Source of the DNA: a virus
Length of the DNA: 64,000 nucleotides
Reading direction: 5' to 3' (one strand)
IMG/VR virus record: IMGVR_UViG_3300028610_001991
The notes under the pieces: model-generated
What the model was told of the DNA's origin: nothing
Seen by the model: the letters and a program-made list of their open reading frames with translations, nothing else
Databases searched by the model: none
Part shown: one piece after another, positions 1 to 64,000 of the stretch
Layout of the letters: each line of letters begins with the position of its first letter
Position numbering within the stretch: position 1 is the first letter of the stretch
Program-made: the position numbers and the translations under genes

Positions 1-2
1 AA

Positions 3-191
3 ATAATAGTTAGAAATATAAGTGATGGTATTGGTGTAGTAGTTTTCTACAGTATTTGAGTAGTAGTGGTGGTGCTCTATAGTGTTGGTGTAGTACTTAT
101 TTACTACCTGTGGTTCCAATGGTTCCATAGGATTGTTAGTGCAGCACACAAACAAGAGTAGTGATACTAATAATATAATTAACTTTTTCAT
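3..191 (-). CDS. Partial putative lipoprotein/secreted protein with Y/N/T-rich repeats (runs off window start)
   Basis: Manual translation MKKLIILLVSLLLFVCCTNNPMEPLEPQVVNKYYTNTIEHHHYYSNTVENYYTNTITY...; ATGA overlap with upstream gene; signal-peptide-like N-terminus ending in Cys. Confidence 0.6.
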   Translation of the reverse strand, partial: MKKLIILLVSLLLFVCCTNNPMEPLEPQVVNKYYTNTIEHHHYYSNTVENYYTNTITYISNYY

Positions 192-628
192 AATTCCTCC
201 TTCCAGTCCTCTGGATACAATATAAACATTTCTTCTCCTTCTTCTTTTCTAAGAAAAACCCGATTAATACCTGCATTGATTATAAATCTTTTGCATAGTA
301 TACATACCTGAGTATGGCCGTAAATATACAAATCTCCATCGGTACAGTTAACCTCCCCTGCCTGTATAATAGCATTTTGTTCTCCATGTACAGACCTACA
401 GCTTTCGTATCTAGTTCCGGAAGGGATATTGTTCTTTATACGGTAACATCCTTTATACTTTTCATCGCAAGGCTTACAGCCTGCAGGTGTATTGTTATAG
501 CCAGTCCCTTTTATTTTTTTATGTGAATTTACAATAACCGCACCTACATGAGCACGAAGACAGTCAGAACGTAAAGAAGCAGTTCTAGCTATTTCCATGA
601 AGTACTCATCCCAGGATAGTCTATTCAT
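188..628 (-). CDS. dCMP deaminase (ComEB/Cd family)
   Basis: SWDEYFMEIA, VGAVIV, TGYN, HGEQNAI and CxxC zinc motifs; start moved to MNRLSW. Confidence 0.92.
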   Translation of the reverse strand: MNRLSWDEYFMEIARTASLRSDCLRAHVGAVIVNSHKKIKGTGYNNTPAGCKPCDEKYKGCYRIKNNIPSGTRYESCRSVHGEQNAIIQAGEVNCTDGDLYIYGHTQVCILCKRFIINAGINRVFLRKEEGEEMFILYPEDWKEEL

Positions 629-908
629 AAGATTTATCCTTAAAAACAGGATCAAAAACACCCATATCAAAATCATGTATTAACTGTGTAACATTGTAAA
701 ATATGTACCCCGATACTTCTTTACAAAAACCTATTTCTTTAAGAAACACCTCCTTTCCTTCTGAAGGAAAACTAGCATTATTTCCGTTTTCAAATATAAC
801 AGAATTACCTGGATACCCTAAATCATATTCATCATAACAAACACCAATGGTGCCTGCTTTGTTGTCTAAGGTACCTATTCCTAGTTTAACAACGGCCCCT
901 GTCTTCAT
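621..908 (-). CDS. hypothetical protein
   Basis: Co-directional ORF with overlapping junctions. Confidence 0.7.
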   Translation of the reverse strand: MKTGAVVKLGIGTLDNKAGTIGVCYDEYDLGYPGNSVIFENGNNASFPSEGKEVFLKEIGFCKEVSGYIFYNVTQLIHDFDMGVFDPVFKDKSYE

Positions 909-1291
909 TTATTTCCCTTCTCAAAGTACTCTAAGAACTTAATCATAAGGTTAGACGCTTGAGTATCATACAAGTCTTGTGCTTTTAAAAACTCCATAGC
1001 TATTTTTTCCTGTTCAACTTGGAGTGGTAGTTTTCCTGTATTACTTATGCTCGTTTTCCACTGTTTAGAAAAAGACCACGCTACCGGTTTATCGTGTGTG
1101 CGTATATAAGCTTCCAGACCATCATGTAACCCTTTTGAATAGCTAAGTACTACAGTGTTAACGTATCCTATTGGTAAATAGGCTTTTTGTTTAATTTCTG
1201 TTATTATCCAAATGAATAAAGCTATTATTGCTAAGGTGCAGATTACTGCTGTTACTCTAATAACTTTATGGCTTATCTTTATAGTATTCAT
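905..1291 (-). CDS. membrane-anchored hypothetical protein, paralog of 1288-1695
   Basis: N-terminal TM; shares YSxGxHDGxEAYxRT and QEKIAMEFL with neighbour. Confidence 0.75.
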   Translation of the reverse strand: MNTIKISHKVIRVTAVICTLAIIALFIWIITEIKQKAYLPIGYVNTVVLSYSKGLHDGLEAYIRTHDKPVAWSFSKQWKTSISNTGKLPLQVEQEKIAMEFLKAQDLYDTQASNLMIKFLEYFEKGNK

Positions 1292-1695
1292 TTTATCTCC
1301 TTATAATGGTTTATACACTTTAACATATAGTTAGATGCAATAGGGGTCGATAGTCCTTGTTTATCAAGAAATTCCATAGCTATTTTTTCCTGGTCTAACT
1401 GTAGTATTGACGTTTGTATGTTGTCTGTTCGTACTACCCATCGTGACCATTGCGTAGGCGTGCCTCTATACCTAAATGTTCTTGTATATGCTTCAAACCC
1501 ATCATGAATCCCCAGGGAGTAACCAGTTATCATAGCCATCGATTTAACACTTACAAATTTTAAGTGTTCTATCTTTCTGTTGCATTCTTTTATTTCCTTG
1601 TTTTTACTCATTCTGCCTAACGTTATCCCTAGTATCACACAAAGACTTATTATAATAGTGGTGTAAGTTGTTTCTACTATTGTTTTTTTGTTCAT
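1288..1695 (-). CDS. membrane-anchored hypothetical protein, paralog of 905-1291
   Basis: GGAGG RBS before MNKKT; shared motifs with neighbour. Confidence 0.75.
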   Translation of the reverse strand: MNKKTIVETTYTTIIISLCVILGITLGRMSKNKEIKECNRKIEHLKFVSVKSMAMITGYSLGIHDGFEAYTRTFRYRGTPTQWSRWVVRTDNIQTSILQLDQEKIAMEFLDKQGLSTPIASNYMLKCINHYKEIK

Positions 1696-1919
1696 ATATC
1701 CTCCAATAAACACAGGCGATTATAATCAAAATATTTATACTCCCACCCTGGTCCATATTTTTTAAGCTTCTCGTGGATATGATCTTTCTTAATTTCATTA
1801 GTAAGTATTTTATCCTCTATACTATCGGGGCCTATTGTAGCATGAGAAACCCTACCAATAAAATAAAGATAAAAAAGTATAGAGGTAATACACACTATTA
1901 TCACTAATAAGTTTTTCAC
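1692..1919 (-). CDS. small membrane protein
   Basis: N-terminal hydrophobic helix, AGGAGG RBS. Confidence 0.65.
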   Translation of the reverse strand: MKNLLVIIVCITSILFYLYFIGRVSHATIGPDSIEDKILTNEIKKDHIHEKLKKYGPGWEYKYFDYNRLCLLEDI

Positions 1920-1930
1920 GTAGTCCTCCT

Positions 1931-2215
1931 TTAAAATTGGTTTATTTTTTTATTAATTTCTTCTTTTGATAGCTTAGGTACCTCTTCTGTTGTCTCTATA
2001 TCAGTTTTAGGTGAATTAGGTGTATTAGGTTTTTCTGACTGAAAACGTCCGGGTTTAATACCTTGCGCATTTGAAGAAAAGATATTTTCGATATAACTAT
2101 CAAACTGGATTGCTTTCCGAATAGCTTCTTTTATTTTATATGTCTTATTAACGGAACCAATATGTTTGATAATATCTTTATCTCTAACAGCATGAAAAGC
2201 GATTGTAAGTCTCAT
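1931..2215 (-). CDS. ribbon-helix-helix-like DNA-binding protein
   Basis: N-terminal beta strand then DKDII...NKTYKIKEAIRKAI, followed by a low-complexity tail; resembles plasmid partition adaptors. Confidence 0.5.
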   Translation of the reverse strand: MRLTIAFHAVRDKDIIKHIGSVNKTYKIKEAIRKAIQFDSYIENIFSSNAQGIKPGRFQSEKPNTPNSPKTDIETTEEVPKLSKEEINKKINQF

Positions 2216-2559
2216 TACTTTTTAAGTATTTCCCCATTCAACGAAACATTATTAATATTATTTCGTTGAAAAATATCTTTAATTCTGCTTTGCTCAACTT
2301 TACATTTGGCTGCTAGTCTTAAGTCTCCTGCTTCCTCCGCTTTTTCTTTTAAGGTATGTACCTCCCTACAGTAATTAGCTATTCTAAGGGAGTCTCTGTC
2401 CGTAAAATAATCTAGTATTTTATGCATTTGTGTTTCTGCTTGCGCATACATTTTTTTAGTTAATTTCCCAATACCCGGGATTTCCTCAAATAACCAATGT
2501 ATGAGCGAGATTACTTTAAGGATAAGTAAACTAATATAAACTAATACAATCCGATACAT
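2215..2559 (-). CDS. hypothetical membrane protein
   Basis: Co-directional, hydrophobic N-terminus. Confidence 0.6.
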   Translation of the reverse strand: MYRIVLVYISLLILKVISLIHWLFEEIPGIGKLTKKMYAQAETQMHKILDYFTDRDSLRIANYCREVHTLKEKAEEAGDLRLAAKCKVEQSRIKDIFQRNNINNVSLNGEILKK

Positions 2560-3193
2560 TTAATACCTCCATGTTGTTAATTAATACTCTTCTGAGCTTA
2601 CCGTAGAAATTGTGTATAGCCTCTTTACTACAGCTAAACTCTTTACTTAGTTCTGCTTGTGTGACAGCAGGGTTATTTTTTAAGACAGCTAGTGTCTTCT
2701 TAATCTTTATTTTCTGGTTTTTCCACCTCCTCTGATCAGTTATCAATATGTTCTCTAAAGTAGTTAGTATATAAGATAATTCAATTTTATTAAAAAACTT
2801 CACAAACAAATAGTTTGATCCAAAATAAGTATCAATGGTATTATTGAGCTCAGCAGGGTCTCTGTATTCAACATAATTTTTATCATTATGTAACTCCCTC
2901 AACTGGTCTCTACACTCACAGTAAGCTTTAACCTTTATACATCTTTTTATAAAATTGTATATCTCTTTGTTACTTTTCTGTGTATCCACTAGTTTTGTTA
3001 TAATAGATACAAAGTATTCAGAAACACTAGAAATAATAACGTGCCTATCCACATTAAAGGTATTATACTGCAGGCAGGCATAGTCAGCGTAATAGTTAAT
3101 AGAAGAGTAAAAGGCAGAGAATAATTTAGAGAAATACATCTCTTTTTTACTGCTCCTATAGTTATTTATAAGTTGTTTTAAATTGTGATACAC
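2531..3193 (-). CDS. sigma-70-family (ECF-like) sigma factor or related HTH regulator
   Basis: Helical region-2-like N-terminus (LINNY..F..LF..FY..I) and C-terminal HTH (TQAELSKEFSCSKEAIHNFYGKLRR). Confidence 0.55.
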   Translation of the reverse strand: MYHNLKQLINNYRSSKKEMYFSKLFSAFYSSINYYADYACLQYNTFNVDRHVIISSVSEYFVSIITKLVDTQKSNKEIYNFIKRCIKVKAYCECRDQLRELHNDKNYVEYRDPAELNNTIDTYFGSNYLFVKFFNKIELSYILTTLENILITDQRRWKNQKIKIKKTLAVLKNNPAVTQAELSKEFSCSKEAIHNFYGKLRRVLINNMEVLNVSDCISLY

Positions 3194-3209
3194 ACCTTTC
3201 CTCCCCCTA

Positions 3210-4541
3210 TTAATCTAATGCTACTACAGAACTCTCCATATCTTCATCAGATACGAAACCTTTCTTTTTCAAATACTCCACGCCCCTGGGAGTAATCTGT
3301 CTTCCTGTCTTTAATCTATGTATATAACCAAGTCTATATAGTTCAGGCTCAACGATCTTCTCTATATGTCGTGGATCCTCATACGTAAATTGCGCCATAC
3401 TGTTAAGGCCGACTGTTTGTGGGTATATACTAAAGAGATGCTTAAGAATCTTTATATCTGTTTTAGTATACAGTCCATTTTCATCTAAGTCAAGTACATC
3501 AAAAGCTTCCTCTGTAATACCTATATCAATCTCTTTTTTATTATTCTTTATAGCCACCTCTCTAATTGTCGTAGAACATAAGTTAATGGCTATCCTCGGC
3601 ACCCCTTTTGACCTTCGGGCTACTTCCAGCGCAGCTTCATCCGTTATGCTTTCAACAAAGTCTAGTTTAGATATACAGAACTTCACTACCTCCTTTAATT
3701 CTGAAATGGTATAGAGATCAAGAACAAGCTTGTACAAAAATCTATCGTAAACTGGATTAAGTAGACCCCCAGGGTCAGTAGTAGCTCCAATAATCGTAAT
3801 TGGAGTAAATCCAAACCTCTGAGAGTGGTTTCCTTGTTTTACAGTTATAGTTCGGTCCTCTAGGCATGTTAGCAAATTATTTTGAGCTCTTGGCGCTATG
3901 GTGTGGATTTCGTCTATGAATAAAATATTTACGCTATTACGTTTGGAGCATCTTCTTACTAGGTCTAATACATCCGTATCTTTTTGAATATTGTTACCGA
4001 TGGTAGAAATTACATCTACACCAAGCTCATTAGCAATGATCTGAACTAAGGTTGTCTTACCTGTACCGGCCGGTCCGTTAATAAGGATATGCCCTAAAGG
4101 CTGATTTCTGGCTTTAACTGAGTCTATTGCTATCCTGATCTTCTTAATCGAGTCAACCTGGCCAATAAAGTCATCAAATGTTAGGGGCCTTAACTCATTT
4201 ACTGGCTCTAGATTTTCTATTGTTTTTACCGTTCTTTTAGCTTCTCTTTCAGCTTTTTCCTTTTTGCCTTTTTCTCCATACTCAGTATTTTCTTTTCTTC
4301 TTTTGTCCATACAGCCTTTGCACACACTACCCCATCGGTTACGCTTATAAGTATTTAGTAAAGGGGCCATTATTACATCGTCATCTGATACTTCTCTACC
4401 ACATTCTTGACATTTTGTTGTATTTACTGTCACAGACGGGCCTTCTATTTTTGGATGAAGGAAAAGATCAGATGATACTTTTGATGCATCTTTATCGAAA
4501 CTATCACTAAAGGCATGCCCTGCAGTTTCGCCCATTTCCAT
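3210..4541 (-). CDS. ruvB: Holliday junction branch-migration ATPase RuvB with N-terminal Zn-finger extension
   Basis: LRPLTFDDFIGQ, Walker A GPAGTGKTT, Walker B LFIDEIH, IGATT..G.L..P..DRF, RSKGVPRIA, IE.IVEP.L...G.I.R...GR. Confidence 0.93.
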   Translation of the reverse strand: MEMGETAGHAFSDSFDKDASKVSSDLFLHPKIEGPSVTVNTTKCQECGREVSDDDVIMAPLLNTYKRNRWGSVCKGCMDKRRKENTEYGEKGKKEKAEREAKRTVKTIENLEPVNELRPLTFDDFIGQVDSIKKIRIAIDSVKARNQPLGHILINGPAGTGKTTLVQIIANELGVDVISTIGNNIQKDTDVLDLVRRCSKRNSVNILFIDEIHTIAPRAQNNLLTCLEDRTITVKQGNHSQRFGFTPITIIGATTDPGGLLNPVYDRFLYKLVLDLYTISELKEVVKFCISKLDFVESITDEAALEVARRSKGVPRIAINLCSTTIREVAIKNNKKEIDIGITEEAFDVLDLDENGLYTKTDIKILKHLFSIYPQTVGLNSMAQFTYEDPRHIEKIVEPELYRLGYIHRLKTGRQITPRGVEYLKKKGFVSDEDMESSVVALD

Positions 4542-4544
4542 GCG

Positions 4545-4730
4545 TTACCTCCTTATTATAGATTTTTTCTTAGATGTACTATAGTCTTGTTTACAGCTAT
4601 AACATTTCCCTTTATACTTTTCTCCTTTCTGATGTATAAGTTCAAATTCTGTTTCGCATTTTAAACAATTAGCCTTTATCTTTTTTGGTGTGTGGTCCAT
4701 TTCAAGTACAATTATAATTTCTTTGTTCAA
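4545..4730 (-). CDS. small Zn-ribbon protein
   Basis: CLKC...CYSC. Confidence 0.65.
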   Translation of the reverse strand: MNKEIIIVLEMDHTPKKIKANCLKCETEFELIHQKGEKYKGKCYSCKQDYSTSKKKSIIRR

Positions 4731-4960
4731 TGCTTCTTCTTTTTATAATAAACTTCAAACGGATTGAAAACTTGAAGTATATCACCGTTATCAAAACATA
4801 CTTCCCAGAAACGACCTTCACCGACTTCATTAATTGTTTTAACTGTTGTCTTTGGTTCAGTTACCCACTGGCTTTTACCTACTCTGGCTTCCATGTAGTC
4901 TTCACCCGGGCCGGCATAAGTGCCGGGAGTATAATTCCACCTGATATACTCTATTTCCAT
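4727..4960 (-). CDS. hypothetical protein
   Basis: GGAGG RBS before MEIEYIRW. Confidence 0.65.
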   Translation of the reverse strand: MEIEYIRWNYTPGTYAGPGEDYMEARVGKSQWVTEPKTTVKTINEVGEGRFWEVCFDNGDILQVFNPFEVYYKKKKH

Positions 4961-4961
4961 G

Positions 4962-5360
4962 TTACCTCCTAGGGTTTTTAATATTCTTTTTAGATAAATT
5001 CGGTAATAATTCTTTACAGTTGTTTTCACCTGAGTGCTGATTTACTCCTTTTTTTACCGCTACCTTCCACTCCATAATTGTTTTTTCTAATGCTGATTTA
5101 AAGCAGGGTAGTACCTTCTTTTTCCAGAAATCTGTTTCTAAAGGTTCAAATGGTGTGTCTTCTATACGCTCCTTACACTCATACAGACTACACGAAGAAG
5201 GTATAGGGTTGCTCATATAAGATATAAACTCAAATGATTTAAAATCAATGCGATTTATATGTATTGTTATAGCTGTACCACTCTTTTTGTCTAGTAGATG
5301 CCCTGTCATTAAGTGTGGTTGAACATAGTTCCATATAATCTTTTTAATTAAATGTTGCAT
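4962..5360 (-). CDS. hypothetical protein
   Basis: Co-directional ORF. Confidence 0.6.
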   Translation of the reverse strand: MQHLIKKIIWNYVQPHLMTGHLLDKKSGTAITIHINRIDFKSFEFISYMSNPIPSSCSLYECKERIEDTPFEPLETDFWKKKVLPCFKSALEKTIMEWKVAVKKGVNQHSGENNCKELLPNLSKKNIKNPRR

Positions 5361-5371
5361 AGCTTTTCCTA

Positions 5372-5551
5372 TTAATGGTAGATTTGCCCTGTTAAGTCTG
5401 CTATATCAGAGGCAAGATCAGCAAATGCTTTTTCATCGTAAGCCAATGCATGTTTCTTGCTATCTACTTGTTTATTAGCAGCAAGCATACCCTCTCTGCG
5501 GGTAATTAATTCTTCTAACTGAATACGAATATCTAATAGTCTTTCTTCCAT
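5372..5551 (-). CDS. 59-aa hypothetical protein (not in ORF track)
   Basis: MEERLLDIRIQLEELITRREGMLAANKQ...; TAATG overlap with HNH gene, GGAGG RBS. Confidence 0.65.
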   Translation of the reverse strand: MEERLLDIRIQLEELITRREGMLAANKQVDSKKHALAYDEKAFADLASDIADLTGQIYH

Positions 5552-6150
5552 TATAAACTTCCTCCTTCTTTAATAATCTGGGTTACTGCTTTTTCAAAAG
5601 GCATATCATACTTAGTGATGCGTTTATGTAAAGTTTGATATTTAATATTAAAATAAGTAGCCCACTCTTTTATGTTTTTTGTTACGCCCCTGTATGTTAT
5701 CATTTTTTTATTATGCGTCACCCCTCTACGTGTAAAGTTTAGTTTTGTAGTAAGTGCTTTTTCCACAGACCACCCTTCTTTTAGACGTTTAGATAAGGTA
5801 GCTACGTTAATATTATAATTTTCAGCCCATTCTGCTAAGCATAATGCTTTACCCTTATACTTAATAAATCTATTTTGTCTCGTATTTCGCTGTTGTTCTT
5901 TTGTGGTTGCCCATTTACAGTTTTTTTTACAATAAGACTTACTATTGTCTATACGATCTAATGTCATATTTTTAGGGCGTTCTCCCATATCTTTAAGAAA
6001 CATTATAAAAGAAGTCAACCAATGTGTACATACTGTAATACCTCTTCCCCCGTACCTATGGTAGTCTTTTCTTTTAGTGTCATTGCATCGCCGTTTCATA
6101 TTAATCCAAGTAAAGTACGTAGGTGTATTTCTGTAACCATGTTTTTCCAT
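5551..6150 (-). CDS. HNH homing endonuclease
   Basis: WINMKRRC..YHRYGGRGITVC..W..F..F..DMG.RP...TLDRIDN...Y...NCKWAT..EQ.RN; repeated C-terminal DNA-binding modules. Confidence 0.9.
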   Translation of the reverse strand: MEKHGYRNTPTYFTWINMKRRCNDTKRKDYHRYGGRGITVCTHWLTSFIMFLKDMGERPKNMTLDRIDNSKSYCKKNCKWATTKEQQRNTRQNRFIKYKGKALCLAEWAENYNINVATLSKRLKEGWSVEKALTTKLNFTRRGVTHNKKMITYRGVTKNIKEWATYFNIKYQTLHKRITKYDMPFEKAVTQIIKEGGSL

Positions 6151-6194
6151 AAGGGCCTCTTTAAAACTGTATAACTGTTATAAACATTATAACT

Positions 6195-6314
6195 TTAAAA
6201 TAGATGTATGTCAGATTGATCAAGTAATTTAAGTACCATTGCACTGGAATCTTTACCTCCGGAGAAAGAAACGAGTATCTTATCATAGTCATTAAGATCG
6301 TTAAAAAGCTGCAT
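6195..6314 (-). pseudogene. N-terminal stub of a PAPS-reductase/PP-loop family gene
   Basis: AGGAG RBS then MQLFNDLNDYDKILVSFSGGKDSSAMVLKLLDQSDIHLF*; intact SFSGGKDS PP-loop, stop after 39 aa just before the HNH gene. Confidence 0.75.
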
Positions 6315-6328
6315 AACTTCTCCTATAC

Positions 6329-6790
6329 TTACTTTCTCTGCTTTTCTTTTATTTTATAAGGTTCACGGCGTTTTTCTATAAATATATCATGTTTCTTTTT
6401 ATAATAAGTATTATAAACTTTTAAATAATTTGAGTATAGCTTTGCACTGCAAGTATCAATATGCCGTCTCAAGTTTCGTATTTCCCCAATTGCTTCTAAT
6501 ATACCTGGTTGTGCTCTCATTGCTTCAACGATTAACTCTTCGCTACGTATGTCATAATACTTATCAAGTAGTGCTTTACCCTGCTTAGCATCCGGATTAA
6601 GGATTACTTCTGCAACCATCCCTTCTAGTTCTACTATTTGTTTACGATCGTAGTATATCTCCTTCTGCATGTTACTAGTTCGTTTAGTTAATACTGATAT
6701 TTCTTTTTTCTGATGAAGGTAAATATAACCAATAGAGATGTACAACCCAGTCAGATAAATAAAACTTATGATAGTTATTTTCTTAATCAT
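6329..6790 (-). CDS. membrane-anchored coiled-coil hypothetical protein
   Basis: N-terminal TM then coiled coil. Confidence 0.65.
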   Translation of the reverse strand: MIKKITIISFIYLTGLYISIGYIYLHQKKEISVLTKRTSNMQKEIYYDRKQIVELEGMVAEVILNPDAKQGKALLDKYYDIRSEELIVEAMRAQPGILEAIGEIRNLRRHIDTCSAKLYSNYLKVYNTYYKKKHDIFIEKRREPYKIKEKQRK

Positions 6791-7013
6791 TTCTTATATT
6801 CCTTTTACAAAAATCATAATAGTAATCAGCCTCTTCACTACACCCTTGTACACCACATATCTGCTCTATAGCTGTTTCACTTATTCTGTGTTCATCAACA
6901 AGATGTGCGTGGTTAGAACATAGTTGAGTCCAGTACCTAAAAGCGGTACCTTTTTCTTCTACCCAGTCATCAAGTATAAGGTCAATTTCTTTACCTTTAA
7001 TTTGTAATAACAC
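6783..7013 (-). CDS. hypothetical protein
   Basis: Co-directional ORF with Cys/His cluster. Confidence 0.6.
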   Translation of the reverse strand: MLLQIKGKEIDLILDDWVEEKGTAFRYWTQLCSNHAHLVDEHRISETAIEQICGVQGCSEEADYYYDFCKRNIRND

Positions 7014-7509
7014 TCAAAGCCTCCTTAAACTCTATTAGCTCATTTTTAATTAAAGGGTTGCAGTTATTACATATTTCAACGTGATACTCCTTGCCTACTT
7101 TAATCTCAAATGCCTCATTTTTTTGTGGGTATAGCCATGTAATAACACGACCACACCGGTTACATAGCACAGGTGCGGATACTCTACTGAGTATCTTATG
7201 CTCGCATTTCCCGCAATGATGCAAAGACCATATTGCATCAGGATCTATTTTATTTAATTCTATACGTACACCGATACGATCTACAAGAAATACTAGTTTA
7301 GGCATAGCAACGCGACTAATTATCCTTGCACATTTTTCACAACGTAGGGTTATCTGAGCAAGATGTATAAACATAACGCTTATATAGGGTATTTTAGGCT
7401 GATGCTTTTCTTCTGCTATAAGAAAATATTTATCTCTCTTATAACGAATATATCCGATTACTTTATTGTTATACTTCTGTTTTAAATACGCAGGTAGGTA
7501 TGTAATCAT
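6997..7509 (-). CDS. multi-CxxC Zn-binding protein
   Basis: Four CxxC pairs. Confidence 0.65.
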   Translation of the reverse strand: MITYLPAYLKQKYNNKVIGYIRYKRDKYFLIAEEKHQPKIPYISVMFIHLAQITLRCEKCARIISRVAMPKLVFLVDRIGVRIELNKIDPDAIWSLHHCGKCEHKILSRVSAPVLCNRCGRVITWLYPQKNEAFEIKVGKEYHVEICNNCNPLIKNELIEFKEALSVITN

Positions 7510-7607
7510 CCCTTTTCCTCCATGCTTGTTTAACTAAACCTTCAAATGTCCAACCTAATTCAAGATGTACTTTAATATCATATTCTTTGAAGTTATCTTT
7601 ACCCGTA

Positions 7608-7862
7608 TTATTCCTCGAATGAAAACTGATCTATCGGATAAGGTATATCACCTCCTATAGGGAATCCCCAGGCATCAATGAATTTAGGAAATTTATTATT
7701 AGTTTCGTGATACACTTTTAATGCACCTGCTAGACTGTCATCTTTATAAATACTCATTGTTCCTTCTTCACCTTTGTCAACAGCCACTTCAAACCAGATA
7801 CCTTTCTTAAGACTAACTGGTTGATTATTACATGTTAGATTAGGTGTTATTTTTATCTGCAT
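7608..7862 (-). CDS. hypothetical protein
   Basis: GAGGGG RBS, co-directional. Confidence 0.65.
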   Translation of the reverse strand: MQIKITPNLTCNNQPVSLKKGIWFEVAVDKGEEGTMSIYKDDSLAGALKVYHETNNKFPKFIDAWGFPIGGDIPYPIDQFSFEE

Positions 7863-7975
7863 AGTTACCCCTCAGTAAATATAGCTTTCTCGATACCATG
7901 ATGTATAAATACAACTTTTTACTGTGCTAATTCCTTTTTGTTTATGCTTTTAAAAAGTTATTGGTAGCTTTTTGC

Positions 7976-8170
7976 TTAGTATTTCAAATGAGAAAAATGG
8001 GTTAGGACATTATACATCCTCAATGTTTCTTCTATTTTTTGTTCAAGCATATCAAGCTCAGCAAGTAAATCATAAAAATGTATCACTTTATCCATTATTT
8101 TTATCTCCTCAGAGTTTTTTTTAAAGTCTTCATTATTTCTTTGTCGGTGAATTACAGTCAAGATAATCAT
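7976..8170 (-). CDS. hypothetical protein
   Basis: Co-directional ORF. Confidence 0.5.
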   Translation of the reverse strand: MIILTVIHRQRNNEDFKKNSEEIKIMDKVIHFYDLLAELDMLEQKIEETLRMYNVLTHFSHLKY

Positions 8171-8174
8171 CCAC

Positions 8175-8852
8175 TCATCTAATTACTTCCTTAATAAAGC
8201 GTATTTTATTAGGGGAATAACACTTCCTACAATTGATACAGCCGCCCTCCTTAACACCTTTACAGTTAATTTTTATACGTTTATGGCCTGCAAGAAAATC
8301 TTTGGTATACACAGAAAAGATTTTGTCAAATTGTTTAGGTACAACGGGCATAGGATCGTTAATTGTGGGATTAGAGTAGATATAGATTATATTTTTAGGC
8401 TTAAACTTTAAGTGCTGTGCTGTAACAATATCTAAGCGTTTTGTCCAAAAACCGAATATTGTTTTTGGATTTTTACGAGCAATATTTAGATAGTTTTTCA
8501 TATGAGTTAGGTTTAACAATTCTCCATGAGCACTAAACCGGAGTATAGGCTTACAAATTACAGGTAATATATTTTCCGGAAGAACATTAGATGATAATAA
8601 TTTAGAATTATATTCAAATGCTAATACGCAACTAGCTCTTAGTCCTTTTAACATTTTTCGGGAATAACAATAAGCACAGATAGTATTTGTTTGAGAGCGG
8701 TTACAACAAAATGGATTTGTAAGCGAGTTAGTATTTATTGACCACATATTTCTCATCTTACCACTCATATCTTGTGTTACCCATACCCAGCTATTCTTTT
8801 TTGCGTATACTAGTGCATGTGCTATTTTATTAGGTATTAAAACTTGTTGCAT
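8175..8852 (-). CDS. Gp88-like (radical-SAM-like Cys-cluster) phage protein
   Basis: NPFC...ICAYCYS, RFSAHGEL, NP.T.F..WTKR, C-terminal C...CINCRKCY. Confidence 0.7.
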   Translation of the reverse strand: MQQVLIPNKIAHALVYAKKNSWVWVTQDMSGKMRNMWSINTNSLTNPFCCNRSQTNTICAYCYSRKMLKGLRASCVLAFEYNSKLLSSNVLPENILPVICKPILRFSAHGELLNLTHMKNYLNIARKNPKTIFGFWTKRLDIVTAQHLKFKPKNIIYIYSNPTINDPMPVVPKQFDKIFSVYTKDFLAGHKRIKINCKGVKEGGCINCRKCYSPNKIRFIKEVIR

Positions 8853-8861
8853 ACGGTCTCC

Positions 8862-9042
8862 TTAGTTTGAGTTTAATTTTTGTGAGTCAACTTCTTTTGC
8901 AGACTGACAATAAGCCGTAGGTTTTACTGTGAAAAAGTTAGCTGTAGAGCCTACTTCCTGTACTGGATTTCAATGCTTCCTTAGCTGCCTCTACCTCATT
9001 TTCAGCGTCAACATCTATCTCCCAAAATACTCTATATTCCAT
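8862..9042 (-). pseudogene. frameshifted small phage gene
   Basis: MEYRVFWEIDVDAENEVEAAKEAL stops at 8938; VQEVGSTANFFTVK continues in the +1 frame to TAA at 8862. Confidence 0.45.
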
Positions 9043-9047
9043 TATAT

Positions 9048-9251
9048 TTACTCCTCGAAATCAAATATTTCTATCTCAGCTTCTTTATTATCATAAAGAT
9101 AATCTCCGAGAGAGATAAATAGCTCTCCGTCTGTAAGTTTTTTAGCTAATTTTTCTTCGTCTATTTTACTTACATCAATCTTCTCACTCTTTATATTTGT
9201 GGCTATGGTTATTTTTGCACCGCGAACCCAACCTTGAAAACAAAAATCCAC
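9048..9251 (-). CDS. acidic hypothetical protein
   Basis: GGAGG RBS; ends EIEIFDFEE. Confidence 0.65.
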   Translation of the reverse strand: MDFCFQGWVRGAKITIATNIKSEKIDVSKIDEEKLAKKLTDGELFISLGDYLYDNKEAEIEIFDFEE

Positions 9252-9574
9252 TAATACACCTCCTGCATGTAATGATTATGATCATATTCTTCATCAAGAA
9301 AATTAATTACTTCGTCATATTCTTCTTCAGTAAGTTCTTTCACATTTTCGTCATCATCGTTCAAGCTATGTCCGCCTCCACCATTATCACTAGTTGCTTC
9401 ATATTCATAAGTGAAAGGAATAGATAATTCTCTACACAAGACTGTACCAGAAGCTTCAATGAGAATATAGTTATTATGTTCATTCACATGATCAATATGC
9501 TCAACAAATGCATCAAGACCAACATCATCTACTTCAAAATCAACATCATCTACTTCTATTTTTGTTATATTCAT
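9251..9574 (-). CDS. acidic hypothetical protein
   Basis: GAGG RBS; D/E-rich. Confidence 0.65.
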   Translation of the reverse strand: MNITKIEVDDVDFEVDDVGLDAFVEHIDHVNEHNNYILIEASGTVLCRELSIPFTYEYEATSDNGGGGHSLNDDDENVKELTEEEYDEVINFLDEEYDHNHYMQEVY

Positions 9575-9587
9575 AGTTTACCTCACA

Positions 9588-9628
9588 CAAAAATAAGGAG
9601 CTGCGGAAGGAGCAAGACCACAGCCCCT
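9588..9628 (-). terminator. intrinsic terminator
   Basis: Minus strand GGGGCTGTGG-loop-CCGCAGCTCC followed by TTATTTTT, just after gene 9635-9994. Confidence 0.75.
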
Positions 9629-9634
9629 ATAAAA

Positions 9635-9994
9635 CTAAGCTACTTTCCCTAGTAATTTAATTACTTCTTTAGCGTTAGGACTATTTTTCTGTACAGCATC
9701 TTCTATCGCTTTCCAGATAGGATCAATACTAACAGTTACATAGGAATATGCGTTTACCGGCACCCTTTTAAATGTAATATTAAACAGAGAGGTTAGGGCT
9801 TTATGGATTTCCGGTATACCCTTAGTAAACCCATTAGCAACAACAATCTTTTTTGTGCTGTCATAAATCTTTTTTGCTGCATTCTCTTTTGCCAGTTCAG
9901 CTTGTAATGTCTCATTGGCTTTTAGGTTAGCCTTCACCTCATCGTTAGCTTGTTTGCTTTTAAGATAAAGTAGTACCTCGTTCCATGTTAACAT
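9635..9994 (-). CDS. hypothetical protein (own promoter motif and terminator)
   Basis: AAGGAG RBS before MLTWNEV; Ala/Lys-rich. Confidence 0.75.
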   Translation of the reverse strand: MLTWNEVLLYLKSKQANDEVKANLKANETLQAELAKENAAKKIYDSTKKIVVANGFTKGIPEIHKALTSLFNITFKRVPVNAYSYVTVSIDPIWKAIEDAVQKNSPNAKEVIKLLGKVA

Positions 9995-10027
9995 ATGTTC
10001 TCCTTTTATAAAGTTTGTAAAACTCTT

Positions 10028-10061
10028 TGTACTAAAGCTGACTTTCGCCAGCAAAGTCTCA
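10028..10061 (-). promoter_or_regulatory. conserved 33-34 bp motif, copy 1
   Basis: TGAGACTTTGCTGGCGAAAGTCAGCTTTAGTACA on minus strand. Confidence 0.7.
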
Positions 10062-10084
10062 GTAGCGAAAGATAATTCGTTTTT

Positions 10085-10333
10085 TTATCTTTTTTTACCT
10101 TTGAAAGAAAGAGTAAATTCTGCTATTTTGTATTCAAAATTACTTGTTACATGTTTAATACTTTTGCCGGTAAGTAGTTTTTTAAACTCTTCTTCAGAAA
10201 GTATAAAGTTTGTTTCTTCTTTATCAGGGATATAACCTATGGTCATTTTATGTATGATCCTCATTACAAAATTCCTCACTGACCTCTTGATTAACATTCC
10301 ATGAACTATCAACATATTCTTTATCATACACAC
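10085..10333 (-). CDS. hypothetical protein
   Basis: Co-directional; start uncertain. Confidence 0.5.
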   Translation of the reverse strand: MCMIKNMLIVHGMLIKRSVRNFVMRIIHKMTIGYIPDKEETNFILSEEEFKKLLTGKSIKHVTSNFEYKIAEFTLSFKGKKR

Positions 10334-10442
10334 TTGAAGTATTAACGGTGTTCAGCTTTTTCTAATGCGCTTTTAAGATTATTAGCTGATACTGTTATTG
10401 TACCGACAATTGTATATTCTACAGCTATTCGGTATATTTTCA

Positions 10443-10640
10443 TCAATACACCTCACTGAATTGTGTATTAGGATCATCTAGTTCAACTTTAAGTTTATAA
10501 TAATATTCAACATCTTCTTTTGTAGGATCACAGTCTTTTTGTATATCATTATCCAGTACATCTACATCCAGATCAGAGTTTGTTGAGTATACATTCTGAA
10601 CAAGACCACCTTTAATAACTATAATTACCCTATCTTTCAT
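10443..10640 (-). CDS. acidic hypothetical protein
   Basis: GGAGG RBS; VIIVIKGGLVQNVYS..V.VLD.D motif typical of small phage proteins. Confidence 0.7.
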   Translation of the reverse strand: MKDRVIIVIKGGLVQNVYSTNSDLDVDVLDNDIQKDCDPTKEDVEYYYKLKVELDDPNTQFSEVY

Positions 10641-10921
10641 TGTTCCTCCTTATTGTCTTTCCAAGTAACATCAGTATCGTAGTCTTTAAATATACCACCG
10701 TCAGTAGGCACACATTCATTAACATTGAATGCAACTGCGTAACCTAAGCCGTCATCTGCGTATGAAGCTTTTCCATGTGTACCTCCAAAATGGTCAGTTA
10801 TAAGTTCAGCTAAACTAAAAAGAAAATGTAGGTATGAGTCTTGATCATCAATAATCTCCCGATCATGAGTTGCTTTGTGAATAATATCTCCCATTTCTTT
10901 GTCAGTGATTATTTTGCTCAT
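10637..10921 (-). CDS. hypothetical protein
   Basis: ATGA-coupled ORF. Confidence 0.7.
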   Translation of the reverse strand: MSKIITDKEMGDIIHKATHDREIIDDQDSYLHFLFSLAELITDHFGGTHGKASYADDGLGYAVAFNVNECVPTDGGIFKDYDTDVTWKDNKEEQ

Positions 10922-11121
10922 TTCTTTTCCTTTGGAATAATTGTTATTTCATCCTCTGTTGCAGTTATTTCCATATCGTCTTCTTCTTGAATAATCTCAC
11001 CGGAAGTATAACCCTTTACAATTAAATCGGCAATATGTTCTTTAGAAATATCTGTGAGTTCATCTATATCTGTTATAGCTAAGCTCCACCAACCTGTTTT
11101 CATTTTTCTACATTTCCCCAT
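10918..11121 (-). CDS. acidic hypothetical protein
   Basis: Coupled ORF. Confidence 0.6.
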   Translation of the reverse strand: MGKCRKMKTGWWSLAITDIDELTDISKEHIADLIVKGYTSGEIIQEEDDMEITATEDEITIIPKEKK

Positions 11122-11314
11122 TTAATACTCCTGTTTCAAAAGATGTTTCCAATGGAAATAAATCTGGTAAATCACATTCACATACTTTATCAAATATAAC
11201 TGTAGCACCCCTCACTACAAAATCTTCCACTGGTGATTTAAAATCTTCTGTAAAAATTATATCTTGTTGATAGATAAGACTGCGTACTGCACAATGAATA
11301 ATTCTTATTTTCAT
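11108..11314 (-). CDS. hypothetical protein
   Basis: GGAGG RBS. Confidence 0.6.
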   Translation of the reverse strand: MKIRIIHCAVRSLIYQQDIIFTEDFKSPVEDFVVRGATVIFDKVCECDLPDLFPLETSFETGVLNGEM

Positions 11315-11541
11315 CAGTCCTCCAGTGTATGCTCTAAATATGTTATCATATCAAATTCTGGATTAATACCGTATTGTTTACCCAGCTCTCCTTCCACATC
11401 CAATTCGTCTTTAGCTTTTATTTTTTGTATACCTTTAACAACTCTTTTTGCACTTTTCTCTTTCTTATAAACTCCTGCAATATCACCATAAGTGTCAGGA
11501 TAACCTTCAATTACAGTTATAACAATATAAACTTTCATCAT
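11314..11541 (-). CDS. hypothetical protein
   Basis: GGAGG RBS. Confidence 0.65.
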   Translation of the reverse strand: MMKVYIVITVIEGYPDTYGDIAGVYKKEKSAKRVVKGIQKIKAKDELDVEGELGKQYGINPEFDMITYLEHTLED

Positions 11542-11867
11542 TCCTCCTGTGTGTCCGGTACTTCAAACACTCTTGTTCGAGTAACTAATTCAGTTATCAG
11601 TTCTTCTTTTGTATCAAATTCAGCACACCCTTCTATCTGTACAATAGTCCAATTACGGCCAAGAACAGGATAACAGTCTTCATTGTTTTCTCTTTGAAGA
11701 TCATCAGTATTACTAGTCCTATATCTTTCTAATATGTTCTTTAATTTACTTGCAAGCGCACTTTTAGTATTAAATACTATTTCAGAACACTCACTCCATA
11801 GTAACTCTTGATACTCATTTTCACCGTCCTGCGTTTTTACAGTAATTAATAAATATTTCTTAGCCAT
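11538..11867 (-). CDS. hypothetical protein
   Basis: GGAGG RBS. Confidence 0.7.
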   Translation of the reverse strand: MAKKYLLITVKTQDGENEYQELLWSECSEIVFNTKSALASKLKNILERYRTSNTDDLQRENNEDCYPVLGRNWTIVQIEGCAEFDTKEELITELVTRTRVFEVPDTQEE

Positions 11868-11916
11868 TATACCTCCATAAAATAAGTTGCTTCATTAAGC
11901 TCATTTACTAATTCAG

Positions 11917-12168
11917 TTATTTATCCTCAAATGTAAATTGGTCACTTTGTAAGATTTTAAGATCACTCTCAACCGCATCCTCTTCGTTTATTTCCTCCGT
12001 AGTTTCTTCCAGAGTTATAAATGTATTTTTTAAAGAGCTGTGGTTTTCTGAAAATATATCCCGTGCAATACCTTCACTGTTTTCGTTGATCAGTGTTTCG
12101 TCTAATAGTTCATTACCATCACAAGCATAGAGGTATGCTTTCCATGCTTTTACCAGTACCTTAGACAT
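11917..12168 (-). CDS. acidic hypothetical protein
   Basis: Co-directional; D/E-rich. Confidence 0.65.
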   Translation of the reverse strand: MSKVLVKAWKAYLYACDGNELLDETLINENSEGIARDIFSENHSSLKNTFITLEETTEEINEEDAVESDLKILQSDQFTFEDK

Positions 12169-12362
12169 TACCTGCCCCCATGGAAGACATAACTATAATA
12201 GCTGCTTCTTTACGTGAAATTCCGCGTTTCTCATTTTCCTGTTCACATACCTCACAAGCTTTCTTGTATGTATCTCCCCAGTACCAAGGCTCTGCACAAG
12301 AACCATTACCCTTCATAATTTCTTACATTTGAATTTTAATTCTTTCATACTCTCAGCTCCTT

Positions 12363-12761
12363 TTAATTAAAACAGTTAAACCTTAGTGCTTTCTTCTTAA
12401 TACCTTCACCAATATTTGTATACTCTTTATCCATTATCTGTTCAGAGTTAAGCTCCTGTTCAGAGTCGTCAACATGATTGCGGATATAGAATATCTCACC
12501 ACCATAATTAATTGTCTTACTGCTTCTTAGCCCGCCGTTAAGCATTAGTCCAAACTCAACACCATTTTCATACCCATAGTCTCCGGCTTTATTACATATC
12601 TCTTTTAGCTGATCCAGTGAATTAACAGTAATCTGTCTTTTGAAATATTCTGTCATCTGGGCATCAGATAGTTTTGTCCAGTACCCAGGGCTAATTATAG
12701 GAAATAGTGCTTTCAGTCTGAGTATAATTTCTCGTCTACTGTACTTACTTAATTTTTTCAT
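12363..12761 (-). CDS. hypothetical protein
   Basis: AGGAG RBS. Confidence 0.7.
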   Translation of the reverse strand: MKKLSKYSRREIILRLKALFPIISPGYWTKLSDAQMTEYFKRQITVNSLDQLKEICNKAGDYGYENGVEFGLMLNGGLRSSKTINYGGEIFYIRNHVDDSEQELNSEQIMDKEYTNIGEGIKKKALRFNCFN

Positions 12762-12772
12762 ACTTTGCTCCT

Positions 12773-13003
12773 TTACTGCACTATATTAAGAACATGCTGC
12801 CTAAGCTTGCCTGGTATAGCATGCCCGCTGTTTCTACTACATTTAACAGTATCATAACCGTCTGATTCATTAGCTAGTTCTGCTGCCACACCGTGTTTAC
12901 TGATACGGTTTATTATAAATCCGTCATCTACTCTTTTATGTTCAAGTTCTGCTTTACAAACAGGACATTCATACTTCATACTCACCCCCTCAAAACATAT
13001 CAT
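12773..13003 (-). CDS. small Zn-binding protein
   Basis: CPVC...C...H; start probably MKYECP. Confidence 0.65.
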   Translation of the reverse strand: MICFEGVSMKYECPVCKAELEHKRVDDGFIINRISKHGVAAELANESDGYDTVKCSRNSGHAIPGKLRQHVLNIVQ

Positions 13004-13337
13004 TTTCTAATAAACCTTTGTCTATAAACTCAGTAATATCTTTATTGCATTTCGGACATTTAAAGATACCGTAACTATCTCCAGTTAAACCTTTAATACT
13101 GATTTTGTGTTTACAGTGAGGACAGTCCATAAAGGGACGACTTTCAAGACCTAAGTTTGCATTAATAATACTGGTAATAGTAAATTCTTCTGTCCACTCT
13201 TTATGGCACTCATTACATATAACATTACGCCAAGCATTAATATAACTAAAACCGGTATCACTGCCAGTGGTATTTTTGCTTCCACAGTAAAGACAGGTAT
13301 TTGGCATTTTCAAATATTCTTCTATATCAATATCCAT
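12990..13337 (-). CDS. double Zn-ribbon protein
   Basis: CLYC/CNEC and CPHC/CPKC. Confidence 0.7.
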   Translation of the reverse strand: MDIDIEEYLKMPNTCLYCGSKNTTGSDTGFSYINAWRNVICNECHKEWTEEFTITSIINANLGLESRPFMDCPHCKHKISIKGLTGDSYGIFKCPKCNKDITEFIDKGLLENDMF

Positions 13338-13353
13338 ACCGGCCTCCCTTTTT

Positions 13354-13536
13354 CTAATTTTTATACATTAAATCTTCCGCTACTGATAAATCAAACTTAC
13401 CCTCAAACCAGTGCCATATTTCTTCCCTGTGTGTACCAACACCAAAATGTAAAAATCTCTGTTCTATCTCCTCGTCTTCATTTATTGGTATATCACCTAA
13501 TCTTAACCATAGCTTTTTTGCTTTCGTATGCATCAT
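13354..13536 (-). CDS. hypothetical protein
   Basis: LW..LGDIP.N....IE..FL.F..GT.REEIWHWFE conserved-looking phage motif. Confidence 0.7.
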   Translation of the reverse strand: MMHTKAKKLWLRLGDIPINEDEEIEQRFLHFGVGTHREEIWHWFEGKFDLSVAEDLMYKN

Positions 13537-13703
13537 TTGCTGTCTGTTATATCCCAGTCTTTTATTTCAGTATCTTCGATTTCAGCATTATCAGTATTAC
13601 TGATGAAGTCGTAATCCATTTCCTCAAGCACTTCGTTAATATCGATACCTTTGTTTGCTCTGATTATTAATCGTACCTTTACATCAACATATACTTTTCT
13701 CAT
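13533..13703 (-). CDS. 56-aa acidic protein (not in ORF track)
   Basis: AGGAG RBS; MRKVYVDVKVRLIIRAN...DWDITDSK; TGATG coupling. Confidence 0.65.
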   Translation of the reverse strand: MRKVYVDVKVRLIIRANKGIDINEVLEEMDYDFISNTDNAEIEDTEIKDWDITDSK

Positions 13704-13726
13704 ATTTATCTCCTACATTGATTAAA

Positions 13727-13918
13727 TTATTCGCAACTTCCACAATGCTGCCAATCACAGTGATAACAGTTATTCCCGCAATAACCCATACGCTCTCCGT
13801 CTAATTCATATCCACAATCAGGACATATGGATACATTACACTTTAAACAAAAAATAGAACAACGGTCTGCTTCATACTTAGTTCCACATCCTTTACATAT
13901 AATGGTTTCTTCATCCAT
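13727..13918 (-). CDS. Cys-rich Zn-finger protein
   Basis: Multiple CxxC in 63 aa. Confidence 0.65.
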   Translation of the reverse strand: MDEETIICKGCGTKYEADRCSIFCLKCNVSICPDCGYELDGERMGYCGNNCYHCDWQHCGSCE

Positions 13919-13919
13919 C

Positions 13920-14393
13920 TTATTTGTTCCTCAATACTGCTTCTAATATTTCAACAGCTTCTATGGAACCCCATTCTTTCAGTTCATTAATTGCATATTT
14001 AATACCGTCTTTCAGTTTATCAACTTTATTATCCCAGACAATTTCCGGATGTTCAACATACCCGTCAGTATGTATCCTGAAACTACCACCACCAAATTGG
14101 CCAGGATGCATTTTGTCACAAGTAAAAGCATTTCCAAATATAAGATAAGGAAGTTTATTTTTCTGTATAAGTTTACCCAATGCTGTTAAAAAGGGTTCAG
14201 GCAAATTGTTTTCATCTCCGCAGCCCCCCGCATACATGTAAAAACTTTTGTGTTTTTTATAATATTCAAATGTAAATCCGTGAATATTACATTCATCTTC
14301 AGATTGCTCTGCTAGCCTTATCAGTATATCCGCTTCCTCTTTAGTTGCTTTTAATGCCTGTGCTGGCGTACATTGCACATAGTTATTAGCCAT
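13920..14393 (-). CDS. hypothetical protein
   Basis: GGAGG RBS; MANNY start, AFTCDK..PGQFGGG motif. Confidence 0.75.
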   Translation of the reverse strand: MANNYVQCTPAQALKATKEEADILIRLAEQSEDECNIHGFTFEYYKKHKSFYMYAGGCGDENNLPEPFLTALGKLIQKNKLPYLIFGNAFTCDKMHPGQFGGGSFRIHTDGYVEHPEIVWDNKVDKLKDGIKYAINELKEWGSIEAVEILEAVLRNK

Positions 14394-14590
14394 CAGTCCT
14401 CCCCATTTACATGGTCAAGAAATTCTCTGTGTGTTGAGTACCTTTCAAATATCTGTTCAAGTATATCAGCTTTCAATATCCAGTGTCCTTGTTCTACCTT
14501 TTCCCCGTGCTTAATTATTTCAACACTTTGATCATGGAATAAATCTAATACAGCCCGCTGTTCCTTTTTAGTTAGCTTATATACTCTCAT
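14393..14590 (-). CDS. hypothetical protein
   Basis: Coupled ORF. Confidence 0.6.
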   Translation of the reverse strand: MRVYKLTKKEQRAVLDLFHDQSVEIIKHGEKVEQGHWILKADILEQIFERYSTHREFLDHVNGED

Positions 14591-14653
14591 AAGACTTGTT
14601 CCTCAAAATCAAATATTTCAATTTCTTCATCGCTGCTGCTGTATAGACAATCA

Positions 14654-14839
14654 CTAGTCATGTTTTTCCTCTACAACATGACCACATTCACCACAGCAGT
14701 AACAAGAGCTATAGTCTTTTCCAATGCTCAACTTAGCATAACACTTACCATCCCAAGCCCTAGGCTCAACATAGCGGGTATATATTTTATCAACTTTATC
14801 TGGATATTTTTTGCATTTTGGACAGTATAAGTATTTCAC
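14654..14839 (-). CDS. small Zn-ribbon protein
   Basis: CPKC...CGEC. Confidence 0.65.
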   Translation of the reverse strand: MKYLYCPKCKKYPDKVDKIYTRYVEPRAWDGKCYAKLSIGKDYSSCYCCGECGHVVEEKHD

Positions 14840-15876
14840 TATTCACCTCTCGTTACTAATTGCTTTTTGTCAACACCGGCAGCAGCCAGCATTTTCTGCA
14901 TAAAGGCTACTTGTTTATAACTGTCAATTTCTTCTGTACCTTCTGGAACAAGACCGAAATACTCACCTTGAAAACCGGCCATAACTTCACCTGGCGAGTC
15001 TTTATAATCATCAAAGTCATCACTCTTAACTGCTCTGCAAAATAATTCAGGCCTGAACCAGTATTTAACGGGTAGCTTTTGTATATTACCGACACTGATT
15101 TGAACATACCCAAGATTATGAAAACCACTTGTATCTCTCCATTTCCAGTTTTCCCGTACAATGTTCATTACAATTCGTGCTTTATTGATAAACTGTTTTG
15201 TATATTCTGCAGCATAACCGGCATATGTTTTCTCAAAACCAAATACACGGCGTGTATCATCATCAACATCTTTCAATATTTCCCGATTTATCTCGTTCAT
15301 TAATTTTGTCTTTGAGTTTATAAACGAAATAAATGTCCAGTGTCTTATACGTTCTTCCAAATCTTTAATATCCGGTAACACTCTACCTTCACGAATATAC
15401 ACTTGTGGACAAAGCAAAAACTCACCTTCATCACGCAAGGTTATTTTTGTATTCGGTAACTCTTTAGATATTTGAATGAGTGTTAAATATACCATCATAG
15501 CATTTAGTTCATTACCGCCGACTTTGGTAGACCCACTTGTTTTACTCCGGTCATCATCTTTGAGATAAACTAACTTTTCCGATGCAAGCTGTTTCACAAT
15601 GTCAATATGATTTTTACCTTCACTCCCAAGCTCATTGTATCTCTTTTCAATATGTTCCTCGCTTTCAGCTTTTCCTTCACCTTCTATATTCCAGCTTTTT
15701 TCTTTCCAGTAAGGATAATAGCCGTACACATCAAGGTCGAAATTTTCGCAAGTCCATAGCTTACCAACCTCTCCCGTGTTTAATCTTTGTGAATTATCAA
15801 ATATGTAAAGTGCTTCTCTATCAGTAAAACTCTTTCCGTTCAACTTCTCAATATCATAGTGTAATGTTCTTCCCAT
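14839..15876 (-). CDS. hypothetical protein (345 aa)
   Basis: Long ORF, largest unassigned gene of the early block. Confidence 0.85.
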   Translation of the reverse strand: MGRTLHYDIEKLNGKSFTDREALYIFDNSQRLNTGEVGKLWTCENFDLDVYGYYPYWKEKSWNIEGEGKAESEEHIEKRYNELGSEGKNHIDIVKQLASEKLVYLKDDDRSKTSGSTKVGGNELNAMMVYLTLIQISKELPNTKITLRDEGEFLLCPQVYIREGRVLPDIKDLEERIRHWTFISFINSKTKLMNEINREILKDVDDDTRRVFGFEKTYAGYAAEYTKQFINKARIVMNIVRENWKWRDTSGFHNLGYVQISVGNIQKLPVKYWFRPELFCRAVKSDDFDDYKDSPGEVMAGFQGEYFGLVPEGTEEIDSYKQVAFMQKMLAAAGVDKKQLVTRGE

Positions 15877-16083
15877 CCTTTACCCCCTAATTTAAAATAC
15901 TTGATTCTTTTGCAATTATTCTAAGTTTATTACCAGTTAATTTCTTCCGTAACCATTTATGATATTTTTTTATCATCAGTAGTATTAATACCGAACTGCT
16001 CAGGTATTGAAGTACCTTCCATATAAACTGCTACATACAATCCTATTTCATATAGTTGAGTAATAACTTTGATTCTCTTCTTT

Positions 16084-16290
16084 TTATCTACGTAAGTCGT
16101 TACCATACTTGCTCCTGTTAATCTTTTTATTTAAGTCTGCCTCGTCAATTAATACTTCTTGCAAATCATCATCAAGCCACATCAAACAACCTTCTTTTTG
16201 ACATAGAGGACAGTCCTCCCTACCTATATCAACAAATAATTCTGTATCACAATTATTGCATCTTACATAATCAGCCCAATTTTCACCCAT
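16084..16290 (-). CDS. small Zn-ribbon protein
   Basis: CNNC...CPLC. Confidence 0.65.
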   Translation of the reverse strand: MGENWADYVRCNNCDTELFVDIGREDCPLCQKEGCLMWLDDDLQEVLIDEADLNKKINRSKYGNDLRR

Positions 16291-16492
16291 TTTTATGCTC
16301 AGCTAAGTAATCATCCACTTTTCGTAGGTGATAAAATACATGGTTTTTATCTGGTAGATTTTCAATATTCTCATATTGCGGGTCATCAGTATCAATACCA
16401 GTTATTTCTTCATAATGCGCACATTCTTCTGAATAAGAATAACTGATAATCTCGATTATAGATTTTATAATATCATTTGGTATTTCCATCAT
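16283..16492 (-). CDS. acidic hypothetical protein
   Basis: GGAGG RBS before MMEIPND. Confidence 0.6.
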   Translation of the reverse strand: MMEIPNDIIKSIIEIISYSYSEECAHYEEITGIDTDDPQYENIENLPDKNHVFYHLRKVDDYLAEHKNG

Positions 16493-16664
16493 TATCCTCC
16501 GTGTAATAACCCTTATCATCAGTATTAACGAGTTGACCCTCAAAGTATGTGTTATTTTCATAAAACCCAATAACTTGAAATTTACCGTTTTCATCAAGTA
16601 TAAGAAGTGCTCCGATAGAGAATATCTTGTCACCAGCTTTTAAGTAATGTTTTTTACTTGTCAT
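16473..16664 (-). CDS. hypothetical protein
   Basis: AAGGAG RBS directly after the conserved motif. Confidence 0.65.
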   Translation of the reverse strand: MTSKKHYLKAGDKIFSIGALLILDENGKFQVIGFYENNTYFEGQLVNTDDKGYYTEDNDGNTK

Positions 16665-16678
16665 ACTTTTGCTCCTTC

Positions 16679-16711
16679 TGTACTAAAGCTGACTTCCGCC
16701 AGTTTGTCTCA
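16679..16711 (-). promoter_or_regulatory. conserved 33-bp motif, copy 2
   Basis: TGAGACAAACTGGCGGAAGTCAGCTTTAGTACA on minus strand. Confidence 0.7.
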
Positions 16712-16925
16712 AGCCAGCAGAAATTGCTTACCGGTTTTCTTACTGTAACCGAATAAACAACCGTTACCATTGCCTTCTTCATCACAACTGGCATATATAA
16801 CTACGCCATTATCAAACTCAATAGCTGTTGTCGGATTATATGTATCGTTTTCCCAACCTTCATTTGCTAATTCTTTATCGGTCATTGGCCGTACCTTTAT
16901 ATGTTCTGGCTATTATATTTTCCAC
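16709..16925 (-). pseudogene. frameshifted small phage gene
   Basis: AGGAG RBS plus GTG start is out of frame with VRPMTDKELANEGWE...IYASCDEEGNGNGCLFG body. Confidence 0.5.
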
Positions 16926-17155
16926 TATACTAACTCCTTTAAATCGGGTATTGTAACTTGGTCAGGGTTTTCCTTTGTTCCTACAAATACTGAATACCCT
17001 ATATCGTCAAGTTTATAACCAATCCCTAATAGAAAATCAACTGCTTCTCTTTTTGATTTAAACTTTCTTATATTACCGTTTTCACTGTCAAGAAGAAATT
17101 CTTTAGAGTTTAATGTGATGTTCTCAATGTGTTTGCTTATAACAATATTAAGCAC
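16925..17155 (-). CDS. hypothetical protein
   Basis: GGAGG RBS. Confidence 0.65.
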   Translation of the reverse strand: MLNIVISKHIENITLNSKEFLLDSENGNIRKFKSKREAVDFLLGIGYKLDDIGYSVFVGTKENPDQVTIPDLKELV

Positions 17156-17846
17156 TTATTGCCTCCCTTATTTCAAGAGGAGCATTACCTTTTATCTGTG
17201 CTTTGAGCTTTTTATTATGTTCCTCTAACTTATTTTTTATCTCACAGTTAATCTCACCTTTAGCTGAAGGAAGTAAATCGCTCTTTTCAAAATCATATCC
17301 GTAGTATCCCCAGCAACCACCTTTCTCATTACCTTCCGGATCTTCAATCATATACCCATATACATCGCCTGCACAGTACTGGTCATAGGTTTCTACTTCA
17401 GCAGTTAATACCTGTTTAGCTTTCTCAAGCATAACTTTTGATACTCTTTTGGAGCTACATTTACCGTCTTTATAACTGCCACAACATTCCAGTATTTTCT
17501 TTCTGGTAGTATAGGTAAACCCTATCTGCCCACTGTCAAAATGTGCGTGCCCCTGTGGTAGTCCGCACCCATAAAAATTACCGATTTTAATATGAATACC
17601 GGAATGGTCATACATATAAAGCGGAGAAATCAAGACAGCTCCTTCCTCAACAAGATACTTATACAATTCTTCCCAACTGTCAAACATATCAGATGTGAGC
17701 TTTGTTTTATCTCCCAGTGTGTGTCTCCCATGAAAGCAAACCATAACCCCAAGATTATCCCATTCTCGTGGACTTTCATTAATAGTGTCATCAGGATAAA
17801 TGTTAATCTTATAACCTTTGTGTTCAATTGTTTTTATACTATCCAT
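17148..17846 (-). CDS. conserved phage protein
   Basis: AGGAG RBS before MDSIKT; ESPREWDNLG.M.CFH..H.LGD, PLYMYDHSG, DSGQIGF, Y..G.VYGY, CWGYYG motifs. Confidence 0.8.
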   Translation of the reverse strand: MDSIKTIEHKGYKINIYPDDTINESPREWDNLGVMVCFHGRHTLGDKTKLTSDMFDSWEELYKYLVEEGAVLISPLYMYDHSGIHIKIGNFYGCGLPQGHAHFDSGQIGFTYTTRKKILECCGSYKDGKCSSKRVSKVMLEKAKQVLTAEVETYDQYCAGDVYGYMIEDPEGNEKGGCWGYYGYDFEKSDLLPSAKGEINCEIKNKLEEHNKKLKAQIKGNAPLEIREAISA

Positions 17847-17847
17847 A

Positions 17848-18555
17848 TTATGCTCCTTTGTTTTTGTTATACCATTTAATAAACTCAACCACTGCTTTGT
17901 AAACTGCTTTTTGTGTACTTTCACCATGTTCCATTACAATAGTTTTATTTGAGCGCAATTTAAGTATATCGCAATGACATTTGGTTATTCTAACCATATA
18001 ATCACGCATATCTTGTATCTTCTCTGCTACAGGCATTAACCAACCCCATGAAGTATCATAATCATCATGCCTAAAATCCGTGTATTCCACACCCATAAAC
18101 TCTGCTATAAGTTTATTATCTTTGTTCATATTAGCTACTGTTTGTTTATACCACTTAATAAACGTAACTACGGTTTCAAAAGTAGCTTGTAGCTTATTTG
18201 TACTTTGACACCATATCCACTTTTTTAATATGACTTCTTTTGTTCCACCATCATCTAAGTCCTCATCATAAAAAGTATCTACTCCACATCCATTTTTTCT
18301 TATATTTACAACAAAAGAAGTATACTCATTTATTTTTAATGTTTCTATCTTCTCAACTACCGGCATTAACCAATCCCATGAAGAGTGGTAGCTTGTTGAT
18401 TTACAAAAATCTTGTATAACCTTTTCAGGAGTAGAGCCTGTAACTGATAACCAGGGCTGTTTTGACAGGCTATAACAATCGGGATTTACTAATGTGGGTT
18501 TCAAACCCATAAACTCTACTATTAATTTGTATTCAGCTGTATTCATACTATCCAC
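17848..18555 (-). CDS. protein with two tandem copies of an LIxEFMG/SWDWLMPVxEKI domain
   Basis: Internal duplication visible in protein and DNA. Confidence 0.8.
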   Translation of the reverse strand: MDSMNTAEYKLIVEFMGLKPTLVNPDCYSLSKQPWLSVTGSTPEKVIQDFCKSTSYHSSWDWLMPVVEKIETLKINEYTSFVVNIRKNGCGVDTFYDEDLDDGGTKEVILKKWIWCQSTNKLQATFETVVTFIKWYKQTVANMNKDNKLIAEFMGVEYTDFRHDDYDTSWGWLMPVAEKIQDMRDYMVRITKCHCDILKLRSNKTIVMEHGESTQKAVYKAVVEFIKWYNKNKGA

Positions 18556-19162
18556 TTACAGCCTCCTTTAGTTTTATATACTCATTGGCATATATACTCT
18601 CTATTACTTTGTCGTAAAAATAGTCTTCATCAAGATATTCTGTATCGCAGTAGAATTGTAAAATAGCGCCCAAGTGATGAGTACCTAAATTACTATAATT
18701 CTCTGTTTTATTTTTCCAATCTAAAGGTGAGTTAGAATAACCAGGTATAAACCCGTCACAACCAGTATAGTGTGACACAAGATAGTTCAACCACTCATCT
18801 TTGTGTTTTTTCAGATAATTAATAATCCATTTCTGTAGAGAAGTTTTACTGTGTACGTGTATCTCAATATCTATTGCGTCATTTCTGAAATTATATTCTT
18901 TCGGAGAAATAACCTGCTGCATAACAATCTTTTTAATTGCAGGTATCCCTTCACTTAGAGTAGCTGATAAAATATCAACAAACCTTGTGCACACATCTTT
19001 TTCGTATGCTCTATAGTCTATATCCAGGTCATCATAAGTATATTCTTTTCCTTTTGGCGCATTTTCATTTAAGTATTGAAGTTCATCTTCATCACCATTA
19101 AATTCCCAGATAGTATTATAAAATCCACTGAATACCGGAGCCCATGTTTCTATTTTATTCAT
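18548..19162 (-). CDS. conserved phage protein (acidic)
   Basis: PVFSGFYNTIW, SPKEYNF..D.I, Y..CDGFI.GYSN motifs. Confidence 0.8.
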   Translation of the reverse strand: MNKIETWAPVFSGFYNTIWEFNGDEDELQYLNENAPKGKEYTYDDLDIDYRAYEKDVCTRFVDILSATLSEGIPAIKKIVMQQVISPKEYNFRNDAIDIEIHVHSKTSLQKWIINYLKKHKDEWLNYLVSHYTGCDGFIPGYSNSPLDWKNKTENYSNLGTHHLGAILQFYCDTEYLDEDYFYDKVIESIYANEYIKLKEAVSG

Positions 19163-19165
19163 TTC

Positions 19166-19504
19166 TTAGTCCCTCCCTTTTAATCGTTTTATATTAAATC
19201 GTTTATACTCCTCAACAGAGTATTTATCTTTAGCTTTTCGTATTGCACCTTTCCGAGTATATGCTTTTATGAACTGACAGGAACAGCTGTCACCATAAAA
19301 GAAAGTCCATTCACGTCTATATACCCAGAGAGGCAGTACACGAAATAATCCCTGACCGTTAATAAAATGTTCATGTGTATAATCATAATTACAGTACACG
19401 TATAACCAGCCTTGCTCAATAGTAATTCTACCTCTGTGCAGTTTTAATTGGTCGATTAATATATAATGCAGAGCAATAACACACAGTAGTATAGTGATAA
19501 TCAT
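19166..19504 (-). CDS. hypothetical protein
   Basis: N-terminal hydrophobic segment. Confidence 0.55.
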   Translation of the reverse strand: MIITILLCVIALHYILIDQLKLHRGRITIEQGWLYVYCNYDYTHEHFINGQGLFRVLPLWVYRREWTFFYGDSCSCQFIKAYTRKGAIRKAKDKYSVEEYKRFNIKRLKGRD

Positions 19505-19716
19505 TTGTTCACTCGCTTCTCAAATTGTTCTTGATTTTCAACATACCAAATACCTTTTAATCTTTTACAGATTTTACCAACATCTTGTTTTAATACACGC
19601 CCTAATGGTTCAAATAGGTATTCAGTATGTGTATGCCGACAATGCTCACATTCAACTTTTATTGGAAAATTATCCCTACGCCCAACATCTTGTTGTTTAA
19701 TTATATATCGATTCAT
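19501..19716 (-). CDS. hypothetical protein
   Basis: CxxC; coupled. Confidence 0.65.
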   Translation of the reverse strand: MNRYIIKQQDVGRRDNFPIKVECEHCRHTHTEYLFEPLGRVLKQDVGKICKRLKGIWYVENQEQFEKRVNK

Positions 19717-19892
19717 TTACATATCCTCATTATATCAACAAACATTATACCAACAAGCATTATATCACCGTTCCATTTTATATTATCTGGATTATCCTCG
19801 TAATATATTCTGCCCCACTGCTCCTGTATGTAATTATAATCACCTTGAAAGATAATTCCATTCTTATCGATTATTGCATATTGGCCTTTCAT
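19713..19892 (-). CDS. hypothetical protein
   Basis: AGGAG RBS before MKGQY. Confidence 0.55.
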   Translation of the reverse strand: MKGQYAIIDKNGIIFQGDYNYIQEQWGRIYYEDNPDNIKWNGDIMLVGIMFVDIMRICK

Positions 19893-20263
19893 ACAATTTG
19901 CTCCTTGTTGTGTAATACCGAACATTCCTTTTTAGAAGGAATACCTTTCTTTTTACCCTCCAGAATATCGCATATCAGCCTATATGTATCTGTTGTTTGC
20001 TGATAATAGGTTTTTTCATCATCCCTACAGTTACCATCATGGATTTCCCGTGCATTCCAGTCTCTTTCATCAAGTATCTTCTGCTTTAATGAAACACAAC
20101 TATAATACCCTATAAATCCTTGTCTGCTGTAATGAGCAATAAACCCAGATTTAATATGCAGCCAGTCATAAGCTACCTCTGTTAATAGCTCAATATCAGT
20201 ACAGGCCAATACAATACTTCGTACAATCTTATTAATAATAAATTGTGGTTCTGGTTCTAACAT
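19889..20263 (-). CDS. hypothetical protein
   Basis: GGGAGG RBS. Confidence 0.65.
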   Translation of the reverse strand: MLEPEPQFIINKIVRSIVLACTDIELLTEVAYDWLHIKSGFIAHYSRQGFIGYYSCVSLKQKILDERDWNAREIHDGNCRDDEKTYYQQTTDTYRLICDILEGKKKGIPSKKECSVLHNKEQIV

Positions 20264-20305
20264 TATCCTCCCGATCAGTCTTTAAAATTTTATAGCATAT
20301 CATAC

Positions 20306-20551
20306 TTATTTCGCAGGTAAAAACTTAACTTCTCTACCGTTAATATGTGTACCCTCAAGATGGCCACTTACAAGCACATGACTGCCCGTCTTTAAATAAC
20401 GAATACAGTTTTCTGCCAGTTGATTTGTTACACGAACATTAATGGTCTTGTTTTCCTTATTCCGGACATCAATTGTAAAAAAGCTGTATTCACCTTCGTT
20501 AGTTACATCACTTGCTAAATGCCCTTCAATAACTACAAGATTTAAGTTCAT
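20306..20551 (-). CDS. ssb: single-stranded DNA-binding protein (minimal OB fold, no acidic tail)
   Basis: N.VVIEGHL..D, F.I.V, LAENC..YL.TGS.V.VSG.L, V.FL. Confidence 0.8.
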   Translation of the reverse strand: MNLNLVVIEGHLASDVTNEGEYSFFTIDVRNKENKTINVRVTNQLAENCIRYLKTGSHVLVSGHLEGTHINGREVKFLPAK

Positions 20552-20784
20552 ACTATGCTCCTTGTTTTTTTATTCCACCATTCATCATTTGCAAACGGTA
20601 AATCCAGCCATGTTTTATTATCAACATTACTTATGAATAACGAGGTATTGGTATAGAACGGATAATTATCTTTTAACCACTGTTCAACTCTCGGTGTATA
20701 GCGGACATACAAATCCGATGCATGAGTATCAAAGTCCTGCTCATTTACATCAGTATGTTTTATCAATTCGGCTTTTAAATCCAC
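20548..20784 (-). CDS. hypothetical protein
   Basis: DTHASDLYV..T, LDLPFA.D.WW motifs. Confidence 0.7.
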   Translation of the reverse strand: MDLKAELIKHTDVNEQDFDTHASDLYVRYTPRVEQWLKDNYPFYTNTSLFISNVDNKTWLDLPFANDEWWNKKTRSIV

Positions 20785-20966
20785 TGTACCCTCCTTTTCG
20801 CATTTAAGTATTTTACAGTAGCCTGTTTAAAAGTAAGTCCTTTATCCATGTAATACTTAGTCCGAACCAATTGAAAGAAATCCAACCGTGCAGTCAGGCA
20901 AGCGTATTTAAACTGCTTTAAAGTTAATCTATTATTAAACGAAACTGTTCCGAATATTATCATCAA
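20775..20966 (-). CDS. hypothetical protein
   Basis: GGAGG RBS. Confidence 0.55.
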   Translation of the reverse strand: MMIIFGTVSFNNRLTLKQFKYACLTARLDFFQLVRTKYYMDKGLTFKQATVKYLNAKRRVQWI

Positions 20967-20997
20967 TCCCTCCGCAGTTCATTATAATTACCCACTT

Positions 20998-21204
20998 TCA
21001 TACACCCTCCAGGTTAGCCTTTAAAATTTCAATAATCCCCTTTACACCTCCACTAATACCGGACACATTCCCATTAATATGGGTCACGTTATGAACCTCA
21101 TTCAAGCAATCTGAGCATGGCAAGTCTTTATGTTTACAGTATAGGTGTGTTGGTTGTAATAATGTTAGCTGTCTTTTAATTCTCTCATCCATTTTATTTT
21201 TCAT
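20998..21204 (-). CDS. hypothetical protein
   Basis: GGAG RBS; Cys/His cluster. Confidence 0.6.
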   Translation of the reverse strand: MKNKMDERIKRQLTLLQPTHLYCKHKDLPCSDCLNEVHNVTHINGNVSGISGGVKGIIEILKANLEGV

Positions 21205-21281
21205 ACACTCTCCAGATTAGCATCTTATAGTTTATATCTATTTATCTAATAGAAGTCCATTAGACCACTATTACATAAATA

Positions 21282-21320
21282 GAAAGGGAGAGAAAGGATA
21301 AACTCTCCCCCTCCCTTTTA
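21282..21320 (-). terminator. intrinsic terminator
   Basis: Minus strand AAAAGGGAG...CTCCCTTTCTATTT after gene 21345-21599. Confidence 0.65.
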
Positions 21321-21344
21321 TCACTTAAGACTTAGTATCTAGTA

Positions 21345-21599
21345 CTATGCAGATACAGTCAGGACTTCGTTCTCTCCAAGTTTATCTATTTGTGTATCAT
21401 AGTTACCATCAGAGAACTCTTTTAGTACATCAGCATACCTAAGTATAGCTGCAATTTTAGCTTTACCTAAACTGAACCCACCTTTAGTAAAATTACCAGA
21501 GATACGTACTACAGGTGTACCGTTCATAGAATAGAACTTCTCTAATTTAGGCTCTATTATAGCAGGCTTACTTGACGTGGTTGTTTTAACAAGTTTCAT
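21345..21599 (-). CDS. small hypothetical protein (own promoter motif and terminator)
   Basis: AAGGAG RBS; FSLGKAKIAAIL motif. Confidence 0.75.
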   Translation of the reverse strand: MKLVKTTTSSKPAIIEPKLEKFYSMNGTPVVRISGNFTKGGFSLGKAKIAAILRYADVLKEFSDGNYDTQIDKLGENEVLTVSA

Positions 21600-21723
21600 G
21601 TTATGCTCCTTTTAAAAATGTATATGTTAATTATGATGAAAACATAGCGTCACCATAATAATAACCAAAGTCGTAATTGCTTACAAACAACTGAAGTATT
21701 GTTGTAATAATTGCTGCACTTTA

Positions 21724-21756
21724 TGTACTAAAGCTGACTTCCGCCAGCAAGTCTCA
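21724..21756 (-). promoter_or_regulatory. conserved 33-bp motif, copy 3
   Basis: TGAGACTTGCTGGCGGAAGTCAGCTTTAGTACA on minus strand. Confidence 0.7.
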
Positions 21757-22036
21757 AACCAAAGTTGACCATTGTTATCAACAACTTATGAACACTACTG
21801 GTACACTACCCCCATAGAAAAAGAGAGTAAAGTACAGTAAGTATATACATATAAAGAATAATTATAACATAATAACAGTAATATACACAGAGAGAGGAGG
21901 GAGGGGTACACATAAAGCCTACACTGATTTAGTATACTATACCTTAGTATAACCTATATCCATCCATACAGTTTATTAATATCTCCGGTATACCCATAAC
22001 CATCTATATTCTTATTAACATCTTATAAAAACATCC

Positions 22037-22187
22037 ATAGACAGCTTATAGACAACATGTGACTGTCTATAGATCAGCCTATAGACAGCTTATAGGCAGC
22101 TTATAAATAACCATAGATCAGCCTATAGACAGCTTATAAATAACCATAGATAGCTTATAGACAGCTTATAGACAACATACGACTGTC
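22037..22187. repeat. array of ~12 phased 10-12 bp direct repeats (consensus ATAGACAGCTT)
   Basis: Units start at 22037, 22048, 22069, 22081, 22092, 22103, 22113, 22125, 22136, 22146, 22157, 22168. Confidence 0.9.
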
Positions 22188-22435
22188 AACGCTAAGGGAA
22201 AAGCCGGTCAGCCGCCCCCACACCCCTGTCCTTCTGATCCCGCTATACCCTTACACTTTTTTTAGTGTTCAGCTGTAGATTAACCAATAGCTCAACCATA
22301 GTTCAGCCTACACCCTCCCTACCTTAGCATAAAAGGTAGAGAGGGAGATAAGCTTAGAGGAGGGAAGTATATTAACCGTTACTGTTATACTAACAGTAAG
22401 GTCATCTGTTATATAGTATATGTATTTTACCTGCG

Positions 22436-22680
22436 CTTTATGTACTATAGCTGACTTCCGCCGGTTTGTCTCAAACTGTAGCTCTACCGGCTATCAGCAG
22501 AAAATGATTCAACACGTCATTCTGCCGACTATCGGCAGTTTGCTGTGACACGTCATTTAGCCGCACTTTATGTACTATAGCTGACTTCCGCCGGTTTGTC
22601 TCATCCTTACGTCAATAACGTAAGGATGATTCAACACGTCATTCTGCCGACTATCGGCAGAATGATATGACACGTCATTA
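22436..22680 (-). repeat. tandem pair of ~130-bp modules (33-bp motif copies 4 and 5 plus hairpins)
   Basis: Motif at 22441-22473 and 22571-22603; shared TCATTCTGCCGACTATCGGCAG and ACACGTCAT elements. Confidence 0.9.
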
Positions 22681-22821
22681 TGGTCACTTCTAACATAAGC
22701 GTAAATAGAGTAAAACACACCTATTTATCCTGTATTTTGCTCTATTTATGCTTATAAGATGCTATTTAGCATACACTTAGCTACTATACTCTAATAATAA
22801 CAGCTTTAAGTCTATACTACG

Positions 22822-22998
22822 TTATAGAAAGATATCTATCTCTCTAATATCGTCCAGTATAATAGTATGTTTGTACCGTGGATGTATATAGCCTTTTTTC
22901 TTGTAATACCTCTTAAGTATCATTAACCTATCGGCCTGGATTATACCAATAGTCTCTTTACCCTTATTCTTAACCTCTATTATTTTGGTTAAAACCAT
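22822..22998 (-). CDS. 58-aa basic protein between the two module pairs
   Basis: AGGAGG RBS before MVLTKIIEVK. Confidence 0.65.
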   Translation of the reverse strand: MVLTKIIEVKNKGKETIGIIQADRLMILKRYYKKKGYIHPRYKHTIILDDIREIDIFL

Positions 22999-23040
22999 TA
23001 TACCTCCTGTTGTATTATCAGCAGTTATGATAAATAACCG

Positions 23041-23222
23041 CACTTTATGTACTATAGCTGACCTCCGCCAATTTGTCTCATCTTTACGTTAATAACGTAA
23101 TAATGCTATGGTACGTCATTCTGCCGACTATCGGCAGAATGATATGACACGTCATTTAGCCGCACTTTATGTACTATAGCTGACCTCCGCCAATTTGTCT
23201 CAAACTGTAGTTCTGCCGATAA
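23041..23222 (-). repeat. second tandem pair of modules (33-bp motif copies 6 and 7)
   Basis: Motif at 23048-23080 and 23170-23202; same hairpin TCATTCTGCCGA-CTA-TCGGCAGAATGA. Confidence 0.9.
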
Positions 23223-23440
23223 GTATATATAGTCATATCTTCATTTTGTATCGGTAATAATAGTTCGGTAATAACCTTATAGCCTTATAGTGCTATTATA
23301 CGAAAACGCCCCGTCTTCTTGCGTCCTACGTCCAGACCTCTCCCAGGTTGAGAAGGCTTTGATATATGTCAATAGTACGGCAACTATAAGATGTCAGATT
23401 CTATTTAAGACCTATGCGGATAACCGATAACTACTTTATA

Positions 23441-23902
23441 CTATGATAGATGAGCCAATAACTTATATTTTGCTTTAAAGTTTAATATAGTAGACCCGGG
23501 ATGTACATGCTTTTCTCTAAGTTCTGCTACCTGCTTACCAATCTTACCATATCCGAATACAATATCCCTTCTAAGCTTTTCTAGTTTTCTCGGACTAACA
23601 CCCTTTTCCTCTTGTCTGAGTAGATATCTCTCTTTATCTCTTTCTGTTTTTGCCCATATTATTTCTCTATACACTGTAGATAAAAGTGTTTTTAGTTTAG
23701 TCCCCCTGTGTGTTACATAACCCACAGGTTTAATATACACCCTTTTTATCCGTATCTTTTCCTGTTCCTTCTTTTCCTCAACTCGTGCTAGTCTGTCTGA
23801 TTCAATTAACCTTTGTGCATTCAGTACATTAATAGTCTCAATTGCTTTTTCTCTTGTACCTGCTGTTGCAAGTAACCTTACTAATGTTTCTCTAAAACTC
23901 AT
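23441..23902 (-). CDS. basic hypothetical protein
   Basis: GGAGG RBS; K/R-rich. Confidence 0.75.
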   Translation of the reverse strand: MSFRETLVRLLATAGTREKAIETINVLNAQRLIESDRLARVEEKKEQEKIRIKRVYIKPVGYVTHRGTKLKTLLSTVYREIIWAKTERDKERYLLRQEEKGVSPRKLEKLRRDIVFGYGKIGKQVAELREKHVHPGSTILNFKAKYKLLAHLS

Positions 23903-23922
23903 ACTTCCCTCCTGTTATTAAA

Positions 23923-24348
23923 TTATAAAATACCACCCTTTTTAAATGAATAATAGTTTTCCTCATTTACAGTTACAATTAAATGGTCTAAGAAGTTAAG
24001 CCCTATGTACTTTGCAGCCTTATTAACGTTCCTGGTAAAAGTTATATCCTCCTGTGATGGTGAAGCATCGTCAGACGGATGATTGTGGATTATCACGAAG
24101 TTACGAGCATTAACTTTTAGTAGAGGTATAAATATATCTGCAGGAGTACACGCTATTGTGTTATAGCCTCCAATAGCGATATCCTTCTTTATAATCACTT
24201 TATTCTTGATATTCATACCTATAACTACCATCTTCTCATTATACTCAAACTCACCCTTTACAAACTCCCTGACTGACTCCGGTGTCTTGATAAATGTGTC
24301 AAAGTTGTCGCTGCACTGCAAATAAAAGTATTTAACTTTAAATTCCAT
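23923..24348 (-). CDS. radC: RadC-like JAB/MPN domain protein
   Basis: E at start of domain, IIHNHPSDD.SPSQED, LDHLIV. Confidence 0.88.
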   Translation of the reverse strand: MEFKVKYFYLQCSDNFDTFIKTPESVREFVKGEFEYNEKMVVIGMNIKNKVIIKKDIAIGGYNTIACTPADIFIPLLKVNARNFVIIHNHPSDDASPSQEDITFTRNVNKAAKYIGLNFLDHLIVTVNEENYYSFKKGGIL

Positions 24349-24360
24349 GCTTCCTCCTTT

Positions 24361-24525
24361 TTAAATATTTACACCTACTGATCGTGCCCAAAGATATAAG
24401 CTCTCAGCATTATAAACCCACTGCCTAAGTTCTTCTTTATCAAATCTAGTAGCATTAGGGCATTTCTCACGGATATGAGCTTTTATTTCCTCTTTATTCT
24501 GTTTAATAAACTCAGTTAGACTCAT
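24361..24525 (-). CDS. 54-aa phage protein (not in ORF track)
   Basis: AGGAGG RBS; MSLTEFIKQNKEEI...LYLWARSVGVNI. Confidence 0.65.
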   Translation of the reverse strand: MSLTEFIKQNKEEIKAHIREKCPNATRFDKEELRQWVYNAESLYLWARSVGVNI

Positions 24526-24656
24526 ATTTCCTCCTTTTATATTTCTTTTTAATATGATACTTAGTTAAATGGGATGGATGCCCAAAATACCTTGGTAAAC
24601 CTGCGTGTAATGTCTGTTTTCTATGTTTACGAGCTAATTTAGATGCTTGCTGCTTT

Positions 24657-24908
24657 TTACCCGTGTATCACCTCCTCCTTTGTGTAATAGACTTGAACTG
24701 CTTCACATGACTTACTAAGCTTAATGAGTATGCCCCCGTTAATGTGGAGGCATAGGTCTGGACCGAATATCAATGTTGTATCTTGCCAAGGTGTTTTAGG
24801 TTTCATAAACTCACCTAGAGGATATACCTTTCTGTAGTAAAGGAAGAAAGGATTACCTGCAGCATCGTATTGCACTTCTCTCCAATGATAATTAGATTTT
24901 AATAGCAT
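24657..24908 (-). CDS. hypothetical protein
   Basis: Co-directional ORF. Confidence 0.65.
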   Translation of the reverse strand: MLLKSNYHWREVQYDAAGNPFFLYYRKVYPLGEFMKPKTPWQDTTLIFGPDLCLHINGGILIKLSKSCEAVQVYYTKEEVIHG

Positions 24909-25093
24909 AACTTACCTAATGCCGGTTCAGGGGCATTTTCAATAAAATCATTAATTATCCCTGTGTCTATATACTCCTTTTCAAAGTATTCTGCTTTTTT
25001 CTTAGAAAGTTTACCTTCGATAAAATTTAAATACATTTCCTTAATGCCTTCACTAATTAAAGTATTATACTGATCTTTCTCTTTATTAAGCAT
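24899..25093 (-). CDS. hypothetical protein
   Basis: AGGAGG RBS. Confidence 0.65.
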   Translation of the reverse strand: MLNKEKDQYNTLISEGIKEMYLNFIEGKLSKKKAEYFEKEYIDTGIINDFIENAPEPALGKLCY

Positions 25094-25105
25094 AATTACC
25101 TCCTT

Positions 25106-25285
25106 TTATGCTACGCCTATGTCTTCAAGAAACTGATCCATTATACATTCTTCTACTTCTTCTGCGCCGGGACAACACTTAATTTTGCATATTTGTTTAT
25201 TATATTCTGAGCAGTACCACAGCTTAATGACATTTACTAACTCTAGTTCTAAACAATTACAACCCTTACATTCTTCTACTCTCAT
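25106..25285 (-). CDS. 59-aa Cys-rich protein (not in ORF track)
   Basis: ATGA-coupled, MRVEECKGCNC... Confidence 0.55.
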   Translation of the reverse strand: MRVEECKGCNCLELELVNVIKLWYCSEYNKQICKIKCCPGAEEVEECIMDQFLEDIGVA

Positions 25286-25614
25286 GCATGCCCTCCTGAT
25301 TTTACCTTATCTATTACTTCCTGTAATGTGTAATCATCGAAGTACATATCTCTTTCTACTGATAACCCGAATTGTGGAAACTTTAAAGCCTCAAGCTCAT
25401 CTTGACTTACTGATCCACATTCAGCCATCTGTGGATCTCCAAGATTTACAAATGCCTGGTAGATTCTATCTTTAGGATCATACTCATAGCAGTACCAGCT
25501 GCATGCACCACCGCCAAAGAACTTGACTATAATCTTGATGTCTTTAGCTTGTTTCTGCGAAGTGTCACCTTGCTTCTTAAAACCTTCTAATACTTCTTTA
25601 GTTAGTAATTTCAT
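25282..25614 (-). CDS. DUF2958-family protein
   Basis: LLTKE, VKFF.GG.CSWY..E.D, E.GSVS.DELE, FGL.VERD.YF. Confidence 0.8.
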   Translation of the reverse strand: MKLLTKEVLEGFKKQGDTSQKQAKDIKIIVKFFGGGACSWYCYEYDPKDRIYQAFVNLGDPQMAECGSVSQDELEALKFPQFGLSVERDMYFDDYTLQEVIDKVKSGGHA

Positions 25615-26117
25615 ATTTCGCTCCTTAATTGATATTTCTTACCACAATCACAATTAACTAAATAATTAGCGTCCGGTTCTACAGCCCTACTCCCTCCACA
25701 GTAGGGGCATTCTACATCTACTATACTATCTAACGTCATGGGTACACCAACTACAGGAACCTTATCTTTTATTTTAATAACTTCACTTCCTGCAGTAAGT
25801 TCTTTCTTAGCCTTTTCATCCCAATACTCAGGAACCTCACCTTCCAGTTTATACGCATAGTCTGTAGCTATCTCATCCTCAGAATCATACCTGGCACATA
25901 ACTCATAGTAAGTTCCAAAATCATGCGGAAAGCTTTTGACTACAAGCGTACATCCTGTAGGCGGTTCTCCGTGTACACGAACTAACTGATTCTTAAATAC
26001 CCAGCACTCCTTTCTCGCACGAGCTGCATACTGATTAGATCCAACATTTACACAATCTTCACCATAAGGAGAAGTCCCTATGTTTAAAATCTCCATATTG
26101 TAGTTTATACTATTCAT
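25611..26117 (-). CDS. conserved phage protein with C-terminal Zn ribbon
   Basis: IG.SP.GEDC..VG, PHDFGTYYE, W D motif; CPYC..CDC. Confidence 0.75.
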   Translation of the reverse strand: MNSINYNMEILNIGTSPYGEDCVNVGSNQYAARARKECWVFKNQLVRVHGEPPTGCTLVVKSFPHDFGTYYELCARYDSEDEIATDYAYKLEGEVPEYWDEKAKKELTAGSEVIKIKDKVPVVGVPMTLDSIVDVECPYCGGSRAVEPDANYLVNCDCGKKYQLRSEI

Positions 26118-26418
26118 GCATAATCTCCTTTTTTAATTTATTAAATAACTCCTTTCCTCCTTGCTTTGTAAATTGTACTAACTGAAACCAGCCAAAGTGG
26201 CCATATGTAGGGTAATGTTCTCTATACTCAGCAATTAATCCGCACCGGTTACAGCACCTAAAGTATTTCATGTGTCCTGTAAATGGTGTTTGACTATATA
26301 CCCACTTATGCCCGAATAACCTACACCTAAGTTTTACTATGCTTGTAAATACCATACCTTCCTCCTTTTTAACTCCAATCCAATAAACACTCAGCCTCAT
26401 ACACACATATCTTTTCAT
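26110..26418 (-). CDS. DUF1660-like small Zn-binding protein
   Basis: KLRCRLFGHKW...CNRCG; real start probably MVFTS. Confidence 0.55.
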   Translation of the reverse strand: MKRYVCMRLSVYWIGVKKEEGMVFTSIVKLRCRLFGHKWVYSQTPFTGHMKYFRCCNRCGLIAEYREHYPTYGHFGWFQLVQFTKQGGKELFNKLKKEIMHE

Positions 26419-26584
26419 TTTTGTTATCGTCTAAATACTGAAGTAGCTCTGCTACGTTACAGAATCTTTTGATCTCTTTCTCTGTAGATACCTCACTGGG
26501 TAATAACCTTTTCTTCGGATATGTAACAACAAAATAATCTTTCATACTTTCCTCCTTTACCTGTCTATTCGTTTTAAAAGCCAA
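26369..26584 (-). CDS. hypothetical protein
   Basis: GGAGG RBS before MKDYF. Confidence 0.6.
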   Translation of the reverse strand: MAFKTNRQVKEESMKDYFVVTYPKKRLLPSEVSTEKEIKRFCNVAELLQYLDDNKNEKICVYEAECLLDWS

Positions 26585-26745
26585 CTAACACGCTTTAGCC
26601 ATTTATCTCTTTTATGTACCATTAATCCTGTTGCGTATACGTATGTAAGGCTTGCATTCTGTGCAACTAACATGGCTTTACACTTATCATACCTATATGC
26701 CTTCTTTACGCAAAAGGATATTAAGCTATGAACAATAAGCCTCAC
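26557..26745 (-). CDS. basic hypothetical protein
   Basis: Co-directional. Confidence 0.5.
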   Translation of the reverse strand: MRLIVHSLISFCVKKAYRYDKCKAMLVAQNASLTYVYATGLMVHKRDKWLKRVSWLLKRIDR

Positions 26746-27020
26746 GCTATAGCCTTCTGTAGCCCGTCAATAACAGCCTGTACCATCTTGTCATCATCTC
26801 CCGGTATAGCAACTACGCTCTTAGGGCCTTCATAGTTACTATAGAATACGTACTTCATCACACTAACCTGCTTCCTGCCTTTATAAGAGCCTTTTACTAC
26901 GAGTATGTGTGAGACTGATGATACCTCAATAGCCTGAATAATCTCCTGATCTGCATTAAGTTTGTACTTAGAAGTTTCCATTAAATCCTCCCTTGTAATT
27001 GGTTTTGGTGGACATATCAT
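26742..27020 (-). CDS. hypothetical protein
   Basis: Coupled ORF. Confidence 0.65.
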   Translation of the reverse strand: MICPPKPITREDLMETSKYKLNADQEIIQAIEVSSVSHILVVKGSYKGRKQVSVMKYVFYSNYEGPKSVVAIPGDDDKMVQAVIDGLQKAIA

Positions 27021-27754
27021 ATCTTTAGCCTTATTCTACTGATAAGTTTCCTTACAGAGCCATAGGATGCTATTCTGCCATACTTAGTGATAAGCATGTT
27101 ATACACTAGCTCCGTATTCATCTTCCTTAGCTGGATATCCGTTAGCATCACTTTAAGCTTATCCGTTGTTGTCTGTCTCTTAAAGTTACCTCGACTTATC
27201 TCTCTAATAGCGTTTACCTTATTTCGGAAATACTCAAACTTACCGTCCTTCTCCTTACCTATGAAATCTGATAACCAATCATTAGCTGTCTGCTTACCAC
27301 ATGATATGTTGATTAGTGTTAGCTTAGGATTCTCTTTTATACGGCTCTCTATCCAGTCTAGTTTAGCCTCTTTATCTTTAACACTTCTAAGGTTCTCTTG
27401 CTGTGTTTCTTTCATGTTGCCTTTATGTCCGTCACCTATACTAACGAAATCAGCTATGCTCTCATGCTCTACAACTACATCCGCATGGCTATTACTCTCC
27501 TTTTTCATACTTTCATCCACCAACTTATCTAAGCTTTCTATCTGGTAGGAATCGAGCATATCCTTATTTTCGAGATAGCGTCTGTCTCCTCTGATTGTTT
27601 CTATTACAATCTTAGCTAAGGCCTGTTCTGCGCCCTTAGCATCCTCCTTGAAGCTAACTGTATCCATAACTTCTGCTATCTCTAATACATGTATGTTGAA
27701 ATCATTTAACCCTATTTCAGCTATAATCAAGTCTCTTACGAGTATGTCATCCAT
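27017..27754 (-). CDS. hypothetical protein, possible C-terminal HTH
   Basis: AGGAGGTGA RBS; 245 aa. Confidence 0.75.
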   Translation of the reverse strand: MDDILVRDLIIAEIGLNDFNIHVLEIAEVMDTVSFKEDAKGAEQALAKIVIETIRGDRRYLENKDMLDSYQIESLDKLVDESMKKESNSHADVVVEHESIADFVSIGDGHKGNMKETQQENLRSVKDKEAKLDWIESRIKENPKLTLINISCGKQTANDWLSDFIGKEKDGKFEYFRNKVNAIREISRGNFKRQTTTDKLKVMLTDIQLRKMNTELVYNMLITKYGRIASYGSVRKLISRIRLKI

Positions 27755-27770
27755 TAGGTATCACCTCCTT

Positions 27771-28124
27771 TTAACTACGGATTAACTCTCTAATAGTTTG
27801 ATTCTGAGCTTTAAACTCCCTGAGTTTATACAAATAGCCTTTACTTCTTACATACAGCTCAGCTAGTGCGTACTTCAGATTCCTCATAGCCTGTTTCTTT
27901 GTTGCTACTGTCATCTCCGGAACTTGACTAAGATCATTAAAGTCCACAGTAATCTCTTTATCTAATAGTTCCACTGTACCTGCTAACCTGGCAATCTTAC
28001 TGTCTAATACATCAGGACTAACACCATAAAACATCCTTCCCAGGATACTGTAAGTCCTCTGAATACATGGCTTTTCAAACTCATCAAAATCTCTAAATGT
28101 GACATCATTTAATAATTCTTGCAT
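27771..28124 (-). CDS. hypothetical protein
   Basis: GGAGG RBS before MQELLND. Confidence 0.7.
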   Translation of the reverse strand: MQELLNDVTFRDFDEFEKPCIQRTYSILGRMFYGVSPDVLDSKIARLAGTVELLDKEITVDFNDLSQVPEMTVATKKQAMRNLKYALAELYVRSKGYLYKLREFKAQNQTIRELIRS

Positions 28125-28125
28125 A

Positions 28126-28368
28126 CTACACCTCCATATAGATTGGTTTATTAGAGAACATATATTTAATTTCCCTGTTCTCTCTAATAGGGGAAATGTG
28201 GGTAAACTTTGTTGAACTACCCTGTAGTACTGCTCTTGCTGCACTGATACCGGTTAACCAATACTTACCTTGTATAGCAGCAATAGCTTCTTCTCTAGAC
28301 ATTAACTCCTGCAGCTTACTCTCTTTCCAGCACTCATTCTTTTTAATATAAGCAATGTATCTATTCAC
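28126..28368 (-). CDS. hypothetical protein, paralog of 28549-28812
   Basis: Shared F..ISP..., Y.FS..PIY.EV C-terminus. Confidence 0.7.
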   Translation of the reverse strand: MNRYIAYIKKNECWKESKLQELMSREEAIAAIQGKYWLTGISAARAVLQGSSTKFTHISPIRENREIKYMFSNKPIYMEV

Positions 28369-28559
28369 TATGCCTCCTTTTTAGTATATAGTGGACGAAA
28401 CATACATGTAGATAAATCGTTAAAACACAGCACTCTCCAATACTTATGAGGATAGTCGTCAGGTACCCTTCCCGCTTCTTTTAGTTGTCTCATGTCTACA
28501 GCCTTGCAGTAATGACCACTCCCGTCCTCATGGTAGTTTAAACAATCGTTATGAGACAT
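28368..28559 (-). CDS. small Cys-containing protein
   Basis: GGAGG RBS. Confidence 0.65.
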   Translation of the reverse strand: MSHNDCLNYHEDGSGHYCKAVDMRQLKEAGRVPDDYPHKYWRVLCFNDLSTCMFRPLYTKKEA

Positions 28560-28812
28560 TTGTTACCTCCTTGTAAATAGGATTATGACTGAAAAGGTAG
28601 AAAGTCTTCTTCTTAGCAGAAACATACACAGGTGAAATAAAGCTAAAGTTAGTAGTAGTCTTTTTAGCATAGACAGCTTTAGCCATAAACTCTGTGCCTA
28701 TGAAGTGAAAATCTCCTGCATACAGCTTCGTTGCTGCCTCCTGCAGTGTCTTTATCCTTGACACTGCCCTCCTGTGCCAGCCCTCATGTTTTTTAGTGTA
28801 AATACTAAACAT
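28549..28812 (-). CDS. hypothetical protein, paralog of 28126-28368
   Basis: Shared C-terminal motif. Confidence 0.7.
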   Translation of the reverse strand: MFSIYTKKHEGWHRRAVSRIKTLQEAATKLYAGDFHFIGTEFMAKAVYAKKTTTNFSFISPVYVSAKKKTFYLFSHNPIYKEVTNVS

Positions 28813-29044
28813 AAGCCATCACCCCCTTTATTTTTCTTTCTATTTGCATTAACTTGATTAAACCCGGCTCAGCATCGATCTTCTTCAGATTAACACTAGC
28901 TATAATCAACCTTCTTGCCTGCTCTAGCTGCTCTAGTCTCATCCTCTTATAATCAATAGCAGGCCTGTCATAGCAACGAATACACACACCCTCTGTACAC
29001 TTAAAACACTTAGCTTTTATGTTTAATTCATGCATTCTACTCAC
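28805..29044 (-). CDS. hypothetical protein
   Basis: CxxC pairs. Confidence 0.65.
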   Translation of the reverse strand: MSRMHELNIKAKCFKCTEGVCIRCYDRPAIDYKRMRLEQLEQARRLIIASVNLKKIDAEPGLIKLMQIERKIKGVMAYV

Positions 29045-29258
29045 CTCCTTGAGTTAGTTCTGTAATACTTCTTCTTCCGGATAACCGTACAGCAAGATTG
29101 TCATCACCAACTGAATACAATAACCCAGGCATGTCCGGAACAACCTCAGCTAGTGTAAGATACTTTGGCCTAGGCATAAGCCTCTGTAGAGCCCTTTCCA
29201 TATCAAGCTGCGCTCTAACCTTACGATTCCACTGATAACTCTTTTTGTTAATAGCCAT
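29037..29258 (-). CDS. hypothetical protein
   Basis: AGGAGG RBS. Confidence 0.65.
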   Translation of the reverse strand: MAINKKSYQWNRKVRAQLDMERALQRLMPRPKYLTLAEVVPDMPGLLYSVGDDNLAVRLSGRRSITELTQGGE

Positions 29259-29270
29259 ACTCTCCTCCTT

Positions 29271-29540
29271 TTAATTTGATTCAACTACTCTAAGCTCGCA
29301 GTCTTTAACTGAGCAAGCCTTACAACCAATACCTCTATGAATACAATACATAGCTTCAACACCAAATATGCCATCTTGACATTTTTGACATAAACCATTT
29401 ATACGAAACTCTTTAACGCTAAGAACATCTTTAAACTCAGTAACAGGATTAATGTCTTTTTTACATAAAGGGCATTTGCTTTGCTCAACATTGTTTACTG
29501 CATCCCTAAAGCCTACTTTCTTTATTAAATCTTTATTCAT
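29271..29540 (-). CDS. Zn-binding phage protein
   Basis: CPLC...EF.D.LS..EF.I.GLCQKCQD.IFG. Confidence 0.7.
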   Translation of the reverse strand: MNKDLIKKVGFRDAVNNVEQSKCPLCKKDINPVTEFKDVLSVKEFRINGLCQKCQDGIFGVEAMYCIHRGIGCKACSVKDCELRVVESN

Positions 29541-29591
29541 AACAACAGCCTCCGTACCTGCCTACCTTTCGGTTAGGACTTATAGGTAAAC

Positions 29592-29651
29592 TGCCAGTGA
29601 TGGGAATCGAACCCAATAGCCTTATTATTTCAGCTTCAACCTGACACTGGC
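29592..29651 (-). ncRNA. 60-nt tRNA-like element lacking an anticodon arm
   Basis: Acceptor GCCAGTG/CACTGGC+A, T-arm TGGG-TTCGATT-CCCA, D-like stem TCAG/CTGA. Confidence 0.6.
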
Positions 29652-29665
29652 GATTAATGAACATT

Positions 29666-29821
29666 CTACTTACTTTTCTTTAATTTGTTTAATGCTCTCT
29701 GGATGTTTACATAAGTAACCAGTTTGTCATCCTTCAAATAAAATCTCATCTTGTTTCCGTTCTCTGTAACTTTTGTGATTCTTGTGCAATACCCAAGATT
29801 AATGTGATTCGCATATTCCAT
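29666..29821 (-). CDS. 51-aa protein, first gene of the minus-strand block (not in ORF track)
   Basis: AAGGAG RBS; MEYANHINLGYC... Confidence 0.6.
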   Translation of the reverse strand: MEYANHINLGYCTRITKVTENGNKMRFYLKDDKLVTYVNIQRALNKLKKSK

Positions 29822-29943
29822 TTGTTTCTCCTTCGCTTAGGGTTAAACTCGGATCAACCAACTACGGATGGGTGCCCCTTATTCCCAAGCTGTTAAATCA
29901 TATTTATTTACTATTTAACTACCCTCCCCAGCGCACTTGGGTG

Positions 29944-30160
29944 AGGTTCGTTTTTATAGGGGGTCATGGTGAAACGTATCTAAAAATACGAAGGTTCGTA
30001 CTATAGGGGGTCATGGTGATTTATAGGAAGGTCGGGAAAAACGTATCTGAAAATATATCCGGTCTCTTTTTACTCTATAATGTATGTCCGGTCTTCTTTT
30101 ACTCTTTTTATAGAGGGTGGTCGAAAAAAGCGTATCTGAAAATATGGCGGGCACTACTGT
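29944..30160. repeat. cluster of imperfect direct repeats at the divergent strand switch
   Basis: TATAGGGGGTCATGGTGA x2, CGTATCT(G/A)AAAAT x3, CCGGTCT..TTTTACTCT x2. Confidence 0.8.
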
Positions 30161-30428
30161 TACTCTTACTCTGGTCTTATTGTTATTCTCTCTGATAGTA
30201 TAATGAATGATCCTGCATTTTTTCTTTTGACTATGTACCTACCGGTCAAATTCAAACCGAATTTAAAATGATAACTATTATGTTAGACCTCTTTGTATAC
30301 TGCACACACTTACCTTATCCCTCCTACACTTTTTATGCATAAATATACCCTTTTATCTTATTTCTCTACGCTTTTACTGCATTTCTTTACACATCTGTTT
30401 ATTTCTCTACGTATCTTTTGTGCTATTA

Positions 30429-30457
30429 TTGACAATACTGTAATTATGTTATATAAT
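30429..30457 (+). promoter_or_regulatory. consensus sigma70/sigmaA promoter
   Basis: TTGACA-17-TATAAT at start of plus-strand block. Confidence 0.9.
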
Positions 30458-30536
30458 TTAAGTAAGTAGAGGGACGCTAAGGGAGGAAGATAATATGATA
30501 ACTTTAATGTATGTATATAAAAGATAGAGACCTCCC

Positions 30537-30806
30537 TTGAAAAAGATATCCAGAAGCGATATACAAAAATTATTTGGGGATGAGAATATTGACCTCCTTA
30601 TTGATAGTGGTATTAAAGCCGGTACTGATATACGTAGTATACGTATAGTTATAGTAGACTATCTCTTATGTAAGTTTTTTGGAGATAGTGATAGAGAAGA
30701 GTTTAAGGAATATCCTGTTAGCGGTAAGCTGCGTATTAGCGGTAAGCTGCGTGAAAATATAGAAATAGGGGAGAATAGGTATGGACGTAAAAAACGTAGA
30801 TTTTGA
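30537..30806 (+). CDS. hypothetical protein
   Basis: First ORF after promoter; TTG start. Confidence 0.5.
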   Translation: MKKISRSDIQKLFGDENIDLLIDSGIKAGTDIRSIRIVIVDYLLCKFFGDSDREEFKEYPVSGKLRISGKLRENIEIGENRYGRKKRRF

Positions 30807-31155
30807 AAAGATAAATAGAGAAGCTATACTCAGTTTAGAAGAGGACAGTGAGAAAAGATTAGAGTATAGGAGTTCAACTGAATATAGGATATTGAAAAGA
30901 AAGATAATTGAACACTGTTATGCTGATAACCATATTGTAGACAATGAGTATGTAGATACTCTTTTTGATAATGTTACTAATGATGAGTTCGTATACTTCT
31001 TTGAATGTACTGTGTTTGATAAAAAAAGGACGGTGGTAGGTGTGTCTCCTTCTGAGAGCGTTATTGTTTATGGACTAACATTTATAGTGACTTTCGGTCA
31101 GGATGCAAGTTACGAAGTATATAAAGAGAGGAAAGATGAAACCAATAGTGTTTAA
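30781..31155 (+). CDS. acidic hypothetical protein
   Basis: GGAG RBS. Confidence 0.7.
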   Translation: MDVKNVDFEKINREAILSLEEDSEKRLEYRSSTEYRILKRKIIEHCYADNHIVDNEYVDTLFDNVTNDEFVYFFECTVFDKKRTVVGVSPSESVIVYGLTFIVTFGQDASYEVYKERKDETNSV

Positions 31156-31384
31156 AGAAAGCAATGTTACATTTGCTAAAGATCAAAAGCAGTATTTACC
31201 TTTACCTGCTTTTAAGAATGAAAATGGTCATGTAATTTCATGCTGGAAGTTATCGCTAGTAGAAAGAATGAAATTACTATTTACAGGTAAACTATGGATG
31301 AATATACTTTCGTTTAATAAACCGCTATCTCCTATTTTACCAAGTGTTAAATATCCTTTTATAAAAGATAAAAATGATGGGTAA
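31136..31384 (+). CDS. conserved phage protein
   Basis: MKPIVF.E.NV.FAKDQ..YLPLPA, ISCWKLS..ER. Confidence 0.75.
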   Translation: MKPIVFKESNVTFAKDQKQYLPLPAFKNENGHVISCWKLSLVERMKLLFTGKLWMNILSFNKPLSPILPSVKYPFIKDKNDG

Positions 31385-31601
31385 GCTGCATACTATACGA
31401 AGATATATACTGCGTGATCCTGAACGTTTTATTGATGGTTACTGGAGTGATGGTACAAAAAGATTTAAAGGTGTACGTTACGATAAAGGTAAAACATCAA
31501 CAGTAAACCGGTTCACTTACTCATATAGGTCATTTGTTAAACATATATTAGCTGGAGTAGGCATGTCCGACGACAGGGAGAGGAATAGCGATGGTACCTG
31601 A
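31374..31601 (+). CDS. hypothetical protein (3' end overlaps tRNA-like RNA)
   Basis: Coupled ORF. Confidence 0.55.
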   Translation: MMGKLHTIRRYILRDPERFIDGYWSDGTKRFKGVRYDKGKTSTVNRFTYSYRSFVKHILAGVGMSDDRERNSDGT

Positions 31602-31673
31602 TGGGTTCACAGCTTATCCTTTGCTAATGGGTTAATCGCCATTGTTAGGCAGGTTCGAATCCTGCCTCCAGCA
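31551..31673 (+). tRNA. atypical 123-nt tRNA-like RNA, candidate anticodon CAC (Val)
   Basis: Acceptor GCTGGAG/CTCCAGC+A, canonical T-arm GCAGG-TTCGAAT-CCTGC, stem GATGGG/CTTATC around TTCACAG, long variable arm AATGG/CCATT, extra 5' insert. Confidence 0.6.
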
Positions 31674-31689
31674 TATTTAGAGGGAAATA

Positions 31690-32178
31690 ATGAAATTGAA
31701 AGACATACCGGCACTAGAGTGGCACAGTTTTAAGGTTAATAGTAGTAATGTTAGAAAATACTTAAATGCTGTTATAGATGAAAACGAAAAGCTTAAAGAA
31801 GCAGGATCAGCGTGTGTAGAGTTATTAAGAGAAATGACTAACCTATATATTGCAGCTGATCATTCTGATTCCATACTTGCTTTTACAATAGCGCAGCGCT
31901 TTATAGATTTAATAGGGGGGGAACGGATGGGAGCATTTGACGCATTTTATAAGGGCGAGAAAGCAAAAGAGTATTACAGGAAAGCTAAACTATTTGAAAA
32001 ATTATCTTTTGATTTGAATATTAATGTTCGTAAACTTGAAGACGTGAATAAACAACTTCAATTAAAGTACAGTGAATTAATAATGGCAGTTGGGAACAAA
32101 TATAAAGGTGAGACCAGGCATGAGACTGCTTTACGTTATATTAAAAATGCTGAACGTGTAAGAGGGAAGGGGAAATGA
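31690..32178 (+). CDS. hypothetical protein
   Basis: Coiled coil; C-terminal KY.GETRHETALRYI..AE motif. Confidence 0.75.
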   Translation: MKLKDIPALEWHSFKVNSSNVRKYLNAVIDENEKLKEAGSACVELLREMTNLYIAADHSDSILAFTIAQRFIDLIGGERMGAFDAFYKGEKAKEYYRKAKLFEKLSFDLNINVRKLEDVNKQLQLKYSELIMAVGNKYKGETRHETALRYIKNAERVRGKGK

Positions 32179-32372
32179 AGAAAGAATTAACAGGGAAGGA
32201 TGCAGCTGAGATAGTTGACAGATCCACAATCTTTATGCTAAAGGAAAGGATTGGACAATTAGAAGCTGAACATAAACGATTATTAAAAAAGGTAAGGTGT
32301 GGGTGTGGAAAGAAAGCCAATACTCACCTATGTAGTGACTGTTACGTAAATGACTTAGTAGATTTACATTGA
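32175..32372 (+). CDS. hypothetical protein
   Basis: Coiled coil plus C.CG..CSDC. Confidence 0.65.
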   Translation: MKKELTGKDAAEIVDRSTIFMLKERIGQLEAEHKRLLKKVRCGCGKKANTHLCSDCYVNDLVDLH

Positions 32373-32382
32373 GGAGAGTATA

Positions 32383-32601
32383 ATGAAATGTAAAAAATGC
32401 GGTACTACTATTAGTGCATGGACTGATATAAAAGAAGAACCTCCTGAAAGAAAGCTACTGATAATAACAGACGGCAAAAAAAATGTCGGTGTAGCTTTTT
32501 ACTATAAGTACTGTCAGAAGTTTTTTGTTGGTGATCTTGAATGTAAAAATGTTGTACAATGGACGCTCTTGCCTAAGCCTACAAAAAAGAGGAAAGCATG
32601 A
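32383..32601 (+). CDS. DUF551-like small protein
   Basis: W..IKEEPP...V..W..LP.P pattern. Confidence 0.6.
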   Translation: MKCKKCGTTISAWTDIKEEPPERKLLIITDGKKNVGVAFYYKYCQKFFVGDLECKNVVQWTLLPKPTKKRKA

Positions 32602-32795
32602 AACTAAAATATCCGGCATCTCATTTTGTAAGTACTCCGTCTGGAAAAACATATGCTTGCGAAAAACATCTATCGGCGATAAGAGCTATATATAGGGTGT
32701 TAGGTTGTAATACGGAAGTAATTAAATTAAATAAGAAAGGTAAACACGAGTGCGACAATTGTGTTAACGAGAATAGTATAAATAATGATACATAA
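32598..32795 (+). CDS. small Zn-binding protein
   Basis: H..TPSG..Y AC..H, C.NC. Confidence 0.65.
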   Translation: MKLKYPASHFVSTPSGKTYACEKHLSAIRAIYRVLGCNTEVIKLNKKGKHECDNCVNENSINNDT

Positions 32796-33012
32796 ATTAG
32801 AATATAGCTACTATACGAAGAAAGCAATAATAAATGGCAGAACAAAATTCAAGCATGAAGATTTTCGTAAAGGTATCCTGGATTTTGATACTAATAAATA
32901 CTGGGATGATGAAAATAATTATTATAATGTTGTATCTGATTTTCTACAGGATTCAGGTGTAAAGAAAGGGTATATGCTTACAGTAATTAAGAAGGAGGAA
33001 AAGGATGACTAA
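32785..33012 (+). CDS. hypothetical protein
   Basis: Coupled ORF. Confidence 0.6.
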   Translation: MIHKLEYSYYTKKAIINGRTKFKHEDFRKGILDFDTNKYWDDENNYYNVVSDFLQDSGVKKGYMLTVIKKEEKDD

Positions 33013-33607
33013 AACTGAATTTGTTGCTAAGTACAAAATAGATTTTCAAGGAGTAAGGGACTTAGAGGGCATCTTAGATGATAATGCTAAGGATACTTTC
33101 AGCGAATATTTAATTAAACACAAATTAAAACCTGACATTGAAAAAGGGATTGAAGCTGGTGATTTTATCCAAACTACAGATATGGAGGAGTATACCGCGA
33201 CAGGTGTAGTTGCATCTATTAAAGGGAAGATTGTAGTTTGGTGTACTAATAGAAAATTTAAGTCTGATGATTTAAATAACTTTAAGTCTGTAAAAATTGT
33301 AGCTAAGAAAGATACTCAAGAGTGGGAGACTTTATTTATAAGTAACTTTGGTAATTTAAATTATTGCTCTGATACTGAAATTAATGCTCTACGGGGCTCC
33401 CTTAGAAGTTTAAATGTTAAAGAAGAGCTATTATCTTTTATCCCTGAAGTAGGATCAGAGTTAAAAAGAATAACAGATAATCTTGCAACGGCCAACCACG
33501 ATATAAATATTTATAAAGACTTAGTAGGTCAGGTCGCTCCTGGTATGTTAAAGTTAGTAGAACAATATGAAAAAAGACTAAAACAAAAATTAGAAAAACA
33601 ACAATGA
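33005..33607 (+). CDS. hypothetical protein
   Basis: GGAGG RBS; 200 aa. Confidence 0.8.
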   Translation: MTKTEFVAKYKIDFQGVRDLEGILDDNAKDTFSEYLIKHKLKPDIEKGIEAGDFIQTTDMEEYTATGVVASIKGKIVVWCTNRKFKSDDLNNFKSVKIVAKKDTQEWETLFISNFGNLNYCSDTEINALRGSLRSLNVKEELLSFIPEVGSELKRITDNLATANHDINIYKDLVGQVAPGMLKLVEQYEKRLKQKLEKQQ

Positions 33608-33984
33608 AGCATTACTACTTTGGCTGTAATAAACAGGCCGGACATTTTTGGTTTACTTCTGTTAATAAAGGAGAATATTTAATCCCACACTGTAGCTTTA
33701 GTATACCAAAAGAACTAGGTAGTATTAGAACATCTATTGACAGCTCATTTTGCCCTGCAGACACCGAGGTAGAAGGAATCTCTAACCTTTGGCTTTTGAT
33801 CTCAGGTAAAAAAAGATGGACAATATTATCTTTTTGGGATCACAGTGTTGACAGTAGGCCCGGAAGTAATAGTAACTTTGTAATAGAAGGAGAGCATAAT
33901 TTCAATAAAATGATAAATTTAATAACTAAATATTTTCCTTTTATTATAACACGGTTTCATTTTGACATAAAGATGCAGGGATAG
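33604..33984 (+). CDS. conserved phage protein
   Basis: YFGC...AGHFW, WTILSFWD.SVD.RPGSNS.F. Confidence 0.75.
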   Translation: MKHYYFGCNKQAGHFWFTSVNKGEYLIPHCSFSIPKELGSIRTSIDSSFCPADTEVEGISNLWLLISGKKRWTILSFWDHSVDSRPGSNSNFVIEGEHNFNKMINLITKYFPFIITRFHFDIKMQG

Positions 33985-33985
33985 T

Positions 33986-34219
33986 ATGATTGAAGTTTAT
34001 GTAGAATGGTATGACAGTCAGTCTTCTAATGTATGGACTGAAAAAAAGGACATTCACTATAAACATATACCGGCAGTAACAAAAGGATATAGAGTAAAAG
34101 AGACAGACAAGTATATTGTTGTTAGTCATTCCTATGACAAAGAAACCAACAGCTGGTGTGGATATTTACTTATACCCAAATGCAGCATAATTAAAATAGA
34201 GAAAAAGGTAAGCAGATAA
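33986..34219 (+). CDS. conserved small phage protein
   Basis: V.V.W.DS...W, GY...ET, IPK..I.KI. Confidence 0.7.
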   Translation: MIEVYVEWYDSQSSNVWTEKKDIHYKHIPAVTKGYRVKETDKYIVVSHSYDKETNSWCGYLLIPKCSIIKIEKKVSR

Positions 34220-34280
34220 ATGAACACCCAAACATTAATCATTTTAAAGACTAGATATATAATAGTACTAGAAAAAGAAG

Positions 34281-34538
34281 GTGTATGTGGGTGATAGTAC
34301 ATTATCAAAAAAAGAAATTGAAGATTTATTAGGCTCTGCAGAAGAGTTTAAAAAAATAGGGAAAAATAAACCACGCTCTTTACCTGGAAAAATGAAAAGG
34401 GCATTATCTAGGATGGATAATGAATTTAAAGGGAAAAGGTTATATTATGAGGATGGTGAATATTATGTATGCTGCAAAGATGTACCTGGTTTATATTGTA
34501 AAGTAGATAGTTTACGGAGGATATATGGGACAAACTGA
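34281..34538 (+). CDS. hypothetical protein
   Basis: Co-directional. Confidence 0.55.
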   Translation: MYVGDSTLSKKEIEDLLGSAEEFKKIGKNKPRSLPGKMKRALSRMDNEFKGKRLYYEDGEYYVCCKDVPGLYCKVDSLRRIYGTN

Positions 34539-34687
34539 AAGAAAATACAGCAAAAACAAAAAGCGATGCACTAAATGTAATATAGTATTCCGGGGCTTAT
34601 TTATCGCATATAAAACACGGGTATACTGTATGACATGCGGAAGTAAAATTGAAGTTTCACCCACTATAAGTATAGGTGAGTATATAA

Positions 34688-34930
34688 GTGCAGCATGAAT
34701 TTTCTGAATGGTTTAATATTGATGATTATAAGAAACATTTAACCAGAAATATGAATGAGGTATACTTACTATACAATTTTAAAAAAGGAAATTTGTTGGT
34801 CTATATAAATGGTGTAAAAATAGATGAAATTGAAAATGTGCCTATATCCGGATCAGATATGACAAAAAAAAGTACATTTATAATACCGTCTGTAGTTTTT
34901 AAGTATTTATCAAATGCTGAATATAATTAA
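34688..34930 (+). CDS. hypothetical protein
   Basis: Co-directional. Confidence 0.5.
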   Translation: MQHEFSEWFNIDDYKKHLTRNMNEVYLLYNFKKGNLLVYINGVKIDEIENVPISGSDMTKKSTFIIPSVVFKYLSNAEYN

Positions 34931-34947
34931 AATAAAAGGAGAAACTT

Positions 34948-35187
34948 ATGAGTAAAAGAATTGTAAGTGCAATACGCATACCGGCACATAAGCTTATATT
35001 TAAAATGCGGCACAGAGAACCATTTCGTAACAAGATATGCCGGTTTGTAGCCAGACATTTACCTGATAGATTAATTTATTTTGTTGTTATATGGGTGGGC
35101 GCTCAATGCTCTAGCGCTAATAATAAACCTGTGCCGGATATAACATGGCAAGATATGGCAAAACACTATGAAAAGAGAGATTATTAA
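34948..35187 (+). CDS. hypothetical protein
   Basis: AAGGAG RBS. Confidence 0.65.
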   Translation: MSKRIVSAIRIPAHKLIFKMRHREPFRNKICRFVARHLPDRLIYFVVIWVGAQCSSANNKPVPDITWQDMAKHYEKRDY

Positions 35188-35365
35188 TAATCGGTTTTTA
35201 GGGATATGTCAGAAATGCGGAAATAAGGTTAGAGTAAGATTATCCGAAGAAGCTACTTTAGCCTTCAGAGTTAAAGAATTAAAAAAGATAGTGGGTATAT
35301 ATGCCACCAATGAATGCTGCCCTGCACCAAATAGATGTAAAGGTGGTTATAAAATAAAACATTAA
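35168..35365 (+). CDS. small Zn-binding protein
   Basis: CQKCG...CC....C. Confidence 0.55.
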   Translation: MKREIINNRFLGICQKCGNKVRVRLSEEATLAFRVKELKKIVGIYATNECCPAPNRCKGGYKIKH

Positions 35366-35380
35366 AAGAGAGGTAAGTAA

Positions 35381-35758
35381 GTGAAAAGTTATGGAAAAGA
35401 ACTGATACTGGATATTCATGGTTGTAATGCTGCGACGTTTACCCGGAAATCTATTAAAGCATATTTCCAGGAGCTGTGTATCAAAATAGATATGAAAAGG
35501 GAAAAGCTTTGCTGGTGGGACTACAAGGGACATCCGGAATTATACGAAAAAGCACCTGACCATCTTAAAGGCACTTCAGCTGTACAATTCATTAAAACAT
35601 CTAACATCACCGTGCATACCCTGGATGTCAAAAAGATGGTATTGTTGAACATATTCTCATGTAAGGATTTTGATATAGAGGAAGCTGTAGGTTTTTCAAG
35701 TGAATGGTTCAAAGGCAAGAAATGCATATACAACACTGCAAGTAGGGGAGCATTATGA
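35381..35758 (+). CDS. S-adenosylmethionine decarboxylase proenzyme-like protein (SpeD/SpeH fold)
   Basis: YG.ELILD..GC, G.SAVQFI.TSNITVHT, L.IFSCKDFD. Confidence 0.8.
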   Translation: MKSYGKELILDIHGCNAATFTRKSIKAYFQELCIKIDMKREKLCWWDYKGHPELYEKAPDHLKGTSAVQFIKTSNITVHTLDVKKMVLLNIFSCKDFDIEEAVGFSSEWFKGKKCIYNTASRGAL

Positions 35759-35801
35759 ATGTAGAAATCCTCAAACAGCAGCTGCATGAGGAGAGAAAGA
35801 A

Positions 35802-36644
35802 ATGAAATATTTCTATAGTTCTGCCTCCCAAGGATTCTTTGGTGAAGGATACGCTTGGCACAAGCCAATCCTACTGACAGAGTCAATACGAAGGTTTATC
35901 AAGAGAGAACGGACTCTGACACAGGACGGATTCTCATTCTGTACAATACCCAAGTTCCCAGACTTTCCATTCGTATGTAAAACAATCACACTGAATCCCA
36001 AAAAAGGAACACCCTGGAGATTTACTCCTCCACCTATTACTATGATAACTCGTAGTTGTTGGAACAAGATCAGATTGCATAACAAAGGGTTTGATTGGTT
36101 TATTAAGGAGTATACGTGGAGATTTGCTTCTGGAGAGAAATGTGGAGATCTGTATAAACTTATTCCTTCATTGTATGGAACAACAGATGAACTTCAAAGA
36201 ATGATAGATGGCTTGGAAGAGTATCTTGATTATATGATTAAAATGGTAGAAATAAATGTATCTTGTCCCAACGTAAAAGAAATAGCTGAAATCAAACTTC
36301 CGGAGTCGCCATATCCATTATCATTAAAGCTACGATATGATGATGATCCACGTAGGTATGATCTTTCTAATGTTAAAAGAATAACTTTGAACTCTATACC
36401 TGCTAGTCGCTACATTAAAGGTATGCCTGGCGGGATCTCGGGTAAACTGGCACAGAGTAGAAACTGGGACTTCATACGAAAGTATCAGATACAGATTGCT
36501 CCGGAGATAGCCGGATGTTCAATTACCAAGATGGAGGATATTGAAACACTAAGCAAACCCCCATATAACTGTAAATCCATAGGATTAGGTAGTGTCTTAA
36601 TGATAAACCCATGGCTTGTACTAAAGTTGAAGGAGGAAAGATAG
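35802..36644 (+). CDS. pyrD: dihydroorotate dehydrogenase-like FMN TIM-barrel
   Basis: KTIT..P..G, N..L.N.G, EINVSCPNV, LSLKL, GGISGK, IAG..I...D, IGLGS. Confidence 0.72.
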   Translation: MKYFYSSASQGFFGEGYAWHKPILLTESIRRFIKRERTLTQDGFSFCTIPKFPDFPFVCKTITLNPKKGTPWRFTPPPITMITRSCWNKIRLHNKGFDWFIKEYTWRFASGEKCGDLYKLIPSLYGTTDELQRMIDGLEEYLDYMIKMVEINVSCPNVKEIAEIKLPESPYPLSLKLRYDDDPRRYDLSNVKRITLNSIPASRYIKGMPGGISGKLAQSRNWDFIRKYQIQIAPEIAGCSITKMEDIETLSKPPYNCKSIGLGSVLMINPWLVLKLKEER

Positions 36645-37077
36645 TGACATATTCGGATAGATGTAAATGTACTGAAAAGGCTGTTAGATATCTAGCACAT
36701 AATTATTGTGCTACGAAGCGTAATGCATGCAATGGGGGATAATAACGATAGTAAAATTAATCTCGAGACATTTAAATAAATTACTGAAGATATTTATGAG
36801 ATGTTAATTTATGGATGGACAGCTAAAGAGTTAGCCGGTAGTCAGAAATAAGGACATCTATTATGAAAGAAATAACAATAATAAAACCTAAGGAGGTTAC
36901 ATTATGCAAGAGTTTACAAAGAAGTGTCCTCGCTGTGGTGAAATAACAGTAAAGAGACAAAGTGATGCCATATACATATGTCATAACCCAAAGTGTGTAT
37001 GGGCTGGATGGATATGGAAATAAGAGAAAAGTAGAAATGCAGTACTAATAAAGTATATTTGATAGGAGGAAAATAAA

Positions 37078-37515
37078 ATGACTAATATATATTATAGATT
37101 CATTAATTGGAAGAATAGTTTATTTAAAGAAAAAATAACATGCTTACGAAGAATGCATGATCCCGATCATCGGGAGCATAAAAAAGAATTAGATTATTGG
37201 TATACACGAGGTATAAATAAAACTTGTAGTTTTTGTGGCTCCATGCACCCAGATGAGTTTTTTGACTTATGTAAAAAAGTAATTGAAAATAAAGGGCTTA
37301 ATGGGTATGAAGTTTCAATGTCTGATAAGAAATATAAAATTTATGTCCGCCAACCGGGTGTTTCTAATGCAGGAGATGGAGTTATCAAATTTTACGTTCA
37401 GCACATAAGACCAAAAGATAAAACAAAAGAATTTGAGAATATAGTAAATGAAGCAATACGTATATCTTCAGATGTGTTTAATAAAAAAATGGAAGAAAGG
37501 AGGAAAACTAAATGA
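37078..37515 (+). CDS. conserved phage protein
   Basis: TCSFCGSMHPDEF, KFY..H motif. Confidence 0.75.
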   Translation: MTNIYYRFINWKNSLFKEKITCLRRMHDPDHREHKKELDYWYTRGINKTCSFCGSMHPDEFFDLCKKVIENKGLNGYEVSMSDKKYKIYVRQPGVSNAGDGVIKFYVQHIRPKDKTKEFENIVNEAIRISSDVFNKKMEERRKTK

Positions 37516-38561
37516 TATGTGTACTAATCATACCGACAGGGGTAGGTCTTGCAATAGGTGGAAATGCCGGTGACGCTAATCCAGTTGCTAAACTAATTGG
37601 GGCTTGTTGTGATAAGTTGATTCTTCACCCTAATGTAGTAAATGCCAGCGATATAAACGAAATGCCAGAAAATGCAGTGTATGTAGAGGGATCCATGCTT
37701 GATCGGTTTCTTAGGCAAGAAATTGAATTGAAAGAAGTCCTACGGAATAAGGTATTAGTCGTTGCTAACCTGCCTCTCAGGAGCGATACTATAAATGCTG
37801 TAAGTGCAGCCAGAGCTACTATAGGTCTGGAAGCTAGTGTCTTGGAGTTAAATACACCATTAGAAATGATTGCCGAGATGCATGAAGACGGACATGCTGG
37901 CGGCATAGTAAGAGGCTGGAAAGAATTAATTGAACAAGTTGCACCGTTTGATTTTGATGCCTTGGCGGTACACACTCCGATAACTGTACCAAGAGAGACT
38001 GGATTAAATTATTATAAAAAAGGAGGCGTAAACCCGTGGGGCGGAGTTGAGGCAATAGCAAGCAAACTTATAGCTAATGAACTAAACAAACCGGTTGCTC
38101 ATGCTCCTGTAGAAAGTTTTAATATAGATGACCAACAAGAAGTATATGATCTAGTAGTGGATCCTAGAATAGCTTCAGAGTCACTATCCAGTTGTTATTT
38201 ACATTGTGTACTTAAAGGGCTGCATAAGGCACCACGTATCAGTGATCATTGTCCGGGATATGGTAGACGTATAGCTGCTCAAGAAGTCGATTTTATGGTA
38301 TCACCTTTTGGTCTGTGGGGTCCTCCTCACGAAGCTTGTGCAGCATTAGATATACCTATTATATTTGTCAATGAAAATAAACCGGCTAAAGGACTCGCAA
38401 AAGAGATCCCGGAAGGCAAATATCCTAGAATATTTCAAGTTGAAAATTATATAGAGGCAGCCGGTCTAATTATGGCTCATGAAGCTGGAATTGATCCTTT
38501 ATCTGTCAGAAGACCATTAGCAAATACAATAATAATAAAGGAGGTACAGAATGAAAAGTAA
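37512..38561 (+). CDS. DUF3326-family protein
   Basis: LIIPTGVG..IGG.AGDA.P, LILHPNVVNA, YVEGS.LD.F, GVNPWGGVEA, AHAP. Confidence 0.8.
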   Translation: MICVLIIPTGVGLAIGGNAGDANPVAKLIGACCDKLILHPNVVNASDINEMPENAVYVEGSMLDRFLRQEIELKEVLRNKVLVVANLPLRSDTINAVSAARATIGLEASVLELNTPLEMIAEMHEDGHAGGIVRGWKELIEQVAPFDFDALAVHTPITVPRETGLNYYKKGGVNPWGGVEAIASKLIANELNKPVAHAPVESFNIDDQQEVYDLVVDPRIASESLSSCYLHCVLKGLHKAPRISDHCPGYGRRIAAQEVDFMVSPFGLWGPPHEACAALDIPIIFVNENKPAKGLAKEIPEGKYPRIFQVENYIEAAGLIMAHEAGIDPLSVRRPLANTIIIKEVQNEK

Positions 38562-39120
38562 AACAGTAAGTATAGTTAATCTATACTGTTTTTTAATCTT
38601 AGTGGTTGTTATTGCCGGTATTTGTTTTTTAATCTTAAACTGTAAAAAAGATAAGTCTGAAATAGAACTACTTTTAACAGATACTGAGACAAAAACAACT
38701 AAAAAGGCAACAAAAGAAAAACTAAAATGGCCTAAACATTATGACGGTGAAAATTGGTGGGAAGTTGAATACAAAGAACATATCAATGTACATCATCCCT
38801 TAGGTTATGTAATTATCACTAAAATCAAAAAAGAAAACATTTCTAAGGATGAAATAGAAACATGGACTATAGACTATGGTATTCAAAACTATGTAGAAGA
38901 AATACATTACAGTTTAAAGGCCACACACAATAATGGCGGATATGAAGAAGAAGATAATGTATTTTTACCGGATAATGAAAATTTTCGTAATGCCTTTAGG
39001 ACTGCGGAAGCTATACTCATAGCGTGGAAGTATAGTGGTAATAATCCCCTTAATACAGAAGATATAAAAAAAGCCGCAGTTAGGATGAAAGGAAGAAAGA
39101 CAGGATTAATGCGTAAGTAG
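38551..39120 (+). CDS. membrane-anchored hypothetical protein
   Basis: N-terminal TM. Confidence 0.75.
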   Translation: MKSKTVSIVNLYCFLILVVVIAGICFLILNCKKDKSEIELLLTDTETKTTKKATKEKLKWPKHYDGENWWEVEYKEHINVHHPLGYVIITKIKKENISKDEIETWTIDYGIQNYVEEIHYSLKATHNNGGYEEEDNVFLPDNENFRNAFRTAEAILIAWKYSGNNPLNTEDIKKAAVRMKGRKTGLMRK

Positions 39121-39385
39121 TTTGATTAAACTAAACCTTTCATATTATAAGAGAGATTTGGACAAATGGGTTTAATTCTTATAGTTGGACTTGTATTAAA
39201 TTTACTAATAATAGGCACATTAATTAAATTAGCTCTAAAGCTAAGTAATAATAAAAAAGAAAGGCGATTTTAAAAATGTATCTTTTGTTAATTATTACTA
39301 TATTAGCTGTTTTTCTTTGTGTATCTATTTATAAAGACTATAGGAGAAGTAACCCTAAGACTACTGTTAAATTTAAAAGGAAAAA

Positions 39386-39775
39386 ATGAACTTACAACAA
39401 GCTTTAATTATATTTAAATTAAATCTAGAGCTATACTTTAAAGGTACAAAGTCTCCGAGCGAAGTAAATCTAAAATTAAAAAAGTTTAAAGAAGACGTTA
39501 AACAAACTTATAAACATCTGGCTCTTGCTGTGCATCCGGATATACATCCACAACTAGGGTCTGAAAGATTCAGAAAATTAACAGAAGCAAAAAAAGTGTT
39601 ACTAGAATTACATATTACAGAAAGAGTAAATGAACCAACAATAACTGTCAGTAATATTTTTAATAATAGTTTTACACGTACAGAAGGCGCACATAGTGAA
39701 AGACATGCTAGTTGGTATACCGACTACTCTGATATTATTGATAGTTTTAAATGGTACGGCACTACATATAAATAA
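39386..39775 (+). CDS. J-domain (DnaJ-like) protein
   Basis: YKHLALAVHPD...F.KL.EA..VL. Confidence 0.8.
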   Translation: MNLQQALIIFKLNLELYFKGTKSPSEVNLKLKKFKEDVKQTYKHLALAVHPDIHPQLGSERFRKLTEAKKVLLELHITERVNEPTITVSNIFNNSFTRTEGAHSERHASWYTDYSDIIDSFKWYGTTYK

Positions 39776-39786
39776 ATTGCATAGTG

Positions 39787-39815
39787 TTGCGTTATAGTGC
39801 TTTATAGGGTATAAT
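39787..39815 (+). promoter_or_regulatory. sigma70-type promoter
   Basis: TTGCGT-17-TATAAT. Confidence 0.7.
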
Positions 39816-39821
39816 ATATAG

Positions 39822-39945
39822 TATAGGAACCTACAGTCGTAGGTTTCTTCGCTTGTTTCCAGTCAGAGAATCTTTCCTCCCTGACAATGGTAAACTCAAG
39901 TATCCCACATAAGGCCGATTGTCCCCATCGGCCTTTCCTTTTTTA
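39822..39945 (+). ncRNA. candidate ~120-nt small regulatory RNA
   Basis: Between promoter and terminator; three hairpins; no RBS-ORF; loop carries TTTCCTCC. Confidence 0.6.
39911..39945 (+). terminator. intrinsic terminator
   Basis: AAGGCCGAT-loop-ATCGGCCTT then TCCTTTTTT. Confidence 0.8.
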
Positions 39946-40236
39946 ATAAATATTGTTTCTGTAATGTAAGTCTGTAGCCTGAGTAACAAAACTATAAATG
40001 TTTTTTAAAAGGTTAGCATCGTAGTAAGCATCTGGCTCTGGATGAAAACAAAACTGTCTAGAATCAGGGTGTCCACACCATCTCACTACACCAATTAAAT
40101 TCCTTTTAAGGGCTGTCAAGTAGCAACCCCATATAGGTGTTTCTCTATCTGCAGGACTTGAATGCTGCACAAACCTGATAATTTCATAATCAGTTTTCAA
40201 GCCTTCTGGTGGTAACTTTAATTCTTTCAACATCAT
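39943..40236 (-). CDS. hypothetical protein
   Basis: TAATG-coupled to nuclease gene. Confidence 0.7.
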   Translation of the reverse strand: MMLKELKLPPEGLKTDYEIIRFVQHSSPADRETPIWGCYLTALKRNLIGVVRWCGHPDSRQFCFHPEPDAYYDANLLKNIYSFVTQATDLHYRNNIY

Positions 40237-41003
40237 TAGCGTACCTCTCTTTTTTTAATATCTTCTTTTAATAGTAATTCAACCTCTTTATCCATATTTT
40301 TAACTGGCATAATTATATAAGGTGAATTTTTTGGAAAATGAATTAAGCACCCATCATGTAATTGTATATTGAAGTTAGATTTCAGTATGTTTTTATAAAA
40401 CCCTAACTGAAGAGAATATTTATTAAACTCACAGTTATCAAAACCAGACAGTACCCCTAACATACTATCAAAACGGTTATCTCGTTTGATATTTTTATTT
40501 GTTTTCCAATCGACAATAAAATAAATGCCTGTTTCTTTATTTCTACATAAACAATCTATTGTTCCAGCAACGTTATACTCTTTATGAGCTACCATAAGTT
40601 CAGTCTCTAGGATATCAACCTTATTTTTAAATGGATCCAGGAATTTATGAAATTGACTTATTCTATACCTAATATCTGTTACAGGTAGTGTAATCTTACT
40701 ATATTTCAAAAATAGATTAATATAGTAGTGTAACTCTTTACCTATTACAATTGAATAATCTTTTTTTATAAGCCAGTTTTCTTTTATTTCGTCTGTGCTT
40801 ATTCCTTCTTCATCAGCTTTTATCTTAGCCCAGTAATCAGTTTTAAATTCAGGGGTATATTTATTTAGTATATCACTAACAGCCTCGTATTGGTTTTCTC
40901 GTACATAGTAAGTATGCGTATCTGGAAGAAAATTAATATGTGGGTTTTTAAAATTCAATGTTTCCTTTTCCTTAGTATCATTGTATAATACAGGCACTTC
41001 CAT
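40236..41003 (-). CDS. PD-(D/E)XK nuclease (exonuclease-like)
   Basis: G.ELH..I, E..V, VAGTID, IVDWKT, YSLQL..Y. Confidence 0.88.
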   Translation of the reverse strand: MEVPVLYNDTKEKETLNFKNPHINFLPDTHTYYVRENQYEAVSDILNKYTPEFKTDYWAKIKADEEGISTDEIKENWLIKKDYSIVIGKELHYYINLFLKYSKITLPVTDIRYRISQFHKFLDPFKNKVDILETELMVAHKEYNVAGTIDCLCRNKETGIYFIVDWKTNKNIKRDNRFDSMLGVLSGFDNCEFNKYSLQLGFYKNILKSNFNIQLHDGCLIHFPKNSPYIIMPVKNMDKEVELLLKEDIKKREVR

Positions 41004-41130
41004 ACTAGCCTACCACCACACAGCTCCTAGAGTCTAGCCCTTGCACCATACATGTCTCCGACTGCCGATAATGTCCGTATGCAAATGCCGTTTGACCTTT
41101 TGAAGCACAGGGAGGCCCGTATCGGCCTTT

Positions 41131-41382
41131 TTATTTTAACAACTTCCTTTTGTTTTGTTGTTTAACTTTTTTAATACTTTTGTATACTGCACCATGCATT
41201 TTTTCACTATCCCATGCGACTTTATCTCCTAACTTAATCACATGTCCCATACAGGCATACATAGCTTTAAATAATGTTTCAAGTTCTTCTTTATGGTACC
41301 TAGCTATGCCAGAATTAACCATAATCTCTAACTGAGCCTGAGCTAGGTGTATAGCTTTAGGGTTATATATTCCATTAAGCAT
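41131..41382 (-). CDS. hypothetical protein
   Basis: Coupled ORF. Confidence 0.65.
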   Translation of the reverse strand: MLNGIYNPKAIHLAQAQLEIMVNSGIARYHKEELETLFKAMYACMGHVIKLGDKVAWDSEKMHGAVYKSIKKVKQQNKRKLLK

Positions 41383-41737
41383 GCGGAATGCCTTTGAATT
41401 TTCCCCAAATATTTTCCATCATTGCTTTAGCATGTACTATATATAACTTATCTTCAACTGAAAACATTAATGGGTTTTTAAGTAACTGACTATGTTCTTT
41501 ACTATAATGATTTTTCCAAAATTCCAAAATCTCGTTAACTTTTGACACTTTGTACTTTATGCTTTCCTTTACTATTATATGCCCTTTAAAAGTATCTAGT
41601 ATACCCCTTAGAACTCCTCCCCTTCCTTCTGCTTCAGCATATTTTGTATTATCTACTAAAGCATACTTATCAATGTCTTTTTTAACTTTATTATGTTGGG
41701 AGTAAAGATACTCTAAAAAAGCAGCCCATGTTTTCAT
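41375..41737 (-). CDS. hypothetical protein
   Basis: AAGG RBS. Confidence 0.7.
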   Translation of the reverse strand: MKTWAAFLEYLYSQHNKVKKDIDKYALVDNTKYAEAEGRGGVLRGILDTFKGHIIVKESIKYKVSKVNEILEFWKNHYSKEHSQLLKNPLMFSVEDKLYIVHAKAMMENIWGKFKGIPHA

Positions 41738-41773
41738 TTTAACGGTTTTCTTCCTTTTTCTTTTCGTCTGATA

Positions 41774-42109
41774 TCACGAACTGTGTCCCTTTTTTTTTCT
41801 CTCAGGAGATTTTCTATTAAGATTTAATTTTAACTTCTTACGTCTTTTTTTGTTTGCTACACTATGTGCCAGTTTTTGAACACTTATACTCCTCCCTTTT
41901 TTAGTAAACTTAGCTACCTTTCTTTTTTTTCTTCTAATGTTACCTTTCCGTTTTACTAGTTGTTCTGCTATACTTAGTGTTTCATTTTTAGAAATTGTGC
42001 CCTTTTTCTCAACTAGCTTTTCTGTAGCGGACTTTTGCTGATCTTCTTTTTTCTCAACTAACTTTTCTACTGTAGACTTTTGTTTGTCTTCTTTTTTCTT
42101 AAAAAACAT
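41774..42109 (-). CDS. very basic Lys-rich protein with internal repeats
   Basis: QKS(TV/AT)EKLVEKK x2; K/R-rich tail. Confidence 0.7.
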   Translation of the reverse strand: MFFKKKEDKQKSTVEKLVEKKEDQQKSATEKLVEKKGTISKNETLSIAEQLVKRKGNIRRKKRKVAKFTKKGRSISVQKLAHSVANKKRRKKLKLNLNRKSPERKKKGHSS

Positions 42110-42116
42110 GTTTACC

Positions 42117-43469
42117 TCATTTTATATTTATTATAGGGGATTTAGGTTTATCGTTAAATGTTTGAAGTTTAGGTTTATTGTTAATAGGTTTTTTAGGTAT
42201 ATGTTTACTTTTATTACGGATATATACTATAACCTTTATAATAGCAAAGGTGGGTGCGAATGATGCAAGTAAAAGGATAGTTACTACCATTATTAAATAT
42301 ATGGTGATAGCTATTTTACGTTTTTTTTCTTCTTTCTCTTTTCGTAAATCCTGTGCAAGTCCTTTAAAAAGCGCTTTAGTCATTGGCCATAAATCATTAT
42401 AATCCCTGAATTTACCTTTTGTAGCTAAACCATAAATTCGACGATATTTTTCATCGGTATCTATAGCTTTCTTGGCTATATGTTTTAACTGTTTATCAAA
42501 CTTAGTTTCAAACTCTAATTTCATTTTTTCAATCTTATCAACATCATCCCTTAGTTGTTTTACATATTTCCAGGATTGAATGAAATTCCATTCCTGCTTA
42601 CTACATGCCCTTCGGTATTTTTCCAGATATGTTTTATCAATATTAACTTTAACACTAAACGTATTCCATTGTGATATATGAGCATTCCAGATATAGTAAT
42701 ACATAAATGGATTTCTTATATCTTCTTTAATAGTACCTACATTAAATTTAAAATACCTTGGAAGTTTAACCCCCTTTTTATAATATGGATCTATACGTCT
42801 TATACCCCAGTGACTAGCAGTAATGTATATAGGTATATCATTTCTGTACTGACGTTTAAGGCCCCACTGCAGCACACCTTCAACACGGGTAGCGTTTATA
42901 GGGTCTTCTAAATCTTTCGGACCTCGGTATACGATACCTAGCCGTTTTTGATAAGAGCGTGGAAGCCAGTCAAAGTATATTTTTGCTTGACCCACAGCAT
43001 CCTGGTGATGTTGGTACATACCAAAAGCAGATCCATTATCCCCTACACATTCCGGACCAAAGGATGTTTCTATACGCGCCTTTGCCATTAAGCTAAAGGT
43101 AGGTAAATCTAGTAAACGTGTAACTTCATATACTTCTTGTATGAAATCAGGTTTTTGGTATTTAGTTAATCCTTGATCGTTCGGTTCATTTTTCCTATGA
43201 TATTTTAAACCGTAACGGGCAATTATCTCTGAATAAAAAGTAGTGACTTTTATATACCGGTCATTTTCAGTAAGGATTTTTTCATCACGTTGGCGGTCTT
43301 TTATCCTGGTAAATGTATCTATTAGGACGCTTTGCTGTTTACGTCCGTCCTGCCAGATAATTATAGACCAGATTAATATTGAAACAGCAATAAAGAACCA
43401 CGGAGAGTGGTATGTTTTTCTTATAAACTTCTTTAAAAGAAATTTAAGATACGTTTTTAATTCAGTCAT
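42117..43469 (-). CDS. lytic-transglycosylase/lysozyme-like protein with N- and C-terminal TM segments
   Basis: MAKARIETSF....GD.G.AFGMYQ.H, L.DPINA.R motifs; two hydrophobic helices. Confidence 0.6.
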   Translation of the reverse strand: MTELKTYLKFLLKKFIRKTYHSPWFFIAVSILIWSIIIWQDGRKQQSVLIDTFTRIKDRQRDEKILTENDRYIKVTTFYSEIIARYGLKYHRKNEPNDQGLTKYQKPDFIQEVYEVTRLLDLPTFSLMAKARIETSFGPECVGDNGSAFGMYQHHQDAVGQAKIYFDWLPRSYQKRLGIVYRGPKDLEDPINATRVEGVLQWGLKRQYRNDIPIYITASHWGIRRIDPYYKKGVKLPRYFKFNVGTIKEDIRNPFMYYYIWNAHISQWNTFSVKVNIDKTYLEKYRRACSKQEWNFIQSWKYVKQLRDDVDKIEKMKLEFETKFDKQLKHIAKKAIDTDEKYRRIYGLATKGKFRDYNDLWPMTKALFKGLAQDLRKEKEEKKRKIAITIYLIMVVTILLLASFAPTFAIIKVIVYIRNKSKHIPKKPINNKPKLQTFNDKPKSPIINIK

Positions 43470-43485
43470 TTATACCTTGTTTTTC

Positions 43486-44412
43486 CTATTGTTTAAGAAT
43501 ATTATACTTCCCTTTATACTTTACTAAGAAAGGAGAAAACATACCATATATCTCATGTATATCTTTTTTCATATCTTTAAGAGACTCTTCGTTTGGATTG
43601 ATATCTAAAAGAGGCTCAAGATACGATGTATACAGTTTTCTCGCTTCTCTATTAGCTTCCCTAGCAGCTAAACGCCCATCAAGCTCTTTTACTTTTTTCT
43701 CAATATCATTTGACTTTTTTATAACCTGATCTGACTCACCCCATTTATTTACCTGATCCACTTCTTTCTGACTGAGTACTACTACAGAGTTTTTACCAGC
43801 AGCTTCTCTAACTTTATCACGTAAAGATTTATCAGCTACATTTCCATTCTGCTCTTTATAGAACCAATCTTGAATCTCTTTTTGTCTTTCTACAGATAAT
43901 GTTTCAAATATATTAGCCATTGTAACAAAGTCTTTATTTTTATTTATTGCTCGCGCTATGTAATCCCGGGGAGATAATTCTGCTTCTGCCTTATTATCGT
44001 CCTTTTTACCTTTTCCTGTTTTCCAGGCACGCCTTTCTTGAAGATAAGGTATAATTTTCATTTTTAAGAAGGAGTCTACTTCTCGTCTTTCAGTATTATC
44101 AGCTAACATCCACTCAAGTTCATCATCTTCAGGAATATCAATCACACTACACAGAGTTTCTTCAAATCCTAATTCTTTTAACACCTTATACCTACGATGC
44201 CCTGATATAATATGTTTTGTTTTCCAGTTAATAACAACTGGATTTTGAACCCCACGTACACGAATGTCTTCCTTAAGTTCATCTAATTCACTTTCTTCGT
44301 GAGCTGTACGCGGCTTAGTTGGAAAAAACTCTTCATTTTTTGGATGTATTACTATCTGGTCTAAGCTTATCTTAACAAACTTCATTTCCGAACCTAGTCC
44401 TAATTCCCGCAT
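43486..44412 (-). CDS. ParB/Srx-like N-terminal domain protein
   Basis: L..I..HPKN, L.ED I...G..NPV.I, IISGHRR...L.ELG. Confidence 0.85.
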   Translation of the reverse strand: MRELGLGSEMKFVKISLDQIVIHPKNEEFFPTKPRTAHEESELDELKEDIRVRGVQNPVVINWKTKHIISGHRRYKVLKELGFEETLCSVIDIPEDDELEWMLADNTERREVDSFLKMKIIPYLQERRAWKTGKGKKDDNKAEAELSPRDYIARAINKNKDFVTMANIFETLSVERQKEIQDWFYKEQNGNVADKSLRDKVREAAGKNSVVVLSQKEVDQVNKWGESDQVIKKSNDIEKKVKELDGRLAAREANREARKLYTSYLEPLLDINPNEESLKDMKKDIHEIYGMFSPFLVKYKGKYNILKQ

Positions 44413-44487
44413 AGATACCTCCTTTATTTATGTAACTAGTATGCGAATATGTATAGGTTTAGCATGCACTCTATACATAAGTGAAAA

Positions 44488-44733
44488 CTACTTTCTGTTA
44501 TCATCATCATCATCTTCTCTATAAAAATCTCCTTCATCATCATCATCATCATCTTCCTCATCTTCGTTGTAGAAATCTTCAAATTCATCCTCATCGTAAA
44601 AATTCTCTAACTCATCCTCTTCGTTTTCATCATATAAATAATCCTCTTCTTCTATGTTATTTATATCTTCCAGAGAAAGCTCTGTATCCTCCAGTATATC
44701 TTCAAAACCGTCAAAAGGTTTTTCTTCGTTCAT
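44488..44733 (-). CDS. extremely acidic protein
   Basis: About half of 81 residues are D/E; AAGGA RBS. Confidence 0.7.
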   Translation of the reverse strand: MNEEKPFDGFEDILEDTELSLEDINNIEEEDYLYDENEEDELENFYDEDEFEDFYNEDEEDDDDDDEGDFYREDDDDDNRK

Positions 44734-44774
44734 ATTTTATCCTTAACAGTAGTATAACAAATATTAGATAAAAA

Positions 44775-45059
44775 TCAAGCCTTAAGTTTTTTCTTTATTT
44801 CAAAATACTCCTCTAACTGAATTGAGGTATGATTAATTTCAGATAACTGAGCTATATGATACCTTTTAATTAATTTTATTACACTCCTAATCTGCTTTAT
44901 TTCTTTTCGTTGAAATGTATTTAGGGCATCTGCTATTTCAAGAAACTCTCTCAAGTTTGTAACTATATCTGTAAATATTTTATCTACGGATAATGCTTTA
45001 AATTTTAAGTTCGCTTTTTCTCTTTTAATTAGCTCTTTATCATCAATGTCATGTTTCAT
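44775..45059 (-). CDS. hypothetical protein
   Basis: Co-directional, helical. Confidence 0.65.
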   Translation of the reverse strand: MKHDIDDKELIKREKANLKFKALSVDKIFTDIVTNLREFLEIADALNTFQRKEIKQIRSVIKLIKRYHIAQLSEINHTSIQLEEYFEIKKKLKA

Positions 45060-45063
45060 AGTG

Positions 45064-45201
45064 TTATACTCCTTTTTTACTCAGTTTTTCTTTACTGTCT
45101 TTAGTGTATAGCTTCCCTATGAACCCGACAAATGGTTGGAGTAAGATACACACAAGTATAGGTATGATGATAAAAGGTAAATAGACTTTTTGATATTTCA
45201 T
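45064..45201 (-). CDS. small membrane peptide
   Basis: MKYQKVYLPFIIIPILVCILL...; weak RBS. Confidence 0.4.
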   Translation of the reverse strand: MKYQKVYLPFIIIPILVCILLQPFVGFIGKLYTKDSKEKLSKKGV

Positions 45202-45256
45202 CTCTCTATTACTATATATCCTCATTTTGTAAAAAAAGTTAAGTACTTTTTTTTGG

Positions 45257-45285
45257 TTGAAAATAAATATAAATTTAAGTATAAT
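45257..45285 (+). promoter_or_regulatory. sigma70-type promoter giving a probably leaderless mRNA
   Basis: TTGAAA-17-TATAAT, ATG 6 nt after the -10 box. Confidence 0.7.
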
Positions 45286-45291
45286 ATAGAT

Positions 45292-45714
45292 ATGACCACA
45301 AAACATAAAGATTTTTTTAGAAACATATTATTCTTATGTGGAATAACATTAGATAATGAATATAATTTTATTTGCGCAAAATGCATTAGTAACCCTGACC
45401 ATGAAAAGTATAAAAAATGCCGTAACGAATATGGTAAAATTGACCCCTTAGCACAATTTTATTGTATCATAAATTACCATAAATACCAAGAGATAAACCC
45501 AGATATAAAATTTCAACAAGTAATGTTAATTGTAAAACAAATAGATAAAGCAATAAAAGATGGGCGAAATTTCGCCCATCTTTTAAGTCTAATAAATATA
45601 GTTAGGTTAGAATTGAAGCTATTAGATAACGGAGTATTAAACATAGAGCAGGCCACACATGAGTACAGAACAAAAATAATATCGATCTTAGATAGATTTT
45701 TAAGCAAATTTTAG
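45292..45714 (+). CDS. 140-aa hypothetical protein with Cys/His cluster
   Basis: Start MTTKHK at predicted +1; CAKC...H...C. Confidence 0.65.
   Translation: MTTKHKDFFRNILFLCGITLDNEYNFICAKCISNPDHEKYKKCRNEYGKIDPLAQFYCIINYHKYQEINPDIKFQQVMLIVKQIDKAIKDGRNFAHLLSLINIVRLELKLLDNGVLNIEQATHEYRTKIISILDRFLSKF
45554..45585. repeat. perfect 32-bp palindrome
   Basis: TAAAAGATGGGCGAAA|TTTCGCCCATCTTTTA. Confidence 0.95.
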
Positions 45715-45727
45715 AGAAATATACTAA

Positions 45728-45811
45728 AAAGTACTGGACAATTTTGTCCAGTACTTTACACATGAATCTAATTTAAGTAAAATCTACTGGACAAAATTGT
45801 CCAGTAGATTT
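45728..45811. promoter_or_regulatory. pair of inverted palindromic operator-like sites
   Basis: AAAGTACTGGACAA-TT-TTGTCCAGTACTTT and AAATCTACTGGACAA-AA-TTGTCCAGTAGATTT. Confidence 0.75.
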
Positions 45812-46018
45812 GTATGCTATTTCTTAAGTATTCAGCTATTTTTAGTAATAAATAACTATTTTAGTGAATTTTCTAGGGAAGATTTTTGGTACGCCATTGT
45901 TTCTCTTTTAATGTCTATGTAAATTTAAGGAATTCGGGTGTTTTCGGAATTTTGCAGAACTCCGTCACGGTATAGGCTAGACTACGGGTGGTTCAGCTGA
46001 ACTATGGTTCAACTACGT

Positions 46019-46147
46019 TTCATCTTAGTTCAACTATGTTCAGCAGATATTGAACTAAGATGAACTAAATACGTACCTAGATGATACGAAGTAGTACACG
46101 GTAAAAATCGAAGCGATTTTACCGTGTAGGGAAACGCTTCGCGTTTC
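46019..46147. repeat. cluster of three inverted repeats
   Basis: 15-bp stem 46019-46064, bulged 15-bp stem with 3-nt loop 46095-46128, 7-bp stem with 3-nt loop 46131-46147. Confidence 0.85.
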
Positions 46148-46326
46148 AAATCTTTTGAGGAAACCACTTTATAGGATGAATACTATCTCTGTTTGAACTC
46201 GTCTGAACTTTGAACTTGAATATTAATCTTTTTAAGTGTTTTGTCATATAACATGTCTGTCGATAATTGGTAGATATGTAGGGGAGATACAGTGTGTATA
46301 CATTATTACTGCTGCCGTGTTTTTCG

Positions 46327-46355
46327 TTGACAATTTAACATATGTAGTATATAAT
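46327..46355 (+). promoter_or_regulatory. consensus sigma70/sigmaA promoter
   Basis: TTGACA-17-TATAAT ahead of the structural block. Confidence 0.9.
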
Positions 46356-46593
46356 TAATTATAGGATTAAAAATGCCGGATCCGCGAGTAATTTTAAGTG
46401 ATATAGACTTACAAGGTAATAAAATACTTAATGCTGAAATTGAGCATTTAGAAAAATAAAAGAAAGTTAAAAATATTATAATGTTGAACGGGGTGCTAAC
46501 TTATGCTTTAGATGAGTTGCCTTTGAGTAGTGAGGCGGTTCAGTGTTTTATAATTTGTCTTATACCTGAAATAGTAGTAAAGAGGTTTATTGA

Positions 46594-46899
46594 GTGAATC
46601 TTTATGATGACTTAAATATACTACAAAATGTATTAATAAATTTTGTATCAGAGAGGGTAAGTACGTTTCCAGCTGATGCAAGAAGAGGAAGAGTAATTTT
46701 CCATATAGGATTAAAGTATTTGTTTGTATGTAAGAACGGGGTGGAAGATGCAAATGATACAACTTTAATAGCAAATTGGGTTGGTGGAAAAGTAATGATA
46801 GACGGAATGAGTAGTGAAGGAGAGAATAGAGGAAAAATCTTAATTACAGATGGTGCAGATGGGTATCTTTTTGGTGATTGTGACGGCGGTACAATATAA
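46594..46899 (+). CDS. putative virion-associated protein
   Basis: First longer ORF of structural block; ends DGGT. Confidence 0.6.
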   Translation: MNLYDDLNILQNVLINFVSERVSTFPADARRGRVIFHIGLKYLFVCKNGVEDANDTTLIANWVGGKVMIDGMSSEGENRGKILITDGADGYLFGDCDGGTI

Positions 46900-46915
46900 A
46901 AAAGGAGTGTGAAAT

Positions 46916-48121
46916 ATGGCAGAACTAATTAAATTATTAATTTTAAGAGGAACAGAGGCACAGATAACAAGTGCAAGTAATGATGTTGGTAAACCTTATC
47001 TTGCTACAGATACAAAGAGAGTTTATATATCAGATGGAACTACAAAGCATTTAGTAGGTAAAGTTTTTTTTGGTCTTGATGCAAATAAGCCAACTGCAGC
47101 CGCATTGTTAACTGGTATGGTATATGTAGCAACTGATACAACTAAAACCTATTATTGTAATGGGACAGCTTGGGTTGTAGCAAGTGTTACAGAATTGTCA
47201 GATATGACAGGAGACCTTGATGATATTTCAGATGGTTCTACCTATGGAAAAGTTAAGAATACTGAATTGTCAAGTGGTCAAGTAGCACAGATAAGAGCGG
47301 TTACTGGTACACAAGATATTACGGGTGATACTTTAAAAGCCCATTTGGATAATCTCACAAAACATAGATTAATTAATGATGGTGGAAATGGAACGACGGA
47401 ACTCTGGAGTGCTAATAAGATTGATTCTGAGCTTAATGCTGCTTCTTCTGGACAAAGTAGACAGCCAAAAGTAATTGATTTTGTTGATTGTACTGGAATA
47501 CCACCAACAGAAGTTGAAGGAGATAGATATTTACTTGATTTTGCTGTTGGTACAGTGCATGCAAATTGGGATGGAGCTGATAAAGGAGATTTAGTTCAGT
47601 TTGAAAGTTCTGCCTGGGTGATAAAAATTGATGCTTCGGATGCTACTAAGGAAGGGACTATCACTTACGTAGATGACGAAAATGAAGATAGGATTCTTGT
47701 TAACGATGGCACACCTGATTGGGAATCAAGACCTACTGCTATCACAGCTCATAATGATTTAGGTGGACTAGATACAGGAAGTTATCGTCACTTAACTGCT
47801 CAAGAAAAAAAAGAAGCAACTCAGGCTGCCGGAACTGATAATGAATCGGGACTTATGACGGATACTGATAAAGATAAATTAGACGGGATTGAAGCAGGAG
47901 CTGATGATAATCAAGATATTACTGCACAAAAGGGAACAAAAAGAACAGATGCAAATCCTGCTAATGGTGATGCAATTATTGAAGTTGATTTTGAAGATAC
48001 GGGAACAAATATATTAGCTGTGTTAAAAGGAGCTGGAAACGGAGTCGCTGGAACTTCTGATCAAGCAGCAAGACGGGATCATCAACATAGATTAATTGAC
48101 GTTGATGCTGGAACTCTTTAA
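46916..48121 (+). CDS. tail-fibre/virion structural protein with Mtd-N-like N-terminus
   Basis: ILRGT.AQ....G.P..ATDTKRVYI.DG; GLM..TDKDKLDGI; AAR.DHQH; ends DAGT. Confidence 0.75.
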   Translation: MAELIKLLILRGTEAQITSASNDVGKPYLATDTKRVYISDGTTKHLVGKVFFGLDANKPTAAALLTGMVYVATDTTKTYYCNGTAWVVASVTELSDMTGDLDDISDGSTYGKVKNTELSSGQVAQIRAVTGTQDITGDTLKAHLDNLTKHRLINDGGNGTTELWSANKIDSELNAASSGQSRQPKVIDFVDCTGIPPTEVEGDRYLLDFAVGTVHANWDGADKGDLVQFESSAWVIKIDASDATKEGTITYVDDENEDRILVNDGTPDWESRPTAITAHNDLGGLDTGSYRHLTAQEKKEATQAAGTDNESGLMTDTDKDKLDGIEAGADDNQDITAQKGTKRTDANPANGDAIIEVDFEDTGTNILAVLKGAGNGVAGTSDQAARRDHQHRLIDVDAGTL

Positions 48122-48134
48122 TTAAAAATAAATT

Positions 48135-48335
48135 ATGGCTAGAAATTTATATGTAAAAATCCTACGTGCTACAAAGACTCAATTAGAAAATTATGGAAGT
48201 TATCCTCTTGCAGAGGGAGAACTAGCACTTGATACAACAGACAAAGAATTGTATATTGGGACTGGAAGCACTAACAAAAAGCTTGGTGGTGTTGGTGCTG
48301 AAATGAAAAGATGGCGTTTATGGTTAGGAGCATAA
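48135..48335 (+). CDS. stand-alone Mtd-N-like small virion protein
   Basis: KILRAT..Q....LAEGELALDT.DKELYIG.G. Confidence 0.7.
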   Translation: MARNLYVKILRATKTQLENYGSYPLAEGELALDTTDKELYIGTGSTNKKLGGVGAEMKRWRLWLGA

Positions 48336-48336
48336 T

Positions 48337-49032
48337 ATGATATTATTGGATACAAGTACAAAATTAGAACTCAAACTAAATGCAACTCCTTCGACTGAAT
48401 TAGATTGGTTGTCTGTTTATATTGATACAACTAATGATGTTGCAAAACATAATGATGGAGTATCAAACGGGACTACTGATGTTATTATGGTAGCTGCACC
48501 TAGTGCCGATAAACGTCTTGTTCGTTATTTAAATATATATAATAAGGATTCCTCTCCACAAACAATTACAATCAAAATAGATGATGGCGTTAATGAAAGA
48601 ATATTGATTAAGCAAATACTAGAGCCAGAAAGTACATTAATTTATGACTCACAAGCTGGATGGTATACCGTTCCTATTTATGTTGATAAAAAAGTAACAA
48701 AAACTATAGTAGTTGAAGCACCTGGAGTAAATGATAATAAATATATAGGGTTTACTCATAAACCTATAACCGTCTCGGAAATCAGAGCAGTACTAGTCGG
48801 TAGTTCTAATCCTTCTGTAACATGGACAATAAGATATGGATCTGACCGAAGTTCTGGTGGTACTGAAATAGTAGTTGATGGAACAACTACAACGAGTACG
48901 ACAACAGGAAGTGATGTAACAAGTTTTACTAATGATACTATACCAGCAGATAATCACTATTGGTTAGTACTTACCGTAGTAAGTGGTATAGTAAATGAAT
49001 TAGCTGTTACACCAGTTTTTAATTATACGTAA
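48337..49032 (+). CDS. putative tail/virion structural protein
   Basis: beta-rich, T/G/S-rich, in structural operon. Confidence 0.65.
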   Translation: MILLDTSTKLELKLNATPSTELDWLSVYIDTTNDVAKHNDGVSNGTTDVIMVAAPSADKRLVRYLNIYNKDSSPQTITIKIDDGVNERILIKQILEPESTLIYDSQAGWYTVPIYVDKKVTKTIVVEAPGVNDNKYIGFTHKPITVSEIRAVLVGSSNPSVTWTIRYGSDRSSGGTEIVVDGTTTTSTTTGSDVTSFTNDTIPADNHYWLVLTVVSGIVNELAVTPVFNYT

Positions 49033-49104
49033 GGTAAAGCACAAAGTGGATTGTTAACGAATTAGCTATTACCCAGTATGGGATTATGATTGAGGAGATA
49101 TAAT

Positions 49105-49734
49105 ATGGCTAAATATGAAATATTAATTGGCGGAAAAGATCAACAGAAAGCACATCGGTATAATAAAGGTGATATATTGTCTATACATCCTTGGATACGT
49201 AAAAGCACAACAGAAGTAGATCATTATGAAAATCAAGTTATTAATGGACTTACTAAAAGAGTTCCAATAATGAAAGATTTGGATGAAGGAGTTGATTGGG
49301 GTTTGAAAGAAATTAAAAAAGGGTTGGTTGTAATAGTTGAATCAAATAAAACGATAGAAGAAATGAGACAATATACAGGTTCTATACATGAGCATAAAAT
49401 ATCATTTGAAAAAATAACAACACAGCAATTAAGTATACTAAGTGATGAAGATCAAAAAAATTATCAATTATATAAAGACTGTCATAGTAGGGTTGATTTA
49501 GTTGAATTAAGAAAAACAATTACAGATTTAAATGATGCACAAATGGAAAATGAAACAGTTATATATCAACCATGTAAAAAATCTAGCCAATTAATAGCAA
49601 AGTTTTATGGAAATAATAACAATCGCTTACTTGAAGCGAAAGATGTTAACACAGTTAGTGTTGTAGCAGCTAAAGAAGCTGAAATAAATATTAATATAAA
49701 TAGTATTAATCTAATTAAATCAAATATGGAATAA
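49105..49734 (+). CDS. hypothetical protein (structural block)
   Basis: GAGGAG RBS before MAKYEIL. Confidence 0.75.
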   Translation: MAKYEILIGGKDQQKAHRYNKGDILSIHPWIRKSTTEVDHYENQVINGLTKRVPIMKDLDEGVDWGLKEIKKGLVVIVESNKTIEEMRQYTGSIHEHKISFEKITTQQLSILSDEDQKNYQLYKDCHSRVDLVELRKTITDLNDAQMENETVIYQPCKKSSQLIAKFYGNNNNRLLEAKDVNTVSVVAAKEAEINININSINLIKSNME

Positions 49735-49737
49735 TAA

Positions 49738-51594
49738 ATGTCAAGTAGTAGACGTAATGCAGTAAATGAAAATATTTCAACCTATGATAGTGCTGGAGGA
49801 AAAGATTATTCGGACTTGGGTGTATGGGAAAGTTTTACTGATATTGACCTCGTATCTGCTGCACAGTCTGAAGTGCTTGAGTGTTACAAAGGTGTACATG
49901 ATGATGATGTGAATATGGTAGGATCAATAAATAATTCTTCATATCATAGAATTATCCGACCGGCTCCAGGAGAAGGACATAACGGGATTCCAAAACTTGA
50001 TGGAACTGTAGTAGCGTTTTCTAATACATCGAATCTTAGTCCGTTTTGGTTGGCTGAAAATTATGCACAAATACAAGATTTAGTTTTAAAGTCAACCGTC
50101 AACGAAGCAGCCGATCGTTTTGTCATTGTTATGGATGACATCTATGATTATCAAAAGGCAATAGGATGTTTGGTTGTAGACAGCACAAATACTGGTTCAG
50201 GATCACTACTTGTTGGAATTTTATTTTATAATAATCATTTCATAATAAATTGCTTAATTCATAATTGTGAGCGAGTAGGGTTTGGAGGTCTTAACGCTGG
50301 AGGAACAGGCCTTTGTTATAATTGTGGTTCTGATAGCAATGATGTTGGATTCCAATCAAATGTTCAAGTCACAATTGTAACAAATTGTGTGTCTTCAAAT
50401 AATACGACATTAGATTGGGATACCGCCGCTGGTGGTTCTTTTACAACAACGACGTGTACTGCAGAAAATGATACACCGGTATTTAATGATGCTGCAAATG
50501 ATGATCTTAGACTTGATGAAACTGATTATATATGTAGAAAGAAGGGTACTGATTTAAGTTCCGATGGAGTATTTGCTTTCGATGATGATATAATGTTTAA
50601 TACTAGAACTTTTTGGGATATTGGATTTCATGCAAATTTTGATTTATCATCTCGAATAAAAGCAACAAATGAAAATGTAAGTACTTATGATTCAGCAGGT
50701 GGAAAAGATTATAGTGATCTTTCTGTTTGGGAAGCATTTACTGATATTGACCTCGTATCTGCTGCACAGTCTGAAGTGCTTGAATGCTATAAAGGTGCAC
50801 ATGATGATAATATTACTTTTAGTGGAGCCACAACTAATATATCTTATTTTCGTATAATAAGAGCAGCAAGTAGCGAAGGACATTCAGGTGTTCCATTAAG
50901 TGATGGATCATGTGTTGAATTTCACAATACTGGTAATGTAGAATTGATTTATCTCAATGAAGAATATGCTATAGCACAAGATTTAGTTGGAAAGTTAACA
51001 CAAAATACAGGTGGTCAAAATGCATGTTTTAGAATAGCTGGTCCAAGTGCAAAATCGGTTGGGTGTATTGCATATGATTCCACAAATGCTGGTGCTGGTA
51101 ATTTAGATGGATTTCAGCTGTATGACCATAATACCATAATAGTTAATTGTTTAGCTCATAACGTGAAATCAAGAGGGGCTATGTACACTATGGGTGGTGG
51201 TAATACAGGATATATATATAGTTGCACTTTTACGAATAATGGTACAACAGGAGTATTTCAATGGACAGGTACAGCAATAGGAAAAAATATTTTAGCCAGT
51301 GAGAATGCTATAGATTTTGCAGGTACAATTACGAAAACAACATGTAATGCGGAGGGATCAAACCCTGTATATAGAGATGCTGCAAATAATGATTTTAGAT
51401 TATCCGGGGTAGATACAATTGGAAGAAATAACGGTACGGATTTAAGTGGTGTTGCTCCTGAAAGTGAGGCAGTATTTCCATTTAATGACGATATACATGA
51501 TAGAACTATGGGAGGTTCTAAGCCTGGTAAAAATAGAGTGGGGTTATGGGGTATAGGATTTTATCAATTTTATAGTAGAGCTTATGTAACATAA
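49738..51594 (+). CDS. tail-spike-like protein with two tandem ~305-aa beta-helix-like repeats
   Basis: NEN.STYDSAGGKDYSDL.VWE.FTDIDLVSAAQSEVLECYKG repeated; INC..HN, NDD.RL, GTDLS motifs. Confidence 0.75.
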   Translation: MSSSRRNAVNENISTYDSAGGKDYSDLGVWESFTDIDLVSAAQSEVLECYKGVHDDDVNMVGSINNSSYHRIIRPAPGEGHNGIPKLDGTVVAFSNTSNLSPFWLAENYAQIQDLVLKSTVNEAADRFVIVMDDIYDYQKAIGCLVVDSTNTGSGSLLVGILFYNNHFIINCLIHNCERVGFGGLNAGGTGLCYNCGSDSNDVGFQSNVQVTIVTNCVSSNNTTLDWDTAAGGSFTTTTCTAENDTPVFNDAANDDLRLDETDYICRKKGTDLSSDGVFAFDDDIMFNTRTFWDIGFHANFDLSSRIKATNENVSTYDSAGGKDYSDLSVWEAFTDIDLVSAAQSEVLECYKGAHDDNITFSGATTNISYFRIIRAASSEGHSGVPLSDGSCVEFHNTGNVELIYLNEEYAIAQDLVGKLTQNTGGQNACFRIAGPSAKSVGCIAYDSTNAGAGNLDGFQLYDHNTIIVNCLAHNVKSRGAMYTMGGGNTGYIYSCTFTNNGTTGVFQWTGTAIGKNILASENAIDFAGTITKTTCNAEGSNPVYRDAANNDFRLSGVDTIGRNNGTDLSGVAPESEAVFPFNDDIHDRTMGGSKPGKNRVGLWGIGFYQFYSRAYVT

Positions 51595-51667
51595 TAGTAG
51601 TAAATAAAGTAGGAAGGATGGTGAAAAAGTTTAGCGTAAAGATGTTATAGGTAATTTTAAGGGAGGT

Positions 51668-52180
51668 TTGGTTATGAATAGTAGTTATAGATTAAAATGG
51701 TTAACTTTATGTTTTATGATGGGTTTTGTATATCTCAGTATAGAGGTAGTGTTTCGGGCTATTATTGGGGATATGGTAGGAGTACATAAGTTAATCTTCT
51801 GGAGTCTTGGTGGTTGGACTACATTGTGGATGCTTCCCGTAGGCGGGATATGTGGTGTACTACTTGGACTGCTGAATGAGATTAAAATATTAAAAAAGTG
51901 TATCGTATTAACCCAGTGTTTAATTGGTACGTTTATAGTTTTGTTTGTGGAGTTACTACTAGGTATTATTTTTAATTTAGGTTTTGGTTTGTCGTTATGG
52001 ACATATGCTGGTTGGTCATATAATATATTAGGTCAGATATGTTTACCTTTTGCGATCATATGGTTTTTCTTATGCCCTTTTGTATTTTGGTTGGATGATT
52101 TTTTGCGGTTTGCTTTATATGGCGAAGATGCAAAGTACTCTGTGTTAGTTCCTTATAGAAAATTATTTACTTTAAAGTGA
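51668..52180 (+). CDS. putative ABC-transporter type IV (DUF1113-like) membrane protein
   Basis: IEV.FR, GGICG, E...G...N, W.Y....N..GQICL.F...WF. Confidence 0.75.
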   Translation: MVMNSSYRLKWLTLCFMMGFVYLSIEVVFRAIIGDMVGVHKLIFWSLGGWTTLWMLPVGGICGVLLGLLNEIKILKKCIVLTQCLIGTFIVLFVELLLGIIFNLGFGLSLWTYAGWSYNILGQICLPFAIIWFFLCPFVFWLDDFLRFALYGEDAKYSVLVPYRKLFTLK

Positions 52181-52518
52181 GGTATACGGTGTTTACTTTG
52201 GGGGATACTGTTACCATCTGTGTGATTGTCTTTGCTGCCGGAGGCAGTTACGCTCTTTTAAAGAAAGATGTAATTTTCATTAAAATAGTTTTAAGTTATT
52301 GGTTTGGGTCTGGAAAAGAAGGAGAAGAAGGTAGTGGCATTAAACGATTAAAATTATACATTCAGCAAGAGCTGAGTGTAATGGATAAACGATATGAAGA
52401 ACGATTTATAATTTTAGAAAGAAGAGTTAAAGCGTTAGAGGAGATTGCCGGGTTAATTGAAAAAGCTCAACAATATGAGTTTAAAATTAATAAACATAGA
52501 AATAATAAACATAAATAA
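52177..52518 (+). CDS. holin-like or membrane coiled-coil protein
   Basis: N-terminal TM, C-terminal coiled coil. Confidence 0.5.
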   Translation: MRYTVFTLGDTVTICVIVFAAGGSYALLKKDVIFIKIVLSYWFGSGKEGEEGSGIKRLKLYIQQELSVMDKRYEERFIILERRVKALEEIAGLIEKAQQYEFKINKHRNNKHK

Positions 52519-52526
52519 AGGTCTAT

Positions 52527-52787
52527 ATGTTAAAAACATATATTCTTAACCTTATAAAAAAAGAGTTTGGGCATGAAGCCTTTAAACTATTTAAAGATAA
52601 TGATGATGAGGATACTATAAAGATTATACTAAAAGCTCTTGTTAACAATAAACTTAAATCGAAATATATTTCTATAAAACAGGCTGCAACCTGTTTGCGA
52701 CTTATTAAGTATTTGGAAAAGAACGGTGTCCTAGATAAAGACACTTTAAAGATGATAAATGGTATTGATTATAAAGAATTTGAATAA
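52527..52787 (+). CDS. hypothetical protein
   Basis: Co-directional. Confidence 0.65.
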   Translation: MLKTYILNLIKKEFGHEAFKLFKDNDDEDTIKIILKALVNNKLKSKYISIKQAATCLRLIKYLEKNGVLDKDTLKMINGIDYKEFE

Positions 52788-52807
52788 CTTAGAGGAGGAA
52801 AATAATT

Positions 52808-53026
52808 ATGAAATTACAAGATAATATTTCTTATGGTAAACAAATAGTTAATAGAGTTAAAGAAATACCTTTAAAACTTTGCAGTATGTCTTTTTTAACT
52901 TGGGCTTTATTGTTATTCCTGTGGACAAAAGGAAAAATAGATTTTCAGGGTATTGACTTTTTAGTGTTTACTGCAGCTGTTATAGGTATTAAAGCTTATA
53001 AGGCAATAAAAGAAAAGGGGGAGTAG
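52808..53026 (+). CDS. holin-like two-TM protein
   Basis: Two short TM helices, basic tail, GGAGG RBS. Confidence 0.55.
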   Translation: MKLQDNISYGKQIVNRVKEIPLKLCSMSFLTWALLLFLWTKGKIDFQGIDFLVFTAAVIGIKAYKAIKEKGE

Positions 53027-53250
53027 TGGCGGATTATATTTATACCCCATATAAACATGTGCAGTCTACAGCTTCAGCGGAGTGGACGGTTATTCATCGT
53101 AAAAAAAGATCAGTAACTTTATCTATATTTGATGATTCTGGTAAACCCGTGTTTGCTTCCTGGGAGCCGATCGATGATAGCACACTGGTAGTAAGGTTTA
53201 AAAAGAACGGTGTAGATTTTGCTATGTCTGGTCATTGTGAGGTATTTTGA
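53026..53250 (+). CDS. small virion protein
   Basis: H.Q..AS..W.V.H......I.DDSG motif. Confidence 0.65.
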   Translation: MADYIYTPYKHVQSTASAEWTVIHRKKRSVTLSIFDDSGKPVFASWEPIDDSTLVVRFKKNGVDFAMSGHCEVF

Positions 53251-53696
53251 TGGTTTATACTACTATAGATAATCCTGTATATCCTTTAGGTAGATTTCCT
53301 ACCGATCTTATTGGTGAGGATGTATATTATAAAATAGTTAATCATGCGAATACTGTTGTTGTTGCAAGGACAGCTACGGGTGTTGTTGAGGTAGGGTATG
53401 GGGCTTATGGTATTTTACTTTCTTTTGATACGGTAGGGAATTTTGTTATTATTTTTGATATTGATGGTACCGATTATGTAGCTTCTGAGAGTATTAACGT
53501 TACATTAAATCCGGATGAAAGTAGGGATAATGTAAAACGTGAATTTCAGCAATATAATGCTGATAAGTCTGTTAAGAAAGTAAGGATACTGAAAGCGAGG
53601 GACGGTGATTTTAATAATCCTGATATTATAAAAGAATTGACATTTGAATATAATACCGATAAGACAATTAGTGTTATGAAAGAGGAGGTATTGTGA
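53247..53696 (+). CDS. putative virion protein
   Basis: beta-rich, coupled. Confidence 0.65.
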   Translation: MMVYTTIDNPVYPLGRFPTDLIGEDVYYKIVNHANTVVVARTATGVVEVGYGAYGILLSFDTVGNFVIIFDIDGTDYVASESINVTLNPDESRDNVKREFQQYNADKSVKKVRILKARDGDFNNPDIIKELTFEYNTDKTISVMKEEVL

Positions 53697-53896
53697 GTTA
53701 TAGTTCCAGGGAGCAAAGTTTACCTTTAGCTACAGAAGGGTATGTGCTAGGTGTAAGAGAAAGATTTATTCAGAATACTAAACTATCGGATGGTATTGTA
53801 GCGCAAGCTAATATAGCTGTTAAAGATGTAAAGATTGTCACACTTCGTATAAGTGCTCCTTCAAAGCGATTAAATTTAAGTCTGAGTAAGAATTAA
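53693..53896 (+). CDS. hypothetical protein
   Basis: GAGGAGG RBS, GTG start. Confidence 0.6.
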   Translation: MSYSSREQSLPLATEGYVLGVRERFIQNTKLSDGIVAQANIAVKDVKIVTLRISAPSKRLNLSLSKN

Positions 53897-53907
53897 GGTG
53901 GTTAATT

Positions 53908-54267
53908 ATGGCTAAACTAGCAGAGGTTGAGGTATACGCTAATGATACAAAACTTTATTTAGAAATTACATTAGATGACGGAGATACGACTAATCCTCAG
54001 CCAATTGATTTAACTGATGTAATGTATATTCTTATTAAGGTGGCTGATAGTTTTGATGCAGAAACAAATCATTTTGTTGGTGAGTGTGAGATTGTCGGGG
54101 ATCCTGCGGATGGTAGTATTCGGTATAAATTTTTATCAGGTGAGCTGGAGAGGGGCGGCTGGGTAGGAGAAATATCGTTAGTTTATAATGATTATGAGGT
54201 TCAGACAATGGGTCATTTTAAGCTGAAAGTTAAACCTGATTTACCAAATAATATTGTAGGATATTGA
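53908..54267 (+). CDS. BppU-N-like baseplate protein
   Basis: NDT.L...L.D, IDLT, C.I....G.I.Y, GE..L.Y. Confidence 0.7.
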   Translation: MAKLAEVEVYANDTKLYLEITLDDGDTTNPQPIDLTDVMYILIKVADSFDAETNHFVGECEIVGDPADGSIRYKFLSGELERGGWVGEISLVYNDYEVQTMGHFKLKVKPDLPNNIVGY

Positions 54268-54270
54268 TTT

Positions 54271-54657
54271 ATGGTATTAGTTAGTGTAGGTCTTTTTTTA
54301 TTAGCGGTATCCCTGGTTTTTTCGATAGTACTTTTTTGTATGTCCTTGTCTAAGATAAAGATTGGAGGTACTATAAATGTAAACATACCTCAGAACGGAT
54401 ATCATAAATTTGCAGGTGTTGATCCTGCTCAAGGTAAAGATAGGTCTGAAATGACAATGGTCGAACATCCCGGACCAGATGGTAGTACGATTAGTTATCC
54501 TACAGCTGTTCCGGATATGAGTATACTTGATAGTGCTAAAGTTGAAACTAATATGGATTCGGAAACATTAATTATTAAAGGTAATACCAAGGGTAGCGAT
54601 ATTAAAAGTGCTGCAGCAGAACTTAAAAAAACTAAAAGTAGCAAGGGGTTAAAATGA
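54271..54657 (+). CDS. membrane-anchored hypothetical protein
   Basis: N-terminal TM; directly upstream of actin-like gene. Confidence 0.7.
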   Translation: MVLVSVGLFLLAVSLVFSIVLFCMSLSKIKIGGTINVNIPQNGYHKFAGVDPAQGKDRSEMTMVEHPGPDGSTISYPTAVPDMSILDSAKVETNMDSETLIIKGNTKGSDIKSAAAELKKTKSSKGLK

Positions 54658-55667
54658 AGGGTTTAGATATTGGGACAGCATTTATTGTTTGTATGGAGCA
54701 AGGTACTGAGGGGAACCAGGTAGTTCGTAGTGAGAGAGATGCTTTTTTTGAAGTACCTCCAGGTGAGTTTACAAAAAATATGCTTAACCAGTCTGGGGTT
54801 AATTATGTTAAGATGGACGACAAACTATATGTTATTGGTGATAAAGCTATGGAATTTGCAGAGGTGTTTGGTAGTGAAGCGCGTAGGCCACTTGCTCGTG
54901 GCTATATCAGCCCACGAGAAAAAGAAGCGCTTCCTATTTTAAATCAGATTATTAAGGCTGTAGCCGGTAAAATAAATGAAAAAAATGAGAAATTGATATT
55001 TTCGGTACCTGCGGATACTATTGATGATTTTCAGAGACAGAATGCCTTGGTATACCACAGAGAGAGTATAGCTACACTTATAAGACATATCGGGTTTGAG
55101 CCTATTGCACTTAATGAAGGTTTAGCGGTTATTTATTCTGAACTAAAAGATTATCAATTTAGCGGCCTAAGTTTAAGCTATGGAGCCGGAATGGTAAATT
55201 TTTGTGCGTCTTGGCTATCAGTGCCTATTCCTGAGCTTACTTTTGCAATAGGTAGGGGCGGTGACTGGGTAGATGAAAGTGCTGCCCGAGCTTTAGATGA
55301 GAGTATTGCAGTAGTTTGCGGGATGAAAGAATCTCCAAATGAATTTAATCTTAATGATAATTATGAATCTGGTATTCCTCAGGCATTAAGTATTTATTAT
55401 AAAGAACTTATCAGGTATACACTAATGACCTTAGAACGTGCATTTTATAAAATAAAAAGGCGGTTTCCTAAACCGATACCTATTGTTATAAGTGGAGGAA
55501 CTACATCTCCTCCTGGATTTTTGAACCTATTTACCGAGATGACAAGAAAATGTATCTTTTCTAATTTTAAAGGAGATAGGATAGAGATAGGGGATATAAT
55601 CCAGGCCGGTAATCCATTGTACTCTGTAGCTCAAGGTTGTATGATTAAGGGTGTGATAGATGGGTAA
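54654..55667 (+). CDS. actin-like ATPase (ParM/MreB/MamK superfamily)
   Basis: Phosphate-1 GLDIGT, VIGD.A, RPL..G, connect-1 NEGLA, YGAG..N, adenosine ISGGT, VA.G. Confidence 0.88.
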   Translation: MKGLDIGTAFIVCMEQGTEGNQVVRSERDAFFEVPPGEFTKNMLNQSGVNYVKMDDKLYVIGDKAMEFAEVFGSEARRPLARGYISPREKEALPILNQIIKAVAGKINEKNEKLIFSVPADTIDDFQRQNALVYHRESIATLIRHIGFEPIALNEGLAVIYSELKDYQFSGLSLSYGAGMVNFCASWLSVPIPELTFAIGRGGDWVDESAARALDESIAVVCGMKESPNEFNLNDNYESGIPQALSIYYKELIRYTLMTLERAFYKIKRRFPKPIPIVISGGTTSPPGFLNLFTEMTRKCIFSNFKGDRIEIGDIIQAGNPLYSVAQGCMIKGVIDG

Positions 55668-55947
55668 TAACGAAAACGAAATTGGTAGTTTAGGTGAATC
55701 TCAGATAACTAAGCAGGAAGAAAAAGTTATTATACCACAAAGGTTAGTAGGTAAGGATGTTGTTAACTGCCCTATAGCAGCTGCTGCAGAGTCAGTTGTA
55801 CTTGTAGATTTTTGTAAAAATATATGTTCTCATTTTGTTAAATTTATTGAAGATGAGAAATATGGTAATAGGGTTGAGTGTAAATACCCTAGATTTATAA
55901 AAGTTATTAATGTTTACGGAAAAGAAAAGTCAACTACCTTTACCTAA
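55660..55947 (+). CDS. small Cys/His protein coupled to the actin-like gene; last codons supplied by the IscB element
   Basis: CP...C...CSH...C; overlaps element left end at 55929. Confidence 0.7.
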   Translation: MGNNENEIGSLGESQITKQEEKVIIPQRLVGKDVVNCPIAAAAESVVLVDFCKNICSHFVKFIEDEKYGNRVECKYPRFIKVINVYGKEKSTTFT

Positions 55948-56185
55948 AGGGTAGGGGCTTGAGTAGTGATGCTCAACGCAAGGGTTGATTAGGGAGCTAA
56001 AAGGAAATTTTATGCAGAAGTTATTAGTAAAGTTAAAGAACACACCTACGGATGCTTCACAAGTCTGTAGCTCTGTAAATTCTGTATTAAACAAAGAGGG
56101 CACTCTTAGTGTGCAGAATAAAGTACTGGCTAATAACAATCCCGAAGTGAATCGAGTCTCTACAAACAAGACGCTCGTTAAAAGT
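55929..56185 (+). ncRNA. omegaRNA / HEARO scaffold
   Basis: GTCAACTACC...CTAAAGGG..GGGGCTTG...GGTTGA, ACCTACGGATGCTTCACAAGTCTGTAG, TTAAACA, typical HEARO landmarks upstream of PLMP. Confidence 0.85.
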
Positions 56186-56188
56186 AAA

Positions 56189-57358
56189 GTGTTTGTGCTT
56201 AACAAACAAGGTTTACCATTAATGCCCTGTAGTTATGCTAAGTCTAAAAGAATGGTTAAAAAGGGAGGAGCGAAAGTAGTTAAAAGATATCCCTTTACAA
56301 TCCAATTAACATTTGATTGTGAAAACAAAACCCAAGATATTACTTTAGGTATTGATACGGGTTTTGGTAACATTGGGTTTAGTGCTGTTTCAGAAAAGGA
56401 AGAATTAATTTCAGGAACTTTAAAACTCGATGGAAGAACTAAAGAAAGATTAGATGAAAGAAGAATGTATCGAAGATGTAGAAGAAACAAATTGTGGTAC
56501 AGGAAAGCAAGATTTAGTAATCGAAAGAAAAAAGAAGGATGGTTACCTCCTTCAACCCAAAGACGGTATGATACACATTTGAATTTAATTAACGGGTTGA
56601 AAAAGATACTGCCCATCACTTTAATTACTGTTGAAGTAGCAAAGTTTGATATCCAGAAGATAGAGAATCCAGATATCCAAGGAAAAGAATACCAGCAAGG
56701 TAATTTGTACGAATATCAAAATACAAGAAGTTACTTAATGGCTAGAGAAAAGGGTAAGTGCCAGTTATGTAGTAAAGATTTTAAAGGTCAACCAAGTCAC
56801 CTACACCACTGTAAACAACGAAATGAAGCGGGTAGTAATAGACCTGAAAACTTAGCCTTACTTCATAAAGTATGTCACACGAAGCTACACAGAAAAGGAT
56901 TAAAACTATTTAAACCAAAAGAATATAAGGCCAATATATTTATGTCTATTATAAACAAAAGGTTCTGGAAAGATGTTTCTAATTTAAAAGTTACTTACGG
57001 TAATACAACATTTGTTGATAGAAATAATTTAGAGTTAGAAAAATCTCATGTTAACGACGCTTTTGTTATTGCTAACGGTTCTAGTCAGAGAAGGTGTAAA
57101 GCGTTTAGTATACTTCAAAAGCGTAGAGCGAATCGAGCGTTGCAGTTAAATAGAAAAGGATTTAAACTTTCTATTCGTAAACAGAGATATAACTTACAGC
57201 CGCATGACTTAGTTAAAGTTAATAACCTTATTTGCACTGTTATTGGAACTCATTGCAAAGGTACTAGAGTTATGATTAATAAATTGGATAGAAAAGTTAG
57301 TGAGTCAATTAAAAATATAGAATGGAGTTTTCATTTTGGAAGTTTTACATATAATTAA
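56189..57358 (+). CDS. iscB: RNA-guided endonuclease IscB
   Basis: PLMP, RuvC-I LGIDTG, Arg-rich bridge helix, RuvC-II VEVAKFD, HNH CQLC..HH..N..NL..CH..LH, RuvC-III KSHVNDA; start approximate. Confidence 0.95.
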   Translation: MFVLNKQGLPLMPCSYAKSKRMVKKGGAKVVKRYPFTIQLTFDCENKTQDITLGIDTGFGNIGFSAVSEKEELISGTLKLDGRTKERLDERRMYRRCRRNKLWYRKARFSNRKKKEGWLPPSTQRRYDTHLNLINGLKKILPITLITVEVAKFDIQKIENPDIQGKEYQQGNLYEYQNTRSYLMAREKGKCQLCSKDFKGQPSHLHHCKQRNEAGSNRPENLALLHKVCHTKLHRKGLKLFKPKEYKANIFMSIINKRFWKDVSNLKVTYGNTTFVDRNNLELEKSHVNDAFVIANGSSQRRCKAFSILQKRRANRALQLNRKGFKLSIRKQRYNLQPHDLVKVNNLICTVIGTHCKGTRVMINKLDRKVSESIKNIEWSFHFGSFTYN

Positions 57359-57417
57359 AAAGGAGAGTGACAGTTTCTCTGTTGCTTAAAGGCGACAGTT
57401 TCCTTGTCGAAAAGGTT

Positions 57418-57756
57418 ATGATCGATCAAAACTTAGAAAGTATCACTTCTACGGTAGCTACTTTTATTGATCATTGGTGGGCATGGCTAGTACCTGTTGT
57501 AATAATGTTTATATTAAGGAGATACATATCTAATTTATGGTATCGTATCGTAATGAAATTAAGCGAGGCTCCTTATGCGAGTATAGGTAATGTGATTCAA
57601 TTTCAGGAGAACGGTACAAAATGGAAAATAGTAGGATTTACGCGACACAGCGTTTATCTTAAGAACGCAGAGAAAGAGAAGAATGGTAACCTTGCTTTAA
57701 TGCGGGTTCCTATAGACAAGTACTATAATAGTATATTTATTTATAAGAAGGTATAG
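57418..57756 (+). CDS. small membrane protein, MscS-like TM plus beta domain
   Basis: TM then IGNVI.F....W.I.....S..L....RVP; start MIDQN. Confidence 0.55.
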   Translation: MIDQNLESITSTVATFIDHWWAWLVPVVIMFILRRYISNLWYRIVMKLSEAPYASIGNVIQFQENGTKWKIVGFTRHSVYLKNAEKEKNGNLALMRVPIDKYYNSIFIYKKV

Positions 57757-57759
57757 CTT

Positions 57760-58785
57760 ATGGGTGAGTTAAGGAATAAGTATAGAGATATGGAGACGGG
57801 GCAGTTTGATAGTGTATTAAAGCCGGAGGACGAGGCTTACATTATTAATAATTATTTAAACATGACGGACGCAGAGATGGCTACTCAGTTAAAAGTAAAC
57901 ATGCAAGTAATCCAGAATTTTAGAAGTAAAAAGGGTTTAATGAAAATGTCTTATTCTTATGAGAGCGCTTTTGGTGGGGTAATGAAAGATGTCGAGAATA
58001 ACCCACAGGATAAAATGAAAGAGAAAATAGAAAAAAGTGAAGGCGGGGGTATTAAGCAGGGTAAAGGTAAGGAAAAACAAAAAAAGAAAAATGTCTCTGA
58101 GTTTTCTTACGAAGATGAAAAAAAAGCATTAAGAAAGTACTTATCTTTAGATATCAAAAAGTTAATTCCGTCTCAGTATTTAAAAGATATAGGCACACAA
58201 GATGAATTTGTAGATAAGTTTATAATTCTTAGAAAGAGTTTTAACGATGGTGAGTGGAGGGATTTTATTGCTCATTGGATGAGATATATGAAGGAGCATC
58301 AATATGATTTTAATGTAGCTGAAGACTTTGATGATTTATCAGGATTGATAAGGGAATTAATTATTCAATCAAATATATTTGATAGAAATAAAAATGCGCG
58401 TACTAGTGATGCGTTTTTTTCAATATATATGAAGCAGTTTAATGAGTCTGTAAGTAGACAGAAACGATACCAGGATAATTTAAAACTTTCCAGGAAATCT
58501 AGAAAAAGTGAAAAGGATTATGATAAAGAATCTTTTGTTGAAATAGTAGCTATGTTTGATAATGAGGAGACACGTAAAGTGATGGCTCAGGCAGATAAAG
58601 AGGATAATGTTGAGTTACTTAATTATATGGACAAAATAAGAAAAAAAATGAGAGAGGAGGTTCCGGAAGGTACTGAAATTGACGGACAGGAATCTTCTTT
58701 GCTAATGGGTATAAGCGAAGAAAAAGTTCAAGATATAGTAGATAAAGGTATTGATGTCTTAGAGAAGGAGAAGATTGAAAAATGA
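57760..58785 (+). CDS. putative terminase small subunit / DNA-binding protein
   Basis: N-terminal HTH-like (I.NNY..MTDAEMA..L.V); directly precedes terL. Confidence 0.5.
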   Translation: MGELRNKYRDMETGQFDSVLKPEDEAYIINNYLNMTDAEMATQLKVNMQVIQNFRSKKGLMKMSYSYESAFGGVMKDVENNPQDKMKEKIEKSEGGGIKQGKGKEKQKKKNVSEFSYEDEKKALRKYLSLDIKKLIPSQYLKDIGTQDEFVDKFIILRKSFNDGEWRDFIAHWMRYMKEHQYDFNVAEDFDDLSGLIRELIIQSNIFDRNKNARTSDAFFSIYMKQFNESVSRQKRYQDNLKLSRKSRKSEKDYDKESFVEIVAMFDNEETRKVMAQADKEDNVELLNYMDKIRKKMREEVPEGTEIDGQESSLLMGISEEKVQDIVDKGIDVLEKEKIEK

Positions 58786-60620
58786 TGGGTGAGAGGAAGG
58801 GTTTATCTGAGTCTGAAATAAGGATGATTAAATATTTTCGTATACGTCCTGACAGGGCTGCGGAAATGTTATTAGGTATTGATTTTTTACCTTTTCAAAG
58901 ATTACTTATTTTTATAGGTTGGTACTTTCCTTTTGTTTTAAATATACTGACTAGAGGTGCTGGTAAGACTTTTATGTTAGCTACTTTAGCATTACTCAGG
59001 GCTATGCTGTATTCTAATCAGAAGGTTGGGTTACTGGCGGCTTCCTTTAGACAATCAAAGCTACTTTTCGCTGAAATTTATAGGATATATATGAAGTCTG
59101 CGCTTTTACAAGGTATGGCGGAGAAGCCTCCTGTACGTGGTACGGATCTATGCTATTTTAATCTTAAAAATGGATCTGAAATTCAGGCATTACCTTTGGG
59201 TGATGGTGAGAAAATTAGAGGAGCGCGTTTTTACTATATAGTACTGGATGAGTTAGCTCAAATTCCGGAAATTATCCTTAATATTGTTATAATAGGTATG
59301 ACAGCAACAAAGCAGGACCCTATTAAAAGCGCAAGAATGGAGGCTTTGAAAAAGAGATTAAAAAAGGAGGGGAAAGTACCTTCTAGGAGTATACAGCTGG
59401 TTTCAGAATTAACTAAGAATTATCTAATAGGTGCTTCTACAGCTTATTACCAATTTAATCATCTTTTTAAAATGCTAAAAAATTATATAAGGGTTATAAA
59501 GGATAAAGTCATAGCTGAAAATGGTATGGATTTATGGAAGCTGTATGCAGTATACAAGTTATCGTATAAGATGATACCTGAGGGATTCATGTCTATAGAA
59601 TCGATAATGATGGCTAAGGAAAAAATGTCGAGCATGCAGTTTAACATGGAATATAATTGTTTATTTCCTGCGGAGAGTGGGGGTTTTTTTCCGGCTCAGA
59701 TTGTAATGAATGCTTATACACATAATGGACAGATACATTTTGAGCTTGCAGGGGATGGTAACGCTGCATATATACTTTTTTGTGACCCGGCAAGAACTAG
59801 TGACAACTGTACTTTTTCTATTAATAAAATATTATCTACTACAGAAGCTACCCGGTATGCGTGTGTTTGTGTAGAGGTACTTCAGGGTAGAAAGTTCCAA
59901 GAGGCTATGGAAAGGATTAGGGATATATGCCGTAGGTTTAATATTGTTAGAATCGCTATGGATCAGGGCGGTGGTGGATTAGCTATAAAAGATCTATTAA
60001 ATGATCTTGATAAATGTCCGGAAGGTGAAGAATTAATTTGGGATTTTGAAGATCCGGCCTCTTACTTAGATGAGGAGATGCAGTTTAAAAAACCTGGATT
60101 ACATATCTTGCATTTAGTTAATTTTAACCCTGCTTATTTGACGGAAGCTAATCATGGCTTATTATCCTCTTTAGAAAGAAAAGAATATGTATTTCCTACA
60201 CCGTTAGGTACAGAGGATTTGATGAATAAAGGTGAGAAGGAAGCAGAGCAATTAGAAAATGTAGAGACAGAGATGCTTGTCGCTAAAAATGAGATGATAA
60301 ACATTGTATTAACTAGAACACCAAAGGGATCTCCTCACTGGGATACACCAGCGAAAGGACAAAGAAAAGATAGATATACTGCTATTATGGGAGGCTGTAA
60401 AGAATGTAAAGATTTTATTAAGCCTGAAAATAGTGAAGAAGTAACTATAGATTTACCAACGGGAGGTTGGGCAGGTAAAGCAAGTTTGAGTACAAAGAAG
60501 GAGTTAGGTGTCGGAGCTGCTGATCTTACCCAAGGAGGAATTAAGTTTTCAGAAGCAGCAGAGAGAAGAAAAAGATTAGTTTATGCTAAAAAATTATCAG
60601 AGATAGCTGAGTTAAATTAA
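58782..60620 (+). CDS. terL: terminase large subunit
   Basis: Walker A RGAGKT, KIRGAR..YIVLDE Walker B, nuclease DPA...D, KDRYTA. Confidence 0.93.
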   Translation: MMGERKGLSESEIRMIKYFRIRPDRAAEMLLGIDFLPFQRLLIFIGWYFPFVLNILTRGAGKTFMLATLALLRAMLYSNQKVGLLAASFRQSKLLFAEIYRIYMKSALLQGMAEKPPVRGTDLCYFNLKNGSEIQALPLGDGEKIRGARFYYIVLDELAQIPEIILNIVIIGMTATKQDPIKSARMEALKKRLKKEGKVPSRSIQLVSELTKNYLIGASTAYYQFNHLFKMLKNYIRVIKDKVIAENGMDLWKLYAVYKLSYKMIPEGFMSIESIMMAKEKMSSMQFNMEYNCLFPAESGGFFPAQIVMNAYTHNGQIHFELAGDGNAAYILFCDPARTSDNCTFSINKILSTTEATRYACVCVEVLQGRKFQEAMERIRDICRRFNIVRIAMDQGGGGLAIKDLLNDLDKCPEGEELIWDFEDPASYLDEEMQFKKPGLHILHLVNFNPAYLTEANHGLLSSLERKEYVFPTPLGTEDLMNKGEKEAEQLENVETEMLVAKNEMINIVLTRTPKGSPHWDTPAKGQRKDRYTAIMGGCKECKDFIKPENSEEVTIDLPTGGWAGKASLSTKKELGVGAADLTQGGIKFSEAAERRKRLVYAKKLSEIAELN

Positions 60621-60630
60621 AGGAGCGGGT

Positions 60631-62769
60631 ATGGTAAAAAACGGTAAGGATACTGGAGTTGCCCAAAAACATAAAACGGGGACTAAAATTGATTATGATA
60701 AGGGGGAAGTGTCTGTAGAACTTCCTTATTTAGAAAGACATGATCAAGCTTCGTACCATAGAGCTGATGACTACGAGACAGAGATAGGTGGAGGTTCTTC
60801 AACTTTTCGTAAAAGGGCGTATTCGAATATCAAGTCTAAAATAAGTCAGGCTCAGGATTATTATATAAAAGATTCTTTAGCAAGAAGGTTTATTGAGTTG
60901 ATGGCTCAATTTTCAGCTACTTCAGTACAGTTAAAAGGCGCACAAAAGTACAAAGTTTTTTTTAATCAATGGATGAAGGTTGTAGGCATGCCTACTATTT
61001 TAAAAAAGATATTTAAAGAATTTTATAGAAGTTCAAATGTGCATACAATTAAATGTACCCTTCCTTTTAAAGGCAAATTTAAAAAAGGAGAGAAATTAGA
61101 TATAGATATCCTGAAGGGTTTTAAGACTGACGGACGGTTAGGTAATTTTGATAATGCTAAGTATAAGATCGATTTAGCTAGATATATAAGAGGTGGTGAA
61201 TCAACAGATATAGCGGCTAGAAAATTAAATTGGTCTAATAAGATGATCCCCTGGCGGTATACAGTTTTAAACCCTTTGCAAATTGAAAAATATGGAGATT
61301 CTACTTTTAGGTTAGAAGAAACATACTGGACCCCGAGTAGCTCACTAAGGCATTTAATATTAGAGATTGAGGCTGATAAAGGAAAAGCCAGAAGAAAAAA
61401 ATTAGAGCCTATTATTAAATCTATTCCTGCTATGTTATACCAACAGTTAAAAGATGGTAAATCAAAAATAGAATTATTCCCTCATTTTTATTCTCCAATA
61501 TATAGACTAAAAGATGATTATGAGAGCGATGGTGAGCCTTTGATGACTCCTATCTTTGATCATCTCTTTAGAAAGAACCAAATGAGAGAAGCTGATATTC
61601 GAGTTATTAATTCTGTGATTAATAAAATATTATTAATAAGGGTAGGTAGTGACAAATTTCCAGCTAAGAAAAAACAGTTGGAGGCTATCTCTGCTATATT
61701 TCAAGAGCCTTCACATGTTCTTGAATTAATATGGAATCATTGTATTGATGTTAAGTGGGTTGATGTTCAGACAGAGTTCTTAAATGACGATAAATATAAT
61801 TCTGTAGATAAAGACATCAAAGAGGGATTCGGGGTAACAGAAGTTTTATTAGGCACAGCAAAAGATAATAAAGGAAATCCTTTTGTATCGTTAAGAGGGT
61901 TAGTTGAAAATATGGCTGACGGTCAGGAATCTGTTTCTGAATGGTTACAAGAGGAGTTTGAAGATATAGGCGATACTTTACAGCTGGACACTGTTCCAGA
62001 GCCGCATTTAACGACTATTAATCTTGAGGATAAGGTTAATCTTTTTAAGATATACCAAGGTATGGTAGATAGAGGTATTTTATCTAATGAAACAGTTTGT
62101 GAGCTTATGGGAGAGGACTGGAGAAGAAATCTTGCACAAATTAAAAAAGAGTCTAAACAGAGAGAAGAAGGCATATTGCCTTTGATGGGGTCACCTTATC
62201 AGAAAGGAACTGAGTCTCCTTCAACAGTAGCGCCTGGTGATAAAGTTCCAGGAGATCCTAATGTACCTACAGGAGTAAAGCCTAAGTCAGAAATCACACC
62301 ACAAGAGAGAAGAGGGTCTCAAGGAAAACCGGTAGGTAAACAAGGTCCTTTACAGACTCCGCGAAAAAGTCCTCGTATGAAAGCAGCAGCGGAAGCAGCA
62401 GTATTAGACGGGAGTGATGTTTTAACTGCTGATGAATTGATAGGGTATGCTAATCAGGCAGTTAAGAAATTGTACGACAGCTATAATACAGGCGGAAAAG
62501 ATTTTAAAGCTATATACAACGATGTAGCGCTTGATTTATATAAAATACCTTCAAAGGATATAGCTTTTTTTATTAGCAATGGCGGATATAAAATTAATGG
62601 AGAAATTGATTTAAATTCTGATTTGTATAAAAATGTAGTGTCGGATATTAGGGGTATGGCCAGTACTTATATCTCTAAGTGGAAAAGAAATAACGTAGGT
62701 AAAAATATGTCGCCAGATGTTTCTCTAAGTATATTAGCTGATTCTTGGGCTGCATGTGTACCTGTTTAA
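60631..62769 (+). CDS. portal protein
   Basis: 712 aa directly after terL; VLNP..I, G.P...P.F, D I..GFGV, GILS.ET..E..G pattern. Confidence 0.8.
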   Translation: MVKNGKDTGVAQKHKTGTKIDYDKGEVSVELPYLERHDQASYHRADDYETEIGGGSSTFRKRAYSNIKSKISQAQDYYIKDSLARRFIELMAQFSATSVQLKGAQKYKVFFNQWMKVVGMPTILKKIFKEFYRSSNVHTIKCTLPFKGKFKKGEKLDIDILKGFKTDGRLGNFDNAKYKIDLARYIRGGESTDIAARKLNWSNKMIPWRYTVLNPLQIEKYGDSTFRLEETYWTPSSSLRHLILEIEADKGKARRKKLEPIIKSIPAMLYQQLKDGKSKIELFPHFYSPIYRLKDDYESDGEPLMTPIFDHLFRKNQMREADIRVINSVINKILLIRVGSDKFPAKKKQLEAISAIFQEPSHVLELIWNHCIDVKWVDVQTEFLNDDKYNSVDKDIKEGFGVTEVLLGTAKDNKGNPFVSLRGLVENMADGQESVSEWLQEEFEDIGDTLQLDTVPEPHLTTINLEDKVNLFKIYQGMVDRGILSNETVCELMGEDWRRNLAQIKKESKQREEGILPLMGSPYQKGTESPSTVAPGDKVPGDPNVPTGVKPKSEITPQERRGSQGKPVGKQGPLQTPRKSPRMKAAAEAAVLDGSDVLTADELIGYANQAVKKLYDSYNTGGKDFKAIYNDVALDLYKIPSKDIAFFISNGGYKINGEIDLNSDLYKNVVSDIRGMASTYISKWKRNNVGKNMSPDVSLSILADSWAACVPV

Positions 62770-62797
62770 AAATTGTTGATAAACTGTTGATAAACTA

Positions 62798-62826
62798 TAG
62801 ACAAATTCTGTTTTATAGTGTATAAT
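62798..62826 (+). promoter_or_regulatory. sigma70-type promoter with upstream 11-bp tandem repeat
   Basis: TAGACA-17-TATAAT; TGTTGATAAAC x2 at 62774-62795. Confidence 0.8.
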
Positions 62827-62877
62827 TGTTTATAGAGAGAGACAGTACGGCGGAAATAAATAAAAAGGAGAGGATAT

Positions 62878-63066
62878 ATGCAAGCACGATGTATGAGATG
62901 TAAAGATAATAGGGATATGAAAGATGTTCAAATTGTTAAAACAAAAAGAGGCGGTTTTATGGCTAAAGGAAAATGCATTCAGTGTGAGTGTGGGATGTGT
63001 AAAATTATGTCAAAAGACCAAGCCTCTCAACTAGCGACTGAACTTAGTATTCAGTTACCAGCATAA
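62878..63066 (+). CDS. DUF5679-like Zn-ribbon protein
   Basis: C.RCK..R.MKD...K.G...KG.C..C...M.KI. Confidence 0.75.
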   Translation: MQARCMRCKDNRDMKDVQIVKTKRGGFMAKGKCIQCECGMCKIMSKDQASQLATELSIQLPA

Positions 63067-63098
63067 AAAGTAAATAATTAAAAAAAAGGAGAAGGCTG

Positions 63099-63578
63099 AT
63101 GAAAAAGTTAATTTTTATTTTGATTGTATTAAGTGTGTTTTTTATGTTTGCTGAGGATTTACTAATTGAAAGGTTACATACACCTGTATGGAAAACTGTT
63201 AATGATAGTAAAGGCTTTAATCGTTTAATCGATATTGCTCTTCCCGGTGAGAAATACTCTATTGTTGAAGAAAAGGTGTCTTGGTATTTTGTGGAGATTC
63301 TTACACTGTCTAAACATGTAGGTATTAAGTGTTGGGTATGGGCGGGTAAAAAAGATAAACCTATAGTAGTTAAAAAGGACGGTAAATTTTATATTGGGCA
63401 AAAAGGTGTTACTGCACGTAGTAGGCCTGTAACAGTAAAAAGTACTGAATTAGGTAAACATATACTCAACGGTTCGGAAATCAAGATTATAAAGAAGAAA
63501 GTATTAAAAGTTAAAGTTAAATTATGTGATGGAAATGAAGGCTGGGTATTTATAGCTAATGGTAAAATAATTCAATAG
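63099..63578 (+). CDS. secreted protein with SH3-like repeats
   Basis: Signal peptide; I.EEK.SWY.V, G..GWV. Confidence 0.6.
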   Translation: MKKLIFILIVLSVFFMFAEDLLIERLHTPVWKTVNDSKGFNRLIDIALPGEKYSIVEEKVSWYFVEILTLSKHVGIKCWVWAGKKDKPIVVKKDGKFYIGQKGVTARSRPVTVKSTELGKHILNGSEIKIIKKKVLKVKVKLCDGNEGWVFIANGKIIQ

Positions 63579-63588
63579 GGAGGCATCT

Positions 63589-64000
63589 ATGCCAGTGGGA
63601 CCTTATCCTACATTTGATGTTTGTGTAGCAGCTCAACAAAAAAAAGGTAAGTCTAAAAAGTCTGCGCAAGCTATTTGCGGAGCAATAGAGCAAAGGACTA
63701 AGAAAGGAAAGGAAACCGGTTCTTTTACTGAAGCTAAAATAGTTTATGATTTGGTGAAGGCTGAAGTAGGTATAGATAGTTCTGCAGTATGGAAGCCTGC
63801 ACGGAAGAATGATCTTCCAGATGCAGCATTTGCATATGTTGAATCAGGAAAAAAGGAAAAGATAAATGGTAAGACACTTACTAAGCCAAGGAGTAAAAGA
63901 CATTTACCGCATCACACTTTTGCAGTAAAAACAGGAAGTGAAAGTGATACAATAGATAAACCTCATCTTAGAAATGCGTTAGCTCGTGTTTCTCAGACAG
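63589..64000 (+). CDS. partial head-morphogenesis-region protein (runs off window end)
   Basis: GGGAGG RBS; MPVGPYPTFD.CV..., NDLPD.AFAYVE.G, RHLPHH, HLRNALARV. Confidence 0.7.
   Translation, partial: MPVGPYPTFDVCVAAQQKKGKSKKSAQAICGAIEQRTKKGKETGSFTEAKIVYDLVKAEVGIDSSAVWKPARKNDLPDAAFAYVESGKKEKINGKTLTKPRSKRHLPHHTFAVKTGSESDTIDKPHLRNALARVSQT

Follow-up and report, generated by a model that had tools for sequence, protein, structure and literature searches.

A near-invariant 33-nt intergenic motif marks a block of ORFan genes in a large phage and may combine a promoter with a protein-binding site

The window analysed here, a stretch of 64,000 nucleotides from a virus (IMG/VR record IMGVR_UViG_3300028610_001991), was studied together with its contig of 180,316 bp, which represents an uncultured long-tailed phage, unrelated to the T4 type and probably of Bacillota. 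A motif of the form TGAGAC-N5(6)-GGCGRARGTCAGCTWTAGTACA occurs exactly seven times in the whole contig, always on the minus strand and within 13 kb. Each copy lies between called genes and is co-oriented with a block of 87 minus-strand genes; the part carrying the motif is rich in ORFans, nearly all tested proteins being without a Pfam or PHROG match. The first-pass annotation had described seven copies of a 33-bp intergenic motif, co-oriented with the early genes. Six copies proved to be exact, the seventh carries two substitutions and one extra base, and position and orientation were both confirmed; the term early is drawn only from the small size and ORFan nature of the genes.

Three copies stand alone. 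In the first (10028..10061, 34 nt, core GGCGAAAGTCAGCTTTAGTACA), the extra base falls in the stretch separating TGAGAC from GGCG, and the ATG of gene 9635-9994 follows 33 nt downstream. The second (16679..16711) is placed inside a tightly packed operon, where the TGA of its TGAGAC also serves as stop codon for a 58-aa ORF (16709-16885). The 44 nt separating this ORF from the next ATG, that of gene 16473-16664, are filled by the motif, which lies 14 nt upstream of this ATG and directly abuts a GAAGGAG ribosome-binding site. The third (21724..21756) is found 124 nt upstream of an 84-aa gene (21345-21599), with a second sigma-A-like candidate, TTGTAA-17-TATTAT, in between. This gene is followed by a strong terminator, an intrinsic-terminator-like hairpin of 14 pairs (21283..21318, minus strand) that closes the unit.

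The other four copies are clustered. Those at 23170..23202 and 23048..23080 are 122 nt apart and identical over 43 nt, and a perfect 12-bp hairpin with a 3-nt loop (23116..23142) is located between them; this hairpin recurs at 22639-22665 and, in decayed form, at 22517-22547. The copy at 23048 lies 49 nt upstream of the ATG of a 58-aa ORF (22822-22998), for which it is the only promoter-like site, and a further hairpin (23079-23105) abuts its TGAGAC. At 22571..22603 the TGAGAC is likewise abutted by a hairpin, of 11 bp (22596-22634), and 130 nt downstream the copy at 22441..22473 faces a gene-less stretch of about 840 nt. This stretch includes an array of iterons of the ATAGACAGCTTAT type (22037..22200), a candidate for an origin or centromere, which lies upstream of the copy at 21724. 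The four clustered copies belong to a mosaic of repeats of 122, 130 and 477 bp, accompanied by perfect hairpins, and some promoter-hairpin units in it are 'empty', without a gene. Hairpins flank the clustered copies only; the solo copies have none associated. The motif had also been placed upstream of ribosome-binding sites, which applies to four copies (14, 33, 49 and 124 nt to the ATG), three of them with an ATG and ribosome-binding site 14-49 nt downstream, but not to those at 23170 and 22571, where the next element is another copy, nor to that at 22441.

The family is discrete. Six copies match the 33-nt consensus on the minus strand with 0 mismatches, against 0 matches expected from 100 shuffles of the sequence, and the copy at 10028 retains the 22-nt core with its two substitutions; the core has an expected number of 7e-8 by chance in the contig. 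An nhmmer profile built from the seven copies scored each of them at 39-52 bits and the next best match in the whole contig at 4.7 bits, so that no degenerate members rise above noise in 180 kb and membership is all-or-none, without graded matches. In every pairwise comparison the core is identical at 19-22 of 22 positions and TGAGAC at all six. Neighbouring copies are identical to one another over 33-43 nt. The solo copies, 5-7 kb apart, share nothing beyond the sharply bounded motif, their 40-nt flanks matching each other at chance level. As the core is near-identical while these flanks are unrelated, the data point to about 28 bp being under selection, and not to residual duplication. The motif itself folds no better than shuffled sequence (z from -1.4 to +1.2) and forms no significant hairpin. 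It is a single sharply defined word marking a 13-kb block of ORFan genes.

As a promoter, the motif had been read as GAGAC(A/T)-17/18-T(A/T)TAGT, a degenerate -35/-10 pair with a spacer more conserved than sigma-70 should require. The pair is correct: GAGACW agrees with the consensus in 3-4 of six positions and TWTAGT in 4-5 of six, a TTGACA/TATAAT-like arrangement within the 16-18 bp range, with 18 bp in the copy at 10028 only and 17 bp elsewhere. The clustered copies (n = 4) score 9/12 in a sigma-A consensus scan, and all copies have a purine 7 nt after TWTAGT. The -11 base is a T in the copies at 10028, 16679 and 21724 (TTTAGT), which therefore lack the combination of A at -11 and T at -7, and no alternative register provides both bases in all seven copies. 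The spacer is invariant and G+C-rich. Elsewhere the phage has three perfect TTGACA-17-TATAAT sites (0.11 expected), all intergenic and heading gene blocks, from which it is clear that host polymerase is used. Their spacers are unrelated to one another, so the ordinary promoters of this phage do not conserve spacers and the claim of excess conservation is upheld. With its position, orientation, hexamer pair and closeness to ribosome-binding sites, the motif is plausible as a promoter, as the annotation had proposed; plain sigma-A recognition, however, does not explain the invariant spacer and the T at -11. Only one indel is seen in the family: it sits precisely in the stretch that separates TGAGAC from GGCG and lengthens the spacing from 17 to 18 bp, which is what two recognition modules should allow if their spacing is tolerated as in sigma-70 promoters.

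Two other promoter types were considered and rejected. For sigma-54 (TGGCAC-N5-TTGC), the distance in GGCGGAAGTCAGC is 10 where 11 is needed from G-24 to G-13, and TGG is absent in two copies. A MerR-type promoter has a 19-20-bp spacer holding a dyad operator and is served by a MerR-family regulator; TTGAGA-19-TWTAGT can be read in four copies, but the dyad is only GAC-N12-GTC and the genome gave no match to PF13411.

Parts of the motif are also found separately. The partial echo noticed after the promoter at 62826 is real: the upstream half alone, GAGACA-N4-GGCGGAA (GAGACAGTACGGCGGAA), lies at 62839..62855 on the plus strand, 12 nt after the TATAAT of a sigma-A-type promoter (TAGACA-17-TATAAT, 62798..62826, plus strand). 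It covers approximately +6 to +23 of this promoter, within the leader of a 62-aa zinc-ribbon ORF (62878-63066), and has a chance expectation of 0.0025-0.019. The relative G001 has a canonical promoter at the equivalent place. GAGAC-N5-6-GGCG thus occurs eight times in the genome, in the seven copies and in this isolated half-site at a canonical promoter. The downstream half alone (CTATAGTACAT) was located at 4574..4584 on the minus strand, 36 nt upstream of an AAA+ gene (3210-4541), a weak case with 0.26 expected by chance.

The contig was searched for proteins that could read the motif. No T7-like RNA polymerase was detected (PF00940, nothing at E<=1 across the 180-kb contig); T7 RNA polymerase (gene 1), the positive control, was found by this search at 9.9e-110. 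With the contig rated 96% complete, some 4% of the genome may lie outside the search. Multisubunit polymerase domains (Rpb1, Rpb2) were not found in the contig, nor was a DxDGD motif in any ORF of at least 150 aa. Sigma-70 region 2, region 4 and TIGR02937 gave no match in the genome, and nothing homologous to the sigma factors found in distant relatives was detected in the phage. Among DNA-binding proteins, a MotA homologue (PF09114, MotA_activ, at E<=1) and the HTH_3 (XRE-type) and MerR_1 domains were without match in the genome; HTH_17 had one weak match, in a 97-aa ORF far from the motif block. Of the two possibilities raised earlier, a bound phage factor or a different polymerase, the factor is the best reading, backed by the lone upstream half at 62839, and the polymerase has lost ground with these negative searches.

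Most likely, the copies are gene switches read by host RNA polymerase with the help of a putative DNA-binding protein. In its specific form, phage-specific composite promoters joined to a site for a sequence-specific factor, this reading is favoured tentatively, at slightly less than an even chance. The start-proximal module, C-TWTAGT-ACA, would provide a -10-like element and start region for the host polymerase. The upstream module of 23-24 nt, TGAGAC-N5/6-GGCGRARGTCAG, would occupy the -35 position and the entire spacer and be read base by base by the putative protein, most likely encoded by the phage. This protein may recruit or activate polymerase at sub-optimal promoters, defining a temporal class of the MotA or p4 type; alternatively, it may act as a repressor that gates the motif promoters. 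At 62798 it could also block the canonical promoter, whose start point is closely followed by the half-site. Four of the promoters would then stand in a recombination-shuffled array of promoter-plus-hairpin cassettes, and those at 22571 and 22441, which would fire towards the iteron array, may drive non-coding transcription into the origin or centromere.

A phage box in place of the -35 element beside a host -10 element has a precedent in T4 MotA (PMC2988021). T4 middle promoters (PMC2988021, PMC6755090) resemble the motif in having a phage-specific box that replaces or overlaps -35, with set spacing to a -10 element of host type, and in defining a gene class in a phage without its own RNA polymerase (here, none detectable). 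The MotA box differs in being degenerate and 9-10 bp long, with about 60 copies in T4, compared with seven copies of a nearly invariant element of about 24 bp here. T4 middle promoters also need an excellent -10 (PMC2988021), whereas the -10-like hexamer here is imperfect, and no MotA homologue accompanies it. Besides the searches for a binding protein, which gave only the weak HTH_17 match, three observations speak against a composite promoter. The T at -11 of the three solo copies should be poorly tolerated by sigma-A holoenzyme even with an activator; a promoter class read by a factor usually has graded matches; and the TTGTAA-17-TATTAT pair offers another sigma-A-like candidate between the copy at 21724 and its gene.

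Asymmetric operators of the stoperator type offer a second, rather unlikely explanation. The conserved block would be bound by a monomeric phage repressor, which would silence the gene block by preventing initiation or elongation, possibly in a plasmid-prophage state, and the -10-like part would be incidental or used in some copies only. Dispersed asymmetric operators are also known for the C1 repressor of phage P1. The copies are asymmetric, co-oriented with transcription, placed in short intergenic gaps and near-identical, and both the copy inside the tightly packed operon at 16679 and the half-site at 62839, where a roadblock would act, suit such a role. The ParB-like and actin-like genes of the phage hint at plasmid maintenance; together with the iteron array and a terminase distantly related to those of plasmid prophages such as c-st, they are consistent with this explanation. 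The stoperators of cluster A mycobacteriophages, bound by monomeric repressors of the L5 gp71 type, are likewise asymmetric, highly conserved and tied in orientation to transcription; in L5-type phages they are 13-mers at more than 20 sites in promoters and short intergenic spaces, acting in an orientation-dependent manner (PMC9283540). Stoperators and P1 operators measure 13-17 bp, however, and number 14 to more than 20 genome-wide, as opposed to 33 conserved nt at only seven sites, which all fall within 13 kb of a genome of 180 kb, plus one half-site elsewhere. The domain searches of the genome (HTH_3, MerR_1, HTH_17) gave no repressor candidate and no XRE-type HTH, only the weak HTH_17 match, and it is unusual for operators to stand in tandem pairs that enclose nothing to be regulated.

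Somewhat less probable again is that the copies are mobile cassettes resembling the PeSLs of T4-type phages, i.e. ordinary early promoters for host polymerase that are uniform, spacer included, through duplication and recombination between copies, require no special factor and act as sites of exchange by which small ORFan genes are shuffled. PeSLs consist of a promoter and a stem-loop, often between -35 and -10, in ORFan-rich plastic early regions (Arbiol et al. 2010, PMC2839356; Comeau et al. 2014, PMC4122927). Both are repeated composite elements in intergenic gaps with conserved sequence between the -35 and -10 positions, associated with hairpins (here at least for the clustered copies), and with repeat mosaics and units without genes, which may reflect recombination from one copy to another. 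The ORFan-rich surroundings and the identity of neighbouring copies agree with this, as do distant jumbo phages sharing a 345-aa gene, whose genomes contain dense families of other conserved intergenic motifs. In PeSLs, the promoter matches the sigma-70 consensus and the conserved spacer is a G/C stem-loop terminator, whereas the motif is off-consensus, in a phage that owns perfect consensus promoters, and does not fold. Solo copies 5-7 kb apart that share only sharp motif edges are hard to obtain by gene conversion; these copies also lack hairpins, and the phage is unrelated to the T4-type phages that carry PeSLs.

The least probable explanation is a sigma-like specificity factor or RNA polymerase of the phage that either has no detectable homology, possibly with a new fold, or is encoded in the missing few kb. 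It would read the 22-bp site and TGAGAC and drive a host-takeover block, and replication at the iteron array nearby might be primed by it as well. T7 and SP6 promoters have the form CACTATAG, and the motif resembles T7-family promoters in being a discrete, near-identical set with contiguous conservation of about 22-23 bp that ends in TATA-G, laid out as a G+C-rich part followed by TWTA and a G as possible +1. The T at -11 would be harmless to such an enzyme, transcripts from the copy at 16679 would have a leader of 5 nt ahead of the ribosome-binding site, and the gene could have escaped a contig that is not fully complete, the same phage being present elsewhere on one of 187,060 bp. No cognate polymerase or sigma gene was found in the searches described, however, and the additional conserved TGAGAC with its 1-nt spacing tolerance fits a bipartite site of the sigma type better than a T7-type promoter.

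The motif is most likely a familiar kind of phage element, known in principle, with an unusually rigid sequence. Large uncultured phages are annotated mostly gene by gene and their transcription programmes are not known. Here, the motif marks an ORFan block in a phage whose other promoters are of the textbook host type, and it provides a clean handle for finding its reader protein, and one by which a temporal gene class could be defined with nothing known beforehand. Should the motif be no more than a shuffling cassette, the PeSL idea would be extended beyond the T4-type phages. A reader that proved to be a new activator, repressor or sigma-like factor would represent a new way of redirecting RNA polymerase of the Bacillota type.

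The first-pass annotation had described seven copies of a 33-bp motif and proposed that they form a phage-specific promoter class. A scan of the full IMG/VR phage contig (180,316 bp, 34% G+C, rated 96% complete; the window is its bases 27426-91425) returned exactly seven copies, all on the minus strand, starting at window positions 10028, 16679, 21724, 22441, 22571, 23048 and 23170. Six match the proposed 33-nt consensus exactly; the seventh (10028-10061) has the same 22-nt core but carries one extra base between TGAGAC and GGCG. A Markov estimate gives 7e-8 expected occurrences of the core in the contig. With a profile built from the seven copies, the members score 39-52 bits and the next best match anywhere 4.7 bits; the family is therefore all-or-none, without degenerate members. 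For every pair of copies, 19-22 of 22 core positions and all six of TGAGAC are identical, and over 40 nt of flank the three solo copies (10028, 16679 and 21724) agree at 4-16 positions, which is chance level. Free variation is confined to the five or six bases that separate TGAGAC from GGCG; the stretch GGCGRARGTCAG is part of the motif. Every copy lies between called genes, as had been claimed. At 16679, the motif starts within the stop codon that closes a 58-aa ORF, and 14 nt separate its other end from the following ATG, whose GAAGGAG site it adjoins. The motif is real, statistically solid and sharply defined.

Bacillus phages, Slash and Staley among them, are the nearest in culture by terminase (30% identity), and plasmid prophages of Bacillota match at 22-28%. 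These relatives and the strong, AGGAGG-type ribosome-binding sites of the phage genes make a Bacillota-like host likely. A second occurrence of the same phage was found as a 187,060-bp contig. About 87 genes, most of them small, make up the single long minus-strand block in which the motif resides; the block runs from 29821 down past position 1 of the window. Among some 40 proteins of this block scanned against Pfam and PHROGs almost none matched, the exceptions being RadC, DUF2958, a dCMP deaminase and an AAA+ protein. Three tandem TTTTCAGATACG-N-CGACC-N-CCTATAAA repeats, two of them separated by CCCCCTATAGTAC, occupy the head of the block (29944-30160, minus-strand reading) and may represent either a further promoter-like class or a feature of the genome end.

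The four clustered copies (22441-23202) fall within a 1.8-kb stretch that holds just one small ORF (58 aa, 22822-22998), and are embedded in a repeat mosaic with periods of 122, 130 and 477 bp. Hairpins of the mosaic are perfect 12-bp stems with 3-nt loops, and others of 11-13 bp adjoin TGAGAC; some of the putative promoter-plus-hairpin units are gene-less. The copies at 22571 and 22441 face about 840 nt of non-coding DNA, inside which an iteron array is located (22037-22200). The copy at 21724 lies 124 nt upstream of an 84-aa gene, closed by a terminator at 21283-21318, the only strong one in the region. The phage also encodes two actin-like proteins (Volactin family; ALP/Alp7A-like), at 54654-55667 (+) and L001:13223-14335 (+), and a ParB_N protein at 43486-44412 (-). 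These genes and the iteron array are a hint of plasmid-like maintenance or of DNA positioning inside the cell. In the relative phage G001 (locus L112, contig 82840-83240), the palindrome GGTACCAATGGTACC is present four times upstream of the ParB-like gene's homologue, in an array that is likely of the parS or operator type.

Both strand and intergenic position of the motif are compatible with a promoter, and three copies lie 14, 33 and 49 nt from a start codon. The -35/-10-like pair of the first-pass annotation is present as GAGACW-17 bp-TWTAGT, followed by a purine 7 nt after the hexamer; the sole indel of the family falls between the two modules and gives 18 bp. The suggestion that the spacer is conserved beyond the ordinary also proved right: GGCGRARGTCAGC is invariant, and its G+C content of 69% compares with 34% for the genome, whereas the spacers of textbook promoters are unrelated. 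At -11 the three solo copies have T (as in TTTAGT at 16679, compared with TATAGT at 22441) instead of the normally essential A, which no other register rescues. Both features speak against a plain sigma-A promoter. TATAGTA is not enriched upstream of the genes of this phage and was ruled out as its general -10. Sigma-54 (GG-N9-GC) and ECF-type (TGAGAC-N12-GTC) readings have the wrong spacing when the sequence is compared with the consensus sequences, and a Spo0A ‘0A box’ (TGNCGAA) within GGCGRAA is exact in the copy at 10028 only.

Perfect TTGACA-N17-TATAAT promoters were observed three times, with 0.11 expected, at 30429-30457, 46327-46355 and contig 164226-164254 (window numbering 136801). 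Each is intergenic and heads a plus-strand gene block, and no two share a related spacer. Another sigma-A-type promoter follows the portal gene (62798-62826), as it does in G001. Such textbook promoters indicate that the phage uses the host polymerase with canonical sigma, and the unrelated spacers that its ordinary promoters do not conserve theirs. The seven copies are a predicted promoter class separate from plain sigma-A promoters.

The partial echo of the motif reported after the promoter at 62798-62826 was recovered as GAGACAGTACGGCGGAA at 62839-62855, matching GAGAC-N5-6-GGCG. This pattern occurs eight times in the genome, in the seven copies and at this site, and a match is expected by chance 0.0025-0.019 times. 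Relative to the canonical promoter, the half-site covers roughly +6 to +23, a position at which a protein on the DNA would obstruct the polymerase. Of the downstream half, CTATAGTACAT, there is one isolated occurrence, 36 nt upstream of the AAA+ gene (3210-4541); with 0.26 expected by chance, it is weak evidence. That each half also stands alone suggests a composite motif, made up of a box bound by a protein and a core near the start. Under the canonical promoter with the half-site, after the portal gene, lies a 62-aa zinc-ribbon ORF with four cysteines (62878-63066, +), which is missing from the corresponding place in G001.

The reading that we favour, while placing it just short of probable, is that of composite promoters: in place of the -35 and spacer, each copy would have a phage-specific box bound by a putative factor; we infer all functional steps. 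The factor would either activate the weak motif promoters as a temporal class or repress them, and through the half-site at 62839 it would also be able to shut the canonical promoter. Transcription of an origin or centromere may come from the tandem pair that faces the iterons, in a way that would resemble the annotated T7 phi1.1A/B promoters. It would also resemble T4 origins, which use middle promoters.

An asymmetric operator, such as the stoperators of cluster A mycobacteriophages, is an unlikely alternative. Stoperators are asymmetric, co-oriented sites in short intergenic gaps (PMC9283540), and the motif shares these properties and an all-or-none family, but its 33-bp length and small, local copy number are a misfit. 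Cassettes like the promoter-early stem-loops (PeSL) of T4-type phages, which offer a precedent for conserved sequence between -35 and -10 (PMC2839356), are less likely again: the ORFan-rich setting, hairpins and mosaic repeats would suit them, but the hexamers are off-consensus, the motif itself has no fold, and the solo copies lie 5-7 kb apart with sharply bounded identity. Folded as DNA, the seven copies are no more stable than shuffles, and an N4-type hairpin promoter or other internal structure was rejected; a mini-hairpin CTGGC-GRAA-GTCAG is found in the solo copies only. Between 9000 and 31000, no Rfam match at E<=1 and no tRNA was found.

A sigma factor or RNA polymerase of the phage, either unrecognised by sequence or encoded in the missing ~4%, would also agree with the T at -11 and with a discrete family conserved over contiguous bases. 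This is improbable, with no candidate gene found. PF00940 gave no match at E<=1 in a search that finds T7 RNAP at 1e-109 as positive control; the multisubunit RNAP domains PF00623 and PF00562, Sigma70 regions 2 and 4 and TIGR02937 gave none either, and no ORF of 150 aa or more contains the DxDGD catalytic motif. Sigma-70-family factors, one or two per phage, are encoded by distant relatives (G003-G007, loci L113-L120; TerL identity 33-37%), one of them right next to the terminase genes, and these factors have no detectable homologues in this phage or G001. Across the contig, searches for four DNA-binding families gave no match to HTH_3, MerR_1 or MotA (MotA_activ); the only match is a weak one to HTH_17 (excisionase/MerR superfamily) in a 97-aa ORF (L047:1492-1785; contig 18065-18358, +). 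In the protein scan, ORF 2531-3193 weakly matched HTH_11 (E 0.0034). No regulator was found among about 90 proteins scanned by Pfam or PHROGs, and the ESM Atlas gave nothing usable for the 84-aa and 58-aa ORFs. Of the earlier inference of a bound factor or a different polymerase, the first half, an accessory protein that recognises the sequence and acts on the host polymerase, now appears more likely, and the second less likely because neither a polymerase nor a sigma of the phage turned up in the searches. Some other kind of site, at the DNA or RNA level, is the least probable explanation.

No match to the motif was found in IMG/VR, JGI metagenomes or 185,579 species genomes, which discounts a host or other-phage origin. 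Nor was a close relative found in IMG/VR or in phage and plasmid collections. Relatives on 63-kb and 156-kb contigs have TerL identities of 68% and 57%; G001 (59%) is syntenic only at window positions ~36,000-144,000 and does not contain the motif block. A second private motif of about 45 nt, AAAAAAGTACTTAAC-T7-ACAAAATGAGGATATATAGTA, is present in this phage in three copies, at 45212-45233 (-), contig 164319-164340 (+) and contig 175840-175861 (+) (the latter two at 136894 and 148415 in window numbering); each precedes a gene block, at a distance of 16-153 nt. Ahead of the replication block, the copy comes about 70 nt after a perfect TTGACA-17(TG)-TATAAT promoter. A different private promoter-like family was seen in L123 (IMGVR_UViG_3300029288_000057), a 21-kb locus of a 291-kb phage, where at least 15 copies of the intergenic word CTCTCCCTCTTTCC-N10-14-CTTTATATATT precede plus-strand genes. 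Two distant jumbo phages with the 345-aa gene of the motif block have their own dense, conserved intergenic motif families of different sequences. Judging from these two phages, regulatory words that are private to a phage and highly uniform seem to be a recurrent feature of small-gene blocks and not an oddity.

Follow-up and report, generated by a model that had tools for sequence, protein, structure and literature searches.

Promoter-like blocks and perfect palindromes repeated as probable cassettes around a small orphan gene of a large siphovirus-like phage

Why would a phage surround one small gene with four copies of a promoter-like motif and interleave these copies with perfect, short-loop palindromes? 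We addressed this question in a window of 64,000 nt, i.e., the whole stretch of DNA that was analysed, which corresponds to bases 27426-91425 of a 180,316-bp IMG/VR virus record (35% GC, completeness estimate 96%). Among its genes are those for a large terminase subunit, the portal protein, a tape measure protein of 5019 aa and tail proteins, together with replication genes (a DNA polymerase, helicases and a clamp-loader-like ATPase). This gene content points to a large siphovirus-like phage, virulent-looking by its genes; a tyrosine integrase and ParA were searched for in the genome and neither was found. The array lies inside a leftward block of small genes and replication genes that spans window position 1 to ~29800, and strong AGGAGG ribosome-binding sites (RBS) are usual in the genes of this phage. 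It should be noted that the first-pass annotation had described the locus on the strand shown. Every motif copy is co-oriented with minus-strand genes; therefore, the array must be read as the reverse complement, and this is how it is described here. The general description given at that time, a modular array of promoters and hairpins that no standard annotation explains, holds, whereas the two mechanisms that were proposed with it, N4-type promoters and ~130-nt or anti-CRISPR RNAs, are not supported.

The motif is a block of 38 nt, present in seven copies in the 180,316-bp genome. Alignment of these copies yields TGAGAC-N5-GGCGrArGTCAGC-TwTAGT-ACA, that is, TGAGAC, five variable positions, the invariant GGCG-A-GTCAGC, TwTAGT and ACA. 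Four of the seven copies fall inside 22436-23202 and, as had been noticed at first sight, form two tandem pairs around one small gene. The pair before this gene, which encodes 58 aa, consists of P4 (23165-23202, minus strand; GAGACA at 23201-23196 and TATAGT at 23178-23173) as the upstream member and P3 (23043-23080, minus strand), with a predicted start at ~23044, from which the AGGAGG-led ATG of this gene is ~45 nt downstream. In the second pair, P2 (22566-22603, minus strand) is the upstream member, and P1 (22436-22473, minus strand) points into ~800 nt devoid of an RBS-led ORF, after which the next promoter copy and its gene are found. The remaining three copies are single: 21719-21756 (minus strand) is located ahead of an 84-aa gene starting at 21599; 16674-16711 (minus strand) fills a 44-nt intergenic gap and overlaps the stop codon of the preceding ORF; and 10023-10060 (minus strand) is located in a gap of 90 nt, before an RBS-led ATG at 9994. 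Within the motif, a core of 20 nt is exact at 22436, 22566, 23043 and 23165 and has 1-3 mismatches at 10023, 16674 and 21719; these are seven matches, with 0.02 expected by chance. For a shorter core of 14 nt, GTCAGCTWTAGTAC, the genome-wide number of perfect copies is exactly seven, all on the minus strand. All seven blocks are co-oriented with the leftward small-gene block, and each stands ahead of a ribosome-binding site; the edges of the block are sharp, and the dispersed copies have unrelated flanks. Because the single copies lie in short intergenic gaps before RBS-led starts, and P3 does likewise, the block behaves like a promoter, and the seven copies appear to constitute a promoter class specific to this phage, one that is clean and unusually rich in information.

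Which polymerase would read this class? In a consensus scan, the four array copies read GAGACA-17-TATAGT; as a -35/-10 pair the block (GAGACA-17-TwTAGT) is weak, and the match of the block to the sigma-70 hexamers is 9/12 at best. Perfect 12/12 TTGACA-17-TATAAT promoters serve other operons of the same genome, which suggests that host sigma-70-type transcription is in use. The block differs from these promoters in several respects: the thirteen spacer positions from -25 to -13 are invariant and GC-rich, the three dispersed copies carry T in place of the critical -11 A of the sigma-70 -10 element, and for the copy at 16674 the sigma-70 geometry would put the start within the Shine-Dalgarno sequence. 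The T at -11 in three of the seven copies and the start geometry at 16674 make it unlikely that host sigma alone is the reader.

The first-pass annotation had advised a search of the genome for a virion RNA polymerase (RNAP); this search retrieved neither a virion RNAP nor any other RNAP gene, although T7, the positive control, was recovered. PF00940 had no match in the phage genome (T7 control, E = 1e-110), and the T7 RNAP used as a query returned nothing with either tblastn or phmmer. Multisubunit RNAP domains were absent from the genome, and so were sigma-70 regions 2 and 4 and the TIGR02937 models, with positive controls in both cases. All ORFs of at least 700 aa were scanned against Pfam or PHROGs (the portal ORF against PHROGs only); none matched an RNAP, and the portal ORF matched a portal family. 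The giant ORFs, i.e., the 5019-aa tape measure and the tail proteins, had no match among PDB sequences. Given that no polymerase or sigma gene was detectable, we infer that the host RNAP probably uses the seven-copy class with the help of an early phage factor.

Several known promoter types were compared with the block. With the G of TwTAG placed at +1, the invariant block would extend from -17 to +5, similar to the promoters of T7-like single-subunit RNAPs, in which a block of ~23 bp, about -17 to +6, is conserved; however, the conserved TGAGAC further upstream mismatches the T7-like layout. Moreover, the cognate single-subunit RNAP is absent by PF00940, tblastn and phmmer, with the T7 control positive. 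The sigma-54 consensus is TGGCAC-N5-TTGC, with GG/GC at -24/-12 and 14 nt from GG to GC; in GGCGGAAGTCAGC this distance is 13 nt, and the sigma-54 reading was discarded, as were the sigma-28 and ECF-sigma readings, for which the spacing of the block, judged by eye, is wrong.

Around the four array copies, the promoter block is a part of a larger unit. A cassette of ~125 bp, with the order box1 (AATGACGTGTCA), a 27-bp palindrome designated H, box2, a second palindrome and the promoter, is present about three and a half times in the array. Three of the units are full and one is partial, and they align element by element; the second palindrome is either the palindrome designated b or an H that has decayed. 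Read on the gene strand, the array begins with the partial unit (P4), and the full unit of P3 and the 58-aa gene come next. A hairpin with arms of 25 nt (22695-22755, minus strand) directly follows the gene and has no U-tract, and beyond it are the full units of P2 and then P1. The cassettes are repeated 477 bp apart in direct orientation, so that they flank the 58-aa gene, and the identity between the repeated units is 89-92%. We consider it somewhat probable, with confidence slightly above even, that the array as a whole is a set of minus-strand promoter-plus-palindrome cassettes.

The palindromes that were reported initially are all present. The 12-bp stem with a 3-nt loop is H, which is perfect at 23116-23142 (27 bp, 12-bp arms and 3-nt centre; centred at ~+37 from P4 and ~-85 from P3) and at 22639-22665 (~-85 from P2); a third copy, H' (22522-22538), retains the 7-bp core only, four one-arm substitutions having abolished the outer 5 pairs. 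A decayed, H-like palindrome, H'' (22482-22502), is located just upstream of P1, with the centre near -55. In addition, a lone exact H half-site, TCGGCAGAA, occurs at 23211-23219 (minus strand) without a partner arm, and its distance to P4 is the same as the distance of the proximal arm of H'' to P1. The stem described as 11 bp long (11-12 bp by our count) is palindrome b, perfect at 22601-22629, with 12-bp arms and the core TTACGT-N5-ACGTAA; centred near -48, it lies directly against P2 and overlaps the first 3 nt of the P2 -35 element. The partner of b at P3, b' (23079-23105), has two mismatched pairs, one of which is changed on both sides without compensation. The 9-bp stem with a 3-nt loop was found as well, as a perfect palindrome of 21 bp at 22379-22399, ~+48 from P1.

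The linear ACACGTCAT boxes exist in five exact copies, two pairs with the reported spacing of 36 bp and one single, at this locus only. Four exact ATGACGTGT boxes on the minus strand, within 22512-22678, flank H and H' (22670-22678, 22634-22642, 22548-22556 and 22512-22520). The fifth exact box is at 23147-23155, and its partner, the variant ATGACGTAC at 23111-23119, has two mismatches. A genome-wide search showed that H, the TTACGT-N5-ACGTAA palindrome and the ATGACGTGT box are confined to the array locus. The locus also stands out in the number of palindromes: genome-wide, only 21 palindromes are perfect over arms of 9 bp or more and have loops no longer than 8 nt, compared to 7-12 in shuffled sequences, and 5 of these 21 fall in 22063-23142.

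The short loops had led to the suggestion that the hairpins themselves are promoters of the N4 type, or ssDNA promoters, read by an injected virion RNAP or on single-stranded DNA. The palindromes do have 3-nt centres, and one loop reads GTA on the gene strand. However, N4 promoter hairpins have a stem of 5-7 bp and a 3-nt loop, and precede the start at a short and constant distance, the start lying 11-12 nt from the loop centre; with the 12-bp stems found here, a start at this distance would fall within the stem. Furthermore, the -35/-10-like block stands alone, three of the seven blocks being without these palindromes, and no virion RNAP was found in Pfam, PHROGs and PDB sequence comparisons, in addition to the absence of PF00940 with the T7 control positive. 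Taken together, this evidence leaves the N4-type explanation with hardly any credibility.

A series of discrete ~130-nt structured RNAs had been considered as the product of the array. No terminator was found between the promoters on the transcribed strand; thus, transcripts would be nested and not unit-length. A related proposal is that the hairpin units would serve as decoy RNAs imitating the CRISPR repeats of the host, of the Racr or solitary-repeat-unit type. Three transcribed copies share the GC-rich hairpin CTGCCGA-TAG-TCGGCAG, and type I-F repeats have a CTGCC...GGCAG stem that loosely resembles it. This resemblance is opposed by a search of 185,579 species genomes, in which the 17-nt hairpin core gave 118 single scattered matches and no array, by the perfect 27-bp dyad and the spacing of 122-477 nt, which are unlike repeat units, and by Rfam, including its CRISPR direct-repeat families, which gave no match. 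We regard a decoy function as very improbable.

What, then, would the palindromes do? Our proposal, which is tentative and held with rather less than even confidence, is that they function as operators on double-stranded DNA. Under this model, the 27-bp perfect palindromes would mainly be double-stranded-DNA operators for dimeric regulators: one palindrome would act from its overlap with the -35 element, and the other from ~-85 of one promoter and ~+37 of the preceding one. The palindromes would also fold as stable hairpins in any read-through RNA. In the cassette reading as a whole, the promoter appears to have been multiplied together with its upstream sites, giving rise to two tandem pairs; P4 and P3 would drive the basic orphan gene of 58 aa, and P2 and P1 would transcribe into the untranslated, iteron-bearing region.

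Four features favor double-stranded-DNA operators. First, when the unit of P3 is compared to that of P2, a perfect shared block of 44 nt, consisting of box1, H and box2, is followed by divergence and then by a renewed match. Second, the lone half-site is kept at P4. Third, b overlaps the -35 element. Fourth, in the same phage, two related 30-bp perfect palindromes bracket a TTTACA-17-TAAAAT promoter at 45728-45811, a layout that looks like a textbook operator arrangement. The paralogous copies themselves lend no support to selection for an RNA or ssDNA structure. Among them there are no compensatory changes, none being seen in H, and pairing measures do not exceed those of shuffles; in decayed copies, the substitutions affect a single arm, or both sides of a pair with no pairing restored.

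The main alternative is that the palindromes act in RNA, as 5'/3' stabilisers, RNase III-type processing sites, attenuators or elements of nut-like antitermination, while the promoters remain promoters. All palindromes are downstream of at least one promoter and thus would be transcribed, and the predicted folds are strong (z = -4.1 and -5.9). The perfect 12-bp arms exceed most operators in length; another hairpin, with 25-bp arms, follows the 58-aa gene; and conserved linear boxes flank H, as boxA and boxB do in lambdoid nut sites. In H'', three of the four changes keep G-U pairing on the transcribed strand, which is not significant, as it is expected by chance in ~5 of 16 cases. The stem-loops of the PeSL (promoter-early stem-loop) cassettes, to which we return below, are terminators. 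On the other side, there is no U-tract after any palindrome on the transcribed (minus) strand, the outer stems have been lost via clusters of one-sided substitutions with no compensatory change, the half-site at P4 is retained as a single arm, and Rfam has no match. With this balance, an RNA role is possible and merits about one chance in a few.

A third explanation requires no selection on the copies, which would be neutral products of duplication, by slippage or unequal crossing-over, with any function only redundant. The direct orientation, the 89-92% identity of the units and the visible decay of several palindrome copies are what such a process might leave behind. Nevertheless, the 44-nt box-H-box block is identical between units in which the adjacent sequence has strongly diverged, the promoter blocks are kept within each tandem pair except for one change at the 3' end of P1, and the geometry relative to the promoter is preserved, which makes purely neutral duplication improbable. 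In the reading that we favor, homologous recombination probably multiplied the cassettes and homogenised them, a history that has also been put forward for PeSL.

Other readings of a box combined with a palindrome were also considered. Integron attC and REP/RAYT elements were dismissed by eye, as there is no partner core site and no integrase. The lack of ParA makes a centromere less likely.

If the palindromes are operators, the protein encoded within the array is a candidate for their ligand. The gene (P0001, 22822-22998, minus strand) has AGGAGG a few nucleotides before its ATG and encodes a basic 58-aa orphan with a net charge of ~+6. Among 5.8 billion proteins, no homologue was found beyond the protein itself, and its AlphaFold model is of low confidence (pLDDT 62), too weak to serve as a query for structure search. 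For both of these reasons, the role of the 58-aa protein as a regulator that binds the palindromes is only a guess.

The region into which P1 points raises the possibility that the array provides the transcription for an origin of replication, which it would activate or prime. Beyond P1, the 21-bp palindrome is accompanied by a CU-rich hairpin, a G-cluster (22195-22225, 65% GC, on the non-template strand), an array of phased 11-bp iterons (22037-22200) and AT-rich DNA. The T7 gene 1.1 promoter region is the primary origin of that phage, and the tandem promoters studied here might fire into the G-cluster, the iterons and the AT-rich stretch in a comparable manner, as in the phi1.1A/phi1.1B primary origin of T7, or in oriF/oriG of T4, where a middle promoter is combined with an unwinding element. 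The ~800 nt past P1 with no RBS-led ORF, which hold the G-cluster, iterons and AT-rich stretches, are consistent with this proposal, and the T7 annotation places tandem phage promoters, separated by 75 bp, before the tiny gene 1.1. However, no initiator gene was found nearby, and there is no DnaA-box cluster: in 21000-24000, we found no consensus DnaA box and three scattered sites with one mismatch only. The GC skew tracks the direction of transcription and does not mark an origin here, and the palindromes are left unexplained. We regard an origin function as unlikely. A more elaborate version, in which the invariant spacer (-25 to -13) is read by a novel phage factor and the array controls and primes a transcription-activated origin as a module gated by the 58-aa protein, would be rather unlikely as well. 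Such a factor would have no resemblance to a known sigma, activator or polymerase, and the order of the module would be promoters, G-cluster, 11-bp iterons and AT-rich DNA.

Relatives were sought for a covariation analysis, as the first-pass annotation had suggested, and none was found. Exact and loosened motif patterns gave chance matches only against IMG/VR, and metagenome scans with array patterns, one of which was 20 bases long and spanned hairpin and box, gave nothing or chance matches in high-GC coding DNA. A blastn search with the array locus found no match among cultured phages, and Rfam and tRNA scans of the phage DNA were empty. At the protein level, the early-block ORFs upstream of the array are all orphans. 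No relatives of the neighbouring 153-aa protein and of the terminase (TerL) were found in viral contigs, and the 153-aa protein, like the 58-aa one, matches only itself among the 5.8 billion proteins. A 259-aa early protein has homologues of at most 44% identity, in unrelated phages that do not carry the motif. Since no relative was found by DNA motif, neighbouring proteins or terminase, comparative arguments rest on paralogous copies in one genome. The phage represents a very isolated lineage of large siphophages, of which the array locus is the likely regulatory hub, and knowledge of what reads these promoters could uncover a novel means by which phages redirect the host RNAP.

Among the known systems, the phi1.1A/phi1.1B region of T7 is similar in that two identical phage-specific promoters, ~75-130 bp apart, lie ahead of a tiny gene and are followed by a non-coding, AT-rich stretch. 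Unlike the phage studied here, which encodes no such enzyme, T7 reads these promoters with its own single-subunit RNAP, and the T7 region has no palindromes or iterons. The multi-operator regions of phage repressors, such as the TP901-1 CI sites (OR/OL/OD) or lambda OR/OL, also have several dyad sites across a few hundred bp around promoters, with one site overlapping a -35 element and a small basic protein encoded within. In contrast to these regions, there is no recognisable repressor fold here, and the arms are 12 bp long and perfect; as no integrase or partition genes were found, control of lysogeny is unlikely. The iss (injection-stop) region of T5-like siphophages is a large, untranslated, repeat- and palindrome-rich part of the early-gene block (Davison, bioRxiv 10.1101/866236). 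The locus described here is likewise untranslated, dense in direct repeats and palindromes, and placed in the early block of a large siphophage; however, the pairs of DnaA boxes inside inverted repeats, by which the T5 region is defined, are absent from it, and its repeats carry promoters.

The closest parallel is found in the PeSL cassettes of T4-type phages, in which a stem-loop and an early promoter are combined and repeated around orphan genes (Arbiol et al. 2010, PMC2839356; Comeau et al. 2014, PMC4122927). According to these studies, the cassettes serve as recombination joints, and the stem-loops act as terminators or attenuators (PMC2839356, PMC4122927). As in PeSL, a small composite cassette is found here, with a stem-loop directly upstream of the promoter (in three aligned cassettes, with hairpins dominating the folds); the cassettes are repeated directly among small orphan genes and flank an orphan ORF; and the identity between copies is mosaic, consistent with cassette recombination. 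The differences are also clear. PeSL promoters follow the host sigma-70 consensus and have an AT-rich upstream region, whereas the promoter here is a block specific to this phage, in which the spacer is invariant and rich in GC. Neither a U-tract nor the G/C-run features of terminators are seen in the stem-loops of this phage, and each cassette contains two different 27-bp palindromes together with linear boxes. The full cassette is limited to one locus and one orphan gene, the three further promoter copies being without hairpins, and the phage is siphovirus-like, unrelated to T4. In our best reading, the array is filed as a variant of the PeSL-type composite cassette. The layout would extend the PeSL idea, i.e., promoter/stem-loop units that serve as joints for gene shuffling, beyond T4-like phages, and the evidence so far makes it a well-defined case of a known design, rather than a new principle.

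We found that two units of the promoter array contain a 15-codon mini-ORF on the minus strand (22634-22678 and 22512-22556) spanning the 27-bp palindrome H, in which box1 begins with ATG and an in-frame TGA closes box2. These mini-ORFs have no Shine-Dalgarno sequence and are, therefore, probably untranslated.

Downstream of P1, the array promoter block at 22436-22473, the untranslated RNA carries two CU-rich tracts of the CCCUCC type, which are anti-Shine-Dalgarno-like (22305-22354 and 21885-21905, minus strand); the former lies inside a 13-bp hairpin. The same strand has a G-cluster, GGGGTGTGGGGGCGG (22195-22225), with 65% GC compared to 35% genome-wide. This cluster is on the non-template strand, with P1 on one side and the iterons on the other, and could favor R-loop formation.

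Promoter-like sites of other types were also detected. Three tandem repeats, TTTTCAGATACG-N16-20-CTATAAA, are located at the head of the leftward gene block (29950-30150, minus strand), and are likely to be tandem early promoters of a class other than the seven-copy motif, i.e., the 38-nt phage-specific promoter-like block; one repeat copy contains CTATAGTAC, as does the seven-copy motif. In addition, the plus strand has TTGACA-17-TATAAT promoters with a perfect 12/12 match at three places, two in the window (30429-30457 and 46327-46355) and one at genome positions 164226-164254; thus, canonical host-type promoters are in use beside the phage-specific class.

Elsewhere in the genome, a 5019-aa ORF (L001:4243-19299, i.e., genome 106186-121245) matches tape measure families at residues ~530 to 1940, while the other ~3000 residues have no match; an ORF this large implies that the tail is extremely long or that domains have been added. 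The 17-mer CTGCCGATAGTCGGCAG was found on five contigs (L058, L085, L088, L107 and L118) of a single planctomycete Limnoglobus MAG, and a sixth match (L095) belongs to a different Limnoglobus MAG. This 17-mer is probably a repeated element of the Limnoglobus MAG genome, without relation to the phage.

The untranslated region beside the array shares the 14-mer AACCATAGTTCAGC with a second repeat-rich untranslated region, ~45950-46080 (22294-22307 and 45996-46009; 3 matches versus 0.09 expected). The iteron unit at 22109 and this 14-mer are related, and the two regions may both hold sites for the same DNA-binding protein. Another group of long perfect palindromes is located at 45554-45811. It includes a 32-bp palindrome (45554-45585) and two related 30-bp palindromes with the core ACTGGACAA-NN-TTGTCCAGT, which bracket a promoter-like site, TTTACA-17-TAAAAT (45755-45783). 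The 30-bp pair together with this site looks like the classic two-operator promoter layout.

Follow-up and report, generated by a model that had tools for sequence, protein, structure and literature searches.

The 167-nt gap at positions 39776-39942 of the window, the 64,000-nt stretch of viral DNA analysed here, probably gives rise to a discrete RNA of about 120 nt, a reading to which we assign a probability of roughly 60%. A candidate promoter, a 5′ hairpin and a strong intrinsic terminator follow one another on the + strand with no ORF between them, which makes a discrete non-coding transcript of ~120 nt the most economical interpretation. The gap RNA would plausibly be the product of an orphan small RNA (sRNA) gene of a known kind; that it is a base-pairing sRNA acting through its C-rich motifs is a more tentative proposal, to which we give somewhat less than even odds. 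The initial annotation had described a small RNA that could silence genes through an exposed anti-Shine–Dalgarno (anti-SD) loop; our analysis supports the separate transcript of ~120 nt, but not the silencing mechanism.

Genome setting of the gap

The window corresponds to bases 27426-91425 of a 180,316-bp IMG/VR record (estimated completeness 96%, G+C content 35%), and positions are given in window numbering unless stated otherwise. The phage looks large and virulent. The motif GGAG is found in 37% of its upstream regions versus 4% of random positions, and GGAGG in 18% versus 1.4%. Its large terminase is closest to those of the Bacillus phages Slash and Staley (30% identity), and also matches one Microcystis phage and more distant Clostridium phages. 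Given this strong-SD usage and these terminase affinities, the host is likely to be one with Bacillota-like expression signals. Elsewhere in the window, a 337-aa protein (54654-55667, + strand) matches the Pfam family Volactin over its full length (PF25216, E 4.6e-70), and its gene lies directly upstream of an IscB element; at 55929-56157 (+ strand) we found a full-length match to the Rfam family HEARO (RF02033; 116.7 bits, E 2e-23), the ω-RNA of IscB/IS605-type elements.

The gap is located at the junction of a + block of genes (30.4-39.8 kb) and a − block (39.9-45 kb) that converge on it. Its G+C content is 41%, compared with 29-38% in most other gaps of the phage. The features in the gap and on either side of it are the following.

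39386-39775, + strand: gene for a 129-aa J-domain protein (Pfam DnaJ, E 1.5e-06), the final gene of the + block
39787-39792, + strand: −35-like hexamer TTGCGT, identical to TTGACA at 3/6 positions, with the conserved TTG kept
39810-39815, + strand: −10 hexamer TATAAT, separated from the −35-like hexamer by a 17-nt spacer
39825-39848, + strand: hairpin HP1, 10 bp with an AGUC loop, where the RNA is predicted to begin
39855-39895, + strand: interrupted hairpin HP2, GUUUCCA-GUCAG / CUGAC-UGGUAAAC, with the loop AGAAUCUUUCCUCC
39896-39910, + strand: linker, predicted to be single-stranded, that contains UAUCCCACA, the second C-rich motif (unpaired probability ~1.0 for 39902-39910)
39911-39944, + strand: hairpin HP3, an intrinsic terminator found by a terminator scan and in our own census
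39943-40236, − strand: convergent 97-aa gene taken from the ORF list, an ORFan and the final gene of the − block
40236-41003, − strand: gene for a PD-(D/E)XK exonuclease (PHROG 298, E 9e-28), which precedes the 97-aa gene

The + block has an early look, and the J-domain protein at its end carries an HPD motif; it is possibly a co-chaperone that recruits the host DnaK. A second GC-rich gap (41004-41130; 127 nt, 53% G+C) is found within the − block. It contains a terminator-like hairpin on the + strand (GGCC-CGTATC-GGCC followed by T5) and has ATCGGCCTTT in common with the terminator of the candidate sRNA. We rejected this gap as a second structured RNA, its fold having a z-score of ~0 against shuffles and no Rfam match.

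A separate transcription unit or the 3′ end of the + block

The gap may alternatively be the plain 3′ untranslated end of the + block, in which case the promoter would be a chance match, HP1 and HP2 would be incidental or stabilizing, and HP3 would be the block terminator. We regard this as rather unlikely, and judge in the same way the role that HP3 would then have, namely keeping + transcription from running antisense into the − block. The promoter, the terminator and the two hairpins each bear on this question.

The hexamers TTGCGT and TATAAT would place the transcription start at about 39822-39826 on the + strand. The initial annotation called this promoter a good one; the motif with its 17-nt spacer is indeed present, but it is not of consensus quality, with a −35 hexamer at only 3/6, and a consensus promoter scan, which demands 4/6 at −35, does not list it. 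This imperfect −35 is what one would expect of a chance match at the end of the + block, and the genome-wide count points the same way: TTGnnn-16..18-TATAAT occurs at 15 sites on the two strands in our own motif census, a number at chance level, as ~21 would be expected from base composition (our own estimate, not computed by a tool). The distribution of these sites argues for the opposite, however. Intergenic DNA makes up 6.7% of the genome and contains 5-8 of the 15 motifs, whereas shuffled intergenic DNA yields 1.3 ± 1.2, which corresponds to a 4- to 6-fold enrichment; the majority of the copies in intergenic DNA are thus probably genuine promoters. It is only through its intergenic position that the candidate at 39787-39815 carries weight. 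By a rough estimate, uncomputed, the chance of such a promoter motif lying at most 200 nt upstream of any of the 5-6 terminators of the window is ~7%.

The phage uses canonical promoters. Perfect copies of TTGACA-17-TATAAT are located at 30429 and 46327, both of them points at which the GC skew becomes positive and + blocks start, and a third (136801 in window numbering) stands before the gene for a 223-aa protein (position 164376 of the genome). The promoter at 46327 belongs to a short promoter-to-terminator unit (46327-46560, + strand), in which it is accompanied by AGGA-N7-ATG and by a terminator-like hairpin ending near 46543; this unit probably encodes a very small protein.

The intrinsic terminator reported in the initial annotation was recovered: the HP3 hairpin (39911-39935) has a 9-bp stem (AAGGCCGAU/AUCGGCCUU) with five G–C pairs and is followed by UCC and then by a U6 run, which extends into the stop codon of the 97-aa gene on the opposite strand. 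HP3 is among the few clean terminators in the genome and is situated exactly at the block junction, as would be fitting for the terminator of the + block. Yet it lies 136-138 nt past the stop codon of the J-domain gene, an outlier compared with the three clean terminators of our census that have an upstream gene on the same strand, which follow the stop codon at distances of 8, 12 and 30 nt. This 136-nt distance from stop to terminator and the enrichment of intergenic promoter motifs together lend support to a separate gene.

HP1 is also difficult to reconcile with a simple 3′ end, as the predicted start falls only 0-4 nt before this very stable hairpin, which makes a poor terminator. Its U-tail score is 1.5-2.2, against a background mean of 1.04 and a 95th percentile of 2.7; with such a weak U-tail we rejected HP1 as a terminator of the + operon, a role that would explain it badly. 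In terms of its predicted fold, HP1 instead fits well with a protective 5′ stem-loop placed 0-4 nt past the predicted start. It contains a single G·U pair (G39827·U39846), which had been proposed to favour the + strand, and the calculated energies agree with this (−12.8 kcal mol−1, z −5.7, on the + strand versus −9.3 kcal mol−1, z −3.5, on the − strand).

The stretch enclosed by promoter and terminator, about 120 nt, had also been described as free of any ORF led by a ribosome-binding site (RBS), which our search corroborated. Only two ORFs are present on the + strand of the RNA, each of 19 codons, starting with TTG at 39853 and with ATG at 39888, and neither is preceded by a usable SD. Counting these two and one ORF of 11 codons on the − strand, none of the small ORFs within the RNA combines an SD with a proper start codon, and all three were discarded.

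Predicted fold and C-rich motifs

As a whole, a 126-nt stretch of the gap folds with −39.9 kcal mol−1 (z −5.5) on the + strand and with −44.3 kcal mol−1 (z −5.3) on the − strand. The strands differ at HP2. The long interrupted stem with its loop, as initially annotated, is present, but taken alone it is marginal on the + strand (−11.8 kcal mol−1, z −2.0, equalled by six of 200 shuffles) and more stable on the − strand (−17.2 kcal mol−1, z −3.6), because two A·C mismatches of the + strand become G·U pairs on the − strand. The z-score of only −2.0 is also in keeping with HP2 being an incidental structure in the 3′ end of the + block.

The HP2 loop AGAATCTTTCCTCC (39867-39880) is CU-rich and closed by GTCAG/CTGAC. 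It had been considered exposed, which is true of only part of it. Indeed, AUCUUUCC (39870-39877) is unpaired with a probability above 0.9, but two bases of CCUCC, U39878 and C39879, are paired with A39869 and G39868, respectively, in more than 90% of the ensemble, so that the fully open loop is reduced to AUCUUUCC.

In total, three C-rich motifs lie in regions predicted to be single-stranded: UUUCCUCCC in the HP2 loop, UAUCCCACA in the linker and UGUCCCC in the terminator loop, the last being predicted to be unpaired. Two C-runs, CCC (39904-39906) and CCCC (39923-39926), are predicted to be unpaired, another one (CCC, 39879-39881) is partly paired, and no GGG run occurs in the RNA. The candidate thus shows the pattern of at least two single-stranded C-runs that defines the functional class of Bacillota C-rich sRNAs. 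The likeness to RNAIII/RsaE-type sRNAs put forward in the initial annotation was based on the HP2 loop, and the two further unpaired C-rich motifs make the resemblance to Bacillota C-rich sRNAs somewhat better than was stated there; the pairing with phage targets that would go with it does not exceed controls (see below). The significance of this layout is modest, given that three or more C-runs in the absence of a G-run are found in 1.2% of all windows on the + strand and in 5.7% of those on the − strand. The + strand of the adjoining − block is C-rich, and the excess of C over G in the gap matches the composition of that block; the C-richness of the candidate RNA may do no more than reflect this skew of the − block beside it.

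Pairing with phage start regions

We scored the loop seed GAGAAUCUUUCCUCCC against 254 start regions of the phage, and used as controls 200 seeds in which CCUCC was kept and the remaining letters of the real seed were shuffled. The best duplex (−20.3 kcal mol−1) involves the gene for a 220-aa protein that starts at 3193 (− strand). This gene is just downstream of a gene for a RuvB-like AAA+ helicase (3210-4541, − strand), which matches RuvB_N with an E of 1.9e-34 as well as the RuvB lid and C-terminal domains. The second duplex (−19.1 kcal mol−1) involves the 223-aa gene at genome position 164376 (+ strand), the first gene after the third perfect promoter. The control seeds reach a mean best energy of −19.2 kcal mol−1 and 24.5% of them are as good as the real seed, while duplexes at −15 kcal mol−1 or below number six for the real seed and 11.9 on average for a control. 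With controls that do equally well or better, no specific phage target is supported, and across the 254 start regions we found no pairing beyond that of any CCUCC loop. The pairing scan proposed in the initial annotation, run here on phage start regions, thus ranked the loop no higher than its controls, as would also be the case for an RNA that is only the 3′ end of the + block. With control-level pairing, a partly sequestered loop and an HP2 that is more stable on the − strand, the idea of an exposed anti-SD loop that silences mRNAs finds no support here.

The longest contiguous match to the sRNA loop extends over 11 bp (GGAGGAAAGAU) in the SD region of an ORF starting at 36644. This ORF (36644-36742, + strand) has 32 codons, is Cys-rich, is preceded by GGAGG-N7-GTG and overlaps with its start the stop codon of a 280-aa gene (TAGTG).

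Directly upstream of the J-domain gene, an AT-rich stretch with 23% G+C contains two neighbouring ORFs on the + strand, one of 35 codons (39166-39273) and one of 37 codons (39276-39389). Each encodes a hydrophobic helix followed by a basic tail and, from their sequences, the products look like small membrane peptides. As type I toxins under the control of the candidate RNA they were rejected, being on the same strand and pairing poorly with the loop (−9.0 and −6.1 kcal mol−1, against a genome average of −8.8 kcal mol−1). A type I antitoxin role, which had been evoked by analogy, is consequently unlikely, since these two hydrophobic ORFs are not good partners; the convergent 97-aa ORFan also looks soluble.

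Search for relatives

At gathering scores, Rfam gives no match in the gap, and with E up to 10 it gives only noise (at most 16.6 bits, E at least 1.6); ARAGORN found no tRNA or tmRNA, and no repeated phage-specific motif was found in the gap. A blastn search of 50,697 phage records with a 1-kb query and with the RNA alone returned no homologue, nor did scans for exact patterns in IMG/VR, JGI metagenomes and GTDB genomes: each of the 59 loci that these scans retrieved had only a seed of 14-21 nt in common with the RNA, and the IMG/VR match was in a GC-rich coding region. Within the 180 kb of the phage, BLAST and a single-sequence covariance model (R1) found no paralogue, only the locus itself.

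The neighbouring genes gave a similar picture. IMG/VR contained no close relatives of the exonuclease, the J-domain protein or the terminase, and JGI metagenomes none of the exonuclease. The nearest exonuclease is 38% identical and led to distant loci only. A profile scan retrieved 80 exonuclease loci at ~30% identity, at which neither the neighbouring genes of the phage locus nor a match to covariance model R1 were found. Among 5.8 billion proteins, a search with the 97-aa protein found only itself. Identical proteins are encoded on three contigs, of which the longest measures 187 kb.

Predicted antisense relationship with the − block

On the − strand of the gap, our scan detected no promoter or terminator site, and the tails of the three reverse hairpins score at or below background. 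With no terminator-like site on this strand, transcripts of the − block should cross the whole RNA gene, and the RNA would, given a − block that lacks its own terminator, necessarily be antisense to any read-through 3′ ends of the exonuclease/97-aa operon. It is plausible that this operon and the RNA form a cis-antisense pair through read-through, similar to that of phage λ OOP RNA, with a coding overlap restricted to the stop codon of the 97-aa gene.

A purely cis-acting RNA of the OOP kind would go further: it would pair over its full length with exonuclease/97-aa read-through transcripts, producing RNase III substrates, or act by transcriptional interference, and its C-rich loop would be incidental. 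Besides the missing − strand terminator, the U-run of the RNA, which abuts the stop codon of the 97-aa gene, and the better folding of HP2 on the − strand speak for such a function. We nevertheless hold it to be improbable: with a coding overlap of at most 2-3 nt, only an untranslated tail would be cut, and the three unpaired C-rich motifs would be left unexplained.

Finally, it is highly improbable that the − strand is the meaningful one, either as a structured 3′ UTR of the − block or as the relic of a lost small gene with its SD GGGAGG (39876-39881, − strand) buried in a 9-bp stem: the stability of HP2 with its two G·U pairs and of the whole fold on this strand, together with a local excess of C over G matching that of the − block, would agree with it, but none of the start codons ATG, GTG and TTG is found after the SD-like run (an ORF there would have to use ATT or CTG and would span no more than 11 codons), HP1 and the U-run point to the + strand, and the gap is devoid of a promoter or terminator on the − strand.

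Proposed mode of action

Our analysis shows which elements the sequence contains, how the RNA is predicted to fold and that it lacks an ORF; transcription, stability and any target of the candidate RNA we infer. In our preferred reading, the gap between the + and − blocks would contain an independent gene, with a non-coding RNA of ~120 nt as its product, at which a host σ70/σA-type RNA polymerase would initiate at about 39822-39826. The stable 5′ hairpin would be expected to hinder 5′-end-dependent decay in Bacillota-type hosts, and the RNA would end at the strong intrinsic terminator HP3, displaying its three C-rich single-stranded motifs between the stems. Most likely, these motifs would pair with G-rich SD regions of host or phage mRNAs; such pairing would block initiation and invite cleavage by RNase III, as for RsaE/RoxS and RNAIII. 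A still more ambitious scheme, in which the RNA would be a phage counterpart of RsaE/RoxS or RNAIII that broadly masks GGAGG for host shut-off or for an early-to-middle switch, and would in addition trim convergent read-through, is in our opinion a long shot.

Comparison with known systems

Virulent phages, above all those of Gram-positive-type hosts, have yielded few known regulatory RNAs, and the phage RNAs covered in a 2025 review are mostly prophage RNAs of enterobacteria (PMC12197685). The c4 RNA of phages P1 and P7 pairs through its loops around the RBS of a phage mRNA and blocks its translation (PMC12197685). Like c4, the candidate would be a phage-encoded small RNA with loops able to pair at RBSs. 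However, c4 arises by processing of a longer transcript, and the sites complementary to it are defined and belong to its own operon, whereas no cognate site of the candidate stands out in the phage.

The OOP RNA of phage λ is short, has a promoter and a terminator to itself, is convergent to its neighbour gene and can form a duplex with the 3′ end of the latter (PMC5869508). OOP reaches into the coding sequence of cII at its 3′ end, whereas the candidate overlaps the 97-aa gene at the stop codon alone, and a duplex would need read-through.

The type I antitoxin RNAs of Bacillota prophages, such as SR4 for bsrG and RatA for txpA, are convergent to their toxin genes with overlapping 3′ ends and measure 100-200 nt. 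The candidate shares this convergent arrangement, albeit with a convergent gene that is a non-hydrophobic 97-aa ORFan. In Staphylococcus aureus, the hairpins of RNAIII have UCCC loops.

Bacillota sRNAs with C-rich regions (RsaE/RoxS, FsrA and CsfG) pair with G-rich SDs (PMC4409812). The candidate resembles the RsaE/RoxS class in its length of ~100-120 nt, in having a candidate promoter of its own, an intrinsic terminator and several C-rich motifs predicted to be single-stranded, and in its likely Bacillota-like host. It differs from this class in that it has no Rfam match, in its main motif, which is CCUCCC in U-rich flanks and not CCCC, and in its origin from a large, virulent-looking phage in which no target exceeds chance. 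The present value of such an orphan candidate is as a target for transcript mapping. If it were validated, a C-rich sRNA in a 180-kb phage would imply that SD masking is a host strategy which phages imitate. From our comparison, it is plausible that the candidate works like the Bacillota C-rich sRNAs without being a member of their family.

Follow-up and report, generated by a model that had tools for sequence, protein, structure and literature searches.

In ISGst5, an IscB element of Geobacillus stearothermophilus, TnpA reads the TAM via a guide in the transposon left end (LE), and the nuclease of this system cleaves the donor joint; the TAM and the transposon-encoded motif (TEM) of ISGst5-type elements differ at positions 3 and 5 (Meers et al., 2023, bioRxiv 10.1101/2023.03.14.532601). 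[quoted passage not shown] TAMs of TTCAT for GstIscB and TTTAT for TnpB2 have been measured in Geobacillus, and single TAM changes abolished cleavage by GstIscB (bioRxiv 10.1101/2023.03.14.532601). For OgeuIscB (PDB 7UTN/7XHT), the TAM is reported as NWRRNA (PMC12660989). Whereas self-protection of IscB elements in bacteria, by cutting of the vacated site, is known, the spread of such elements into co-infecting phages has so far been theory only (PMC13565253).

The element described here lies in a 64,000-nt stretch of phage DNA (the window), which is part of a 180,316-bp virus record holding only this one copy. It covers positions 55929-57417 (1,489 bp) of the + strand, on which all features named below are located; its left edge is set by the GTCAAY start of its relatives and its right edge by the LE geometry of the family and the TAM. 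The relatives' elements have a length of 1,463-1,546 bp. The insertion site is found about 1.4 kb upstream of terL, between two small phage genes, and the element has the same orientation as the surrounding operon. The left side in the window is the transposon RE and the right side the LE, and the order in window orientation is flank (guide), RE-omegaRNA, iscB, LE and TAM. Subterminal imperfect hairpins are present at both ends, namely the LE hairpin and an RE hairpin formed by the first HEARO stem, and no target-site duplication is needed at the rebuilt junction, which is a trait of IS200/IS605 elements. No PF01797 match was obtained at E <= 1 across the 180-kb phage record. The presence of a second nuclease or transposase elsewhere in the phage was also considered and rejected, as neither TnpB nor a second HNH protein nor TnpA was found. 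In contrast, autonomous relatives (L071, L086, L098, L100, L108, L109) carry iscB, tnpA (Y1_Tnp at 8e-35) and then the same LE. As the Y1 (HUH) TnpA is missing here but present in some relatives, the copy is a non-autonomous member of the group; non-autonomous copies also exist for ISGst5, although the copy in the window resides in a phage without TnpA. Judged from its sequence, the element is a complete TnpA-less IS200/IS605-type IscB element similar to ISGst5 and thus one more member of a known transposon family.

The left phage flank ends with ...GTTTACGGAAAAGAAAA at position 55928 and GTCAAC follows from 55929. In about ten relatives, GTCAAY is likewise found at position 1 of the HEARO model, preceded by unrelated upstream flanks. 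The agreement between these GTCAAY starts and the differing flanks places the left junction exactly at 55928/55929 by sequence comparison, where it had been put in the preliminary description. The first five bases, GTCAA (55929..55933), which are conserved as the first bases of all relatives, represent the putative TEM and correspond to TTGAC in the top-strand orientation of the transposon. Compared with the family TAM TTCAT, this motif is changed at positions 3 and 5, as in ISGst5, and compared with ATCAT, the sequence at its own site, at position 1 as well. The omegaRNA scaffold (HEARO RNA, 55929..56157) matches the full RF02033 model, positions 1-211, with 116.7 bits (E 2e-23) against a cut-off of 83. 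The real 3' end of the omegaRNA may be located further downstream than 56157, as the Rfam HEARO model misses downstream elements (Meers et al., 2023, bioRxiv 10.1101/2023.03.14.532601). As in OgeuIscB, a large omegaRNA scaffold is predicted to carry the guide at its 5' end: the guide segment TTTACGGAAAAGAAAA (55913..55928) immediately precedes HEARO model position 1 and derives from the phage flank adjoining the transposon RE, that is, from the end of the upstream gene. Its length, which we take to be 16 nt, is adopted from OgeuIscB. The guide is unique in the phage genome, with no second site at <=2 mismatches. Since it abuts GTCAA in cis and not a TAM, the occupied allele should be immune.

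The iscB ORF (56012..57358) codes for a protein of 448 aa and was delimited using Pfam, PDB and relatives' alignments, the SD sequence and an AF2 model. The RRXRR/PLMP domain (PF14239, about 2.5e-60) covers residues 60-230, the PLMP/RRXRR motif being VFVLNKQGLPLMP, and an HNH domain (PF01844, about 3.5e-08) is inserted in RuvC. The split RuvC residues are D115 (LGIDTG), E208 (TVEVAKF) and H346/D349 (SHVNDAF), the HNH catalytic histidine pair is H265/H266, and C250/C253 and C288/H289/H293 are the zinc ligands; all of these catalytic residues and ligands are invariant in an alignment of 50 sequences. OgeuIscB is the nearest solved structure (1e-37) and shares the PLMP, RuvC and HNH architecture as well as the aligned RuvC and HNH catalytic residues; however, it is 496 aa long, with a longer post-RuvC-I insert and C-terminal part, lacks the N-terminal extension and has a different TAM. 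The protein is also only about 40% identical to that of ISGst5, as judged from Bacillus-group relatives. The alignment with OgeuIscB and the invariance among the 50 relatives bear out the earlier statement that every RuvC and HNH catalytic residue is present and, together with the full-model HEARO match and the complete ORF, that the IscB-omegaRNA element is intact.

The conserved core of the protein begins at codon 60 (GTG 56189), and in the AF2 model the core is folded while residues 1-56 are disordered. Nevertheless, the sequence comparison suggests that translation most likely starts at ATG 56012, within the omegaRNA and about 59 codons earlier than in ISGst5: the MQK start is conserved and the frame open in 77 of 83 relatives, and an SD sequence, AAAGGA, is located 7 nt upstream of the ATG. 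GTG 56189 was rejected as the iscB start, as 25 of the 83 loci have a non-start codon at this position and an SD sequence is absent. From the sequence, the first ~59 iscB codons may therefore be dual-coding with the omegaRNA scaffold. An indel-length coding test of the overlap, in which 12 of the 25 gap runs had a length divisible by 3, is only suggestive. If true, dual coding could couple translation versus guide-RNA processing of one transcript.

At the right side, the LE hairpin (57369..57408) consists of an outer stem (GACAG/TTGTC), an inner stem (CTGTTGC/GCGACAG), an apical loop (TTAAAG) and the inner loops TTTCT and TTTCC, the left one of which differs from the family sequence TTCCT. Covariation in the family alignment defines this hairpin, with compensatory changes in 12/13 pairs; folded alone, the LE of the window copy showed no significant structure (z = -0.76). 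It is followed by the LE spacer GAAAAGGTT (57409..57417), where relatives have GAAAA plus 3-5 nt; the last 6 nt of the spacer are the least certain element sequence. The gap from the outer stem to ATGA thereby amounts to 8-10 nt in every relative with a TTTCC loop. ATGAT (57418..57422), with the core ATGA and ATCAT on the transposon top strand, is the predicted TAM, based on the TTTCC-loop relatives and the TAM of GstIscB. When the LE inner loop is TTTCC, ATG[AG] comes next in all 12 unique relatives, and when it is TTTTC, [AG]TAAA is the first motif in 10 of 11; the one exception to this covariation is L071, which combines TTTTC with ATGAA. The LE loop thus covaries with the TAM in this family, and in ISGst5 TnpA recognises the TAM by its pairing with a guide in the LE. 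The family motifs ATGAA and ATAAA are the reverse complements of TTCAT and TTTAT, and ATGAT in the window compares with ATGAA for ISGst5 in IscB orientation. In addition, the common sequence of near-identical elements at independent insertions (L006/L013, L076/L077, L048/L094) stops at ATGAA(T) or TATAAA. At 14 strict class-A sites, the fifth base of the TAM is A in eight, T in three and G in three; it is T in the window. We thus predict from these comparisons that the right boundary is at 57417/57418 with ATGA as the TAM core. The 3' TAM ATGA had already been proposed beforehand, and it is found at the distance from the LE hairpin expected in the family and matches TTCAT of GstIscB.

Of the upstream phage gene, 89 codons and 2 nt are native sequence (55660..55928; SD AAGGGTG 7 nt before the start), the last codon in its frame beginning at 55927. 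The present ORF (55660-55947) continues for six codons into the element, where the element-derived tail (55929..55947) completes a Lys codon with one base and adds S-T-T-F-T and then TAA at 55945-55947. The resulting 95-aa protein has no homologue beyond itself among 5.8 billion proteins. The downstream gene (57418..57756), for whose 112-aa product a membrane helix is predicted, is intact and begins with ATGATC from 57418, its ATG being part of the predicted TAM. Its homologues P0003 (72% identity) and P0004 (48%) have the same start Met within one residue; GTG 57367 was rejected as the start of this gene, since it is located inside the element. Joining 55928 to 57418 gives GGA AAA GAA AAA TGA, in which the stop codon TGA overlaps the downstream ATG, and a rebuilt upstream product of 90 aa ending with ...VYGKEK. 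In this reconstruction, the element-free site would read ...GGAAAAGAAAA directly followed by ATGAT.... The window contains 22 ATGA stop/start overlaps (ORFs >= 50 aa) among 744 ATGA sites on both strands, so that a random ATGA site would have a chance of about 3% of being a stop/start junction. The rebuilt overlap, as given in the preliminary description, proved correct when the reading frame was checked across 55928/57418, and the overlaps counted confirm its remark that such coupling recurs in this genome. Its proposal that the element provides the upstream gene with a new stop and the downstream gene with an RBS fared differently in its two parts: the stop is the TAA at 55945-55947, but support for the RBS is weak, as the candidate AAGG is only 2 nt from the ATG, against spacers of 5-9 nt in this genome, and the relatives have no conserved SD sequence at the downstream edge of the element.

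An empty allele of this phage or of a close relative was found neither in phage records nor in IMG/VR: blastn of 54600-58800 gave no match among 50,697 phage records, the flank proteins (terS-like, volactin-like and TerL) had no close relative in IMG/VR, and exact flank 26- and 29-mers were found zero times in IMG/VR. The flanking proteins occur in three assemblies, and as the element is present in all three, no polymorphism is visible. P0003 was not found in IMG/VR, and an IscB fragment was looked for, and not found, on the 2,134-bp contig encoding this protein.

We propose that the locus is probably a complete non-autonomous IscB element at an ATGA overlap, which looks able to cut and convert element-free sibling phages. 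The sequence comparisons establish the anatomy, the boundaries, the catalytic residues and the TAM rule of the family, whereas we infer expression, cleavage and a plausible homing between co-infecting sibling phages from the arrangement of the locus. For its first arrival, the element would have depended on a TnpA acting in trans, which presumably came from an autonomous relative in the host. Because the element and the operon share one orientation, phage read-through transcription would yield an omegaRNA with the final ~16 nt of the upstream gene as its 5' guide. The target of the IscB-omegaRNA complex would be limited to the uninterrupted junction, with ATGA directly after the guide sequence; such a junction would be present in element-free genomes or after excision. 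Once RuvC and HNH had cut it, recombination with an occupied genome would bring the element back or pass it on, while the occupied allele would be spared by GTCAA standing in place of the TAM beside the guide. Similarly, free-standing homing endonuclease genes of the T4 Seg/Mob type are wedged between conserved phage genes; their nuclease is expected to cleave the empty allele when a relative infects the same cell, and recombination would then copy the gene into it. In contrast to these, the target here would be read by an RNA guide and a short TAM rather than by a protein, self and non-self would be told apart by the presence of the insert, and transposon ends are present. A copy that is carried by a phage, lacks TnpA, appears functional by its sequence and occupies a clean junction of two genes represents the configuration in which such non-restorative homing would take place. 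The LE loop/TAM covariation, the TAM at a start codon and the ORF/omegaRNA overlap are small family-level additions to what is known about OMEGA systems. One might further speculate, though this seems rather doubtful, that a whole clade has adapted to phage genomes, with its TAM at gene starts, an operon-driven guide and RNA-guided homing independent of TnpA. Of 14 independent class-A insertions, 8 are exactly at a start codon. The TAM ATGA(A) matches the most frequent kind of gene start, which would let the element fit between genes and leave them unbroken.

Alternatively, the element could be a passive passenger, dropped once into a harmless site by a host TnpA, with an inactive or unexpressed IscB, no homing and ongoing decay. 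The single copy in a phage without TnpA, the weak LE hairpin of the window copy, the fifth TAM base that is off consensus and the occupation of all three assemblies with the flanking proteins are in line with this idea. We nevertheless regard it as unlikely, as the ORF is intact with a full set of invariant residues, the omegaRNA score is far above the threshold, ATG 56012 is preceded by a good SD sequence, the element runs in the direction of the operon, which IscB elements need, and its relatives are frequent in viral contigs, at gene junctions too.

The right boundary could also have been misplaced. If the element ended a few bases, in a multiple of 3, before 57418, part of GAAAAGGTT would be native and the real target and TAM would be other than ATGA. 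P0003, which is 72% identical and encoded on a contig without a detected IscB fragment, reads ...K-V-M-I-E-Q, and the occupied window allele reads ...E-K-V-M-I-D-Q (GAA AAG GTT ATG), with K-V in common. The ATGA overlap alone does not fix the boundary, since a shift of 3 or 6 nt keeps it. However, the common K-V amounts to two residues only, in an A-rich ribosome-binding stretch, another TAM-like motif is absent nearby, and the family geometry places ATGA 8-10 nt from the outer stem in TTTCC-loop relatives, which makes a shifted boundary quite improbable. We see slightly less chance still that the nuclease is a weapon and not a drive, mainly destroying element-free co-infecting competitors (marker exclusion) and being kept for the benefit of the phage. 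The site is close to terL, and the vicinity of terL is a classic location of free-standing phage endonucleases; a review covering both OMEGA systems and the homing endonucleases of phages also indicates that competitor killing and homing can coexist. The present evidence, however, fits homing equally well, and as phages for the most part recombine efficiently, a break flanked by homology would in the normal case be repaired with the occupied genome as the template.

IscB/HEARO elements are already known from cultured phages. The Staphylococcus Silviavirus phages vB_SauM_VL10 and CIFT_MFB_MRSA12/13/21/28/32 have an insert which, like the element in the window, combines an IscB carried by a phage with a HEARO-like RNA upstream of it. 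Unlike the window element, this insert interrupts a resolvase gene within its 5' end, brings along a second, recoded version of the start of that gene and has no recognisable IS200/605 LE; its IscB is only 30% identical to that in the window and its HEARO match is weak (32.5 bits). Both occupied and empty Silviavirus siblings are in culture, while the window phage is uncultured. Among ~50 sibling phages, the Silviavirus insert shows presence/absence polymorphism, and in a filled/empty pair of Staphylococcus phages the homology breaks exactly at HEARO position 1.

The insert at 55929-57417 (+ strand) is 1,489 bp long, within the range of its relatives (1,463-1,546 bp), and is present as a single copy in the phage genome. 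Its start coincides with a match to the HEARO omegaRNA model at 55929-56157, which covers all 211 model positions with 116.7 bits (gathering score 83) and is the sole Rfam match in the window as well as the sole HEARO in the genome. The encoded protein contains RRXRR/PLMP (2.5e-60) and HNH (3.5e-08) Pfam domains and can be aligned to OgeuIscB (7UTN/7XHT; about 1e-37). In this alignment, the catalytic residues that the preliminary description had regarded as intact are in place, namely the RuvC-I Asp (LGIDTG), the RuvC-II Glu (TVEVAKF), the RuvC-III His and Asp (SHVNDAF) and the HNH His pair (HLHH); the Cys/His zinc ligands of HNH are in place as well. Across 50 aligned sequences of the clade, residues D115, E208, C250, C253, H265, H266, C288, H289, H293, H346 and D349 (numbering of the 448-aa protein) do not vary, and the IscB core folds in an AlphaFold2 prediction made with this alignment (pTM 0.61). 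No Y1 transposase, TnpB or other HNH protein was found in the phage genome.

To define the ends of the element, IscB protein relatives were gathered from viral contigs (9), reference genomes (30) and metagenomes (80). About ten relatives were tested against Rfam; in these, the first position of the HEARO model coincides with GTCAAY, and the loci have no related sequence upstream of it. On this comparison, the left junction 55928|55929 is exact. On the other side of iscB, the relatives share a left-end (LE) structure with its parts in a common order. The outer stem encloses an inner loop on either side, TTCMT on the 5' side and TTTCC or TTTTC on the 3' side, and between these an inner stem capped by a CTAAAG apical loop; about 8-10 nt of spacer then separate the outer stem from a short motif. 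Two-sided changes uphold 12 of the 13 predicted pairs in a 22-sequence alignment. The window copy contains all of these parts on the + strand: the outer stem GACAG (57369-73) and TTGTC (57404-08), the inner loop TTTCT (57374-78) and TTTCC (57399-403), the inner stem CTGTTGC (57379-85) and GCGACAG (57392-98), the apical loop TTAAAG (57386-91), the spacer GAAAAGGTT (57409-17) and the predicted TAM ATGAT (57418-22). Folded alone, the window LE is no better than shuffled sequences. In some relatives, an ORF for an IS200-type TnpA (Y1_Tnp) lies on the same strand between iscB and the LE hairpin and TAM (L062, L064, L071, L086, L098, L100, L102, L104 and L108-L110; match of 8e-35 in an autonomous relative). 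As this ORF precedes the same LE, the clade qualifies as a genuine IS200/IS605 family, some members of which are autonomous.

Within this one IscB clade, two LE classes can be distinguished (loci L046-L122 of the LE alignment), one combining TTCCT/TTTCC loops with ATGA(A) and the other TTCAT/TTTTC loops with (T)ATAAA. A TTTCC loop is followed by ATG[AG] at the expected distance in 12/12 unique loci, and a TTTTC loop by [AG]TAAA as the first motif in 10 of 11; one exception, found subsequently, is L071, which combines TTTTC with ATGAA. Near-identical elements at different sites have shared sequence that ends at ATGAA(T) (L006/L013, L076/L077) or TATAAA (L048/L094). In Geobacillus, ChIP-seq and library depletion gave TTCAT as the TAM of GstIscB (ISGst5) and TTTAT as that of GstTnpB2 (ISGst2), both located 5' of the transposon left end; TnpA reads the TAM through pairing with an LE guide, and the right end bounds the HEARO region (Meers et al., 2023, bioRxiv 10.1101/2023.03.14.532601). 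Read on the opposite strand, TTCAT becomes ATGAA and TTTAT becomes ATAAA, and the two LE classes thus correspond to the same two TAMs, with the loop/TAM covariation being what LE-guide/TAM pairing predicts. The window carries ATGA at the distance expected for the family, in agreement with GstIscB, and the ATGA TAM proposed earlier is therefore supported, GstIscB being a better-documented parallel than the AwaIscB cited at the time. However, the window TAM reads ATGAT, whereas that of GstIscB is ATGAA in IscB orientation. The fifth base is A in eight, T in three and G in three of 14 strict sites of the ATGA(A) class; for GstIscB, single TAM changes abolished cutting (Meers et al., 2023).

The flank up to 55928 (...GTTTACGGAAAAGAAAA) and ATGATC from 57418 were read correctly in the preliminary description, and joining them indeed gives GGA AAA GAA AAA TGA in the upstream frame. 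The rebuilt upstream product has 90 aa, and its TGA overlaps the ATG of the gene for a 112-aa protein. Such ATGA coupling is, as claimed, frequent, with 22 overlaps between ORFs of at least 50 aa among 744 ATGA sites on the two strands of the window. Moving the boundary by 3 or 6 nt still gives an ATGA overlap, and the overlap alone can therefore not fix it; we place the right boundary by the geometry of the family together with its TAM rule. An alternative is that the last few bases of the assigned spacer are native to the phage. The 112-aa protein has only two relatives, P0003 (118 aa, JGI, 72% identity) and P0004 (110 aa, 48%), and P0003, whose 2,134-bp contig probably represents a sibling phage, has an in-frame K-V immediately before Met1, as does the occupied allele in the window (GAA AAG GTT ATG). 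Due to this shared K-V, we give native spacer bases a small but real chance. A search for an IscB fragment from a contig of the size of that carrying P0003 (2,134 bp) found none. No empty allele and no close relative of the phage were found in phage records or IMG/VR. In the occupied state, the upstream ORF extends six codons into the insert and stops at TAA 55945-55947. The element thus provides the upstream gene with a new stop, as suggested before, but the ribosome binding site it was also thought to supply is weak: 2 nt separate the AAGG of the spacer from the ATG, as against 5-9 nt in this genome, and relatives lack a conserved Shine-Dalgarno (SD) sequence at this place.

The arrangement in the window, with insertion directly before a start codon, is typical of the clade. 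The ATG of the TAM opens a co-directional ORF of at least 50 codons in 8/14 independent insertions of the ATGA(A) class (L006, L049, L055, L060, L076, L118, L121 and window 57418), compared with 22% of other ATGR sites in the flanks of these elements (p = 0.005); elements of this class tend to sit exactly between genes.

The start of iscB requires correction. In 77/83 relatives, the PLMP domain is preceded in the iscB frame by an open stretch of 55-84 codons that begins at a conserved ATG (MQK...), with about one stop per 70 codons as against 5-6 in the other two frames. This is not a by-product of RNA conservation, since in the Bacillus clade HEARO is equally good, yet the frame has stops and the protein starts at the PLMP domain. 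The conserved ATG in the window is 56012, with AAAGGA 7 nt upstream, the usual SD spacing of this genome. GTG 56189 lacks an SD sequence, and 25/83 loci have a non-start codon at the first PLMP position. Based on the conserved frame and ATG together with the SD sequence, iscB most likely spans 56012-57358 and encodes 448 aa. The resulting 59-codon extension (56012-56188; the same region in L004-L122) overlaps the omegaRNA scaffold, with about 49 codons inside the HEARO match and the remainder just past it, is predicted to be disordered (AlphaFold2) and corresponds to nothing in the solved IscB structures. It may serve to link translation to guide-RNA biogenesis.

For the IscB family, it is established that TnpA excises the element scarlessly, that IscB-omegaRNA cuts the donor joint, formed by guide and TAM, and that an occupied copy then allows the element to be restored through recombination; TnpB can drive spread within a population of plasmids even where TnpA is lacking. 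In this phage, operon transcription across the upstream gene would produce an omegaRNA with the guide ...TTTACGGAAAAGAAAA, which is unique in the phage genome. The target, this sequence followed by ATGA, would be present solely in element-free genomes, and during co-infection an occupied genome could serve as the repair template for a cut one. The first bases of the element, GTCAA (TTGAC, top strand), are mismatched to TTCAT at positions 3 and 5, the positions at which TAM and transposon-encoded motif have been reported to differ (Meers et al., 2023), and the occupied allele should for this reason not be a target. The arrival of the element in the phage must have needed TnpA in trans.

IscB homologues are found in cultured phages, including Clostridium phage c-st and phages of Ralstonia and Staphylococcus, cyanophages and others, and are mostly annotated as HNH endonucleases. 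The window element is hence a sound and well-formed representative of an already known type rather than of a new one; it is valuable for its clean anatomy and the family-level regularities reached from it. Seven Staphylococcus Silviavirus records contain a distant IscB, accompanied by a weak HEARO match, which is missing from about 45 siblings; HEARO has already been listed among the features of these genomes. In a comparison of vB_SauM_VL10 (OP940114.1 102609-108553) with Remus (JX846612.1 60869-63308), homology between occupied and empty genomes stops exactly at HEARO position 1, providing independent support for the left junction. The right end of the insert repeats, in recoded form, the first ~7 codons of the resolvase gene that lies downstream (TGACAAATTCGAAGAAAAA in the insert versus TGACAAATAGTAAAAAAAA in the native start), a recoding that would be expected to break the guide match. 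Homing into co-infecting phages has been discussed as a theoretical possibility (2026 review), and the Silviavirus phages offer a cultivable system for IscB homing between phages.

The window corresponds to bases 27426-91425 of the 180,316-bp virus record (estimated 96% complete), and every ORF between about 52.8 and 60.6 kb is on the + strand. The proteins flanking the element are orphans or nearly so. The 95-aa upstream ORF (55660-55947) and the 112-aa downstream ORF (57418-57756) are followed by a 341-aa ORF and TerL (58782-60620; Terminase_6N). Directly upstream of the IscB locus lies a gene for a 337-aa volactin-like protein (54654-55667; Pfam Volactin PF25216, 4.6e-70, full length), the stop of which overlaps the following gene by 8 nt; Volactin is a homologue of actin that has been described from a haloarchaeon.
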